Positions 1-64,000 of a DNA stretch of 64,000 bases are shown piece by piece (within the stretch, counting starts at the first letter, position 1; every line of letters starts with the position of its first letter). Where the stretch lies: positions 53,382,001 to 53,446,000 of the forward strand of contig OZ287752.1 in the NCBI GenBank assembly GCA_965649765.1, given 5' to 3'. The position numbers were made by a program, and so were the translations under genes. The stretch comes from Bispira polyomma (taxonomy: Eukaryota). The notes under the pieces were generated by a model. The model was given only the letters and a program-made list of their open reading frames with translations, had not been told where the DNA came from and searched no databases.

Positions 1-129
1 GAGATCTCATTTCAGAATAGCTGAAGTCGGAGCTAGTATTTGTAAATCCTGATTTATGAATCAGACTATTCTGGCCAATTTACTATTTTTTTCAAGTAAA
101 GATCTGTTCTTAAAAGTTGTAATAGACTT

Positions 130-440
130 GCTGTTTCTTCTATTAACCTCAGGAAGACAGGATCAAGAGCTTTCTCCATTGCAGCTCAATTGTTATGGAA
201 CAGTCTTCCAGTCGACTTCAGATCAGTAGATACACTTATCGGTTTTAGTAGAAAAAAGCTTAAAACCTATGTCTTTAACCTCGCCTACCCACCCCAGTTC
301 CCTCCTGTACACCTCCCACACCTTTTATATGACCTTGCTATGTCCATGGACTGCATGACTAGAATACTGATTCAGCTGTTGTGCTTTAGAAGATGCCTAG
401 CATCAATAAGGCGCGTTAAAATGCTTAATAATAATAATAG
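130..440 (+). mobile_element. L2/CR1-clade LINE 3' end fragment
   Basis: Encodes the ORF2 C-terminus SRAFSIAAQLLWNSLPVDFRSVDTLIGFSRKKLKTYVF and ends in an (AAT)n tail at 428-439; homologous to 61830-62124. Confidence 0.85.
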
Positions 441-1460
441 TTGTATGGACTTTTTCTTGTGTAGAAAATCTGTATTACTTATAGCAGTACCTATAGTAAA
501 ATAAATATATAGAAATTGCAATATATTACAAAATGAAGGGCTAGTTTCTGACAAACTTGAGGTTTACACAGGACTAACTAAGGTGTCAACTATTATTCAT
601 CTATAACTTTCCTTTTTGTCTCTCACACCTACAAATTATGAAATTTAAAAAATCACAATTGCAATTGATGTTCTGTGCTTTATATAAATTGAGATTTCAA
701 TTTGATGACTAGTGAACAAGTCAGACCTTCATTTTGGTAAGCTATTTTAATTTATTAAACAAATCAAATTGTTGATTGTTTTTAACCTCAAGGGGTTTGT
801 ACAATGTTAAACTGGTGGCTAATAATTACGGTTACTAGAAACACTTAATTGACAAAAACCGACAATTTTATTTTCCTAGTATAAATAGTAACTCATATAA
901 CGCGATTTAGACATGAAAAAGTAAAAAAAAAAAAAAAAACAGTCAAAAACAGTTTTACTTCACAATTATTTCCTATTTGGTCATTCATGAAGTTTTCTAA
1001 ATGTTTGTATAGTCCATTTTTACCCAAAAATACAACAGCATATTCATTAAGGGAAAAACCGGGAGAAATGCAATAATAGGTATTTTTAATACAGTGCAAC
1101 CATGGCACTATAACGTCACCAATGGCAACAAATAGAATTCTACAGACGCCACAAATTGACAACCTCAGGAGATAATAAGCAAAAATGACACTTCAAATGG
1201 GTGGCAAAGGCTTCATTTGCTCAAGAGGGATTTATGGCCAGAAAAGCTTGATCTCCCACACTATAACCTAGCCTCACTTTAAGGCGTATCTACATATGTG
1301 CTAACTATATAATGTACACATACAAGTACCCTGGTGAGATCTTCACTTCAAGATAGTGTACAAAGCTGATGTGGTAAATGCAATATTGTATTATATTATA
1401 TTTTAACATGTTTTTTTTAAAATTTGAAGCATCTTGTAATGCACAACAACCGAATCAATC

Positions 1461-1632
1461 AGCCATTCATGTGTCCTACAGCACTTGGGCCATCGTCTGT
1501 AGGGAACACCGTGTTCACATCTAACCCAAGGGTGTCATCCCACAAATGAACCTAGCGACATTAGCAGGAGTTGAACCAGTGACATTTTGACCACCAGACC
1601 GACTCCCTAACACTAACTCATTGGGGACAGCC
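1461..1632 (-). mobile_element. tRNA-derived SINE (degenerate)
   Basis: Minus strand begins GGCTGTCCCCAATGAGTTAGTG and has a B-box-like GGTTCAACTCC followed by a non-tRNA body. Confidence 0.55.
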
Positions 1633-2015
1633 AGTAGAGATATAAGGGTACATTATATGTATACAGTTGTGCATTTAGATAAGCCCAAGTCTTGAATTTA
1701 GAACATTAAGCAAACTGAAGCCTTAGAAAAGGCTAACTATAAGCCAGTGCAATCCACTCTTTTATTTTAGCTATTTTTTTGGTTTTGGTTCGTGTTTTTG
1801 TCAAGTGCCAAGCATTTTCCTTTGATGGCCCAGAGAGATGGATTTTTAAATTGAGATAAACTGCGGAGTAATGACATGTTTTTAGACCAAAATGAGTATT
1901 GATGAAAACATAAAAATAGTGTGTAAAGTTTTAAGAGGTGACATGGGAGATAAATATTTAGTTTTCATTCGAAAAGCTTCTAACTGAATTTGATAACAAA
2001 AACCCCACTATACTG

Positions 2016-2253
2016 GGGCACTCAGTAGAGTGCATATCTCTGCTTAGCTGCAACAATGCCAAAAAGGTGAAAATTTGCTGGATCCTCCATTGTGGTGGTA
2101 ATCACTACACAATTCAATATATTATTTTATAGCTCATTCCCCATCTCTCCTGCAAATTATAAGTAGATTATTGCAGTTGTTTTGTAGAATCGTGGTAACA
2201 ATCAAACCAACCAACGGAGAGAGATGAAAACATAACCTCTTAGGCGGAGCTAA
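2016..2253 (-). mobile_element. Non-autonomous interspersed repeat (HINE/MITE-like, TTACCTCC..AGGAGGTTATG family)
   Basis: End GAAAACATAACCTCTTAGGCGGAGCTAA and AACC/AAAC microsatellite; related copies at about 6698-6850, 9650-9760, 16480-16570, 24785-24920, 28040/28220-28420, 41310-41435, 48260-48385 and 62280-62440. Confidence 0.55.
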
Positions 2254-5200
2254 ACATGTTAATTTTTTTTTTTTTTACAAATAATACAAGCTTCAAGTTT
2301 AAACATTGCTGGTATATGTATAATGATCTTACCTCCCACCTCTATAGTTGGAATTTTAAATAACTGCCTGGCATGCATGTGGAATATTTGGTAGTAGACT
2401 GAAGGCCGGTGATTTATAGTACAGGATTTGTCAACCAACTACTTTGCCATGGTTACCAGAGAACTACCCGACTTGAAGGTGTTGAAAGCAAGGTTATAAC
2501 TTAACCAAATCTATGGCCAGTAAGTGCATATGCATCATGCAATATCATATGGTGCAAACTTTTCCAAAACTATCAACAGTAAGCATAAAACCTATTTCAT
2601 ATGTATAATACTATTCCCAGAACATAAAGCATCTATGTGTACTATGTATCCTTAATACATATATTTACTGTCAATAGAGTATGTTATCAACATTGGTCAA
2701 AACCTAGGAAATATTAGAAAAAAAAACCATTAGTACAATCAAATTCATTATTTCAAAAAGGCAGAGCATGATAAAGGCTAAGGATTCCCTGATACTGTAC
2801 TAATACACATGCTTATTATCATTATAGTTTATAAACAAGAATTTATGGTAACCTTATTAGAAAATATTAAAAAGATACCATTGGTACAATACACAGTTAA
2901 TATTTATATGTATATAAAATGTAGAGCTTGAAAAAGACTAATACAGCCTCCTCTTGTCCTTGATGTGAATCCCAAGTGCTCAGGACTAAGGGTCAGGATT
3001 ACAAAGTAGACTTCTCCATTGATCCAGTACTGTGTTTTTATCACCCACTAGGGTTATAGAGCCTACTAAGTAGTTTTTGTTTCAAAACCCTACATGTAAA
3101 TCGTCATGTTTGTCCTCTTAAAAGGACTATATTTTCATAAATTAACATTTCTTATGTCATTAGTTTCAAAAATAAACCTGATGAGCATAGAATAATAGAA
3201 AACAAATTTAAACAGAAATGTCAGAACTTTTATTTTTATTTGTTTATCACAGTCACATACATATCAGAACAGGTTAAGTATAAACATTGTCATATGACAA
3301 ATATCAGAATAAACTGTTGGTATTCTCTTTAAGTTAATTAAAGGTTTACTATGCTGGTAAAGTTTTTTTGTTTTTCAATTGTTAAAACTAGATGGGCATT
3401 CAGTAAAGTAGCATAATTCCAGCAAGGGTCCACATTCCTGAAAAATGAAAAAAATCCTAGATCCGCCCTTATCTGTTTTAACTTCTTGGTGTATTTCATG
3501 TGAAGTAGTTCACTAATTTCTGTGTTATCCTGGTGGCAGTCAAACATAAATATAACCTGCTTGACAAAATTATTAACTCTATATTTTGAACAGTAAGTAC
3601 AATATTATACATGGCCTAATTCTACAAATTGATAAATTAATTAGATTTTTAGGTTCTATCAAAATGTTGCAACTATTTAAAGGATGTTTAAAATAAATTT
3701 ATCTTGGCTTATTTTTTACAATACACATTTCAGTGTATCAAATACGCCAATGCAACAATTCAAGTAGTGAATCATGCCGATATATCATAACTTGACCATT
3801 TTTGTCACTAAAAAAATAAGAAATTAAAATACAAAACAAGTTACACCTTGTAGTCCTTAACCCATTTTTTTACAGTGACGTATGTTATTTATTATAATTG
3901 TTTCCATTTCTTTAAGCACTTTCAAATGTCTCGTCATCAATAAATTATTCAGCATGTCTATTGGTAATACTATTTTTGTGTTAGTAGAATATCAATCATT
4001 TTAGTCATGTAAAAATACTCGCAGAGGTTTTTAAACATGTTAGAAAACTTAGGTTATAGGAAGCAAAACAATTCCATTTTCTGACCATTTATAATATTTC
4101 TTTTGTATTTTTCATCTCATGGCAGTAAATTTTACCTACAACTGTTTTTTTCCTTGTTTTTTTCTCCTATGTTAAAATTACTCTATTTATCTAATTATTC
4201 ACCTGTTTTAACATCCTCAATTGCCTACTTTGTCTTTTAGTTGAACTATTTTCCGCTTACCTTGAACTGACAAACCTAATGTAATCTGTTTCAGGGGGTT
4301 AAATCTCCTTATTTGCCAATTCCATGTATTTCTAACCTAGAAAACCTTAGCCATAGGCGTCCATATTCAATTCCTCAATATCTACACTCGGGCTAAGAGG
4401 TAGCCTTGGGAAAGGCTACTAAACATTTTTATATCCACCCTTGATGCAAATCGCCAGTCACTAAGATTTACAAATGAGACTTTTCTTTCATTGATCCATG
4501 GTGTGTGTGTTAGCTAGATTACCCAATATGTCAGTCCCCAGGATGTTAACACAATTCTAAATAGGACTAGACGCTTACTGTTGGATATATAACTTTAACA
4601 TATTCTGCCCTATTTTTCTTAGTCCCTTATAATAGTTGTTGGGTTTGATTTTAAATATCATACGCTTGCTTGAATTGAAATGTTTTTGATTTTGTCTTTA
4701 ACTGTCTGAAACTGACGCTGATATCACAAATTTCATCTGGTAGATCATTTTACAATTTTGGAGCCTCTGTTTCTATTTTATGTATAAACCTGTACAATAA
4801 TCCAACTTACATTTTGACTGATTGCTATGCTACAACATGACAAACTTCCAGATGTGTCTTTTTTTTGTGTGTAGCTAAGTGTATACTGAGTACTTAATAT
4901 GAAATTAAATCAGGAATCAGCCTGTATTTCACAGAGTTTACATGTAAATACAAAAAAATAAAAATAGAATTATCGTCAGATTGACAGTCACGTCTTTGAA
5001 AATGGGGGCTTATGCTTGATCATTACCTTAAGTTCCCCATTCCCAAGTCTAGACCTATATTTCCTGACCAGAACAAAAATGTTTACACTTTCTTGATTTC
5101 CTTTCTCACAAGGAAAGTTTACCACTATCTTACAGCTGGAGATATCTGTTTCTGATGTAAGAAGGAATATAAATACATGTGAACAATTATAGATGGTTCA

Positions 5201-5509
5201 TAGGACGTGAGCCAGATTAGTCTAGACCTTTAATAAAACACTCACTCCACATTGGGGCCGACACAACTGGTTGCTAACTGGGTGCAGTAATATGACAAGG
5301 ATGCCATTTCTGTCTTACTTCTATTATGTCACTAGAATATCCCTTAACACACCATCTGAGATTCTTCCATCCAAAAACACGAAGTATACATTGGCCAGCC
5401 ACAGCTGGGTGTAATTCTAGAAGCTAATATGACATGCCTGTCATTTCTATGATACTTCTATGACGTCACCGGATTATCCTTTACCCAATATGGGGTATTC
5501 CCATATAAT

Positions 5510-5657
5510 NNNNNNNNNNNNNNNNNNNNNNNNNNNNNNNNNNNNNNNNNNNNNNNNNNNNNNNNNNNNNNNNNNNNNNNNNNNNNNNNNNNNNNNNNNN
5601 NNNNNNNNNNNNNNNNNNNNNNNNNNNNNNNNNNNNNNNNNNNNNNNNNNNNNNNNN
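5510..5657. other. Assembly gap (148 N)
   Basis: Run of N. Confidence 1.
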
Positions 5658-6697
5658 TTGAAGGTAATAATTATCACAAGTTATGTATGTTAAATTTCTG
5701 TATATCAAACCTGTACCCTTACAAATTACCTATAGGTGCTGTCAGTGGATATGGAAAGTAAGCATGCTCAACAATTTATTAAATGGACATAATGTAACTT
5801 ATAACTTGTTGTGTATACTTATTATTATTAATATTTTAGTACTTATTCAGGAAATGGGGCTAGAATATATGCCATTGAGATGGATAAATACTAATAATTA
5901 TTTTAAAATCTCTTTAACAAATCAAATAAATAGTAATAGATTGGGACTATTTCAATGTAAACAAAATGAATTAGATTGTTATAACAGTTTACATGCAGCA
6001 GATCTCCGAAAGCTGCCGATTTTCAGTGTTACCATATAGCCAATTTGACAGGGATATGTTATGATTCAAACACAAATGGATCACAAGGATTTGAAAACTC
6101 CTACAAATTTAATTTGAATGGTATACCCACAATCCGACGGCCGAGCTATCTTTTATCTCAAAAGAAGCCAAAAAACCTCAAATCAGACAGTGTTGACCGA
6201 TAACCAGCATTTGGTTTATATTGAAGCACATGAAGGTAAAATATAAGAAGTGATAGGATCGGCTGTCGGCTGGTGATTGTCGGCAGTCGGTTACATAGAA
6301 ATTAGGACTAAAATGAGTGAATAAATTCACCCTGGCAGTATTTAACTTTGCACAGGGGAGTTAAAGATTTACTTGTCAAGATAATCAGGTAACAGTTGAT
6401 CAGATTATGGTCGATCGCTCTATTTCATGTGGGTAAGATAATAAGCTCTGTCTTTCACAATGTATCAAAGCCATGGAGCAAGAAAACACAAATGAGTAAA
6501 GGGGATTTAAAAAAAATTCTAATATTTCAAAACAATAATAACAATAATTATCATCATATATAATATAAGGGTTTATAATTTGCCACAGGCCTTATTTTTT
6601 TTTCGGGAAAAAAAAAGAAGTTATATCTGGGTTCAGTGTAAATCTTAACTAAACTTCATGTGCGGTCTATTTATCTTATCAAATATTTACATAATTA

Positions 6698-6860
6698 TTA
6701 CCTCAGGTTATGATTTTGCTTGTGTCTATTAGTTGGTTTGTCATAAGAATTGTACAAAACATACTGAAATGATTTCTATGGAATTTGGAGGGAGGTATAA
6801 GGCATGGGCCCCAGAATGGATCCATTAAATATGATATCAGGTCTGTGGAGAGGGATAGAT
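6698..6860 (+). mobile_element. HINE/MITE-like repeat copy
   Basis: TTACCTCAGGTTATGATTTTG..GTTGGTTTGT..GAATTTGGAGGGAGG..GGATCCATTAAAT; same family as 2016-2253 and 24785-24920. Confidence 0.55.
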
Positions 6861-9800
6861 TGAAGATTTATTCCACTTTTACTGTGCTGTGGTTCCCTGA
6901 AAGAGGGTTACCAACCCTCTTTTGTTATGACTTATATAGGTTAATATTAGCTGTTTGTGTCAAACTTTAATGACAGACACTATACATATTCCTTTCTACA
7001 AATAACAGCATATGTGGATATATGGCAGACTAACACTAAAGCCCACTTAGCAGTATCCAAAGTTAATCTTTCTTATCATGTGGCATCGCTGTGGGCTTAA
7101 TATGTTTTAGTATGTCTCCTATTTGCATATATGGCACATAGGTCTACTTGCTATTTCTGCCTAATCTTAATATCTTACTTTATCTTATTAGAAAGACCTT
7201 CTTTTTATGTTTTTAACACATACAAAAAATATGTTTGATTAACTTTGTGGGGATATTGGAAAACACACACCATATATCCAATTCACAATTATTATAAATA
7301 TCAACTAGCCTTTGTATAAGGCTGATCGTTGTCACAACTTGCCCATATTTTAAAGTATTTCAAAATTAAATGAGCCTTAGACAAGGCTAAATGACAACTG
7401 CAACCTCAGGATAAATCCCATTTCTCATTGATTTGTGCCTCACAGGAAAGCAATAGCCCTATAAAAACAAGCGGGATTAGATTATATCAGTGGCTATTGG
7501 CGATAAAGTTCATGTAAATGAAGACAGATTTGTCTGGATGAGATAAAGTGCAATTCTCTGTAGTATTTGGTGACATAAATCTAGCCATTTGTGAACCAAT
7601 CTGTCCACTGTTTATCTGGCCTAATAGATATCTTGTTATACTAATGTGATCAATGAAATCAAATTTGTATTGCAGGACATCACCACAGAAAAAGAGGTGA
7701 TCAAGTGGATGTGTATAAATGAAGATAGATTTGTCTGGGTGGGATAGGTACCAATTATATTAGTTGGTGACATCAATTGAAACATTTGTGAACTAATCTA
7801 TGCACTGTTTGTGTGGTCTAATGCTTGTTTCTTTGGAAAGGTGTTCAGTGTAATCAATATGTGTATTCCACTATTACTAAAATATAAGCTAAATAAGTGT
7901 ACAGCATTTTAAAAATTATTTCATTCATCTGAAATCTGACAATAGGAAAATATGTATCCCAAGAGTTACTTAATTTTATTATTAAACAATTTATTGTAAA
8001 TTTTGGCATATGCTTAGGACAATATATTTATCACATATTGAAATGCATACGTTTTACTTACAATAAAGATTAAATTCAATCTCTTCATTTTGTTTTTTTG
8101 TTTTTGTTTTGCTCAATTGACAACTTAAAATAGCAATATCCATTTTAAAGTGTTTTCCAATGACATTATTAGAAACGCCTAAATAGAATAACATCATTAA
8201 ATTATATTACATATATGTATTTTGACTTTCCATTTGTGTATTTTTCAATTTTACTTTTAACTTTTAACTCTATTTATTCCAGATAATATGGGTTGACATG
8301 AATTAATTGCCTACACCTAAATTGCTAAGCAAGCATAATCACAGTTTAATCTCGAATAACTTTGAACTGTTACAAAAAACATGCATGAACCAGTTTTCAT
8401 TTAACGCCACATCCTTAACCACATTTTTTTTTATTTGATAAAGCAAATAATTATAGCTAATTATTAAGCTCCGTAACTTAGATAGTTAACATTAATCGCC
8501 TGTTAAGCTGCGGCTTTGCATATTTCATAGGCAAACCTTCAACCTTTAAAGTAAAAATTGTCTGTTGTGAATAAAACATTTCATTAAAATCCATAATAAT
8601 TATGACATGACTTATAAAATGTTTTCCAGCTAAAATTATAATTTATACATTACATATTCACAAGTGATGTGTATAAAGATAAGCCTAAATGGTACCTTAT
8701 AAGAATATCAAACTAGATATACCACTCTACACATTCTAGAATATAGTCCTTTATCATAACTTATGCCAAAACCTTTTTATTAACAATAGTACGTCAAGAC
8801 TAATTTAATAATAACTATACATATATTTTTAAATGGATTTTCTTTGCTTATATTTATTTATCTATTCTATTCCAACATAGAATTCTCCATCTTAAACTGT
8901 TTCTACCACAGAGGTAATATCGTAAAAACCTTGCATATTTACTTTTAGTGTTCTCTAATAATTCATGCCTGTGGGATTTCCGGTGTCCTTGACCTGTGAA
9001 CCCTTGACATTCTTCAGTTAGAGAGGTGATAACCAATGGGATATCATTGCTGGGTGCTGTGAATAAAATAAACTGTGACTATCCTTTAATTGCTAGTCAA
9101 ATGCAAACACTTAAAATAAACCATTGACTAAGTTCAGAATTTTTTACATGAAACTAATGAATGATTTAGTGGACTTTTAGTATAAAAAATATTTCACTCT
9201 ATAAAGTTAAAGTATTTCCATTTTGTGCCTATTATGTGGTTTTGTTAATGTTTTGTTTTGTGGTTTTGTTTTTGGTTTTACATTTGTCAAGAGTCATAAA
9301 CCCTTGCATCAACTCAAACACTACAATAGTAAATTTTTTTATTATTGAGACTAACCTTGACATGTTACAAACATGATACAGCAGGGCATAGTTTGGATAC
9401 TATTGTGACTTTAGGTTTGTGATCTTTGATAAACACAGGGCCATATATTCCCAAGATATTTTGAAACTCTCATTACAGTCTACATTGGTATTGTTGATGG
9501 GCTTATCAACATCAAATGAAAGAAGTCATAAAAGAGCAAACTAATCACAGATCAACCCTGAAAATCTATTATTTCCTAAGCTAAAACGTCCTACATAGTA
9601 AAAGATATGATCTATTAATAATGTAGTCGTATCTGGATCAATCTTTATATCTGACAAGGAGGTTACATTGTCAACTCTTAGTTTGTTAGTCATCAGAATT
9701 ACCTAACATCTACAAAATCAAACTAAAAATCTTGTAACTGTACACAGTCCACAGGGCTGATCCTTAATACGGACAGAGAGGGAAACCTAGCTATTGAGAC

Positions 9801-9904
9801 AATGATCACAACTATATAAACTTAGCACATTTGGGCGTTTATTCCTAAATACAATTCCTCAACATTTAATATTGTTAAAACATCAAACTACTAGTTTATC
9901 GACA

Positions 9905-10135
9905 GATTAAGTTTAATTTAAGTTAAGGGCACCCCAACGTGATCTCAGGTGACCGTAAAGATTTTTGCACTAAGGGTGACATAACTTTACTAAGGTCACC
10001 ATAAATTAAATCAAAGTTACTAAACTTTTTGAGATTGAGGGTGACTTAACTTTGCTTAAGGTCACCCTTAAAAAGTGAATTTACTAAATGGAAGGTTACC
10101 TTAAGGGCAGCCGAGTTTAAGGTAAACTTTATTTT
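9905..10135. repeat. Array of TAAGGTNACCTTAA-type imperfect palindromes
   Basis: TAAGGTCACC (about 9991 and 10057), AAGGTTACCTTAAG (about 10092); about 67-bp internal repeat AGGGTGAC(A/T)TAACTTT..TAAGGTCACC. Confidence 0.75.
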
Positions 10136-10398
10136 TATGGTACAACATAAGATCTTCTAACCGTACATTATAATTTAAATCCATGCTTTTTGTTTTTAAG
10201 CTAAAATAATTTCATACTGGTAAATATTAAGCTGAAAAATGCTCTAATCTATAATTCAGTGTTATTTCCCGAAAAATTAAACCAATAAATTTATTTAGCT
10301 TTACTCAATATAATGATCTATACTGAATATTATAGGCTATACTATGTTGGCTATACTAGCTGCTATAATATCTAAATATAACTATAATAGCTAATCCA

Positions 10399-10590
10399 AG
10401 ATGGCCTAGTAGCTAGAAGGGTTAGCTTCATCATCACTAGTCTCTCACAAAATGTGGGATTGAATCCAATTTGTTCCCTCATGTGGCAAAGTTTGTCAGG
10501 TACTTGCCATAGGCCGGTGGTTTACAATGCTGCAGCACTCGCTTTAACTACTGAAAGTGGTGTAAAGCCTAAACCACATTCAAATTCAAA
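10399..10590 (+). mobile_element. tRNA-derived SINE (same family as 54922-55175)
   Basis: A-box-like TGGCCTAGTAG, shared ATCACTAGTCTCTCAC, core TGTGGCAAAGTTTGTCAGG..GGTGGTTT, and ATTCAA tail. Confidence 0.7.
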
Positions 10591-12029
10591 CTAACTGAGC
10601 CCAATTAGTGTGTCCATTGCTTTACTAAGTAGTAAAATCTGTATTATAATACAGGTTATAGTTACTTATCTACCTAAATTAACTAATCTGTGTATTATGA
10701 GCTGTACTTTAATAATGAAGCCACTTACTCTGTTCCTGGCTGGCTAGATGATCCTTTCACTGTCAGTAGTAGTCCTGACTCGTGACCCCTCAAGGTAAAA
10801 AATTTTCCCTCGATGACCTTTTTCTTCTTGCTAGCCATATTTTAGGTACAAATGGCAGTGGAAGGTTCAGTACGAGACAACTTGGGGTTGACTGCTAATT
10901 GGAGGTACTCACTCAATGGTATGTGTATGTGTGTGTGTGTACAAAGGTTCAGCCGGCTGGAGGAAATTATAAATTGTCAAGATGGCTGCCGATACTTTGC
11001 TTTTGAATAAAAGTTGGCAGACAATGTTAAGTGGATGTGGTGCTGACAATGTTAAGTGGATGTGGTGCTGATAAAGTTGTTTTGTAGTAATAATAGGCTG
11101 TGATAAAAGCTGGGTATTTTGACAATGTTAAGGGGATATTGGATGCTAGCAGAATTGGTAAGGGTAAGTTTACCTTATATAAGGTACAGGGATTTAGCAT
11201 TAGTAGTAGTTCAAGAGAAACCCTTAAACTAACTAGAAATATGCCTCTGATATTGCAATGTTTTGTTGTAAAACGTGGATTTTAAGTTTAATATTTAAGT
11301 AATACCTTAAACTGGAGACAACTTTTAAGTATAATAGTACAAATAAATTGACTGAGAAACTAATGTTGAGACAAACTTATGATAGTGGACCTTTATCTCA
11401 CCCACTAATATTGCAAAGTCCAACAAGATACACTTCATAAAGTTATGATTTTTATCAACGCTCCTTGATAGGTGGTGGTGGTGTGTGTGTCTTTTTGCAA
11501 ATAGGCTATAAAATCATTGTACTTGAAAACAATGTGGGCAATTAAAATAATACCTCCACTTCTTATAATTACAATTATAATAGAAAAAAATCTCCATTCA
11601 ATAGAAATAAAATATTTCTTCAGTTTTATTTTACAAGGAGATATATTGTTAGTATTTTTTTTTATTATTAAATCCTGTCCTTTAAGTATCTTACTTAGAC
11701 GACAGTGTAGGTGTAGTATGCAGTGTCTATACTTGTTTGACAAACTTACTGATAAGAGATTTATGAGTGATAGTCTGCTTTTGGGTCCATGTTTGTTACA
11801 ACAGTTACTACTAAACTGCATTCATAAGATAAATATATTTCACTTAATATTAGCTGCAGACATAAATAAGTGTTCTATGGTTTTTGGGTAGTGAAATACT
11901 TGTAACAGTATCAGTGCTCTGACCTAGAGTTTGAATATTTGACCTTGGTTGAACTAGCAGTTGGGATTATATATTTTAATTTGCTACTACACATATAGTT
12001 AACTGGTTAAAATATTAATATCTAACAAT

Positions 12030-12350
12030 GAGGCCACCTTAGTTAAAAATTTAAGTTTAGTGTAAGATCACCTTAAGAGTGACTTAACTTGACTAAATTT
12101 AAGGTTAACGTAAAATCAATTAGAAATTGATTTTTTCTAAAGTTTAAGGTAACCTTAACTAAATTTACTATATTTAACTTGGCCTAAGCTTTACATGTGT
12201 CTAGTTAAGGTTACGACTTAAGTTTAATTAGACTATAAGTTTACAATAATTAAAGGTAACCTTAACAACATTACAAGATTTAAAATGGCCTAAGCCTTAC
12301 ATGTGTCTAGTTAAGGTTACGCAAAGTTTTGACTATAAGTTGGCCTTACT
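12030..12350. repeat. Array of TAAGGTNACCTTAA-type palindromes with a 106-bp direct repeat
   Basis: Perfect TTAAGGTAACCTTAA near 12145; GGCCTAAGC(T/C)TTACATGTGTCTAGTTAAGGTTACG at 12181 and 12287. Confidence 0.8.
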
Positions 12351-12884
12351 AGATAAAATGTGTAAGCTTTATATGATATAAATGATAGAAAGAGATACAA
12401 CAACCACTATACAATAACCACAATAACTACTATAAAACTATAAAAAAAAGTACATAAATACTAGCTTGTTAAAAACTAATAAAATAAAAGGTGCATGCAT
12501 ATAATGTCTTTTAGAGTCCAAGGCACCAGAATCTCACTGAACCTTACGTTGTTGAATAATTCAGCCCTAAACATCGAGTCAGTGTACTGTACGTATATAT
12601 ATATGTATAGTGAGAAGATCTTTTAATTACAATTACAAATTTAAGCACATGGATCTTGGATGCTTGAGGCTTGCTTGGCTGACAGGCTTTCTTGATCATT
12701 TACTTTGCCATGCATTGCGAGGATCTTTGGACTGAAGCTGACACAAATAACTGTTAACACCACATATATAATTGTCATATATCTATATAAGGACAGCTTA
12801 AGTTAAACACAGTTTTGACAACATGATATTAACATACAATTAGAGATGAGGTAAGCCTGGAAATTTCAGTAATTAGTGTGGAGA

Positions 12885-13073
12885 CTAACAGGAAGAAGCC
12901 TGAAAGGAGCACACTGAACCATAGGGATGAAAACCTGCGGCAGAACCATGTTGCTTGCTGGTCAAAGACCCGACCCCAGGATCCTCACCGCCCCTGCGCC
13001 TGAGGTGTAAATTAAGGCTGACAGAGTCTTCACTCTTGACACTTGCTCCCGAAGCGACGTAAAAAGAGCCCAT
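12885..13073 (-). pseudogene. Small ORF with ubiquitin-like C-terminal motif (LNLHLRRRGG), TATA upstream
   Basis: GC-richer 62-codon ORF; minus-strand TATAAA at 13169-13174 and YY1-like GCCATCTT at 13125-13132. Confidence 0.35.
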
Positions 13074-14162
13074 ACAGGTGAAGTTGGGGATGAGGTTTGG
13101 AGTAAAAATAAATTCAGATTTTTTAAGATGGCGTTCTGCCCTTCACAAATTCTTAATTTGAAGCGAGGTTTATAGGTTTAAGCGGGAAAATGATCAAAAA
13201 TGAGGTTAATTGCCAGCCAATCCCTAATAGAGGTCAACCTAACCAGAATAGCTTTTTAAAAGGATTTAGGGTCAGCACTGACCTTACTAACCCCGTTAGG
13301 TTTACCTAGCACACTCTCCCATTATTTGGTATGTTTACTTACTGCCCCATTTCAGTTTAACTGTAACTACAAAATCTGACATGGCAACCATATTCATGTT
13401 GTAGGCAGCGAAAAGAAGGCATAAAGCTGGGCAAGAAATGGTTAGAAAAATGAGAGGAGGGAGGCAAGAGGGAAACAAGGAAGGAGGGAGAAAAGAAATA
13501 AAACAGGAATGCTGATGAAAAAGGGGTAACAGAGCTAAGGAGCAAAGGCAAAAAATTTGGAGGATTTGCAAAAAGTGGAGGAAGACTACCAATTATATTG
13601 GTTTTATCAGACTTCCTTTAACCTTCCATGCGAAAGTAACACAATAATTGAAACTTAACAAAGTGTTTATGTACTACATTTAAGTAATTAAGTTATGATG
13701 GCTATGGTATGAATAATTTACCTCCCATGGAATCTTAGGATACGTAATACATGTATTTTAATGAGAATTACAGGTGTCATTTTAACATAGACATACATCA
13801 CAATGAGCCAACCATTTAAGAAGCCAATTGCAAGTTTATAATGTGTTCCTACTATATTCCTTTGATGCTTCAGACTATACTGTACTTTTTAATTTGATTA
13901 CTTGAACGTATTTTCCGAGAATACATTTAGGATAAAATAAAGGAATGCATGAATTAAAAAACATTATTTAAACACTAAACAAATGAATTATTCATACATT
14001 ACCCATTATAACTTAACTAATGTGGCTTATTACTTAAACAGTTTCTCAATTTAAAATGTAACCGTTGGGAAAAAAAGGTTAAAGGAGTTGCTTAAATATG
14101 CTACTCCCCATTACCTCCCTCACCTGACCTTACCCCTTCTATGACTCATACCTTGCCCATAT

Positions 14163-15490
14163 TTACAAGCATAAGCAAATTTCTTGACCAAAATCGCTTT
14201 TTCTTTGACCACTGCTATTGTGATACGCTAGCCTATACAACGTTAACTTTAACCAATCAAATTTGTGCTTGCAGTGTGGACACCAGTCTAGATCATTGTT
14301 TTTGGACTTAAAACCGCGAAATAATAGATAAAACTCAATGCATGATGCTGTAAAATTGCAATTTCTGCACTTTACTACAATGTATGTCAGTGTCTTAAAG
14401 CCTGTCCACACCTACACGATCTGGAGCTATGTGTGTGTGACGTTTTTTAATCTTGGAAATCTTAAATCTTTTGAAAGCTAGTACAAACATAGTACAAGGT
14501 AATGCTAAAGTTAGGATCTCTGGTGCGTTCCTTCAGGGATGTTGGTTAATGGATGATATTGTTCTGGAAACATATTTGTTTGATCCACTGCCACATTCAC
14601 TTCAAACTGTTTGAAATAATCGTGGCAGAGCTCTTCCTTTCTGACAAGGATGTCTTCACTTGTCTGTATAAGTAGCATAATGTAGCATAACATAGCAGTA
14701 AGCAGTAGTAAGTAGTGAGATCGTCTCTACTCGTCTGTATTCGCTGCGGAATGTTTCACTAGGTAGCAAAACGCACCAGAAAGCAGCCGTAAGTAGCAGT
14801 ACAGTAGATCAACGTAGTAGTAGGTAGTTATATCCTAACAGTAAAATGTTAGATTTTTGCCCCGCTTCATCTGTATAAGTACCAACATTGTCACGAAACA
14901 TTACAAAACGTCACAATCGACTCCACCTTATGAAAATGACGTAACCTTGACATGAAACTACCACGTTTTCATCTATATTGCTTTGCTACATTGTGGGATG
15001 TTAGCACTTACAGGTGTGACCAGGCCATTAGTCACGTTTAGAGAAAATAGAGCTACAATAGACAACTGAGACTAGAAACTATGCTATAGGTTTCTGTAGT
15101 GATTAATGGCCTAGATGTTCTAGCACTTTCACCAAATGACAGTATTTCTGTACTTTATTGTTATATATGTCAGCCTTTTCAATCCAGTTCTTGGAAAGCA
15201 GGATACAAATAGCAATGGTTTAGTACATACACCATTGGTCTTAAAAGCCATAAATGGTCTTGATATGCTAACAAATGTCTTGGGACATCTACTGACATTA
15301 CATCTGTAATGTATGTCATCGTTTTCAGCATACTTCCGGGAAAACAGGAAACAGTTAGTTTGTAGCAATTTAGCACCTACACTATACATATTTATAGCTA
15401 TTACTAAGCTTGTTATTTTATGACTTTCTCTGAGTCTAATCGCAGTATTTCTGTACCTTTTTCCTTATGTATATCAGCTGTTTAGAAAAA
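14163..15490 (-). pseudogene. Cluster of decayed compact Cys-containing ORFs with an internally repeated domain
   Basis: TGFKTLTYIVVKCRN (14411 ORF) versus TGLKRLTYITIKYRN (15389 ORF) versus KQLIYIRK/RYRN (about 15480); CxxC pairs CRNC and CPHC. Confidence 0.5.
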
Positions 15491-15744
15491 ACAGGGTGAT
15501 AATGGCAGTCATTTTACACTACAAAGCTTTAAAATGGGCTTTTATGTTATACATTTTTACTCAACCTCTTGATTAAAACTACCATTTCCAAGTAGTATTT
15601 GAGGTATCAGTTATATACTGATTGCAGTACAAAATAAGGACTCAGAATAGACGTATAACTGGATTCCCACAGACATGCACTAGTTATTCATTGGCCCTTT
15701 ACTCAACACAGTTTATTGTCAAAATATGTTCAGTAGTTTTTGCA

Positions 15745-15965
15745 TTATTATTATTATTGTTATTATCAAACTTTGTCAGCGTTTATTTTTGATTATATCA
15801 AATTCTAAGGCGCTAGTTTAAATGATAATTAAAATATTAACTGAAGACTGGGAGACAATGATGAAGGGAATCGGTAAACAATTATTTTTTAATCTGTGGC
15901 TGATGAAATGTTAGGAGTTACCCTGATGCAATAAAGTAAACTATTCCACAGCTAGGGGAGGACCA
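15745..15965 (-). mobile_element. L2-clade LINE 3' end
   Basis: Minus strand encodes LWNSL, then AGCGCCTTAGAA..AAACGCT, and ends in an (AAT)n tail at about 15745-15760. Confidence 0.55.
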
Positions 15966-17511
15966 CCAAATACAATATTTATTTTTATTAAAATGAACCC
16001 TCGATGCCTGTATTCTTTACTTATTAATATGTACCTGTAACCTGAGGTAATAAAATATCTAAATAATAAATAAAGTATGAGCAGATCACATTCAATATAT
16101 TAATGCCAATAAGTAGAAACCCTGCTAAGGGTTAATTTATCCAGGAGAACCTGACTGAAGGATCATGGATTAATTCAGTAGGTCCCATGATTTTACGTAA
16201 GACCACCTTTAAGTACAAGTAATTACCTTAATCTAATTAGATTGTAGCCTAGGTGATGTTGTCTGAGGTTCAGACTTAGTCTAAGCCAGCCTTACGAAGG
16301 CTGTAACTAAATAACATAAATAAAAACAACAGTACATTTAGTCTTTTTTGCTGATGTTCTTAATGATCTAGAAATAACAAGAAAAACCCTTCGGTATTAG
16401 GCTTTAAGTCATTATTAAGTAGGAAATAAAATAAAATAAGTGAAAACCAGAAGGAACCTTAGCAGAGTGTATACTGTAAATTGGTTTGGTAGTTTTCTTG
16501 TAATCCTTGTGACAAACAAAATCAACCAAGCAATAGTCACAGAGAAGGCCATAACCACTGTGGTAGAGGTACATACAGATGTTATTGTAATTAGCTTATG
16601 TCTAATTATGAATAAATTATTTGATTTAATTATTTCTGCAACAGATTATTCACAATAGTCACAACCACTATACCCCGTTAATTGTTAGAATAATTAAGTG
16701 ATTGTAAATATCTAATAACAATGGAACCTACATTTTCTGACATTCATATTCAATTTGAAGTTTGACATTAAATTTTTTGTTAATTGAACTTTTTTCAGTT
16801 CCCTTATAAATCTACACCAAGACAATGACAATACATACGTGATTATAGCCATGGTAGTATATTGTTCAATTTATAAATAATAATTCACGAAGTATAGAAC
16901 AACTGATGAGCAATAGCAACTTACAACATAGGCATACTAAACTTTGAATGCCAGTCAATACACTTTTGAATTTAAAAAATATTTGATTTAAATTATTTTT
17001 TTTTTTGTTAATACATTAGGTGATAGCATGGATCCACATTTTACCACTTTCTAATATAACTACAACTGATTAAGCTTAAAAATTCTGCGCCTCAGCAAGG
17101 CATATTCAGCCTTAAGTATTTTTATAGCCTCATCAGTCCCTGCCTTCTTACTGTGAGGTCTATTTCCTTTGGCTGTATTTCTCTAAATAACTCAGACTCA
17201 ATCCAAACTAAAGCTGTAATGTCCAGATCGTTGTTAATATAATGAAGTTAAATAAAATCTGATAGCATATTTGAATTCAGCACCGAAAGCCCTTCAAAAA
17301 TTCATTTAATACAAGTATTGGTTATTTCCTTACAGGATCATTTCCACAGTCTTTATATGAGTTTAATCTGAATTTGAGATTAAATCATTTTGGAGAATAC
17401 GGGACCAGCCTGAGTCATAATGCAGGAAAACATGCTTGCATAAAACAGCTCCTCCTATAGGAGGATAATTTTCTGCAATGCCCTCTTTTTTCACCTGTGT
17501 ATGTGCTTCTA

Positions 17512-17862
17512 TGTGGTCTCTGTGGCTCAGCAGTTACAGTGTCAGACTTTGGATCTGGGGGTCCCGGTTTGATCCTTGTTGCAGGCCTGGATGTTGTATC
17601 CTTAGACAAGGTGCTTTACATAACATTGTCCCTCTCTACCCAGGTATATAAATGGTCGGTACCTGACCAGCTAATAGGTGTTAGTCGTTGTGTGCCGTAT
17701 ATGGCAGCATGGCTAGTATGCTTCCTGGAGGAGCTGAGACTGAGCACTTGGTTGACAAGTGGAAGAACCTGGGCTTGGAGGTGTAAATTGTCAAGTCGCC
17801 TAAGACCTCAATAGAGGTGATATCAGACTATAAACCTACACACATTTACACATTTTTACATT
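17512..17862 (+). mobile_element. tRNA-derived CORE-type SINE
   Basis: A-box TGGCTCAGCAG, B-box GGTTTGATCC, CORE-like GTTGTATCCTTAGACAAGGTGCTTTAC..CCAGGTATATAAATGG, and (ACATTT)n tail. Confidence 0.75.
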
Positions 17863-20330
17863 TGCTTAATCTCCACTGGCCAAGAGTATAAAGCCAGAAT
17901 GTTTATGTAACTTTCTTTCTTTCTCTGTCTCTTTCTCTGTACAAGTCACCCTATACAATCTGGTATTACCCTAGCCCTCCACATGTAAATACCTATAATG
18001 TAATCTTCCCATATTTCCCTAGGGTACTTTAACAGGCTTTTCACAACCTGTCTGACCCCACTAACCTTGGCCTACAAAAGCACCCCCCCCTCCCCCCCTT
18101 GTCACCCACTGGCCTGTCAGTGTTTCGTGGATGTCGGGCTGTCACTTTAGATGAGTGGATACTTAATACAAGACACCATTTTGTCTAAAAGTGCCTCTCC
18201 CCCCCCTCCTCTTTCTGGCAGACTGGGAATATATTGTGTAATGTCTGTATAGTGTTATCATTAAGGAAAGGAGTGTGTGACAAAGCGACTGTAAATTTAC
18301 TACAAATATTGTTTGGAATGCCAGCCAAATGAAGCTTTCCCTCTACATAGGAGTTCATATATCCAAAAAAGTGACTAACACTTGCAGTGTACAATTTATA
18401 CTATATGATTGTAAATGTTCTTTCTCTTTTTGAATATTTAATTATAATGTGGTACTGACATATAAAAACATGTTACACAAGGCTAAGTATGTGATATAGT
18501 ATTACATTATTATAAAAAAAATTATATTTCATTGAAATGTTCGAAGTATTTTTATTGCGATTAAACAGGTTTAAATGATTTGAGATTACATATTAACATT
18601 TTTTTACCAATATGATAAACAGATTACCACTTTTCGGTCTCATCGTAGACAATCATATTGCACATCCAGTGATACTAATCGTGAAGAACATATAGACTTA
18701 TCATCAACTTATGAATGCTTTTGTTGGAGGTATGTACTCTACTAAGTGTCATTATAGTTATATTAGTTCACATCTTATAGGCTGTGTTGATGTAAAATGG
18801 CTCATCAACCTCTAATTGAAGGCTTAATGATGACGGGAAAAGCCTTTCCCTACCAACGTCAGCTACCAGCCGATATCCCCCGGTCCCCCAGCCACCCTGA
18901 GACTATTAAGTTTATATTTAGATTCATGACTTCTGTCAGGGATCTAAATGCAATCCATCTTGTTACTTTTGTAGGCAAATGGGGCCCAAGTAGGTTAGGA
19001 TGGGCATTTTATATAATATTTTTTTTTCTTGACAAGGTAATTTTGTATGTAGTTTGGTCAGTAATCTGTAGGTAATTAGTCTTTTTGTTTACTTAAGTTT
19101 TGACCTGGTTAATGTAACATTTATTCTCCTAACATAGATCTGTCTGTAACATCAAAGAGAAAGAAGTCTCCTTATGGGACAAGACAGATCCTGTTACTTA
19201 TACAAGAGTATTATATTATGCATTAGACATATTTGTGTTTGTTTTAAGTCAGATAGAGTTGCTGACTAGCTTGAGACAGAATCAAGGCTAATAAACCACC
19301 AGTTTCTGTATCAAAGAGTCAAGAGAAGATCATTTCATTTGCCTAATATATAAGAATTTGTTGTCTATATGTTAACCTTTCCAATAGATCTTGTCTATAT
19401 GTTAACCTTTCCAATAGTATACAGTTCTTATCAGTGGCTGGGAGATGTCAGGAATCTACAATAAAAGTCAACCTGCTTTTACCTGGCTGGTCTCCGGGAA
19501 AATCCATGTTTTATCTGAATTTTATGCATTTTTATGCATGATTGGTATATCGCACCCAGTCAGACAGAGGTTGCGATCTCCTACTGATCTCCTAAGAATT
19601 GCACAATATATTTTTGTTGTTCTCTGGTAGTTTTCACTAGTTATAGGCCCAGTTTAGTCAGAAGCTGGTTTTTGCTGCTGCACTAAAAATCCTGCGGCCG
19701 AGTTAAATGGTTGGAGGTAGTTCGTAAGTGGTTGCATGTGGTTTTACAAATGACATATTTGAGATTTTGCTGGCCAGAAGCACCTGCTACTAGTCGCTGA
19801 TAAACTCACGATCTTCTTCTGAGTGTGACCATCTATTTGACGACAACCAATATTTGTTTGGTTAAAATATTTTATTGTGACACAATCTGGCACGTCCATA
19901 AAGACTAATATTGGTACACACACCCTAGTAAATGAGGTGAACAAGTCACAAAAAATACATGACATCCTTATCTCTTATAAAGTACAAGACAGTGTCAATT
20001 GTTAAGACAAACTTTTAATAGGTATTAATACTTAGAAAGCTATCTACAATTGAAAACCAACCCTACAATTTAAACTTAATCAGACATGAAAAACATCATG
20101 AGTGCAGCCACCCTGAGACTATTAATTAAGTTTAAATTTCTATTCATGACTTCCGTCAGGGAGGATCTAAATCTAATCCATCTTGTTACTTCTAACAAAA
20201 AAACAAAGGGATATCCAATCACATAGGCAGTAGTTCTAACTACAAACGGTTGGTGTAAGTGTCTATCTATATTGCTTTAGTTTTATTTTTATTTTCTTAA
20301 ATCGAAAATCTAAATCAAGAAAAAGTCAAA

Positions 20331-20555
20331 TTGCATGTCTTCAAAATATGTTACCATTTGTTCGGGCCAAAATATTTGCACTTATCAAGCATATATTTCG
20401 ATTACTATTTTGAAGAGATGACCCTGTATTCTCAGAGGTGTACTTGTAAAGGTCATACTTGCAGGCAGGAATCTACCCGAGCCTTTTCTAAGGCTTCAGT
20501 TTGCTATATCATGATGGAATTCAGATTTGAATTTACAGCTGTGCCTAAAGAATAA
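20331..20555 (+). pseudogene. Decayed member of the compact xTLY..C..(G/R)QE ORF family
   Basis: EEMTLYSQRCTCKGHTCRQESTR resembles RMTLYQCVQGSKTCHCGQEPVR (about 22100-22180, minus). Confidence 0.35.
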
Positions 20556-21469
20556 CACACTAATTTATGAACATAGAGAGCCTAGGTTCGATCCCAACTC
20601 ACAACGTCTAGGTAGAGGCAGATATAGAGTAGCCTAGAGGATCACTTTGTGATCCAATTTTGGCCCTGTTATTTGAGTCCTGTCACAGTGTCAGACTGAA
20701 GAACCTTATACCCCTGTTCCACTATGCTGACCATGACCTTCGACCCTAACAAGTGTAAGTTTTGGGGCTGTTATCGTGGACGATTCGCCCCACTAACGAC
20801 CTATCTCTTGATGAAATAACTTATCTTTTGCAATTGGGGAGGTCACAGAGGTTTTCAAACATATTAGATAACCTCTGCGAGTGAGTGTGTATCGGCCGAT
20901 CAGTCGGGCCCCCTCCAGAGTTATCTTTTCCTTTTAATGACTTATCTTATCCTTCTAGTAATTTCACAAGAAAATTGTTAATTAACACTTTGTATACCAG
21001 ACTAAGATAGATTAATGTAATGAGTATAATTTTAAATACGATGCAGCAGAATGACAAAATTTAATTTTATAACTCTTGTAATTTTCCTATACAGATGTTT
21101 GTTCTTTGCAAGCTGAAGAATCCATTGTAAAAATTTATACCAATGACTGATGGTGTAAATACTTATAAGTGTGGATATATTATGCTTAATCAAATGTGTA
21201 TATGCGTACCAAATAAGACTATGTCACAATCCTCAGCCTCAAGCAAGGCTAACACATCCACACAATCTTTCCCACACACCGGTAGCTCATTTGTTTGGTT
21301 AGGTTTTACAGGCTTTAGGGTAAAAATTCCCTTTGCTACTCACGTACAGTACCAGCAAATAACTTAGGGTTCTTTAGTACCCAGTACACATCTTGGATCT
21401 AGGCACCTAGCCTTTCAACAGGCACATCGATGTGTGGTTAAAAAGCATAATATTAAATTAATTATTAAT

Positions 21470-23510
21470 CTCATATTTGGTAATTTTTTACTGGCGTCAT
21501 CACAAAGTCTGGTCTTATATTATACTTTTTGAAATTTATTGTCAAAATCTGTGTTAATCTGATTTTTACCATTTTTTTAAAGACAGAAGAAATAATATAA
21601 GCTTGCTGGGCCTCCAAAAGTTCCTCAGTAAAGGCTGAGATTAAAAATCTACCAGTGGAATGTTTGATACTGTGTATCCAAAAGTCGAATTGTAACCTAC
21701 TGTACAAAGCTTAAATACTGGGAAACCGGGCACATCAATACATATGGTAGGTGGATATTGATTGCTGGTATGGTCTTTAACAGGCAATGTGATTTCTAGT
21801 AGTATTATTTCTGGAGATACTCCACTATACCACTTTTTTGTGGGACACTTTTGACGTTAAAATGATGCTAAAATATACGGAACATTGCATTTTTCTTGTA
21901 TTTATTTAGTTTCGCCCCTGCCATTGTCTTGTCATTGATATCCATTATTGTCACGTGTTTAGAATAAAAACAGCAAGTTTATGAAAAATTCATTAAAATT
22001 AATATTTTCAATGCTCTCTGAGCATGCATGAATATAAACATACACATACAAAACGGTCACCAAACACAACACACTAGTACCACTTTACAATTGTGAACTG
22101 TTCTCACTGGCTCTTGTCCACAGTGGCAGGTTTTAGAACCTTGGACACATTGATACAAATGGGGTCATCCTAAAATTTCTCACTTCAGGCAACCTACTTA
22201 CAGTTATACTGGTGTGGAGTGAAGAAAGCACGTAATTTGGTGTTCTGCATTCGAAATAAATGGGTATAGTGTATTGAGTATAATTATGAATAACAGTAAC
22301 AAAACATAAAGGTAAATGTGGCTTCATATACAGCACTAAAGTGTAGGTGGCAAAGAGGGTAGCCAACTCACTAAGGATCGCAGAGCACATTGTTTCGATT
22401 CCAACCTGGGGCGATGAAGTACACATAGATGCATAATGGCTGAAATAATGTCCATCAGTCGTTGGGTTCTATCCCCAGTGACTGGTTAAAAAACTTTGGG
22501 TACTTTGATAAAGGGTCATCCTTAGGTTTCTTTCTTCAGTAAAGGGAAAAATACTTGCAGTTGCTGGTTGGCTGTACTTGCACAACAAAGAACAAGTTAG
22601 TGCATTGAATTTCAAAGCTTGATAAAGTCAATATACAAATACCAATTGAGATGTATTGTGATAACGTTATGGTACTTTAATGAGAATTATGAAATTAACA
22701 TAAACTGGGTCCCGGTTTACAATTGAGTAATTCCTTGGAGAATATAAATATTACTGTTTACTGTTTAGACGTTTTCAAAGTTGTTTGGAAATTAATTGAT
22801 GAAAATGTTACAATGAAACCGACCATCTCAACAAAGGCTACAATTGTAACGGTAATTTTTTTTATTATTTTTTTTCGTTTTGAAATATTATCCATATCAC
22901 GTGAGTATACAATCAAAATCCAGTAGATATGTCCAGTAGTATTGCAAAACAACTTGGTGAATAGCATAGAGTGCGTTGTATATAAATAGATCACTTCACA
23001 GACAACATTTACTTGAAATCATATTTTAGAAGTTCACAGGCTTAACTGAGCAGAAGGGTGTTTAGTAGGACTTCATTGGTCAATGTAATATAAAAACATA
23101 CATTGATATATTTTCTGGTTAGTTACTTTTCACTATGGGAAATAACACAATTTTTTTTCATGATGTTAAGTCTTTTTTTAGATAAATACACATATTCAGA
23201 GAAAACAGACTAAATTCATCAGAAAATAACAGACCACCCCTTGTACAAGGTTGATTCAGTACACAACTACCTACTTGCCTCAATACTATTACAGTCTTCA
23301 GATCTAGTCCAATGTAAACAACATCAACTTTCGAACCATTAAAGAAGTATTTGTTCTCCTTAGGGGACACAAAGCCCATTTTTTTCACTTTTACTCGTTG
23401 TTTAGTAAATATAAAATGTTTAAGTGCAGTGAAAAGCATCAATGTAAACTCAGTAAACTCAAAATAATTTGGTAGTGCCCTATGGGAAATTCTAGAAAAC
23501 AATTCTTGTC
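21470..23510 (-). pseudogene. Decayed compact ORF cluster with repeated domain
   Basis: EERNLRMTLYQ (about 22510-22540) and EVRNFRMT/LYQ (about 22150-22185) are duplicated; ORFs 22133-22426 and 23158-23502 are interrupted by stops and frameshifts. Confidence 0.4.
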
Positions 23511-24229
23511 TTATTCTAATAAGAGGTTAACATCTAGGCACTTGAATTCAAAACAGAAAGCTAAAAAAGAGTAACACCATCCCCAATGGCTGTTTACATG
23601 TAATTAATCCACAGGTCAAGGTCATTACTGCAAGTATAGTCATTGAACTAATACAATTAAACAAATACCTCTTTTAAACAAAACCTTCTTTAACCACTGA
23701 ATATAGCTTTAAGGCTGAGCATGTGGCCCATTGAAAGTGTTGCTAATTTAAACCCTTTTTATTCTATCATTACTTATTTTATAGGTGAGAGGAAAGCAAT
23801 TGCCCCGCAAACTATAATCTATATCTATCAAATTCACTACATGTCTGATTATACCCGAATACGTTACATATGTACGGTTAAGATATCCATACTATAAGTT
23901 GTGATATATGTTTAGTTTAGACATATGTTTCTATTGGTCATAGAATGAATCACATACACACAGTAGATATTCAATAAGCTTGTGGAATACACATTTTCTG
24001 AATATGTTGATACAGAAACAGAATGTACTCAGGAATGCATTAGTAATTAAATAACGTGCCTAATTGTAAAAGATTCGGTTTTAAGTGTGGTAAGTTAAAA
24101 TGTGAGTATCCCCTCTTACAAATACAGCAAAATAGTAAGGGTAGTTTCACTATCCTAACATGGTAATTTACACTGCTGGTATATCTAAGCTGCTAGTTTT
24201 CTGTCAGATCATCATAACTAAAATGTTAC

Positions 24230-24390
24230 TTTATGCTCTTAAGGTGGCGGTAAATTCATCTTAACTAAAAGTAAGCATACTGAATGTCATTAAGATGACA
24301 GGAAATTCAGCTTAACTAAGGTTACACACATGATAGCCGTTATGAAGATTATGATAGTTACATCATGATTACTAAGGTTACCTCAGTAGT
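24230..24390. repeat. About 51-bp tandem repeat with TTAACTAAGGTTAC(C) core
   Basis: TTAAGGTGGCGGTAAATTCATCTTAACTAAAAGT / TTAAGATGACAGGAAATTCAGCTTAACTAAGGTT / CTAAGGTTACCTCAG. Confidence 0.6.
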
Positions 24391-26374
24391 ATCTAGGCTT
24401 GCATTCACCACAGGTATAAATTGTTTCTTTATATACTCTGGTTTTCCTTGATTTATGCAATTTTACCGGTATAGTTTATTCATTGAATGTTTACATATTC
24501 ATCAGTCATAATATTTTTATTATCACAATGCTATACGTACAGTCTCTCAATATACTGATTTTTGTTTCAAATGTCTGTTTCAAATATCTGTATTATACGA
24601 CCCAGAATCCTTGGCAACCAATTCCATCAATAAAGTAAACTTGGTATATCGGTTTTCCATCCAGGGAAATAAATCTGATTTAGGAGACCTCTGGGTGCTT
24701 CCACAAGTGGACAAAGTGATTTGTCCCACTCAAGACCAGGCTAAAAATAAAACAGCTCTCCATCACTAATATGGGGTTGAGGCTATTACCTCCATCAGGA
24801 GGTTATGCTTTAAACCCGGTCTGCTTGTTGGTTTGTTTGTCAGAATGATCATGCAACAAACTACTAAACCAATTGATACTACAATTGCAATTAAGGAATG
24901 GGGAGATGTAGAAACCAGTACATGTTGGTGCAAATATTGATACTGTTAAGTGAATAGTGGTGCAATTCACTGTGTACTTTAATGAGTTTTTACCATATAC
25001 CTCCAAACTTACTATGAAATGGGTTTATTGGTTAAATAATATTTTGCCCCACTTTTTGATATGCTATCCAATGGCCGACTTTGACAGGTCTAGGTCTGTA
25101 ATTTAAGGACAGTCTCTTTCAATTTTATCCCCTATGATGGAGGTTCATCTTGTTGTTTCATACTTTTTAACGTATTAAGTAATATTACGATGGCCAGGAA
25201 TTTTAGTAAATGAAATACTGTAGCTATATAGGTCTGCAAATTATGTAGATTTATGTGAATATTATTTTCAGTCTAATACTTATAAGAAGTAGGTTATGTG
25301 TTCTCCTGGTTTGTTTGTGACCACAGAAAAGAGAATAAAGTGGAAGAATGGGGTTATAGGTCAAAGAATACCTTACATTTTGAAGGGGATCTGCGTATAA
25401 GGGGGGGGGGGGATCCATAATTTAATTTACTTTTTTTGGCGCAGTTGCACTTTGGCAAAAGTAAGCACTCTACTGGTTCCCTCCTAATATAACAGTCACT
25501 GCAAAGAAGATTGCATGACAAATAAACCCCCCAATTACTGAAAGCATACTTTAAAAATATTATGGTATTGATTGGAACTTAAATGTGTACCAACACACAG
25601 CCAATCAAATGTTAAATACCAACAAATTGTTTACTGGGGCAGTTTGTCTCCCTCTCTTTGTGTCGTCAATTTTTAACTGAAAACCAAAGAGTGAACATAT
25701 ATAATTTTCTTTCCCACCCACTGCCCTAATTTTAGGTGGAAAATTGAAATGATTGTACATTGTATGTTGTACCCCTTAATGTAGCAGGTAGCTTCTGGTG
25801 GAAGGTGTTCAAACCCTAGACCGTGTGGGAGGTTAGTCCTGTCCCCTCAAGAATATTTTACTAGATGGGAAGCTGTAGCATACTTTAATATTTTAAACCT
25901 TTTAAAATTTTTGTAAAGTTATAAATAGCAGCCAATCTTTCAAATTAACTTTCTCAAACCTCGATTAGACTTCCTAACTTAAACTCAACACCAACTTGAC
26001 CTTGCCAGGTCAAGATTTATATATACATGGCAATACAAAATCTCATCATAATTTTTTACCTCAAATCATCTCTTTTTAAAGAGTAAATATTGCTAAAGTT
26101 TATTATAAGCGACTGTGTATGTATATTTCTCATTTTATTTGATAACAATTTTCAAATCCCATAAAATCCAAATGAATCACACAATGCTGAAATTGTCTAT
26201 TTAGTTCATCTATTTATTACAATAATGTAATAGAGAATGCTATATTTCCTATGCTATAAACATTACCTTGATATAGATTATCGGTCTGACACCATTAGTC
26301 TGTGTTTCCATGAAGCTGATAGCAAATCCCTACTCTGTAACTTAAAAGGGGAAAGAGACTTCTGTTTTCTCTGT

Positions 26375-26520
26375 TAAACGTACAAAGATGGCTGGGTCTA
26401 GAGCTTTCTCTGTTGCTGTCCCTATATTGTGAAATAGTCGCCATGTTATGGTTATATCACTTAAAACACTTTCTGGTTATGTTAAAAAGCTTTAAACTCT
26501 TAAAACTCGCCTTATTCCCT
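26375..26520 (+). mobile_element. L2 LINE 3' ORF2 fragment
   Basis: GSRAFSVAVPIL*NS motif homologous to 160-210 and 61840-61880. Confidence 0.6.
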
Positions 26521-27084
26521 CCTTATACACCGTATTACGACCTAATATTGTCCTAGCGGTCAGTCATATGATGATGTCAGCTACATGGAAACATATGGCA
26601 AGGTTTGAATTAAAGTCTACCACATTATTTAAGGGTTTCCAGGTATCCGACACAAACATCCAGCATTGTAAACAAACCAGAACTCCCATATTCTTTGGAT
26701 AAATTATTTGATTTTCAAAAAAAATGATCAGAAAATCACACCCTACAATCTTCTGTCAGGAGTGTTAGTTATTTTCTGTCAGCTAGCAGCAGTCTGTTAC
26801 ATGGTCACATATGCTTATCATACAATCAGCCCCATCATTGCTAAAACACGATTGGAAAAAGGAATAGTGTGATATGAGTTGGGGATGGGGAAAGGGATGA
26901 ATGTCAAAAATTGCTTCACCCCTGCTTTACTGTATACAAAGTATTGTGTAAGTGGGAATTACAGCTGGTAATAAAAAAAACTATCACTTATGTTGAACCC
27001 AGTAGTGATAACATAGTTTTATAGTAATGGTGATATTTCTCTGTACTACATATACTATATAATTTTATCTAATAGTTTTAACAG

Positions 27085-27385
27085 TTAAGGCCACCTTAAC
27101 ATCAACTATTTATGCATTACAGCAAGATAGTAATGCTATTGGTACCTAACCTTAACCTTAAGAAGAAACTATTCTAAATTTAAGGTGACCTTAAAATGGC
27201 CAATCTTAAATCTTCCTATTCCAAAACTTAAATCCTAAGGTTACCTTAACTTACGTTAAGTCAATCTTACCTTCAAATAAAAATTAACCTTAAACTCAGA
27301 TTTAACTTAAGGTAACCCTAAACTGGGGGGGTTAATCCAGTTTAAGTTTCACATTACGTTAAGGTCTTCGTATACGTTAAGTTGG
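27085..27385. repeat. Array of TAAGGTNACCTTAA palindromes
   Basis: Perfect TTTAAGGTGACCTTAAA near 27179, TAAGGTTACCTTAA near 27236, TTAAGGTAACCCTAA near 27307; begins AGGCCACCTTA like the 12030 array. Confidence 0.8.
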
Positions 27386-29079
27386 TTTCAATTATTTTAT
27401 ACATATATACTATATATCTACATTTTACATATTTTTAATGGATTAAATTTAAATGTACTATAATATGTATATAATGGATAGTATTAACACAGAAAAATTA
27501 AAAACTAACTTGCCCAATTTATGTGTTTTATTATGTGTTCACTGCTACATCATCCACTAGCTCACAGTTTAAGAGCCACTGTGCATTTTTAACACCCTTA
27601 TTGATGTGAGGCATCTTTTTCAGAGCAACTCCAGATTTAATTAACAATCAAGAAGTTCATAAACATATCCAGTGCATAATGCATTGAAATTCCAATGGTA
27701 TAAATGTGTACATTGTTGTTATATATTAATGTTTAAGATTACAATATAAAGAATAAGGGTCACACAAATACACATTCCCACACAAACCAAGGTTCTCCAA
27801 ATATTCCACAAGTCTGGTTTAAGTCACAAACCTTATTATCATTATTTCTCCGTGCTAGTGATGAGTAACACTATCGCCAGCCTAATTGACATCAATCATT
27901 TGGTTGTCTATCTAACAATCCAAGATTTGTAACATAGCTGTTTGCTTTTTGGAAATGTCGGCTAGCTTACTACTACCGAAGTTACTATTTGAATCTATAT
28001 TTTAGAAGTCAGCACACAGTAATCAAGTGTGATCATCATTATTACCTCCACCAAGCAACTTATATTTTCACTCATTTTTCAATGTTATGTAAGAAAATAA
28101 ATATCAAAGATTTGCTTATTGAATGTTTATTATTGTTTTCACTGGTTTCTTATTAAGACAATGTTAACTTGGGACATACTTGAATCATATTTACTAAATA
28201 CATTGTTAAAAGATATCTAGGGCACTCAGTGGAGTGCACCTAACCGCCAAGGTGCTAAAACTGCTCCCCCCAAATTTTGGATCTGCCCTTCTTCAAAATT
28301 TAATATATGCGTCTTTGGTCAATATTGCACAACATGACTGAATTAATACAAATCAGTTTAGTAGTTATTATAAAAATTCCAGTGACAAATTAACGAACAC
28401 AGGCAAAACACATATAAGCATAACAAATTAATCATTGATTACATACTGATCAATTTGTATATCAACTATTTATGAAGAGTGTGTTGCTTTTAAAATTAAC
28501 GCCTATTTGCAGACTGTAAATTAGGCACCTTAAATTTCAGTAATTATGTAAAGCTAGCTGTTAATTTCCTCAATTTAATAACACTAATTGAAGCAATTAT
28601 AATGCAGCAACACAATACATGCAGTAAAGGAGGAACATACAATTTTTTTTTTTTAAATTTGAATAAATTTTTTGCTTGAACCAATTTCCTGGCGTGGAAT
28701 AGAATTACATAATTCAATTTTCTGTGCCTAAAAAAATATTATTGCAAAACAAAATTACACCGAAATGCAATATGCTACGTTTTACATGATGTAGACTTTA
28801 TTGTTATAATTATCACATTTTACGGATGCACAGACATCAAGGCCCTTATTTTTGCAAAAAATAAATTAAACAAATTAAATAAATATGGTACGGTTTCAAT
28901 GTCGAAGGACAGAAAATAGGTCGACCACAGTTCCTCGGTGTGTGGGCAGATGATAGTTATTTAACCAACAACTCGCAGTAAGAAAAGATTGCGGTTAAAT
29001 ACTTTATTCTATATATATAATTTCTACTACTAACATATTTTTTATATACAGTTTCTTTGTAGAATGCGTAATACTGTTG

Positions 29080-29389
29080 CGGGCATAAGGTCCCCTTCAC
29101 TCAAGTGAGTTTAAGGCCTAGAGCTTATAGTAAGCTTATGTTTAGGTGACCTTAAGTACAATGAGTTTAAGAGTGTAAGTTTGCCAAAGTTGAGTTTGAG
29201 TCCCAACTTAGAGGATTTGAATTTAAGGTTATGAGTTTAAGTTTGGTAAAAATTTTGATTTAACTGCAAACTTAAGAGATTAAACTTTAAATTTATGCTA
29301 GTCTAAAGTTTGACTTAGGGTTTTAAGTCGAACTTTAGATACTTGAGTACAATATGTACTAATATAATGACGGGGGGGACCTTATGCCC
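29080..29389. repeat. Inverted-repeat-bounded, multi-hairpin structured region downstream of YR
   Basis: GGGCATAAGGTCCCC (29080-29094) / GGGGACCTTATGCCC (29375-29389); nested ACTCAAGT/ACTTGAGT; hairpins at 29220-29293 and 29302-29339. Confidence 0.85.
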
Positions 29390-29465
29390 AAAAAAGGTAT
29401 AATATTTATTGTTATTTTGACAGATCTTAAGCCCAAATATTTAAGTTAGACCACCAAGCCCCAAA

Positions 29466-30449
29466 CTAGTAGGTGTTTTGTAGGACATCTTTAAAGGAAT
29501 CTGCAACTTGAGTACCAGCATCAGCAGAGTCTGAGATGTAATGCCAAATGCAATCCGACGTCCAGGTGCCTTGTTTTTGAATATCCTGAATCTTGACATT
29601 ATTGTTAAACGCAAAGGTGGCACCTGAACGTCGGAAGGCGTGAAAGGTCAAGCCAGAGTATTGACCACCAAGTAGGGATAGTACATTTTTGAGGTGCCTT
29701 CGCACACGTGTCCGTTAGTGGAACCCACAAGCCTTGGAGTTTAAACTGAAATAATGGGAGATTTTTTCCTTTTGGTGAGATGGCTAACACAGCTTTCAAG
29801 GTCTGAACAGGACAAAGAATTGAATTTTGTATACTTGGGATGGTTAGCAATCGAACTGCATCATGTCTCTGCAGTGTCTTAGACCATTTGATCATAATAA
29901 CTGCATACCCTGGCTTAAAGAAAACATCAGCTCTAGCTATTTTCCAAAGAGGAGAGTATGACCCCATTGAATGATGACACAGATTGGATAAACGCAGAAA
30001 TGTAAAAAAACTTGTCAAATAAACAGCCTTGAAAATTTGGCCCATGTAAGTACTATCACATTTACTAATCAGAGCCCTAAGCAAGTGCACATCAAAAATT
30101 TACTTCAACTTCACCTGTAAGGGTCTATGCATAGCCAAGGCTTTAGTGAAATAAGAAATTCTCTGGTCAGAAAATACTTGAACATCTATATGAAACATAA
30201 CACATTTTGCCTTCACAGCCGAGATGTGATTTACTACCTGAGTGGCCGAAACACCATTGAAATTTAGAAACTCTAAATATGCTAAAATTTGCAACACAGT
30301 CACCTTGTGGGGAGGCCACGACATCAAGGCTCCAAAAGCTAGGAACTGTCGAAACATTCTGTCATATGCTTTATTAGTGGCTGGAGTGAGAGCTGAGTTC
30401 AGCCTATCACAAGCCTGTCTCATCAGAGCCAGACTCACAGGGTGAGTGC
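29466..30449 (-). pseudogene. Tyrosine recombinase of the Ngaro-like element (stop at 30100-30102, frameshift near 29700)
   Basis: FFTFLRLSNL (catalytic R), KWSKT, FHAFRRSGAT (HxxR), GTWTSDCIWHY (W and catalytic Y). Confidence 0.92.
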
Positions 30450-30473
30450 CTGAAAAAGAAAAACTAAAACCTG

Positions 30474-32972
30474 CTATATGAGAGTGTTCACATGAAGCAA
30501 ATTTTCAGGGGCAGGAAGCCATTGAATTGGTTCAGCCAGTTGGTTTACTAATAGGTGGTTACTTCCTGTCTCGGCCCATCTGCAAAGTAAGTCAGCCACT
30601 TTATTTTCTAGAATATGGACTACAACAATTTCAATGTCAAACTTACTGGCTAACATGTATATGTTTCTAGTATAGGTGGCCAATATGGGGTCTCTGGTAC
30701 GTCCTGTCTGTAAGACACTGACTACTGCCTGATTGTCACATCTTACTAAAATTCTCTGACACTTCCATTTTTGGACCCATAGCTTCATTGCTACCAAAAT
30801 GTTCAACATTTCAAGAGAAGCTATATTATACTCTGTCATACTTATAGGAACTATAATTTGGTATACTTGGTTCCCATAAATCCCCCCCATGCCTGTGAGG
30901 CAGGCATCCAGTTGTATCTCGCCTGATATGGGTTTATGTAAGAAAAAGGAAACACCATTGAACTGCTCTGCAAAAGTTCTAAACCAATTTAAGTCACGTC
31001 TGAATGCATCACTTATTACAATTTTATTTTTACTATGATTATCTCGTAGCAGTTCCAACATTCTATTCAAGAAAACCCGAGCATATTTAATACATTTAGA
31101 GATATATAGCAAAAGGCCCAGTAAGGACTGTAGTTCTCTTTTGGTACAATAATTTTTTGAAGCCCAATCCCTGCACTTGCTCTGAATTTCTGCCATTTTT
31201 TCAGACGGGATAGAAGTTGTGCATTTGACTGTGTGGATTATTATGCCTAGGCAGACTACCTCAGTGCTGGGTGGAACCAATTTTTTATGGCTAACTGTAA
31301 GACCCAGTTCAGCAAGCAATTCTTGCAATCTTATGAACGTTTTCTGAATTTTGCTGGGAAGTGATACACATAAAAAATCGTCGATATAATTGTGGACATT
31401 ATGATATTCTGAGTGCATTATGAAACACACTGCATCCGAAATTCATTGGAAAATAGTACTGCCATTCAAATAACCGAACGGCAGCGATTTATTGACATAG
31501 TAGGATTTCCACTTCAACCCTAAGAGGTCAATGTCGCCAGGGTCGATGGGGACGTGGCGAAACGCCCTACTCATGTCTATTTTAAATATCTGACAACCCT
31601 TTCCCAATTTAGACACTTCAGTAGTAAGATGATCAATAGAAGGGTAAGACAGTAAAAATTCGACACCCAGATACAAAGTCGGAGAATCACCTGCATTTAC
31701 TGAAGCCCCCTGAGGCCAACTCAAATCCACAATCACATGTCTGTTAAGCGAGTTGGGTTTGTGTCTGGTCATTAAAGGGGAACAATGCAAATTCCGAATT
31801 GGTGGAGTGTCGAAAGGACCAAGCATTGCCCCAAAGTCACATTCTTCCTTCATATAGGCATCTACATGTTGAGGAAATTCCTCTGCCGACTTATGGTTAG
31901 TTTCATTCGACTCGGTATGAATTTTTTGACACACATCAAGAGGGAATCCGTATTTTATAAGGAGAGGCAGTTGCCAATCCCAGTAGGTTTGTAAATACTT
32001 CCCCCACGTTTCTGTTTTTAATTGAGAATAGACAGGAATCTGGAGGCCAGTATAATTATGCCTGCCATCAAGACGTAGTTTCTCATGCATTTGTAATATG
32101 GATAGTTCGTGCCCTCCCCCACCATGGTCGGCAATCTCACTGTCCAAAGCCGAGAGAGGAATAAATCCATAAGCATGACTACTCTGGTCCTGCCATTTTT
32201 TGTGTGTTTGATTCGAGGCCCCCTTCTGCAGCAACTCCCTTTTATTTTTCTTGTGCTTTAAAGCAAATACTTATCAGAGGTTTCAACATTTTCATTAACA
32301 CGTTCTGTGCAAGTACTTGTCTCTTGGTGCTTTGCAAAGCCCCCATTGTTACCCAGCGTGCTACTAGAGCGAACGACTCTCACAATGGCTGCATTGTCCT
32401 CCACAGGTATTTGTGCCAACGCGGAAAACTGATTCTTAAGCTGAAAGCCACATTTAGCTTCATTGATGCGGCTCTTTTCGACCCCCCTCTGAATCGATAT
32501 TCTAACACCTTTTGTCTCCATGCCCAGTTGCTTTGTGCATGGGGGTCGCTTCACAATAGGTGTCACCTTCTTAGCCACTTGAATGGAGGTGCCAATTACA
32601 GGTGTTAACTTTTCAAACCTTTGAATAGATGTGGCAGCAGAGGTGTCAACATTATTCTTGAGTTCAGCTCTGCCAACCTTTTGTGGTTGGCAAAACCTGC
32701 CCTTTTGTGTCACCTTTCCAGAGCTAAACCTGTCAACCTTTTCTGTATGTCCCGTATTATATACAAACATTGATTTTTCTGGTACTAGTACTTTTTAAAG
32801 CCTCACTATAGCTAACATTCGGCCTTTTGACCTTCATATATTTACACATTTTCTGATACACATTTTTTTCAAACAAATGAAAATCTTTGAAGCCTGTGCC
32901 ATAGACAGTTCTATTTACGACCTCAAAATTTGCAACCTTTTTGTCCACTGCATCCAAGCAGTGGCCCCTCAG
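30474..32972 (-). pseudogene. pol: reverse transcriptase + RNase H (nonsense TGA at 31443-31445; frameshifts in the N-terminal part)
   Basis: ORFs 32757-32957, 32258-32770, 31443-32234 and 30474-31430. The last two share a frame (STIFQ*ISDAVCFIM). RT YIDD and RNase H D-E-D-D motifs are present. Confidence 0.92.
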
Positions 32973-32978
32973 TTTTTT
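32945..32978 (-). promoter_or_regulatory. Putative -1 programmed ribosomal frameshift signal (A AAA AAC + 7-nt spacer + hairpin)
   Basis: Minus strand GCA AAA AAC TGA GGGG CCACTGC TTGGAT GCAGTGG; the -1 frame is open into pol. Confidence 0.7.
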
Positions 32979-33957
32979 GCCTCTTTTTTGCTACACATAC
33001 TGGTCTTATGACTACCCCCACAAGTTCCTTCTTGAAAGAACCTGCAAGGTGTTGACTTTTCTAACTAGTTTTACTACTGCCAGTGCTACCAGCACGGCCA
33101 TTCGGCCCATGAAAAGATCTTGACACACCTACATGGCGTTGGGCGTGTGCCCTGCGGATCCGGTCGACCTTCTCAACATTCAACCACCCGAGCTTGTCCA
33201 TTTCCATATTTGTTAGGACTATCGCGTGACAGGCCTTCGCCGCCTCCCACAAAAAATCTTGGGCGTTCTCCATGAGGCCACTCATGTAATTTAGCATAGC
33301 GTTCTTAATTTCAGTCGACTTCTCCTCGTGAGCGATCCGGGTGAAGCCACAAACCCATTGGACAAGGGTTAAGTCGTCATAACTAGGGCGAGTCTTCGAA
33401 CTGCCGGTCAGCACATAATTCTGGGGCCATTCGACAGTCTTTTTTACAATAACCTTGTTCCCCCCAGTTCTCTGAGACTTAATTTTACCTGCGGGAGTTT
33501 CATTAAGAGACCGGAGGTTTTTTAACCTCTGTTCGACTTGCAACTGAATCTGAGCTTTCTGACTCAAAAATTCAACACTCGGAACGACAGTATCTGGGCC
33601 AGTAGATGGGCTTTTACCTTCATCAGCAGAGACTAGATCTTTAGAAACACTAGGAGTGATACTAGAAGTAACGGTACTACTTGCCTTACTACTGGTGAGG
33701 TTGGCTGCCAACGCTGCCTCTGTCTGCTGGACTCGCTGATCCATCCTCTCGACTACCTGGCTGAGAGATTGCAACTGCTGTTGTATAGCGCTAGATACAG
33801 CCTCGTTCGGATGAACCAGCGAGTCCTCATGGGAGCCAGCATCAACTTCCACTCCCTCACCCGAGACATCAGACATATTAACCGAACAGTTTCTTCCAAC
33901 AGGTCTCTCATGTTTTTGCAAACACTTTGAACAAAACACAATCTTTTTACCTGGCAT
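32969..33957 (-). pseudogene. gag-like ORF1 of the Ngaro-like element
   Basis: 298-aa ORF with N-terminal CxxC..H..C, coiled coil and conserved WPQNYV..YDDLTLVQWVCG..WE.AK.CHA.VL..ME..KL.W core; the Cys/His C-terminus (PCRFFQEGTC..H..C..KN*) lies in another frame after about 33060. Confidence 0.85.
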
Positions 33958-34104
33958 GACTTGAGTGTATATTGAATTAAAATACTAAAACCAAATAAAC
34001 AGTATAAAACATAAAACACTCTTTGTCACCCAAACAGTATTTGAATTTTCCTAGTGCTTCTGCTGACGAACGGTAAAAGGCGGAAAAATTTGAAAGGGGG
34101 ATGG

Positions 34105-34112
34105 CTTATATA
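34105..34112 (-). promoter_or_regulatory. TATA box of the retroelement promoter
   Basis: TATATAAG about 150 nt upstream of the gag ATG. Confidence 0.5.
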
Positions 34113-35899
34113 CTCGCCCATCCATCTCATAGTAGTGAACAGCCTGGTACCCCAGAACTGAGGCCGCTAACGCTAGGGGCGTTAGCTTTCACAATAACAT
34201 CCAACCCAAAAGCATAAAACATGAGTTACAGTGGGTAATAACAATAAATCATATGTGAGCAAATATGAAAGTAAACATATACATAACTTATTTTGGATAA
34301 TGGAGTTCAGCCGTATTAAAACATATTCATGAGAATGCAGGGGCTTAGCTAGTGAAGAAGCCAGTATGCCTAGGCATACCATTTTAATGACCGAAAAAAA
34401 ACATAATAAAAAAACATTAAATGACATAATTAGGTTTTCCCTATAGTTTTGATACAGGACATGGTCTTCTATTTGATGAACCTGCTATTTTATCTGAAAA
34501 AATTTTGCTCTTACAACAGATATAGATTGTAGAAGATTTTTGTAAATGTATTTAAGATAACGACAATTAAGAAGGGTTACAAGCTGAGGTCATTTGAGCT
34601 GGTTGTGATGTGTTGTGTTATAATGTGTTGTGTACATAATTATTAAGAATTACAATACCGGAATCATGTACTGGTTGAATATCATACAGCGTACTACTAG
34701 ACACTGTGGTATAGTTGATAACACATTTAGGAATGGGCCTGGGCCCGTATTTACTAACATACTTAGCCAAGTATTAGGCTTAAATCTAGTGTGCTTGGGT
34801 TCAGGGCTACCCAGGGTTCCCAGATTAGGACATATATAATGTCTTGACTACATACTTTAATAGCGATATTCTGTCATTTGGGTCATGTGACTATACCAAG
34901 TCACAAATGACAAAACATTGGCGATGTTTAAAAGTAGTGTTATTTCCTTTTTTTTTTAATTAGAGTGAATGGCATTTAGACTGGTACTACACTGGCGCAG
35001 TCATAAAACAGGATATATTCAAAGCACAAAACCAATATACTTGGTATGTTGTCATTAAACTTAAGGTGACAAGGCTGCTCGTGGTATAAGTTTGATACAT
35101 TTGCAATTAACTAATTCGTGAAAGGTTTGTGTTAGCATCAGTATGGATGCATCAGCTTGGCAAATGTAGTAGGCAGGCAAAATGGACGGTTCTCAAAAAT
35201 GATGATAATATGTGGTTACTTTTTCTCATCAGATTCCAATGCAGTGTGGCTAACAAATCTGTATTAATTTCCGGTGGTTTATTCTGTAATAAAGTTTGTC
35301 CAGATCCAATGCCATTCATTTAATTACAGAAATTACTATCAGTAAGATCTCATTGTGGGCGTTTTATTACATTCTTGCAGAATAACCAAATTGTTTGTGG
35401 ACTATCTTAACGAGATGCTTTAGCTTCTATTAGACAACTCTTTCTACTTCTCATTAAAAGGAAATGAGGGTTTAAGTGACCAATAATTGAATTTATTTGC
35501 AGATCTAATAATTAATTACTAGGGTGAGGGGTAGGGGTGATGGTCCATGTTCGAGTATCACCAGAGACAGTATAAAACATTTTGTAAATATAACCTTTTG
35601 ATTCAAATGTTCTCTGATTATTGCATCGTTGTATTTTTAGATTTAAACAGCTCTTATGGCTTCCCTAAAAGCTATTTCTGCAAATTGTTAGTAAGTATCA
35701 ATTCTCTTAACTAATTAGTTTAAGAATAAGAATCGTCAACTAAAAACTAATATAAACTGAAACGTTTTCTGTTGTTCAAATTCAGGCAATGCAAAAAAAT
35801 GCAAAAAAAAAAAAGATGTTTAAGTACAAAATTGTATCTACTAGTTTATGTAATCTAATTATGTTTACAATGACACTTTGTTTTAAACCTTAGTTACAA

Positions 35900-36115
35900 C
35901 ACAACAATATTGCTGGTTCAGTATTGTGACTTGGTTAACAGTCAACATGTCTTACTACTTGTTTGAGTGGAGGAAAATCCCTACAATTTTAGCCATCACA
36001 CTGTCATAAGTACCTGGCATATTTTACAAAACGAAGGAAGCAGTTTGATTTAAAAGCCAATGTCCTCAGAGGTGAGTGGCCAGTGCTTGTGAAGCTCACA
36101 GTTGTAAGCAATAAG
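35900..36115 (-). mobile_element. Degenerate tRNA-SINE (10399/54922 family)
   Basis: Minus strand CTTCACAAGCACTGGCCACTCACC..GCCAGGTACTT resembles the other copies. Confidence 0.45.
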
Positions 36116-36436
36116 ACATTGTCGTTGGTTCCCTGGGAAATTGTTGGGAGTCTTAAATATAGAATTCGGTTGAAATACCCTGACTTTATATTACACCTGG
36201 GGATATTGAAAAAAGTGGCCACTGTATTCAGATAGTTTACTTCTATTCATTAAAAGAATCATAAAATAAATAGGATATAAGACAGATATATATATTTTTT
36301 GGCATATAAGTATAACTGTTAAGGTGTTAAATGTGAGGGGTGTAATTATCTTCTTGAAAATGGATAACTGTTACTCGGATCCATTCTGGCACTCTATCTT
36401 CTAAGCGTGAACACTATGTATCCTGACTTTTATGCC

Positions 36437-37092
36437 GTGGTCACACTGAGCTTATGCTTCGCTTATGCACGAAAAATGGCTAAATTAAGGTAAAACGTAG
36501 TAAATGGAAGTAAAATGTAGTAAACGCAAGTAACAGAAGTAAACATAAGGAAAAGGTCGTACCTTAAGTTTTGTTATCTCCTGCTTTTAAAAAAAACGTC
36601 TTAATTTTCTGCTCGAAATTTTTTATGTTTTTAGCCGTTTTCTGTAAAAAATTTTGGAAACGGGTGGTGCGTTCGCGGCAAACCTATGAAACGTATTTAA
36701 TGCATATTTGACATGAAGAGCCGGATTAAAAAGATCTTTACCTACACATAATATTAGGCACGTGGAAAACGAGAACGAAAGGGGTTAACAAACGTTAAAA
36801 GTGAGAAGAACGAGTCTGAAATGGGTTTAGAAGCGTGACTAACGTAGTTCTAAAATGTGGCTAACGAGGCTCACATATTATTAAAACATGCTAACGAGGT
36901 AAACATAATTGAAAAAACTATTAAAACGTATTAAATGCGTGTAGAAACGTTTACAGATGCGTACTAAACGTGTACAAAACGGCCCATACATTTGATTTTT
37001 GCTACGTTTCCCCATTTTTCCATGGTTTTTCACTTTGTTTTCTCACGTTTATGAAAAAAAAAACAAAAAACAAACGTACTCAGTGTGACCAC
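36437..37092. mobile_element. MITE with terminal inverted repeats (PIF/Harbinger-like)
   Basis: 14-bp TIR GTGGTCACACTGAG (36437-36450) / CTCAGTGTGACCAC (37079-37092); CpG-rich interior with many AAACG repeats. Confidence 0.75.
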
Positions 37093-39588
37093 TCTATTAC
37101 AGAACAGCACTCAGTAAAGTGCAAAAAATGCCACAGTGGCACAAAATTGATACAAATATACTCTTTGATCTGTCCTTCAACCAAGATCTGGTCCCGTATA
37201 CCTGATAACATGCAATTCGGTTCAAGCCTCCTTGAGTGAGATAATTATTACTGACCAACTGTTGGTTAAATTAATGTAACCTTTTTATTAGTGGGCTGCA
37301 TTATATGGTGGTGCCTTGTTTATTTAAGTGTTTTCAGAAGTTTGAAAAACAGCATAACCTAATGAGGGATGTATCATTAATAAGTTATTTTTAACATGTA
37401 TTTACATGACTTTAATACAGTCTATATTGGAAATAAATACATCAAAAGAAAGAATACATTTAAGGGTAACACAGGATAACAAATTGTTTTTTTTTTAAGG
37501 AAATTGCTTATTTTACAAAAAATCTTAAAAGAAACAAAATAAGGCTACACCAAAGAACACTCCAGTACAAAGTATGTCATCTGATATGAGGATTTCCAGC
37601 CTGTCTGTCAAATTACTGTACTGAGGCAATAAATCAGAATTTCGGATTTCTTGCAGCCTCCTTGGTGTACAATAACAAGTTTAGCCTTTCCAAAGTTCAG
37701 TTCTCAAATTTAGTTTATTCATTACCCATAGCCTATAAAAATGCAAAGGTATTGTTTTCACCTGGGTAATCAGGATGGACATCTACATGGGGCTAGGTTT
37801 TTTAACCTGCAGAAATTCATATGGGGTACAAGCATTCCCTCCCAGGTCATCTGTGTTCCAAAGAGAGAGTATTACCCACAATCCGACGGTGGCAGATAGC
37901 TAACACAAACCTGCTCCAATGGTTATAATTATTGTATTATTGCCTGGTAAAAAACAGATTCTCTCCTTCTACTTTAACAACACTTGCTACAAAAAAACTC
38001 AACACACACAGCTTAAGTACATCCGACAAAGAGAGCACAAATACTACAATCAGTGGTGCCATCTAAATTAAAGTGTATTTCTGGCACCAGAGTCATTTAT
38101 GATGGATTTTATGTGTCAATTATGATACTGTCTCTTGCTTTTGCTGAAAATGCCACCATTATGGGGAATTTTTATGCCAGCAACAAAATGTTAGTCGCTT
38201 ATCTCAAATTAAAATTTTACTAATGAAGGTGGTCTTCCCATTACCTACTAAGGATACAAAATATTTTTCATAACTTCATTCTCTCCTTTAGTTTGCTGCA
38301 ATAGCATGTATATGTAGGGCACAGTGTAGGCTTGCAGCAACACCACATGGATACAATACAAACCCATGTTTTATATAATATAACCCCCATATAGTAAACA
38401 TTAACACATAGCCCTTATAAAAAGTAAAAACTTATGATAAATATAAATATACAGGTAGATACTTTATTAATAGATATGGAAATCATGGACTTGATATCGA
38501 GTCGGCGTTAAGCTAAAGCTTTTTTTAAGAACAAGACCACAGTTTCCTGAACAGCGACCTTTCTGTGGTAGATACAACACTCATACCAAACAGTGAAGTT
38601 AGTATATGTTGAACATTTATATTCTGGCAGATATTTTTATATTTTGCCTGCTACATTTACCATTTTTTCTAAATACCTTCCTCATAGATATGGTTTGGGT
38701 AATGGTATTTGCTTTTCTCCATCAGGGACACTTATCAGAATTAAAAAAAATCATCTTTCACAAGCAATAAACAAAGATCCAGTAAAACATAGTTCAATTT
38801 CTGTGTTAGTATCTATATTGAGGTCAAAACCTCCGGCACCATTAGATCCATGATGGATCACATGTCTAGATAACTTAAAATATATATAATTATAGTTAAC
38901 AGAGTACCTTCCATCTTGTTAATAGCAATAGTGGCTCAGTTGGCTAATATTTAAAGTCACAGATCATATAGAAATTTGATGATTATCTAAATATATTTGG
39001 CTGATCTACGTTGAAACAGAAAACTAGATTGTTTGGTTTTCATAAATTAAAAAAATGTTTATTTATATTACAGCATATCTGCCATAGAAATATGTTTGAA
39101 AGAGAAATCAAACCCACCACCGTAACATCTCAAGGAAATTAAATATTAACCAAGGCAGTAACAGTGATTTATCCACTTTTGGGGGGATATGTCACATACA
39201 TATATCAATAACATTGTCTCAATAAAATAACTGTGAGCTGGTAAAATCATACACTGCTGTTAAACTCTGGCACAAGGCTATTTCCTGATTAGAAGCTATT
39301 TTTTCCCCAATATTATCAGCTTCAAATGGCAAATGTTCAATAGATCAGCTTCTTTCCCTGCTCACTAAACAGGCTTGTCACATACAAAACTATCCATCTT
39401 GGCCACTTAACAAGTACCTTTCTCCTTCCTCTCTCTAAAAAAATAAAGTTCATTTTTTTTAGTACCAAAATTGCTAAACAGAAAATACCCGCTGAATTTA
39501 ATATTAGTAGGACTGTCACCTACGAAGCATTAAAAAATGGATATACTTATTGATTTTGTGTTAAGGAGGTGAGATATGTCAAGCCTTG

Positions 39589-39663
39589 TTTATAAGTGTA
39601 AATTTAGAACTGTCTTTTTGACGTCACTTGGTATGGTTTTATCTCAGCAATGACGTCACCAAT
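39589..39663 (-). promoter_or_regulatory. CCAAT-CRE-CRE-TATA promoter module
   Basis: TGACGTCA at 39619-39626 and 39651-39658, CCAAT at 39659-39663, minus-strand TATAAA at about 39589-39594; paralogous modules near 46240-46310 and 53965-54031. Confidence 0.55.
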
Positions 39664-40639
39664 AAGGGCTGTCATGCAAATTTTGTAGTATTTTTAATAT
39701 CTTCCTGGGTGTGCGTGAACGGGGTATTAAAATCTTATATCTTGCTAAATTACCTCTCAAATACAGCGAAGTAAGAGACATTAATCCAATACAAGAGGCC
39801 TTAATGTGAAATCTATGCCACAAAATTGGCAAAAATACTATTGTCTTTTTACTAGCTCTTTAAACAGATTTAAAAATGTGAAGCAGAAAGTTTTCCAAAC
39901 TAAATTTGATATTCACAAGTTAAGGGATTTTTAACATTATATATAAGATCTATTATCCAAACACATTTGCAGACTGGTATTTTGTTCAGATAAACTAATG
40001 ATAGAAGTGAAAGTTTAGTATCTCTTCCAAACATAATGGACCATAGACTTTAGTGTAGCTCAGGCGTGTAGTCCTACCTTCAGTCGACTTCCCAAGCTGC
40101 TTCCATCATTCCCTTTACGTTCTCCTTGATTGTCCCTTCCTCTCTTTAGTTGGTTTCAGTCTTAATTTTAAATCTTATATTTTATAACATTTAAAAATAG
40201 CTTTTATCTGTAAATATCCACTAACATGTACAGAATAAAACTGCAAACTGTATCTTTTATTCTTTACTTACATCCCCATATCACTACCATTCAACCATTG
40301 AGAACTGTTACAACTATGACAACTTCAGGGGGCCTGCGGTCTCAATTCCTACCCATCTGATTACCTCCTTATTCTTATTGCTCTCTTCTGTTCATCCCTA
40401 ATTACCTATGGGCCATTCAGTATTTTAGACACCACAGTAAGGAGCTCCTGAATCCCCTTACACAGTCACCATTTTAGACCCAAAAGTTCACCCACCACCC
40501 TCCCCTCCACCAAGAATAATGTTTTTCTTGGTGACATTATTGTTCATCGCATTTCCAATTGGGGCCACCATACTACTCATTTACATTCATAATATGAATT
40601 TTAAAAATTTCACTTTACCTCCTTTCTTGTGTGATTCAG

Positions 40640-40755
40640 GTGTGGGACTGTGTGGGCCACCCGCCAAGGGCCTCCATGGTCGAACAGGAGCCTCTGAGAG
40701 GCCGGATCCCCAACCCCTCTGCTGGGCAATTAGGTGCCTCAGGTCCCGTGCCCTT
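40640..40755 (+). pseudogene. Decayed collagen-like Gly-X-Y exon fragment
   Basis: Polypyrimidine tract and CAG acceptor at 40610-40639, then GLC GPP AK GLH GRT GAS ERP DP / GQL GAS GPV. Confidence 0.45.
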
Positions 40756-43700
40756 AATCCTCACACTAAAAAATCATATGGATTCTTTAATACTACTTCT
40801 ATTAACCTTGAGGTTTATTGATACCACGTAGTATTAGTAATAATGTATTTTTGACACAAGTCACTAAAGTTTGCCTAATATATGAGACGGCTCCCCAAAT
40901 TACTTTTTGTTGTTTCGTTTTTATTGTTATTTTCCCCCCATCTCCTAGGATATTTTGTGAGGGGAATTTATCTATTAGATTCTGACTCATTCATCACAAG
41001 GAATAATTGCTTACAAAGTTGAATGGCAGTGAGTAATACCTTACCTTCAAAACAATGTAGCTGACACTTAGTTAACGAGTGTGCTTAGTAGAGCACAAAC
41101 CGCGGTCTTGGGGTAAAATTCGAAATGTCTCTGCTTTAACTACAAGACTGGACCTTTGAACGTCAGCCATCAATGACAGTACATGAAATACTTATTTGAC
41201 CAAATCACCCATTTAGTAGCAGTTTTGGGGGTACAAAGTAAATGATTATTAAAGTACTCATCTTTTCTCAACTTTTCTCTGTATTATTATATCAGCTTTA
41301 TCTAGAGTTGCATCAAACTTTAGTGATTTGTTGCTTTGTGGCATGCTCTTGTCCTCAAACAAATTTCATTAGTTTTTGTTTAATCAAACCAAATCAAACA
41401 GGGACATAAATATAACCTTACTGGCTTTGGTAATATGCAACATTCGGATATTTTACAATAAAAAAGTATATCAATAAATCACCTCTCCTGATTTCGTGCC
41501 GCCTCCAGGGTGTACAATGACAAAGTAAACCAGCTAATTCAACAGTCCTTATGATGAAACTATAAAAAAATTTCTCAATAAACATGACATTTAACCCAAG
41601 TTAGGAGACCAAATAAAACAGACTTTTACAGAAAGGCCGAGAATCTATTGTGGGTCATTTTTTACCCATTCACAAGTTACACCACTTTCAAATTACATCT
41701 GTTTATACGCCATCAGCATCTATAGTTATTTAGCGTGATATCACAAACCGATACTGGTTCTAAACAAAGCACATATAAGTTTCCCCATATGAGGTAAGAA
41801 TGGAGATACATTAATTCAGACTGCATTTTTGAATTTAAACTACATGTTTAACACCTATCTCTTCAACCTTAGTCCCATTAATTCTCTCACTGTACACCTT
41901 GGCTATGTTTATTTACTTCTTAATTGGTTAATTGATTCTGTTGTGGCACTTTAGAAGTGGGTATTAAAAATGAAAAATACAATACAATACAGTGCTGAAG
42001 GCTCTACTGAAAGGGATAGTTTATTCCATACACAGAAACTACACATATTTCCTTCATGCGACTTGAGTCTGAATGTCAGTTTGTATTTCTTTGGATAATA
42101 CAGACCTTGGGAACTCATGAAGAAAAACTGGTGTTGATAGATTCATTTAGTCAAGTACATTGCAGTGATAGTAACAGAGAAATCAGATTGCCCTAATACA
42201 GTTTGATAAGGCAGTGGCACTTACTAAGACAAAAAGATCAAATAATATAGAATGTTTGCATGTGTTCTTCATAAATTAAGGCTTTACTGGTTTTAGCCAC
42301 CCCAGAGTCAAAATGATTTAATGGCCTTTCCTATATTTTTCTGTTGATGTAGATAAAGATAATCTATGCAATACATATTATGTGTCAGTCTATTAAAAAA
42401 ACTAGTTTTAGCAGCACTTTTTACAAAATTTTACACACAGCTTATTACATACACCAAAGAGAGCAAAAATATTACAATCAGTTGTGCCATCTAAATTGAG
42501 GCCGCTTTTTCTGGCACCAGTGTCATTTATGGTAGATCTTATCTATAAATTCTGATCATTTTTAAAGCTTTTACTGAAATTGCCACTGTTACAGGGAATT
42601 TTCATTGAAACAACAATTGTTGGTCACTAATCTTAAACTAAAACATAAACTTTGGCAATATCCTTACCTAGAAAGCATAATGAGCTTTTTGTTTACTTTT
42701 TGTGGTGAAATGAGGGTGCTCTGTCCAGTACCTACTGAGAATACTAAAAAATTTTTTCTTTACTTTCTGCGCTTTGTAATTTTTAGTAGTTACAGTTTTA
42801 AATGTAAGCCTCAAGACTTTGCCTCTCATAATTTGTTGCATTAACATGATTATGTAGGGACTAGTGTATGTTTTCAGCAATACCTCATGAATCAATATAA
42901 ACCCATGTTCTATATAATATGACCTCCATATAGCTACCAGACATTAACCATAGCCAGTCAACATTAATTCATAGTCCTTGTAAAAAGTAAAAATTAAAAA
43001 ATTCGGACTAAATATACAGTCACACACATTTTTTTAGAGATAAGGAAATCATAGACTTGACATTGAGTCAAAGTTGATATTTTTATATCCTGCCTATTAC
43101 ATTTACCGTCAATCTAAAAACTCTCCTCATAGGTATGGTTTGTGTAATGGTATTTGCTTTTCTCCCTCAATGACTCAAAATAAAAAAAAAATCATTTTTC
43201 GCAAGCAATAAACAAAGATCCAGGAAAACGTAGTTCAATCTTTGTGTTATGATCTATAATGAGATCAAAACTTCTGGCACCATTACATCCATTATGGATC
43301 AGATGTCTGGATGAAACCAAACTCTGAAGTTAGTATATTTTACACATTTGTGTTCTGGCAGATATTTTTTATATGATGCCTATTACATTAACCATTTCTT
43401 ACAAATACCCTCCTCATAGATATGTTTTATGTAATGGTATTTTTTTCCCTTTCAATAACATTTACCAGAGAGAAATAATCTTATACAAGCAATAAACAAG
43501 GATCCAGAAACATAGTTCAAACTCAGTGTTAGTATCGATAATAGGTCAAAACTTCTGGCACCAGAACATCCATTATAGATAATATGTCTGGATGACTTAA
43601 CATATATATAATTATAGTCAACAGAGTACATTTTACAATAGTGACTCAACTGGGTAATGTTGAAAGTTCAGATAGAAATTTGATGAGTGTATATTTTTGT

Positions 43701-43889
43701 CTAATCTACATAAAAACTAAAACCTAGACAGTCTGAAGTCCTTAAATTTAAAAAATACGTTTATTGATACGCCAGAGCTAGTAAAGGCAACTGAAGCATG
43801 GCCTTAATATTATTAAACAATAAATGAAATATAACCAAATAAAAATAAAATAAAACATAAAAGACTGTCCATTGCTCAATAATCACCAT

Positions 43890-45000
43890 CAATTTTTTTT
43901 GCGATGGAGGCACAATAGCAATACTTACTCTTTGGAACTTTTTCAGTTTAACACATGGCATGTGATACCAGTCCAGGCAGGAATCGCAGCCTATGGACTC
44001 TTCTCTGCATTTGCCACATTTTCAGTCTCGGTCCTTAATCTCCTTGATTGCAATTAGAGCTCCCCCAGCTATCACAGTAAAAAAATCTCCTCAGCATATT
44101 TACTTTGCTGTCTTCGGGCTGGCTAGGTACATTCTCTCTCTCAATTGCCTTCTCTCCTATTAGGTGATTCTTGTACTGTCTTGTTAACTCCAAACAGTAA
44201 ACAATTTGCATAGTCTAGTTTTGATATCACCAAGCCTTGAATGAGACAGGAACATGACTCTTCAGATAGATATTTGCGAATCCTTGCCATTTTATAAATT
44301 TCCAACTGGCAGGCCTTACATTTTTTAGGATAAACCATAATCTCCATATTTAATAAAGAGTAAAAATAGGCAGTCAGGTTGTGGACAGAGTTTGTTCAAG
44401 GAATTGAGCATCACCCACTTAGAAATAGATGGTTTTTGTTCCATATGGTGTCTAGATCCAAAAATAATAACTTCTGTCTTGCCATCATTCAGCATAAGTA
44501 AATTTCCCAACATCCATTTTTTAATGTTCTCAATGCATTGCAGAGTTTCCTCCATTGAATTGAGGTCAAAGTTAACATAAAGCTGAGAGTCATCCTCATA
44601 GAGCATATGACTCACACCATGTTTGTCTGCAATGTCTGCCACAATGTCTGTCATGTTAAACACGAAGTAAAGTAGATTTGGTAGAGTGAAAAGGTCTATT
44701 AGCCGTCTGCATTTTACTCTATAGGTTATTCTGATCTAAATGGGTTCTAAGACGATTTGCAACAACTTTTTCAATCACCTTTGATAGGAATGGCAAGTTT
44801 GAGACAGGTCTGTAATTTTTCATGATTTCTTTATCCAAATTCTCTTTTTTTAGCAACGGTGTAATATCAGCATGTTTTAGATTTGTTCGAAATGTTCCCT
44901 CTTCCAAAGATTTGTTTGACAATTCTAACAATCGCAGGAGCCTAAATGTCTATATTTTCCTTGGTTAACTTTGTTGGAAAAGGATCTTGAAATGCAGAAG
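43890..45000 (-). mobile_element. L2-clade LINE RT fragment, internally deleted
   Basis: PLLKKENLD..NYRPVSNLPFLSKVIEKVV, HMLYEDDSQLY, WMLGNLLMLNDGKTE, IRKYLS..LIQGLVISKLDYAN. Confidence 0.92.
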
Positions 45001-48000
45001 CATTGGAACATGTAGCGATTATCTTCTGTCCGAATCCACAGCCAGCATGACCTCTACGTCCTTCACTGCATCTTGGTCAAGTCTTCTGATTCTAGGATGG
45101 TGGGGGAAGACTTCCTGAGTAATTTCATGGCTGTGCTCATTGCCCCAAGTCTTTCGTTCTTGCTGATTTCCATCCTTTTGCTGTTCTAATTGAAGGAAAA
45201 AAGGACACTCTATCTTTAATATGGTTGTCTAGTTGTCTGTTTCTCACCTTTAGCCCCCCTGTTCCTATACTCACCTCCTTGGTGACAGTCATATTTGACA
45301 TTATTGTACTTCAAGACTTCAGTACATTCTTAATCAACTTCTTCTGAGCTGCCTCTATACTTCTACTATCTCTGACTACCAGAACACAGAAATGAAGAGT
45401 CTGATACTTCTTATAGCAGAGTCCAATTCCTCAAAGGAATCAAACCCAGAGAAAAAAATAGTAATCATAGATGCCATCTTATCAATCTGTGCAGAATAAT
45501 TCTTGAAAAGAGCAGATTTAGCAATATTCAATTGATCAATGTATCACAATGTGTAAACACAAGTAAATAATGACTAACCCACAGATGTGGGGGTTTATAT
45601 AGAGAGTAATGACTTATAATTGTAATCAGGCTAAACTCACTAAGATGACAAGGTGTGACATACAGTAATCGTTCCTAATTCTCGTTCTATGCAAGGTGAA
45701 GTCTCAGTCAGTATGTTATTTATATTAAGGCCTAACTTTCAGAGGCATATATTTTAAAGAGGACTCAAACCACCTCCACAAAATACCAGGGATTTCAATA
45801 CAAGCCATGGCAGTGATTTAACCACTTTTAGGGGGTTCCGTGACATAAATATGTTTATGCTACTGTCTCAATAAAATAAATGTGAGCTGGTAAAAACATA
45901 CAATGCTGTAAAAAATCTGGAACAGGAGTATTTCCTGATTAGAAGCATTTTTTTCCGCAAAATTATCAACTTGAAATGGCAAATGATCAATAGATCACCC
46001 TGTTCCCCTGCTCACTGAACAGGTTTGTCACATACAGAACTATCCATCTTGGCCACCTAATAAATATTTCTCTACTTGCTCTCTCTAGAAATATAGTTAT
46101 AGTTTTTTCTTCTTTTATTGCCTAAATTGCTAAACAGAAAATACCCGCTGAATTTAATATAAGTAAGACCTACAAAGCATTGAAAAAAGGATATATCTAT
46201 TTATTTTGTGTTAAAGGAGTGACATATGTCATTTCTGGTTTATAAGTGTGAATTTAGAACTGTCTTTTTGACGTCACTTAGTATGTTTTTATCTTAACAA
46301 TGATGTCACCAGTAAGGGCTGTTGTGCAAATTTTGGAGTATTTTTATTATTATGTGTTCCCGGGTGTACGTGAACAGGGTATTAAAATCTTATATCTTGC
46401 TAAATTACCTCTCACTGAAGTAAGCGATAAAAATCAAATACAAGAGAACTGAATGTGAAATCTATGCTACAAAAATGCTATTGTCTTTTTACTAGCCCCT
46501 TGAAAGAGAGTAAACAATGGAGAAAAAGGAGAAAGTTTCCCAAAATAAATTTGAGTTAAGGGATTCTGAACATTATACATAAAAACTAATAATCAAAGAC
46601 TTTTGTAGACTGGTGTTCTGTTTAGATAAAAGATTGACAGAAGTGAAAGTTTCGTTCAACGTATCTCTTTAAAACATAGTGGCCCACAGACTTTGGCGTA
46701 GCTCAGCCGTGTGGTCCTACCTTCAGTCCACTTCACAATCTGCTTCCATCAACCCCCCTACGTTCTCCTCAACTGTCCCTTCTCTTTAGTTGGGTTCGGG
46801 CTTATCTTTAAATCTTATATTTTATAACATTTTAATATACCTTTTACCTGTAAACCTGTATATATACCCTAACATGTTAAGATTAAAAACGCAAATTGTA
46901 TCTTTTATTCCTTACTTACCTCCCCATATTACTAGCATTAAACCATTGGGAACTGTTACTAGCATGACCACTCTAGCGGGCCTGCTGCTTCAGCTCCTAC
47001 CCACCTTATTATCTCCCAATAAGAACTATTCTTGTTTCTCTCTTCTGTCCATCCCTAGTTAGCTATGTGACACTCAGTAATTATGACCACCATTAAGTAG
47101 CTTCTGTATCCCATTAAACAGTCACCATTTTAGATCCTTTGCATTAATAACAATGTTACAAGAATATATACATGTTACAATATGGGAATACAAAAAACAT
47201 ACAGCAGTGTATCAGTAGAACTGTTCACGTTAATAGCAAGGTTACAAAAAAAGTACATGGTCCAGCGTGTTACGATATGAGAATACAAAAAGCATACAAA
47301 TAGTGTATCAGTTTAACTTTACTTCAGAATAAGTAAAACCTGCTGTTCTATAGAACTAAAATAAATAGTGTGCATATCCAAGTTTTATAAATTCCACTGT
47401 CCTTTGCAATCATATTTTTGCAGTCATAAAATTGTCATTCTAGTCCTATTAATTTACTTCGTTCTACACTGTCTTTCAGTATTTTAAGTTGCAACAATGA
47501 TTAGTGTTATAAGTCATTACGTTAACTTGTTTTGCTTGATACATCTACTGTTCTTATGTCTGCTTTCTGTGGGCTTTATTTACCACCTTTTATGGGCTTA
47601 TCTTCAAAGCTTATATTTTATACCATTCTAATATACCTTTTACATGTAAACCTGTTTATATCCACTAACATGTACAGAATAAAACCACAAACTGTTTATA
47701 TTATTCCTTACTTACCTTCCCATATTACTTACAGCATTAGCATTAGCATTTAATCATTGAGAACTATAGTTAAAATAGAATATTATGAATTTAGGAAAGT
47801 GAAAAAATTTTAAAAGTCTTAAAATACTCACCCTGATTACAATATCTGTGTAAGAAACCAATAATGTATTAGATCCTTGCAGTTTTAGATAATATACGAG
47901 AGAGCTGCCCAAATCACTTTTGGTTGTTTTGTTTTTATTGTCAACATTTTCCCCCATCTCTAAAGATAGCTTGTAAGGGGAATTTATCTAATGAATTCTG

Positions 48001-49189
48001 ACACAAGGGAATAATTACTTACAAAGTTGAATGGTAGTGGGTAATACCTTACTTTCAAAACAATGTAGCTGACACTGGTTCATGATTGTGCTCATTAGAG
48101 CACAAACCCCTGTCATGCAGTAAAAATAGAAAGGGTCTGTGCTTTTACTACTTATTTGACTAAATCACCCATTTAGAAGCAGGTTTTGGGGATACAAGGT
48201 AAATGATCTTTAAAGTACTCAGTAAGTACTTTGTATTATTTTATCAGCTTCATCCAAAGTTGCATCAAACTTTAATGATTTGTTGTTTTGTGAAATACTC
48301 TAGCCCTCGAACAAATTTGAGTAGTTTTTGTGCTATCAAACCAAATCAAACAGGGGCATAAACATAACCTAACTGGCTTTGGTAATGATAAAACGTAATA
48401 TGTAACATTTAGTAAGAAGCCCAATAAGTTTGCCACCATGGATTTTCAGTGACATGTGTTTACAATCATAGTTTTATTAAATGAGCAGTATACTGTAATT
48501 TAAAATGTGTACTAATAAGTGTTTTTACTTATGTTGTATACGACATAATTAAAGCTCTTTGAGTATGAACCAATACTTGACCTATACAATAATTTTTTAC
48601 CTCAATAAGCATTGGTAATCCGTATTTCTGGGATGTTCAATTTAAGACTTTTCTTAACATGCTACACTTAGACACTCAATCTCATACTGAATATATATAT
48701 ATGACTATAACCTACACTCATGATCATTTATTTGAATATAGTTGTCAATGCTGAATTCACATTTGCATTCAGAGTTTACTTAACTTTACTTCTGAAAGAG
48801 ATATGGGAACTTTGGTAGGAAGATACCTTTAGGAAACTGCTGCATCAGTCCACAACACTTTAATTGTACTTAACCTTAAACTTTATTTTGGCTAATTCAC
48901 TTTGATATGTACTTTCTGTTGGTCTTAGGGCTTAAAATTTACTAAAAATTTAACCATGATTTTACAAATTGTTTATCTGTACATAGTACTAATATGTATA
49001 TAAAATAAAAGCTCAAACTGAATCTTCTTACTGACTTACAAAACCTTTTAGACTGATCTTTATACCTCTATAACTTAAGTGGACTGTCTGTCTATACTCT
49101 CTATATCCAATGAGATGGCTAGCCTCCGTCTTAAGTTCCCGCTATGTCAAGTTTCCATATTGCATTTCGATTTTAAAGCCACCTCACAA

Positions 49190-49372
49190 ACACACACAGA
49201 TTTTACTTTTTACATTTTCTTTTTTTTTACATGGACATGTTATACAAGTTTTTATTATAGAGCGGTTTTAGGAGAATGTTGATCATTTTGAAGCAACAAC
49301 ACACACACAGATTTTACTTTTTACATTTTCTTTTTTTTTACATGGACATGTTATACAAGTTTTTATTATAGA
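49190..49372. repeat. Near-exact about 70-bp direct duplication
   Basis: ACACACACAGATTTTACTTTTTACATTTTC..GTTTTTATTATAGA occurs twice. Confidence 0.9.
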
Positions 49373-50504
49373 ACGGAATTTTCCTGGCAAACACCAAGTT
49401 ATAATGTAAGATCCACCCTTATTTGGAATGAGGTGCCATACTAGTCTGTTTCTGCACCCCATATTTTCAAAATATAATTTTTATAATGGAGCGACCAGTG
49501 CTGAATTCACATATGTAGTCAGATTTTGCTTAACTTTACTAATGACAGAGATTTGAGACTTCAAAGCTTCTTTAGCGTTAATCTTAGTTGAGCTTTTTGA
49601 GAATATGGCAACAGATTACCTCAACTTCTAAACCTTTGCAAAACAGTAAGCTATTACTTTAAGTGATCACCAAACCCACCATTCCATGACAAAATGACCT
49701 CAGAGATCCAAACACTCTCATGCATCATTACACCCTATTTTGTGCCCAGGTCTTTTTTCATCTCTTAGGTCACTTAAGCCAAATTGCAATTGCAATGGTG
49801 GGCAATTCATTGTGTGTCCACCCAACTAAGAAAATAGTTTTAACCACAAACTGATGTAATTATGGAAATAAAGGTAATCACTGTATGGGGGAGATTTTAT
49901 TATCAGGCAGACCATTGCACTGTATTTACATTCACTAAACTTATTTTGGTCTAAGAAGGCTAACAATAGCTAAGTTAACATTTTGTTACACTAATATAGG
50001 TTGAATATGACTGGTCCTGCTATTTATGTCTTTCAGGGATGTTAAGTCAATCATTTTAATGGTGGACGTGTTCCTTTTCTTATTCTAACCATGAAAATAT
50101 CAATAGACACAGGTCAAAACAATCCAATTAAACAAAACAGTTGCCAGGATGCTACAGTGCAACAGAAGTACTAAAGTATAAACCCCCTAAACCACTCTTA
50201 CCTCAGTCTTAGGTCAACCTTAAAAAATAATACACTCACTTTGCTATTTTATTTAAAGTGCTCTTTTCACAGATTTATCAAAAACGATCTTAAAAGAAAT
50301 AAAAAAGGCTACCAAAAACAACACCAAAGGACACTCCAGTACAAAATATGTCATCTGATATCAGGTTTTTCAGCCTGTCTGTCATATTACTGTACTGAGG
50401 CAATATCTCAAAATTACTGATTCCTTGCAGCCTCCTTGGTGTAGAATAACAATTTTAGCCTTTCTAAGACAAAGAAATAGTTCAGTAAACAAATTTGGTT
50501 TTGA

Positions 50505-50700
50505 TTTTTCCCATAGTCTGTATAGGCTATAGGCATACTTTTATGGGCGTTATCTGGCTGGGCGTCCGGGCAGGTGGTAACTTCCAAAGTTTGTCCGGGT
50601 TGGTTCTTGGAACCCAAGTTCATATTTGGTACAAATATTCATTATAGGCAATACGTTTGACGTTTTGTGGCCCGATTTTACCCAAAAGGCAATAGGTTTT
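50505..50700 (+). mobile_element. Helentron-associated (HINE/DINE-like) non-autonomous repeat
   Basis: TTTTTCCCATAG..CTATAGG hairpin, GGCTGGGCGTCCGGGC microsatellite, TTTGTCCGGG..AAGTTCATATTTGGTACA. Confidence 0.5.
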
Positions 50701-50719
50701 TGGCATCTCTGATCGTATT

Positions 50720-51500
50720 TTGTGTTATGATGCTGAGTTCACTGATAGTGGAAATCAGCCAGCTGGTCAAGGCTTTCTGCTCTGCAAACCATTGATCTTT
50801 AACAACCAACCAGAATATTTTTGAACAGAATGCTGAATCTCAGTATAGTACATTTAGAGATAGTTAATGCATTGTTGGCTGCTAGGCTTTTCCAGGCCGA
50901 GTTTACTGAAAAAAAAATTAACTGAACATGCTTTTTTGTAGAAAATCTATTTTAAACAGAAGAACTAATGATGCTGTACTTTGTTTCAAGTCACATGCTA
51001 CTTGAGAAGCTAGATTCAGAAGCCGGTACTAAGCTTAAATCAGTATTCAGGCCAAAGACACAAAGCTCTAACACAAAACATTTAGGACATTTGTGGCATT
51101 TTGTGTACATTACCTTTGAGTATTCAGGGGCCTCGTTTGCATACAGCGCTCATGTTCCGATCCAGAAAATACAGCAGTATGGCACCTGAACGTCAGACTG
51201 TGTTTGGAGATATATTCATGGTGATTCTCGTATAAGTGAGACCGTTGCACTGTCCCGACAAACCAACTGAAATAATATGCTACGAATGGCCTACAAGTTG
51301 GGCTTTGAGTTTTTTCATGTTATCTGGTAATAATATTTATAGGTATCAATGTAGTTTTAAGTATTTATGTAACATATGCACACTAGTAGTTACACTAATA
51401 GGTCACTAACCTGATCTTTAAAAAGTCATGGTTGTAAGTGTTTAGGTCACCTTATAGTGGTGACTCACTTTTAGGTTGATCAAAAGTTGTTTATAAAAAT
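50720..51500 (+). mobile_element. Second, heavily deleted Ngaro-like YR retrotransposon remnant
   Basis: RIFLNRMLN/LSIVHLEIVNALLAARLF from 50812 (RT-RNase H pieces); SGASFAYSAHVPIQKIQQYGT*TSDCVWRYI at about 51124-51216 (YR C-terminus); downstream TGTTTAGGTCACCTTA at 51439. Confidence 0.8.
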
Positions 51501-54500
51501 GTAAATTCTGATGTATGTGTAACTGTGCATAATCATGTTTGATGTGTAAATTTATAGAATTAATAGCATTATGTATATAAGAAAAGAGTAAGCACATATG
51601 TGTTTTCACATATGTCATCTTTTGACACTGGTGGGTTGGGCACTGCTAATGAACACTTCTTCAATAATTACAATTATTGTATTATTGCCTGGTAAAAACA
51701 CCTTCTCACCAATTATTTTAACAGCATTTGTCATAAAAAAACTCAACGCACAAAGCCTGTTACATTTAACAAAGAGAGCAAAAATACTACAATCAGTGGT
51801 GGCATCTAAATTAAGGCCAGTGTTTGTGGCACCAGAGTCATTTATGATAGATTTCATCTATAAATTCTGATCATTTCTCTTGTTTTTACTGAAATTGCCA
51901 CCATAACAGGAATTTTTTTTTCCAACAACAATAGTTAGTTGCTTATCTGAAATTAAAACCTAAATTTTAGTCTTATCCCCTTACCTCAATGACATTATGA
52001 ACTTTTTGTTCACCTTTTATTATGAAATAAATATGCTCTGTCCATTGCATACTAAGGAAACAAATTGTTTTTTCTTTCCTTTCTCCCTTATTGTAATTTT
52101 TAGTGGTTACAGTTTAAACTTAAGCCTTAAGACTTCGGACTGTGCCTCCCATAATTTGCTGCAGTAACATGATAATGTAGGGTCTGATGTAGGTTTTCAG
52201 CAACACCACAGGAATCAATATAAACCCATGTTCTGTATAGCACGACCTCATATAGCTCACAGAAATTAAGCATAGCCAGTCAGTAAACATTAATAAATAG
52301 TACCTTGTAAAAAGTAGAAACTCAAGTTAAAACAACTCGGACTTGGCACTCTATAAGTCTAGCATAATATCTACTTTTAACCATTCATTTTAATATAGCT
52401 TGTAGCATTAAATATAAATATACTGTCAAACATTTTATTTAGAGATATGGAAATCATTGACTTGAGATTGAGTCTGAGTTGACCTTATGCTTTTTCAAAG
52501 AACACAACAACAGTTTCCTGAACAGCAATATTTCTGTGCCAGATATATGTCTTACACATATATATTCTGGTATATATATTTTTATATTATGCCTATTACA
52601 TTTACTATTTCATCGAAATACCCTCCTTATAGATATGGTTTGTGCAATGGTATTTGTTTTATTCTCTCTCAATGACACTTATCAGAAAGAAATAATCTTT
52701 TACTATGCAATAAACAAAGATCCAAAAAACCATAGTTCAATCTCTGTGTGAGTATCTATAATGAGGTCAAAACTTCTGGCACCATTAGATCCATTATGGA
52801 TCACATGTCTAGATAAGTGATTTTATATATATATATATATATATAATTATAGTTAACAGAGTGTCTTTCATGTTGTGCATATCAATGGGAGATCAAGTAA
52901 CTAATATCAGCAGCTACAGTTTAAATATAAATTTGATGTTAGTACATGTATCTGTAATGAGATCAACACTTCTGGCACCAGAAGATCCATTAGGGAAAAT
53001 ATGCCTGGATGACTTAATATATATATATATAATTATAGTTAACAGAGTACATTGCATGTTTGCTGACTATATGTATATATTGGCCTGATCTATGCGTAAA
53101 CAGAAACCTAAACGTATTAGTTTGATGACTATCAATAAAAAAATAGTTATTTATATTCATTATTTTATATTACAGCATATCTACCAGAGGAATAGGTTTG
53201 AAATGGACTCGAACCCACCACCTCAAGATTCTATATAAATATGTAGTAGTAAAGACGGTAATTTTACCACTTTTTGGGGGATTGGATAACATATAAATAT
53301 ATTTATACTGCTGTTAATATAACAAACTGTGATATGTCCTTTATGTAGTCCTTATTAGTTAAATAAGCTGACTTTGGTAAAAATTAATAACTTCACTTAA
53401 TCATAAATAAAACTGGTATTTTTAATGTTGATGTAAAGTTACTAGAACTATTACCTATTGTAATACATATGTAACTGTACATAATTAATATAATAATGTT
53501 GTTCCAAATTATATTTTAAATTCGCACAAGAACCCCTTGTGGCTTTAAAGCTGTGAGTGATTATCAGTAGATAAATTATGTTTAAATTTTTAAAAAAAAT
53601 GTGAGCTTGTAAGCACATACAATGTTGTTAAAACTTTGGAACAAGGCAATTTCCTGGTTGGACGTTTTTTTTCCCCCAATATTATCAGCTTCAAATGGCA
53701 AATGTTCAATAGATCACCCTCTTTCCCTGCTTACAAAAGAGGTTTGTCACATACCGAACTATCCATCTTGGTCACCTAATAAATACCTCTCTCTACTTCC
53801 TTTCTGGGTCTTGGACAAAATATAGTTTCTTTCTCTTTTATTGCTAAAATTGCTAAACAGAAAATAACTGCTGAATTGAAAATTAGCAAAACTGTCACCC
53901 AAGAATCTATGATAAAAGAATATACTTATTGATTTGTGTTGAGGAAGTGAAAAATATCAGGCCTGGTTCATAAGTGTGAATTTAGACGTCAGCTGGTTTT
54001 TTTTTTTTGTCTCATCAATGACGTCACCAATTAGGGCTGCTATGCAAATTTTGCAGTATTTTTTTGCAATTTGTTACTTCCACATTATAGAGTTCCAGTT
54101 TGTGTGCAGAAGATTTAGATCTGGTTTAATTACATCTACAATAGACTGAATTAAAAGATAACAATCAAATACAAAAAGCCTAAATGGGAAATCTATGCTA
54201 CACAATTGACAAAAATACCATACGTTTTTAGTTACCTTAAGGATTTGCCTCTTTAACAGTATCAAAAATCGAAAGAGAAAGTTGCCCAAAAATAAATTGG
54301 ATATATTTACAAGCCTCTATCACCCAGCACTTTTGCACGCTGATATTCTGTTCTAATAAAATAATGATAGAAGTGAAGTTTAGTTAAAAATAGAATAATG
54401 TATATTTAGGAGAGTGTAAAAGTTAAAAAAATCTTCCTCAAACAATTATTATTTTCTTGGAAAAGGTCACCCCGATGTCAATATATATTTTGTATTACTT

Positions 54501-54921
54501 CATTTGAGTGGCACCTAACATAAAGAGATGGCCCCGCAAGTGACATATTTAGTGTTGTTTTATTGTCAAGGTTTTGTAATCTCTTAAGCTACTTTGAGAG
54601 GGGAATTTATCTAATGAATTCTAATACATTATCTTAAGGACTAATTACTTATAAAGTTAAATGGAAGTGGGTAATAATACCTTACCTCAAAAAAACATGT
54701 AACTAACACATAGTTAACAAAAGCGCTCAGTAGAAAACAAACCTCTGTCATGAGGTAAAAATTGAAACAGTCTGTGGTTCAACTACAGACCTAGACATAA
54801 AAAAAGTAATTAAAACACTTATTTCACTAAAACACCAATTTACTAGTAGTTTTAGTAGGTATAAGGAAAAATTATCATTAAAGTACTCAGTAAGTATTAC
54901 TCTATTAGCTTCATCCAGAGA

Positions 54922-55175
54922 GGGGGCCGCGGTGGCCTAGTGGTTAGCAAGCATTGCGCTTCACAATCACTAGTCTCTCACCTATGGGCGGCGTGAGTTC
55001 GAACCCCGTCGATGCCTATGTGGGAAAGGTGGTAGTTCCTTACTGTGGGCCGCTGGTTTCAGTGCAGAGCCTTGACTAACTGTATACAGTATTTCCTCCA
55101 GCATTTCCAACTACCCGTCCCAATATAATCTACTAAAAGGTACTAGAGTGGATGTTAAATATCCAAATTCAAAAA
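54922..55175 (+). mobile_element. Well-preserved tRNA-derived SINE
   Basis: GGGGCCGCGGTGGCCTAGTGGTTAG (A box), GAGTTCGAACCCC (B box), retained CpGs, non-tRNA body, CAAATTCAAAAA tail. Confidence 0.85.
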
Positions 55176-56100
55176 CTTATTTGGAAGGAGGTGCCATTCT
55201 GTTACATCAGGCTTGTATTATCCAAAGATACTCAAGTTCAAACCCAGATTGAACTCAAAGGAAGGCTTTGTATATGTCCTCAAAAAGTCCTTATATATTG
55301 ATATAGCCTAGACTTGTGACCATTCATTTGAATACAGTTGTCAAGGCTGAATTCATATTTGCAGTCAGATTTTACATACCTTTACTCATGATAGAGATGT
55401 GAAGAATTCATAGAGTTTATTTAGCTTGGATTGGAGTTTTTTCTGGAGAATATTGCCAAATATTGCTTCTAAAACTTTGCACAACAGTAAGCTATTACTG
55501 TAAGTGATCACAAAACCCTCCATTCTTCGAAAAAAAGGACCTTAGAGATCTAAACACTCTCATGCATCATTACATCCTGTCTTTGTGCCCAGGTTCTTTT
55601 CAATCTCTTAGGCCACTTAAGCAAAATTGCCTCTGAAAACCTCACATGTTGGTGGGCAATGCTCTGTGTGTGCACCCAACTATAAAAAGAGTTTTAACAC
55701 TAAACTGGTGTCACCAAGGAAATTAAGGTAATGACTGTGTGGGGAAGTTTTAAACCTTATGCAGACCAATGTATTGTATTTATATTTACTAAACTGATTT
55801 TGGTACTCAAACTGATGCTTAGATGAAAGAATGCTTGAATTTCCTTACTCTAATATACCAATATGACTAGTCCTGGTGTTATGTCCTTCAGGGATGCTCA
55901 GTAAATCATAGTAATGACGAACTATTCTTATTCAAACAAATGAAATATCAATAGACACATGTTTTACAGGAAGAGACCATTTACTTATCCTCATATCATA
56001 TGCTCAAATTAATAAAAATAGCGGTCCTGCAAATATTAAATATAAGTTGTACAAATAGTATGTTGTAAAGTATGGCTGATTTAGCTAACTTCCTTTAGCT

Positions 56101-56105
<5 letters not shown>

Positions 56106-56168
<63 letters not shown>

Positions 56169-56170
56169 GT
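56106..56170. repeat. Compound (TA)n(TG)n microsatellite
   Basis: Direct observation. Confidence 0.95.
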
Positions 56171-56780
56171 ATTATATTAGAATTACAGTAGTTTAATGCT
56201 AGAGGACTTTTGGCAACTTTACCACAAACCGAAGCCAAGATTTAAACCCAACCTCTAAACAACATAGACTGTAGCAAAGTAGTTTAGGAAAAAAATATTT
56301 AACCAAAAAAGAATTTTGTCTGGAATTTGTATCAGTTTTTTGTCAGTCAACAAATATTCTGTTTCATAGAATAAACAAGTATTCTCATACAATCTCATAC
56401 ATGTTTCCACAAAAAAAAATCATATCTGTGTTCCTTTATGGGGGTTTTTCCACAAAAACCATCATCTAATACACAATCCAATGCACAAAGTTATTTTTAC
56501 TTCAAGCAATGGCTCATTTTGAAAAAGGGCTTTTACCAGCAAAAAGAAGAACTAACAAAAACAACACCACCAATTTCCTGAGACTTTAATAAGCGAAGGA
56601 AAACTCATTACATACTGTATTACAGAGTCATTTCCTACAGATCAAAATGTCGTCTGGCTTACTTTACACTGGCTTAATGGAGTCTATGTCTGTAATGTGC
56701 CCTCTTCTCCAGCTTAACAGCAGGGACAGCAGTCTCTCCTTTTTTAAAACCCTAACAAGAGGTGTAATTTGTATCTAAAC

Positions 56781-56965
56781 TGCGCATGCGCGTTAAAAAA
56801 CAACCCATAAAAAAGAAACACACTAAGACTATAAGTCAGGGGCACATAAGGTAAAGAGATCCAGTTTCCCCAAACCACTCGAACACAAGAGGGCAAAAAA
56901 TAAGCATGTTATTAGGGAGAAAAAGTCGTCTGCTTTGTATTTCCACGTAAATCGCCAGGTGGCGC
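56781..56965. promoter_or_regulatory. NRF1-like and CTCF-like motifs in a locally CpG-containing region
   Basis: TGCGCATGCGCG at 56781-56792; TCGCCAGGTGGCGC at 56952-56965. Confidence 0.4.
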
Positions 56966-59070
56966 ACTGTTGATAGCTTCTTGTACGAAAACGAGGTTGC
57001 CAGTGATTTGTTGTAGTCAGCAATGCTTATATTAGCCTTTCTTAAAGCTCATGTTTGTCTGAGAGTGTGATTCAATTTGGAACTAATTCAAATTGAGAGC
57101 CTTTTTTTCTCGGTCAAGAAATAACACAATATTACATATATGAGCGCATAATGCTCAATTAAATTAGTTACAAAACAAAAGTGGTATTTTAAAAGACACA
57201 GACGTACTGTGTGCTAAATAATAATTTAACACCGCTCAGTTGGACCAGGTCGATTGTTTCCAACCAATCCCTAAAGGCCATACATATTATTTCTAACAAG
57301 GTGGCAATATCAGGCAGTGCCTGATCATAATAAGCTGACACCAGTCAGTTGGGCCTAGGTCAGTTGCTTCCAACCAATCCATGAAGGCCTTACATATTTA
57401 TCTTCCGACATGGCAGCACTTTCCAACATGACCACTCCCTTTTCAGACTGAAAACAATATCAGGCTGTACCTAAATAACAAATGAAATTCTCTGACAAGC
57501 ATGGGCTTGAATCAAGGCTATTTGTGTACGGGCACATACATACACACATTCAGAGTGAAGAAAATGGAGGGTCTTTTTTGTGGCTGCACTCTGGTTCAGG
57601 AGGGAAAGCAACAAACACACAACTGTGATTAAAGAAGTAGCAGATTGAACCTACAATGGGGAAAACGGAGATCTAATATGTGAGCATATTTAAGGATGAG
57701 TTAAAAAGCTTTGGATTTTGGGGACAGGTCAAAATGGTTTTAAACAACAATGTGTAAAAAAACTAATGTGTTTTTTTTTGTTATATGTACTTGGCAAAGC
57801 TATAGCAACTATAAAAAATGGATAAAATGTGTCTTATAGAAAGTACAATAACATACAGACATAAAGTGCAAATAAAATACTCGTGCTCTATAAAAGATCA
57901 ATTGGCATTAGTGGAGAATTTTTTTTTTTTGCATCAATGATAGTATTGATTTAATGATACTAACGAAATAGTGGATAAAAATAGTGGCAAAGTGGAAAAT
58001 ACTGATAATGTAATTCTTTTCAAGTCACAAGCTAGAAGACATAACTGAGATATAGCTAAATGGAACCCATAAACAGTATAGAATCCTTGTAATTATACTT
58101 GCTTTTAAATCATCTGTTGTAAATTGCTAAACTTCAAAAATACTACTGGAGAAAGAATAACTGCTGTTTTATGGATAAATGATCCGGACTGTAAAATATT
58201 GATCATACCTGTCGGTTGTCAAGAATATACTTTGTGTTGTGTTAGATATGTGTGTATAATAGACAAGTATCTGTACATACTTTGCCCTATGTATTTGGAT
58301 AATAAATCGTGAAATGTTAAAAACCTCTGACAAAGTTCATCACTGTTCCTTTGTGAAGTGGCCATGATCTAAGATTTGTAGGTGATCTTTTTTAAATATA
58401 CGATGCTCCACTACATGACAATTACTGTGATGAATGGAGTTTGAGAAGAGTGCTCTAACTGATACAGAAAAAGGTCACTTGGCTATTAACATTGTGCATC
58501 ACAGGGAGTTGGTGCTAACAAGTGTTGTGCGTCAAGAACTTGGGGGGGGGGGAGGCGTTTCATTGACATTGTGATAGTATTAGGAAGTGTATATAGTGTT
58601 ATGAATAAGACTAACACCCTTTACTACAAATATACAGCTTATTAATGACAATAATTAAATATAATAGTATTTGGTCTGGCATATGAGCATACATTTTGAT
58701 ACTAATAAACATTCTATTCAAAAGCTGTGTGGTAATATGCTATGGTAACATGAAGATAAATTGTGATATATTCTGGACTACAAACTTGTATATTATTGGA
58801 ATGGATAATATGTATATGATGATGTGTAGAAAGCAATTTAGTTATACTAATTAATCAATATTTCTGTTGACTGATGTACATAAAAAAATGACGTTTTTAA
58901 CTTATCTACTATTGCTAATGAGTTAGATAATGCCTTTTCAATTTGTTAAATGTCACATAAAGACTGTGTTATTTGAAGGAGCATATATTTTAGATGTATC
59001 CTAACACAAAAGAAACTTCCAAAAAGCCAAAAATAAATACTTCTTTGTCTTCTAAATGTGCCTTGTATAG

Positions 59071-60362
59071 ATCACATTAGCAATATGCAGACCAAGGAAG
59101 AATTGACCTTTAAAGTGCACTACAGGTTTGACCTGACAGGTGCTCCACATAATTCCACTTTTGCTGAAGTGCATGCAGCCCAGGTGTTGATGCAATTTCT
59201 TCCACCAGTACTTTTGCTTGTCAGCACCATCGGATGTCTGCTTACCTCAATAGTTTTACTCCGACTGAGGGCCCAGCTGATGCCTTCCTGCCTGTACCTT
59301 AGTTTCGGATCCCTGGTGGATATGATAACCTTGTGGAACTACCTAAGCAATGATTGGGCGTTGCATGTCTTTGCAATACCCGTAAAGGACACTGTTATGA
59401 ATATCAACAATAGCATGTGTAAGATCTATCCATTTATAGTTGACCTCTTCATTCATCTCAGTGTTTGGCTTACAGTCGCCTTGGCTGTTGAAACAGGTCT
59501 GTCACATATGCGCCCTAAGCGGCTGTTTAAAATTTGCGCCTATGATCGAGCACGGGCAGTCATACTTCTGACCATAGTTTTGCTGATTTGCACCAATGCC
59601 CATTGCTTCTGGTCCTATTTAGTGGTAAAAGACATTAATAGCAAGCTGGTGGTGTGTACGGCTTACCGTCAAGGTGTTGATGAATCTTTCCGCCGGATTA
59701 TTCTGCCTTTGTTGCACATTGTGGTGATCGATGTGCTGCCAATATGTATTGTTCTGTCTTTCACGACAGTAGTAGTCACGCGTTGGAGGAAGTTCAGTAA
59801 GAATAACACCAATCCTTTGTTGGACGTCAATGCCCTAAAGCCGGGACCCAAGCCACGATCAAAACACACAAAGTTCAGAAAAGCAATCCGGGTGGATTCT
59901 ATTAAGCCCATCCATACGGCAAATGTGTGCATCTGTTTACTTTATCTCCTGCTGATTCTTCCCAAGTGTGTATATAACATCTTTCATTTTGTGGTCACGG
60001 AAGATGCTGGCTTAGGATTACTGGACTTCTCAGAAAAATTAGAGGCCAAGATGTCTCTGGCCCGAGCAATAGGCTGGTTGCTATTTTATATGTTCCTTGC
60101 ATCCAAGTTCTTTGTGCTCCTTGCACTGGTGCCCTTGTTTAGGGAACGGACAATGGATTTACTGATGTGCCTCTACTGTTCGGCTCATCAGAAAAGTAAA
60201 AACAAAATTTTGGGTGTATCCAAGCCATTACTGAAAGCAAAACCTGGGCTCCATGGAAAGCCAGGGATCAAGTCCGGTCCAAGTCAGGATCAACTCTTGC
60301 CAGTTAGCAATGGTCAAAGAAGTATAAGCATGGATTATGTGTCAACTACAACTACAGTATGA
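59071..60362 (+). CDS. Rhodopsin-family 7TM GPCR, FMRFamide/sex-peptide-receptor-like (GPR139/142-related) group, with atypical motifs
   Basis: Intact ORF with seven hydrophobic segments, CLYL..D in TM2, CK..F..SVWLTVALAVE in TM3 and LP in TM5/TM6. First ATG at 59085; a possible splice acceptor ends at 59070; AATAAA near 60525. Confidence 0.9.
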
Positions 60363-61659
60363 GATCCAAGAGAGATTATTAGAGATACACTAATAAGTAT
60401 TTGAACTGTTGATTCTAGGGATAGTATTGGTCTGGACATCTTATCTTTATGATTATATAAAATTGATTATATTATTATATAAAACTTTATATCACCTACA
60501 ATTTATCAACTTGTCTAAAATCAAAATAAATTCAAAATAGGTGAAAAAAATACTTTGAAATTAGAATATTTTTATTTTGATATAATTCTTGTTTTGTAGA
60601 GAACAGCTAATTGTATATGCATACCATTTCATTATGTTATCGTGTTCTGTGTGAATATATAGACTATACAGAATACATCACATCACTTAATTTCTACCCA
60701 AATTACGTCATTTGCTGCTACAAATGACATTTACACGTTTCCACTTAAATATTAAAGCTATATCTTTGGTGCTAAAAAAAAACACAATGAAAGAAACCCT
60801 TATATTCCGTGGGAAAGATTACAAATCTTGCTCTTTCATGGACCCACAAGAGTCCTGGAATAATTTATCAGTTGGGAAATGTAAAAAAGCCAATTTTGTT
60901 ATAGCATAAGATTAAACTCAATCTCCTGAAATACTTGCAGTTGGAGCTCTGGACTTCATGTTTACAAATTTCTTTGAAAATAAATTCCAATTAGGATATT
61001 TTTCTTAGGCCTTATCAGCTCTCTACTAGCAGCAGAGTTTTGTATAACTGTTGCACTGAAATGTTTAAAAGAATATTACTTTGTGTGGACATATAAATAT
61101 TTTCAAAATATTTGTTCTCATTGCATTAAAAATAAAATAGCACAAACTAATTACTTGTAAAAAATTTCGACTAACATTAAAATTTAAAAAGCTATATAAA
61201 ATAATTATGGAACAATAACAAAACTATTTTGTATAAACGTACCTCACTTCTATAACCAGGGTGATTCCTGTGTGGATGTTTTAGTCAATATATATTGCAT
61301 TACCAAAGAACTAACAATATGGGCAAATAGTTAGAAAGGGTGATTTATTGTCATATGAAACAACTTCAAAGCTGTATGTAAGTAGAAACTACTCTATATT
61401 TAGGTAAGATTATGGCTGCAAAAAGAATCTGTTGTATGTTAATGATGGTGAAAATAATAAATAAATGATACAAGGCTACTATAAATAGGAAAGACCTAAC
61501 CTTATTTAAGGCTCTATTGTGTCAAAAAGTTTTACACAGTTTGGAACTATTTTTTTATTTGTATCTAAACAGGTGATCAAAAACAGGAGAAAACTTTACA
61601 GAACTACAAAAGAACTCAATAAATTATTTTTGGTTTTATGTTGCTTTCAACACTTCTTG

Positions 61660-62124
61660 TCTCATACCATATGGATTACCCCAGGGATCTATCCTTGGGT
61701 CTCTACTTTTCACCCTTCATACACATCCTCTCAGGATTGTCATCAATTATCAGAATATAAAACACCACATGTATGCCGATGACACTCAAGTCTATATCTC
61801 TCTCTACTTCTACAGTCAGACCTATCAGGAAGGCTGAATCCAGAGCTTTCTCCATTGCAGCTCCCTTGTTATGAAACAGTTTCCCATTTGACTTCAGATC
61901 AGTTGATACACTCATTGGTTTTAGGAAAAACTTTAAAACCTCTCTCTTTGACCTTGCCTACCCACCTTAGATTCCCTTGTGCACGCCCTCACATCTTTCC
62001 TTACGGCCTTGCTAGGTGCATGGACTTTACGATTGGACCAATGATTATGCTGTTGTGCTTTAGAAGATGGCTAGCATAGAAAAACATTTTAAAAATTCAT
62101 GATAATAATAATAATAATAATAAT
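61660..62124 (+). mobile_element. L2 LINE fragment with internal deletion
   Basis: GLPQGSILGSLLFTLHTHPL..HHMYADDTQVYIS joined directly to SRAFSIAAPLL*NSFP..FKTSLF; (AAT)n tail at 62103-62124. Confidence 0.88.
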
Positions 62125-62927
62125 ATCACAAGGTGTAGTTGACGGGTGCAGGAAACTAGAGCAAGGTAAAGGCTCAAGCTGTTCACCACTAGCCAACTTT
62201 TCAACAGAGGTGGGAGGCCAGTGCCACTAGGCCATTCTGGAAATCAATAGAACACCTATATCCCTCAAGACACCAGAGTACCAAAATGTCAAACATTATT
62301 CAATGATCTGGCCTTCCTAACTGTAAAATTTAACATATTCCTTGGACCATACCACATTACTCCACTAAATTTTATTGATGCAGCAGCTTTTGTGTAACCA
62401 TAGCGATAACCCCATAAACCTTCTTGCTGGAAATAATTATGTACATCTAGACAGCTTGTGGCTCTTTACAGGTGGTGTCTTATTTGTGTGTTATTTAATG
62501 CTATATTTTAGTGAATTATAAGTAATGAATGTCTATGTTTTAAAAGATTTATGAAATATAAGTAAACATATATTGATTGATTGAATAACTTTTTTCAGAC
62601 ATACATGATGGTCCATATGACAAAAAAAGATAAGAATATATTAAAAAGTATACAACAGCTTGGCAGTAAATTAAACAGTAGCAGCACTGAATTGATAAAT
62701 GCTGTTGTTTAAAATAGGAAAACAATTTTTATGTCTCTGTCTATTTAACACAGAGAATTCTTAAAGATGCAACAATAAAACATGGAAGTCATGTGTTTTG
62801 GCTTTAAAAAACAAACTAACAGTAATGTCTGAGTAGTTGGTAACCACTAGTAAGTTCTATTTACAGTCTGAGATAGATCAATAAATGGAGATATTGTGCA
62901 TACAGTACATATGTGACATGTGTTAAA

Positions 62928-62990
62928 GGGGTTGCAGTGGTCTAGTGGTTAGAAAGGCCGGCTTTACAATTAATGACCTCTCATCTCTCG
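62928..62990 (+). mobile_element. Truncated tRNA-SINE head
   Basis: GGGGTTGCAGTGGTCTAGTGGTTAG..CTTTACAATTAATGACCTCTCA matches the 54922 copy. Confidence 0.55.
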
Positions 62991-64000
62991 CCAAAGGAAC
63001 ATTCCAAGAGAAGGAGTTTAGTACCCTGGGAAGCTATAGTCTTACAAAACATTGGTGGAAAAAAAATATCTACAAAACATAATATATCATTTATCTTTGA
63101 AGTGAAGTACTTTTTTCCAAACTGTGATTGAATTGTAGTTTTTCTGTAGTTAACTTGAAATTTAAGCGATATATTCTATGTTTTTGTCAAGCAAAGTTTT
63201 AAATATAACTCTCAACAAGAGAATTTGCCAAGGAAATCTTTACAGAAGAAAATTGTAAAAGGCCGTAGGAGTTTCATGGCCTCCTTGACAAAAAAAAATT
63301 TCGCCTTAAATTTCACTGGGATTCAATGAATACCGCTCCCAATTTCTGAAATCAAGACATACTGACAGAAAAAAGAATGAAAAAATAATGTTGTGAAAAT
63401 ATGTTTCTGCAAATGTTCTTCACCTAGAAACAATAATCACTTACTAACTTAAAATACAGTTATCTCAATGACTGGTATGATGGTGATAACACAGCTGGAT
63501 TTTATGTAGAAATTGTCTGCAACTTGTATGCAGAAGAAAAAGAAGACTTGTTCATCAGATGTGAATTTTGCAAGGATTTAAATCAGTATATTTTTTGTGA
63601 AATAAACTATGAGAGGTTTATTTTTTTTTTGTATAATGTGCTGGGTACAAAAATAAATGTGACTTGGCTGGGAGCATCTAAAACATCCACATAGATAGTT
63701 AACTTTCATGATGGGAGTAGATCAACTACAGCTTTCCTCTTCAATAATAATAGCTGCAACAGCACAAACAGACTCAGAGAGACTATGTGTCTGCGGGACT
63801 CGTATTTGGTCATTAGTTTCACATGATTCTCAATGTAGCTGTAATTTCTAGATCTTTTGAAGCTGTTGTGTTGATTTTGTTGTGGAGTTGTTAAATGGGG
63901 CCCCATTGTCACATTTTAGCGCCAGTTCCTTTGTATTATTGTGTAAAGCCGGTTTAGGGTTAATTTTTTGTGTTTGTTCAAAATTTTATTTCATTTATCT

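What the first reader, a model, noticed from the sequence alone, without database searches (positions are those of the whole stretch)
9905..29389. Palindrome arrays link Ngaro YR-retroelements to a family of cargo-gene units (candidate satellite or helper-dependent system)
Seen: arrays built on the palindrome TTAAGGTNACCTTAA occur at about 9.9, 12.0, 16.2 (weak), 24.2 and 27.1 kb. The same motif lies just downstream of the YR gene in both Ngaro copies (TGTTTAGGTGACCTTAAG near 29139; TGTTTAGGTCACCTTATAG near 51439), although those copies are in opposite orientation. The non-Ngaro arrays have no RT or YR beside them; they instead flank compact decayed ORFs that share peptide motifs, and at least one ORF has its own TATA box. 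Established: YR retroelements are thought to integrate through circular intermediates, and non-autonomous elements keep the cis-signals of their partners. Inference: these may be non-autonomous, gene-carrying elements mobilised in trans by the Ngaro RT/YR, with the array as the cis-signal. Alternatives are an old endogenous DNA virus with baculovirus hr-like palindromic arrays, or an unrelated MITE family.
Basis: partly seen in the sequence, partly recalled or inferred. Interest (0 to 1): 0.8.

Follow-up and report, generated by a model that had tools for sequence, protein, structure and literature searches.

The report
Ngaro retrotransposon tail repeats, not cargo units
The palindrome clusters are real, but each is the repeated tail that follows the recombinase gene of a different Ngaro retrotransposon family; they are leftover element ends, not a separate gene-carrying satellite system, and the short motif they share may be a binding site the elements need.

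Summary
The TTAAGGTNACCTTAA clusters at 9.9, 12.0 and 27.1 kb are real: 15 hits against 0.67 expected in the window, and 2793 exact sites in the genome against 10 for a reversed control. The 24.2 kb cluster is weak and the 16.2 kb one is not supported.

They are not a separate family. Each cluster is the 'B' split direct repeat of a distinct Ngaro family. B starts 7-53 bp after the tyrosine-recombinase (YR) stop codon. Other genomic copies of each array family lie directly beside YR/RT/RNase H genes.

The window holds:
- a lone B (9744-10138);
- an isolated B-X-A tail unit (11910-13313);
- a lone B (27023-27582);
- a simple Ngaro copy (28927-34193);
- a decayed YR plus tail (about 50968-51500).

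I found no cargo genes. The DNA between arrays is other interspersed repeats, with no Pfam hits and no shared peptides. Isolated tail units resemble the AB repeats of Cafeteria and SIRE/VIPER. They are a minority: 4 of 23 family A X copies.

One feature may be new. AAGGTNA half-site arrays persist in otherwise unalignable tails, across Ngaro lineages and in a second organism's elements. This suggests a cis-acting protein-binding site, but that is inferred.

Another first-stage note (s1-590178) reported the same array downstream of a YR gene elsewhere in this genome.

The parts
9744..10138 (-). Lone 'B' terminal repeat (about 395 bp) of an old Ngaro family ('family C'). It carries four palindrome copies (9990-10131).
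   Evidence: Family extent comes from the own-genome search (92 candidates at 70-87% identity). In L085 the same repeat (71% identity, E about 1e-30) occurs twice, as B1 at 3565-3966 and B2 at 4750-5151. B1 starts 19 bp after an intact 309-aa YR ORF that follows gag, RT and RNase H.
11910..13313 (-). Isolated tail unit B-X-A of Ngaro 'family B'. B is 11912-12407 and holds the array at 12062-12265. The non-coding X plus A is 12408-13313. The unit has both element termini but no ORFs.
   Evidence: At least 288 genomic candidates at 82-93% identity. Alignment to L074/L075/L082 shows B-X-A followed at once by a second B and then YR. In 8 of 10 independent loci a YR about 50% identical in protein to the family A YR lies right beside B. 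X has no ORF above 85 aa.
24240..24373 (.). Weak cluster of three half-sites. It may be a decayed tail or chance.
   Evidence: No hit at up to 2 mismatches. No DNA similarity to the other arrays.
27023..27582 (+). Lone 'B' terminal repeat (about 560 bp) of Ngaro 'family D', with four palindromes (27085-27321).
   Evidence: Low-copy family at 67-84% identity with sharp ends. The two best other copies (L002/L012 and L003/L013) have YR, RT and RNase H coding sequence immediately upstream on the same strand.
28927..34193 (-). Simple copy (A-ORFs-B) of the young, abundant Ngaro 'family A'.
- B: 28927-29454.
- YR pieces: 29605-30438.
- RNase H and RT pieces: 30474-32770.
- gag-like ORF: 33061-33957.
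- A: 34037-34193.
The reading frames are broken by several stops. This copy lacks the A2-X-B2 tail.
   Evidence: Pfam hits to RVT_1, RVT_3 and Phage_int_SAM_4. At least 304 B candidates at 94-96% identity. The sharp end at 28927/8 has a different flank in each of 27 loci. The 5' end at 34191-34193 is confirmed by L083.
29074..29396 (-). Motif-rich core of the family A B repeat. It holds one near-perfect palindrome (29141-29155) and many TTTAAG-type motifs. It is closed by a long stem whose arms carry the half-sites TAAGGTC and GACCTTA.
   Evidence: Inverted repeat 29074-29095 / 29375-29396. RNA fold of -88.2 kcal/mol, z = -7.5.
50968..51216 (+). Decayed C-terminal part of a YR gene ('family E' remnant). 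It keeps the conserved SGA..AF...VP.Q.IQ..GT box, then an in-frame stop, then TSDCVWRY.
   Evidence: tblastx and tblastn matches to the YR C-termini of families A, B and D. There was no hit when only the family A window proteins were used as queries.
51380..51500 (+). Degenerate tail of the family E remnant, with the motif at 51441-51455.

Best explanation
The palindrome clusters are the motif-rich core of the 'B' split direct repeat of Ngaro tyrosine-recombinase retrotransposons. B starts 7-53 bp after the YR stop codon.

This genome has several Ngaro families, here called A to E. Their B regions do not align with one another, but all carry iterated AAGGTNA / TNACCTT half-sites, often as TTAAGGTNACCTTAA.

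A complete element reads A1-gag-RT/RNase H-YR-B1-A2-X-B2, where X is a non-coding spacer. The following derivatives also occur:
- simple A-ORFs-B copies;
- isolated A-X-B tails;
- lone B repeats.

The window contains one simple copy (family A), one isolated tail (family B), two lone B repeats (families C and D) and one decayed YR plus tail (family E). Unrelated interspersed repeats lie between them. There are no cargo genes.

Shown: the identity and architecture of the pieces, their association with YR genes elsewhere, and the persistence of the motif across lineages and in a second organism.

Inferred (about 1 in 3): the half-site arrays are binding sites on double-stranded DNA for an element-encoded protein, either the recombinase or the ORF1 product. 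Such a protein would mark the B side of the B|A junction for circle formation or recombination. Isolated tails would then be by-products of recombination at that junction, as proposed for AB repeats and SIRE.
For: Family A:
- Twenty-seven independent loci centred on B give 19 simple copies, 3 composites (B2-X-A2-B1-ORFs), 2 isolated B-X-A units, 1 lone B and 2 variants. All share the same sharp end with different flanks.
- Of 23 near-full-length X copies, 19 are directly followed by the A2|B1 junction.

Family B:
- B-X-A-B-YR is seen in L074/75/82.
- YR lies beside B in 8 of 10 loci.

Family C:
- L085 has gag, RT, RNase H and an intact YR, followed by B1 and B2 at 97.5% identity.
- Both B copies match the 9.9 kb array.

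Family D: YR, RT and RNase H lie beside the array in L002/12 and L003/13.

Family E: a YR remnant lies 250 bp upstream of the 51441 motif.

The arrays share nothing alignable except the motif. The half-site is 25-28 times enriched in each.

A second organism (ENA sample ERZ22147071) shares only 68-72% nucleotide identity, in YR coding parts alone.
- There, 5 of 10 Ngaro loci have AAGGT(N/C)A arrays confined to the first 450 bp after YR and repeated in B2. The five p values range from 5e-7 to 0.026; the weakest is L091.
- One locus has a different iterated motif, TTACTAA nine times.
- On the YR tree, array-bearing elements occur on most major branches.

Literature: the canonical A1-[ORFs]-B1A2B2 structure and isolated AB repeats (PMC8547959); SIRE corresponds to the A2-B2 region of VIPER (PMC6681497).
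Against: - The genome-wide test was not run. Association is shown family by family, on loci chosen by similarity to the arrays.
- Family A, the one whole element in the window, has only one good palindrome. Its half-site enrichment is not significant (p = 0.13-0.26).
- Four of ten elements in the second organism lack any such array.
- How lone B repeats arise is not explained by simple recombination between A or B copies. Some may be artefacts of nested insertions.
- Nothing here shows protein binding. A 1-bp spacer between 7-bp arms is unlike a recombinase crossover site.
Confidence: 0.85

Rival explanations
1. The arrays mark non-autonomous, gene-carrying units that lack RT/YR and are mobilised in trans by the Ngaro machinery, as a satellite or helper-dependent system.
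For: Isolated A-X-B units with both element termini exist: window 11910-13313, L051 and L062. They are what a trans-mobilised derivative would look like. The same open question exists for SIRE/VIPER (PMC6681497).
Against: - No cargo: X regions have no ORF above 85 aa, and the X spacers of families A and B are unrelated.
- ORFs between the arrays have no Pfam hits and no shared peptides.
- That DNA is made of other repeats.
- X is mostly part of composite full-length elements (19 of 23). Stand-alone copies are few and not a separately amplified, low-divergence group.
- Two of the three arrays in the window are lone B repeats without an A end.
- The arrays belong to families other than the Ngaro copies next to them.
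Confidence: 0.07
2. The half-site arrays are a host transcription-factor binding cluster (an enhancer or promoter module) carried in the terminal repeat. AAGGTCA is like the extended half-site of monomer-binding nuclear receptors. The arrays would drive element expression rather than recombination.
For: - The arrangement of half-sites is loose. It includes a palindrome with a 1-bp spacer, everted pairs with 1- or 7-bp spacers, and direct repeats in L094 and L096. Loose arrangement is typical of factor-binding clusters.
- The same half-site is kept although the YR proteins are only 25-50% identical.
- In circles, tandems and B1-A2 junctions, B lies upstream of A.
Against: - The central base is free. 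Family B mostly uses GGTAACC / GGTTACC, which lacks the AGGTCA core.
- One lineage has replaced the array by a different iterated motif (TTACTAA). This fits a co-evolving element protein at least as well.
- No expression data could be obtained.
Confidence: 0.2
3. The arrays act as single-stranded RNA or cDNA structure, with many mutually complementary copies folding into a multi-branched domain. This structure would be needed for packaging, priming or template switching during reverse transcription.
For: All four tails tested fold far better than dinucleotide shuffles: z = -7.5, -4.7, -3.2 and -3.9. The family A array is closed by a long stem.
Against: - Low folding energy follows automatically from any array of palindromes.
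- The predicted folds differ between families.
- No Rfam family matches.
- Conservation of the specific bases GGTNACC, rather than of pairing, points to sequence recognition.
- No covariation test was possible between unalignable tails.
Confidence: 0.15
4. The arrays are an independent MITE family, or the homologous-region-like repeats of an old endogenous DNA virus.
For: The arrays are short, AT-rich, palindrome-rich interspersed units. Some copies stand alone.
Against: - The units have no terminal inverted repeats; their inverted repeats are internal motif pairs.
- Other copies sit directly after YR stop codons inside Ngaro elements, and are duplicated as B1 and B2.
- No viral genes are present in the window ORFs scanned.
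Confidence: 0.02

Closest known systems
Ngaro retrotransposons (DIRS order) with split direct repeats A1-[ORFs]-B1A2B2
   Same: - gag-like ORF, RT/RNase H and a tyrosine recombinase, with no methyltransferase domain.
- Internal repeats lie just downstream of YR.
- The 5' end (A) is repeated after B1, and B is repeated at the 3' end (structure as in PMC8547959 and PMC4157794).
   Different: - A non-coding spacer X sits between A2 and B2. It is 946 bp in family A, and 123 bp to about 1.2 kb in the second organism.
- Most family A copies are simple A-ORFs-B without the A2-X-B2 tail.
- B carries conserved AAGGTNA half-site arrays. I found no description of these in the searchable literature.
Isolated AB repeats of Ngaro in Cafeteria burkhardae (Hackl et al. 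2021, PMC8547959)
   Same: Units made only of the terminal repeats are scattered in the genome. They are interpreted there as recombination products 'reminiscent of solo LTRs'. The window unit 11910-13313, L051 and L062 are of this kind.
   Different: Here the isolated unit includes the X spacer. Lone B repeats without A also occur.
SIRE, the short element corresponding to the A2-B2 region of VIPER in Trypanosoma cruzi (PMC6681497)
   Same: A short non-coding unit with the 5' and 3' ends of a YR retroelement plus a private internal stretch. Whether it is trans-mobilised or just a remnant is an open question.
   Different: SIRE is abundant and short (about 30 bp internal). Here the units are about 1.4-1.6 kb and few compared with the composite elements.
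Baculovirus hr repeats / MITEs
   Same: Clusters of imperfect palindromes.
   Different: No viral genes, no terminal inverted repeats, and demonstrable membership in Ngaro terminal repeats.

Membership tests
Ngaro (YR retrotransposon without methyltransferase) | Reverse transcriptase and RNase H domains | tested here: met
   Window 30474-32234: RVT_3 scores 28.2 bits, above its cut-off. RVT_1 hits are weak. Homologous RT/RNase H lies beside the arrays in L002/12, L003/13, L074 and L085. RVT_1 is recorded on the neighbouring genes of the second organism's loci.
Ngaro (YR retrotransposon without methyltransferase) | Tyrosine recombinase encoded downstream of RT/RNase H | tested here: met
   Phage_int_SAM_4 and Phage_integrase hits fall below Pfam cut-offs. 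The conserved RSGAT and W.S..V.RY boxes are present. There are 42 relatives at E below 1e-10, several with PF00589 on record.
Ngaro (YR retrotransposon without methyltransferase) | No methyltransferase-like domain (this separates Ngaro from DIRS1/PAT) | tested here: met
   No such Pfam hit in any ORF. In L085 the RNase H ORF ends at 2556 and the YR ORF starts at 2617, which leaves no room.
Ngaro (YR retrotransposon without methyltransferase) | [quoted passage not shown] B1 A2 B2) | tested here: met
   Shown for family A in L042/43 plus L083, L046 and L057/58, for family C in L085, and for the second organism in L086, L088, L089 and L091. It is not met by the window's own family A copy, which is the simple A-ORFs-B form.
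B terminal repeat of an Ngaro family (for the arrays at 9.9, 12.0 and 27.1 kb) | Other copies of the same repeat lie directly after a YR stop codon and/or are duplicated as B1 and B2 | tested here: met
   - 12.0 kb family: 8 of 10 loci.
- 27.1 kb family: the two best copies.
- 9.9 kb family: L085 B1/B2, and a decayed YR in L084.
Non-autonomous, gene-carrying element | A conserved ORF or gene inside the unit | tested here: not met
MITE | Terminal inverted repeats and an existence independent of an autonomous element's internal structure | tested here: not met
   No terminal inverted repeats. The units are parts of Ngaro elements. Target-site duplications were not examined in detail.
Endogenous large DNA virus with hr-like repeats | Viral core genes near the arrays | tested here: not met
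   No Pfam hits to viral genes in the window ORFs scanned. Only ORFs of 65 aa or more were scanned.

The most novel reading that the evidence does not exclude
The AAGGTNA half-site arrays in the B repeat are the recognition sites of an element-encoded protein, either the tyrosine recombinase or the ORF1 product. That protein would assemble the complex that closes or recombines the circular intermediate at the B|A junction.

Lineages that lack the motif would have swapped it for another iterated motif (for example TTACTAA), together with a change in protein specificity.

If so, this would be the first defined cis-acting site for eukaryotic YR retrotransposons. Isolated A-X-B tails could then be mobilised in trans.
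Probability: 0.3. Interest if true: 0.6.

Novelty: new member of a known kind. Interest (0 to 1): 0.3.

Why it matters
How Ngaro and DIRS elements recognise their own ends and integrate is still unknown. No binding or recombination site has been defined for any of them.

A short half-site kept in the post-recombinase repeat gives a concrete sequence to test for recombinase or ORF1 binding. It is kept across lineages that share nothing else there, and in two organisms.

For annotation, the practical lesson is this. In this genome, stand-alone TTAAGGTNACCTTAA clusters should be read as Ngaro tail relics, not as a new element class.

Tried and rejected
- Alignment of the arrays with one another and with the two Ngaro tails: nothing beyond the motif. 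They are not one repeat family.
- tblastx self-comparison of 9-29 kb for shared peptides: only tiny hits in repeated DNA.
- Pfam on 12 ORFs between the arrays: nothing. Ten more ORFs at 36-53 kb gave only a weak RT fragment.
- tblastn of the family A proteins against the window: no second copy. The 51 kb remnant appeared only when other families were used as queries.
- L084, a pair of 9.9 kb-family repeats 4 kb apart: only a decayed YR trace and an unrelated NADAR exon.
- Rfam on the window (9-35 kb) and four loci: no family.
No genome-wide association figure is therefore given.
No expression, transcript-end or circle-junction evidence was obtained, and read laying was not used.
- Nuclear-receptor reading of AAGGTCA: considered, but weakened by the free central base.

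Full report
**1. Observation**

The window is G000:C5:53382001-53446000, from a 1.04-Gb, 75-contig eukaryotic assembly at about 34% G+C.

TTAAGGTNACCTTAA with up to two mismatches occurs 15 times, against 0.67 expected.
- The hits cluster at 9990-10131, 12062-12265 and 27085-27321.
- Single hits lie at 29141 and 51441.
- The genome has 2793 exact sites against 10 for the reversed pattern.
- The half-site hexamer TAAGGT/ACCTTA is 25-28 times enriched in each of the four arrays.
- Clusters of three or more half-sites also pick out weak spots at 11172-11304 and 24240-24373, but nothing at 16.2 kb.

So the motif and three arrays are real, the 24.2 kb array is marginal, and the 16.2 kb array is not supported.

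**2. The arrays are not one repeat family**

The arrays at 9.9, 12.0 and 27.1 kb and the tails at 29.1 and 51.4 kb do not align with one another beyond the motif itself. Each is a separate interspersed family in the genome.
- 27023-27582: low copy, 67-84% identity.
- 11910-13313: at least 288 candidates for its first 497 bp, at 82-93% identity.
- 9744-10138: 92 candidates at 70-87% identity.
- 28927-29454: at least 304 candidates at 94-96% identity.

**3. Each family is the tail of an Ngaro element**

*Family A* is the element in the window, on the minus strand at 28927-34193.
- It has a gag-like ORF, RT, RNase H and YR pieces broken by stops.
- In 27 independent loci, its end at 28927/8 is sharp with unrelated flanks.
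- Complete copies read, in the window's plus orientation, B2 (528 bp) - X (946 bp) - A2 (157 bp, equal to 34037-34193) - B1 - YR ... gag - A1. This is seen in L042/L043 continued by L083, in L046 and in L057/58.
- That is the canonical Ngaro split-direct-repeat plan A1-[ORFs]-B1A2B2 (PMC8547959; PMC4157794), with an extra non-coding spacer X.
- Among the 27 loci, 19 are simple A-ORFs-B copies like the window's, 3 are composite, 2 are isolated B-X-A units, 1 is a lone B, and 2 are variants.

*Family B* is the 12.0 kb array.
- The window piece 11910-13313 aligns end to end with the B-X-A part of composite copies. In those copies a second B and then YR follow (L074/75, L082).
- In 8 of 10 independent loci, a YR about 50% identical in protein to the family A YR lies right beside the array, on the expected strand.

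*Family D* is the 27.1 kb array. The two best copies have YR, RT and RNase H just upstream.

*Family C* is the 9.9 kb array.
- L085 carries gag, RT, RNase H and an intact 309-aa YR.
- These are followed after 19 bp by B1, and 1185 bp further on by B2 (97.5% identical).
- Both B copies match the window's array at 71% identity.

*Family E*.
- The window ORF 50968-51189 and the next few codons hold the conserved YR C-terminal boxes with an in-frame stop.
- The motif lies about 250 bp downstream.

B starts 7-53 bp after the YR stop wherever this could be measured.

**4. No cargo**

- X regions have no ORF above 85 aa. The X spacers of families A and B are unrelated.
- ORFs between the arrays have no Pfam hit.
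- There is no significant shared peptide.
- 13.3-27 kb consists largely of other high-copy repeats. An example is a roughly 640-bp family at 14395-15032.
- A SINE-like repeat lies at 10396-10559.

**5. Are isolated tails mobilised?**

In family A, X has about 51 genomic candidates, against 300-500 for B. Of 23 near-full-length X copies, 19 are followed directly by the A2|B1 junction, so they belong to composite elements. Four stand alone.

Isolated units are therefore a minority. Recombination between A1 and A2, or at the B|A junction, can explain them. That is the explanation given for isolated AB repeats in Cafeteria, and it is one of the two options discussed for SIRE/VIPER. Trans-mobilisation of these non-coding units is not excluded, but nothing here requires it.

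**6. The motif as a conserved feature**

The intact YR of L085 finds 42 relatives. Those on long contigs that I looked up come from one ENA sample, ERZ22147071; one more (L097) comes from a second sample. The ERZ22147071 loci share only 68-72% nucleotide identity with this genome, and only in YR coding parts.

Among its 10 Ngaro loci sampled through the protein, not through the motif:
- Five have AAGGT(N/C)A arrays confined to the first 450 bp after YR: L088, L090, L091, L094 and L096. The five p values range from 5e-7 to 0.026 (L091).
- In L088 and L091 the arrays recur in B2.
- L094 and L096 show everted and direct arrangements of CAAGGTCA.
- One locus has nine copies of a different motif, TTACTAA (L095).
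- Four show nothing comparable.

A locus from another sample (L097) has a tandem 17-mer instead. On YR trees, array-bearing elements occur on most major branches. This fits an old feature with losses or replacements.

Family A itself is a weak case: one good palindrome plus half-sites in a long closing stem.

**7. Mechanism**

Shown: the position of the arrays (inside B, 60-350 bp from the YR stop), their iteration, and the conservation of the half-site with a free central base.

Inferred: recognition as double-stranded DNA by a dimeric protein. My preferred reading (about 0.3) is an element protein that marks the B side of the B|A junction. Two things support it:
- One lineage replaced the motif wholesale.
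- The element ends carry their own palindromes that look more like crossover sites: GCTAACGC-TAGGG-GCGTTAGC, 4 bp from the family A 5' end, and a GGTCAG-CA-CTGACC palindrome near the family B 5' end.

Rivals are a host-factor enhancer (about 0.2) and an RNA or cDNA structure (about 0.15). All tails fold with z between -3.2 and -7.5, but that follows from any palindrome array. No Rfam family matches.

**8. Limits**

- The origin of lone B repeats is unexplained.

**9. Verdict**

The palindrome arrays are real, but they are ordinary in kind: terminal-repeat relics of several Ngaro families clustered in one region. The satellite or cargo idea is not supported. The conserved half-site array is a modest, testable new observation on a known element class. 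A first-stage note elsewhere in this genome (s1-590178) reports the same array downstream of a YR gene. The fold noted in s1-616416 is the core of the family A B repeat.

Noticed in passing
window 34166-34186 and 13266-13290: The 5' terminal repeat (A) carries its own palindromes close to the element end.
- Family A has 8-bp inverted arms around a 5-bp spacer, 4 bp from the terminus.
- Family B has an extended version of the array motif (GGTCAG-CA-CTGACC within TTAGGG...CCTTACTAA) about 25 bp from the terminus.
These look more like recombinase crossover sites than the B arrays do.
   Followed up: partly
G000 contig C5, about 53.0-54.2 Mb (the window lies at 53.38-53.45 Mb): Family A copies cluster here. 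Among roughly 60 distinct best hits genome-wide, four fall in this 1.2 Mb (C5:53002280, the window's own copy, C5:53606265 and C5:54130605). About 0.07 would be expected. The window alone holds pieces of five Ngaro families. This may be a preferred landing zone, as for DIRS-1 at Dictyostelium centromeres.
   Followed up: no
window 28926-28928 and 34190-34193; loci L042-L070: The base before the conserved CAGTTCC end varies among copies (A, T, C or G). The B1|A2 junction reads tttc-ACA-gttcc, and the window copy has ACA at both ends. This suggests a very short overlap (CA or ACA) at the crossover rather than a target-site duplication.
   Followed up: partly
window 10396-10559: High-copy, roughly 140-160 bp, SINE-like repeat (80-88% identity, many loci) between the 9.9 and 12.0 kb arrays.
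   Followed up: no
window 14395-15032 and 13375-14060: Two other abundant interspersed repeats. One is a roughly 640-bp family at 77-81% identity. The other has 72-nt inverted arms (13647-13718 / 13986-14057). They probably account for the look-alike short ORFs at 14163-14411 and 15129-15389.
   Followed up: partly
window 37500-55000: Three diverged copies (75-87% identity) of a several-kb unit, at about 38-41, 42.4-48.4 and 51.7-54.7 kb. RT fragments lie on the minus strand at 44325-44931. This is unrelated to the family E YR remnant.
   Followed up: no
window 59058-60362 (+): The longest ORF in the window (434 aa) has no Pfam hit.
   Followed up: partly
L095 3515-4000 and L097 3356-3800 (other organisms): Post-YR tails with other iterated motifs: TTACTAA nine times in L095, and a tandem 17-mer (CCTAATTRARTTTAACC) three times in L097. 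Iterated short motifs after YR may be a general Ngaro property, with lineage-specific sequence.
   Followed up: partly
L084 1718-2041 (+): A NADAR-domain exon (E = 4e-24) lies between two copies of the 9.9 kb-family repeat on contig C7. It is probably a host gene.
   Followed up: no

Follow-up and report, generated by a model that had tools for sequence, protein, structure and literature searches.

The question raised by this locus is what a compact array of palindromes and nested stems is doing downstream of a tyrosine recombinase (YR) gene, and whether it belongs to the element that encodes the recombinase. The array occupies 29081-29389 of the window, by which we mean the whole 64-kb stretch of DNA that was analysed, and it is given here without strand. 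An earlier note had listed its stems, hairpins, repeats and palindrome from the letters alone, and all of them lie where they had been placed. The arms of the closing stem, on the plus strand, are at 29081-29095 (the side facing the B|A junction described below) and 29375-29389 (the YR side). Between them are a nested pairing of ACTCAAGT at 29099 with ACTTGAGT at 29341, a long hairpin at 29220-29293, a family-specific 16-bp hairpin with one G.T pair at 29302-29339 (plus strand), and the small pairings AGCTTA/TAAGCT (29122/29131) and AAGTTG/CAACTT (29187/29204). The GGTGACC palindrome starting at 29145 is the unstranded GGTNACC core (29145-29151) of a TAAGGT-N-ACCTTA dyad. A second unstranded palindrome, AGTACA-NNN-TGTACT, lies at 29346-29360, and a polar motif, GAGTTTAAG, has three copies on the plus strand (29107, 29163 and 29233; 29107-29241 overall), all on the antisense strand of the element. 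The expectation that this segment folds unusually well was borne out on both strands against 100 dinucleotide shuffles, none of which equalled it in any comparison: the plus strand gave -112.1 kcal/mol (z -8.2) as RNA and z -8.4 as DNA, and the minus strand -87.8 (z -8.6) and z -7.7. Across the 64-kb window the minimum GC-corrected energy of the plus strand falls in the 200 nt at 29201. Rfam 15 covariance models run against 27500-35500 gave no match at E up to 1.

A search of the genome with the fold gave 303 candidates, from which 40 copies of 93-100% identity were scored. The match continued through a 527-bp block, the B repeat, in 30 of 30 fetched loci, and the suggestion of a cis-element is upheld: the fold belongs to the YR element, is conserved, and travels with B in every one of these copies. 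Its parts are kept to different degrees. Among the 30 aligned copies both arms of the outer stem are exact in 24, the 16-bp hairpin in 21 and AGTACA/TGTACT in 29; both arms of the AATTTAAGGTT pair are exact in only three and those of AAGTTG/CAACTT in two, as is the AGCTTA pair, whose right arm was tested one base longer. As quoted, these three small pairings are mostly private to the window copy.

The 310-nt fold forms the conserved core of one split direct repeat, B, in a Ngaro retrotransposon that lies on the minus strand. The copy in the window spans 34191 to 28928 and, in the direction of the element, begins with the A1 repeat (34037-34191), which has a TATA-like box near 34107 that may act as promoter. 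There follow a gag-like ORF (33061-33984; a weak CCCH zinc-finger match was found in another copy), the RT/RNase H gene (30474-32794, interrupted here), the YR gene (29466-30504, in three broken frames here) and the B repeat (28928-29454), all on the minus strand. B is single in this copy and present as B1 and B2 in complete copies, and comparison of flanks places its true end at GGAACTG. The fold lies 77 nt past the YR stop and about 150 nt short of the crossover point. An AATAAA on the minus strand at 29003-29008, about 80 nt before the B end, is the predicted polyadenylation signal; in 17 of 18 loci a polyA-like hexamer precedes the end of B by 62-100 nt, and since this conserved hexamer is downstream of the fold, a 3' UTR location is predicted for the latter. 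At 33021-33026, between gag and the RT frame, the window copy is short of about 55 nt present in many others.

The arrangement had been said to fit neither Ngaro nor DIRS1 elements. This does not hold for Ngaro, as the fold sits within B of an ordinary split-direct-repeat element, and the lack of A2-X-B2 in the window copy explains why no repeats had been seen there. Ngaro elements are defined, in the available parts of the sources, by an A1-ORFs-B1-A2-B2 order with split direct repeats and by the lack of a methyltransferase (MT) domain (PMC4157794, PMC8547959, PMC9210276). Here gag, RT/RH and YR are present, with RVT_1 (E 1.7e-12) and RVT_3 (E 3.6e-6) above the Pfam cut-off and a weak Phage_integrase match (E 0.002). 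The RT/RNase H and YR genes share one orientation, and in complete copies the internal repeats are downstream of YR. No methyltransferase match was obtained in five proteins or eight frames of the window, and such a domain would have no room between the RH and YR frames, which overlap. A DIRS1-like identity was rejected, the repeats being direct rather than inverted terminal repeats (ITRs) with an internal complementary region (ICR), and no MT domain being found. The element itself is an ordinary Ngaro.

Twenty loci of 10 kb (L031-L050) included three complete A1-ORFs-B1-A2-X-B2 copies and one that ends just past A2, 13 with the ORFs and one B but no A2-X-B2, two solo A-X-B forms (L035 and L036) and one nearly solo B; B1/B2 pairs were found in 18 further loci. 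Solo A-B derivatives are another likeness to Ngaro, being described for Cafeteria in the part of the literature available. The collapsed forms are compatible with either homologous recombination between repeats or resolution by the YR at two junctions. Differences from Ngaro as described in the literature covered are the long B (390-700 nt) with its conserved, structured dyad array, the covarying junction hairpin and the unique A2-B2 spacer, 946 nt in the window family. In one complete copy (L031:1680-2625) this spacer has about five short tandem repeats near 2210-2300 and contains no ORF of more than 70 aa and no SGNH hydrolase ORF; its length differs widely among families. Comparison of 15 left and 29 right flanks revealed no duplicated word shared as a target-site duplication (TSD) and merely a base preference, and none of the 15 left ends was a permuted A2-X-B2-A1-ORFs-B1 integrant. 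Two DNA contig sets from one sample cover 30 of 30 bins of a B2-X-A2-B1 stretch, evidence only that this family is found elsewhere than in this assembly; among the sequencing runs listed as carrying it, none was of RNA. This genome is very rich in YR retroelements, with 18248 first-look candidates from an RT/RH query and 13140 from a YR query.

Comparison of families proved informative about which features of the fold are kept. From 76 folds we obtained 25 diverged families with folds of 176-415 nt, six of 40 loci having been left out for want of a detectable left arm. These families share a plan made up of a closing stem of 15-18 bp, the AGTACA-NNN-TGTACT palindrome, TAAGGT-N-ACCTTA dyads and the GAGTTTAAG motif on one strand. 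AGTACA-NNN-TGTACT is invariant apart from its free 3-nt spacer and lies 23-29 nt from the YR-side end in 25/25 families; the centre of TAAGGT-N-ACCTTA is likewise free (A 12, C 28, G 30 and T 28% in 83 instances). The polar motif AGTTTAAG has 31 instances on one strand, spread over 20 of 25 families, against two on the opposite strand; one family (L100) holds a 24-bp perfect stem of its own. A pattern of the two outer arms occurs at 169 places in the genome and one of the palindrome with one arm at 555 (control 0 for each), and exact dyads number 7312 genome-wide against 90 for the control.

In 60 loci picked by RT or YR similarity, blind to the fold, both closing-stem arms were present in 20 of the 21 YR-anchored loci with YR identity of at least 62%, beginning about 80-125 nt after YR. 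The pair was seen in none of 39 loci with a more distant YR, most of which have dyads. The closing stem is limited to one YR clade (13 of 13 own rows, support 99) in a quick tree that contains no named reference elements and from which eight of 35 own loci were left out for short alignments. GGTNACC is more widely spread: across 57 loci 148 instances fall in the 800 nt after YR, eight inside YR and ten further out, and 46 of the 57, including distant families that lack the closing stem, have two or more downstream of YR.

Whether selection has acted on pairing or on sequence is a separate matter, and the evidence for the array is mixed. The covariation called for in the earlier note was found in part of the closing stem; close copies were uninformative, with no compensatory pair in 110 among 30 copies that are too similar to one another. 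The first ten positions of the closing stem are nearly invariant in sequence. At positions 13-18, which are those not fixed by the search patterns, 76% of cells are Watson-Crick against 67% in shuffles and ten cells change on both sides against 3.3 expected, values that none of 2000 shuffles reached; 24% of the cells are not Watson-Crick, and as the families are related the compensations amount to some four to five independent events. No covariation was detected flanking AGTACA-NNN-TGTACT, where 284 to 1086 of 2000 shuffles scored as high. The interiors beat shuffles of 14-nt blocks (eight per family and strand) in 23/25 families on the antisense strand (median z -2.4) and in 25/25 on the sense strand (-2.0). 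Variants shared among copies are rarer in paired columns (26/1168 vs 115/2239), and between sister families 131 of 774 paired columns have changed against 352 of 1314 others. Double changes between sister families number 17 against 9.3 expected, eight of them Watson-Crick compensations (p about 0.01-0.04) and nine not Watson-Crick, and the one-sided changes comprise 41 non-wobble breaks, 10 A.C and 25 G.T. The inner helices are therefore weakly held, interior pairs having been broken about as often as kept. No multibranch topology is common across families, and the detailed branching drawn for the window copy is not conserved. In seven of 25 families the centre of the dyad has a mismatch or a wobble pair. 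Palindromes can also be co-corrected by template switching without selection.

The bias of wobble changes gives some indication of which strand might fold. One-sided changes read on the antisense strand comprise 25 G.T and 10 A.C when families are compared; within families, shared variants give 7:2, and singletons, which serve as a neutral control, give 37:32. Pooled wobble substitutions favour the antisense strand by 32:12 (p about 0.02 on a composition-based expectation), and mismatches inside helices have no strand bias (9 G.T to 7 A.C). Only the fold has an excess of G over C (+0.27; flanking B, YR and A have 0.00-0.07), for which the polar motif alone could account. The antisense interior is the more stable in all 25 families, an outcome that G/T richness alone favours, and the core of the polar motif has a pairing probability of 0.61-0.69 on that strand and 0.36-0.38 on the sense strand (42 instances). 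As far as can be judged from such patterns, the folding strand leans towards the antisense.

At its B|A junction the element carries another single-strand fold, and here covariation is clear. The crossover was located in 18 loci by comparing the ends of B1 and B2. The last bases of B and about the first 37 of A form a hairpin with a stem of 6-7 bp, a bubble of 5x5 nt and an inner stem of 8 bp, and the crossover is at the edge between stem and bubble. An example is L031:2729-2796, with 17 other B1|A2 junctions. In the window its left half is the GGAACTG box at the 3' end of B (28928-28934), and the bubble, inner hairpin and CAGTTC box are in the 5' end of A (34155-34191), all on the minus strand. 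In an alignment of 14 junctions, four near-duplicates among the 18 having been left out, nine of 15 pairs change on both sides, in 27 cells against 9.5 (0/500 shuffles); pairing is 85%, slid controls reach at most 46%, and the bubble is Watson-Crick in 19 of 70 cells. Read on the sense strand, wobbles are 19 G.T to 1 A.C, or 9:1 if the outermost pair is disregarded, and the hairpin is more stable on that strand in 16 of 18 loci. The inner stem has a recurrent internal mismatch and no fixed bulged base. In left insertion flanks the four adjoining bases mimic the B end (A 11/15, C 7/15, T 13/15, G 8/15), and right flanks show only a weak preference for T (15/29). The 310-nt fold is itself not the crossover site: the crossover is about 150 nt away, and the junction box differs from the array dyad. 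A model of the YR from another copy (mean pLDDT 82.7) is similar to Cre (Z 19.1, rmsd 3.8, 275 aligned) and to IntI4 (Z 15.7, rmsd 4.0, 247 aligned); it aligns to Cre over residues 27-345 and has no extra folded arm-binding domain. This predicted Cre-like fold neither supports nor excludes an attC-like reaction.

Starting from the observed position, conservation and partial covariation of the array, we infer the strand, the reader and the step as follows, and hold the result tentatively, at close to an even chance. The array may consist of protein-read dyads that are displayed on a folded single strand during the copying cycle, most likely on first-strand cDNA. Transcription would begin at A and end at the polyA signal close to the end of B, which would place the fold wholly within the 3' UTR of the RNA and in its cDNA copy. 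Once single-stranded, the closing stem would delimit a domain in which the dyads could pair interchangeably, each pairing rebuilding a duplex copy of the same site. A protein, either the element's Gag or RT or a host factor, would load on this fold, most probably on the antisense first-strand cDNA, and might protect it or start second-strand synthesis; alternatively its loading could serve packaging of the RNA or B1-B2 strand transfer. A separate hairpin, at the B|A junction, would then form on the sense strand and be cut by the YR where stem and bubble meet. In Dictyostelium DIRS-1, according to the portion of the source available, linear single-stranded antisense cDNA accumulates, its primer being unknown (PMC7192593), and by analogy such a strand is plausible for the Ngaro array. 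A 3' hairpin was once proposed as primer in DIRS-1, again as given in the accessible parts of the sources (PMC7192593, PMC3266345).

The dyads could also be thought of as double-stranded sites. On this explanation the array would bind a dimeric protein of host or element, as an enhancer- or U3-like region or an accessory recombination region, and its folding would be a by-product of palindromes polished by template switching. We consider this quite possible, if on balance doubtful. The free centre of TAAGGT-N-ACCTTA and the free 3-nt spacer of the otherwise invariant second dyad are what would be expected of it, as are the wide range of array length (176 to 415 nt), the 7312 exact genome dyads (90 in the control) and the concentration of GGTNACC downstream of YR even in distant families without the closing stem. 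At the B|A junction, too, B immediately precedes A with its TATA-like box, and both dyads bear what we take to be a resemblance to nuclear-receptor elements. Double-stranded binding, however, leaves unexplained by itself the covarying stem that brackets the array, folding beyond that of 14-nt-block shuffles, the 24-bp perfect stem of L100 and a third motif kept strictly to one strand. The array is unlikely to be read by the YR, whose model has no extra folded domain for arm binding and whose crossover box is unlike the dyad.

A signal acting in the sense RNA only, for packaging, dimerisation or B1-B2 strand transfer and read by a CCCH Gag or by RT, would suit a fold upstream of a conserved polyA-like hexamer (17/18 loci), sense folding as significant as antisense, a polar motif whose core is mostly unpaired on the sense strand, and the weak CCCH match in Gag. 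We judge it improbable, since wobble substitutions favour the antisense strand (32:12) and the antisense interior is stabler in 25/25 families, though G/T richness alone would favour the latter. Less probable again, indeed very improbable, is that a foldback element (MITE) was captured once in an ancestral B, or that the array is neutral debris of RT slippage. TIR-like ends, a variable interior and a closing stem restricted to one YR clade might have been left by either, and the earlier note had named an independent foldback insertion with TSDs as the finding that would undo its proposal. No free-standing copy was found, 18 of 19 folds without a YR keep B-type flanks, and 12 family flank pairs contain no TSD. 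The dyad array is in addition present in families outside the closing-stem clade, and ends that are near-invariant over YR divergence to about 62% imply selection.

Integron attC sites, in the part of the literature available, act as folded single strands that have a G.T skew, leave a spacer unpaired and recombine by one strand exchange (PMC5027507). Their analogue here is the B|A junction and not the 310-nt fold. The junction geometry resembles attC in having a conserved outer box, an unpaired central spacer, a variable inner stem and a G.T skew on one strand. No extrahelical bases of the kind that direct the integrase could be defined at the junction, and the YR model is nearer to Cre than to IntI4. 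By this analogy single-strand recombination is a putative property of the junction, and the insertion-flank data are only compatible with a single strand exchange there. The standard model for DIRS elements, as presented in the accessible sections of two papers, involves a double-stranded circle and 3-bp identity (PMC7192593, PMC3266345). DIRS-1 is likewise a YR retroelement; so far as those sections describe it, it lacks TSDs, has ITRs with an ICR and forms a circle whose 3-bp junction is identical to the target. Here, in contrast, the element ends in direct repeats, and its flanks mimic the B end only in part and on one side. It is conceivable, though in our view unlikely, that the element has a single-stranded DNA life cycle with two folds on opposite strands, in which the B array on first-strand cDNA would be an origin or loading site for the second strand, and the B|A junction on the sense strand an attC-like substrate for one YR strand exchange into targets partly mimicking the B end. 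If true, an animal retrotransposon would be carrying out an integron-style reaction that needs no double-stranded circle. Single-strand origins of rolling-circle plasmids, retroviral Psi/DIS and LTR U3 arrays are also orientation-dependent, structured or multi-site cis-elements of 150-400 nt, with roles in replication, packaging or transcription. These are offered as analogies only, there being no sequence or Rfam match.

In other organisms we obtained 43 metagenome loci with YR identity of 24-42%, 31 of which were examined. None of the 26 with at least 300 nt downstream has three or more GGTNACC (23 have none), no usable B|A junction was found among the loci examined, and viral contigs yielded no relative and no motif. 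In a quick tree the metagenome loci fall outside the clade that holds all families of this genome, so that host-specific and clade-specific readings are inseparable. The available portions of PMC9210276 and PMC3783388 do not mention a palindrome, hairpin or secondary structure, and no description of the array or of the junction hairpin was met in the open-access literature searched. The priming of synthesis and the recognition site of the recombinase are open in YR retrotransposons, according to the part of the paper available (PMC7192593). Dozens of diverged Ngaro families in this one genome keep two cis-elements, namely the dyad array with its bracketing stem and the covarying hairpin located exactly where crossover occurs. 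The dyad occurs some 7300 times in the genome, and if a host factor reads it these elements would have spread a regulatory site genome-wide.

The fold is not the only such array in the window, and those near 9.9, 12, 27 and 51.4 kb had been supposed to be related to it. This was correct: judged by sequence similarity they are relics of the B repeats of other families, the arrays at 12 and 51.4 kb matching B regions of families that have a YR. The first of these two (11940-12761, minus strand) is a B repeat with adjoining non-coding DNA of another YR family, of L107 type (78-86% identity, E to 4e-126), and the second (51001-51377, plus strand) a YR end with the B repeat of the L093/L099 family. 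The GGTNACC arrays at 9866-10135 and 27040-27400, neither assigned a strand, have relatives beside YR genes at three of nine and two of nine loci, respectively. Among other features of the window, a 441-aa stop-free frame on the plus strand (59037-60362) has no Pfam match at E 0.01. A separate hairpin-rich stretch at 34700-34900, about 500 nt past the end of A, is possibly the relic of a small DNA transposon. The region 37500-55000 contains a degenerate tandem duplication whose repeated blocks are 75-87% identical and spaced about 4.4-14 kb apart; it perhaps represents a multi-copy host gene.
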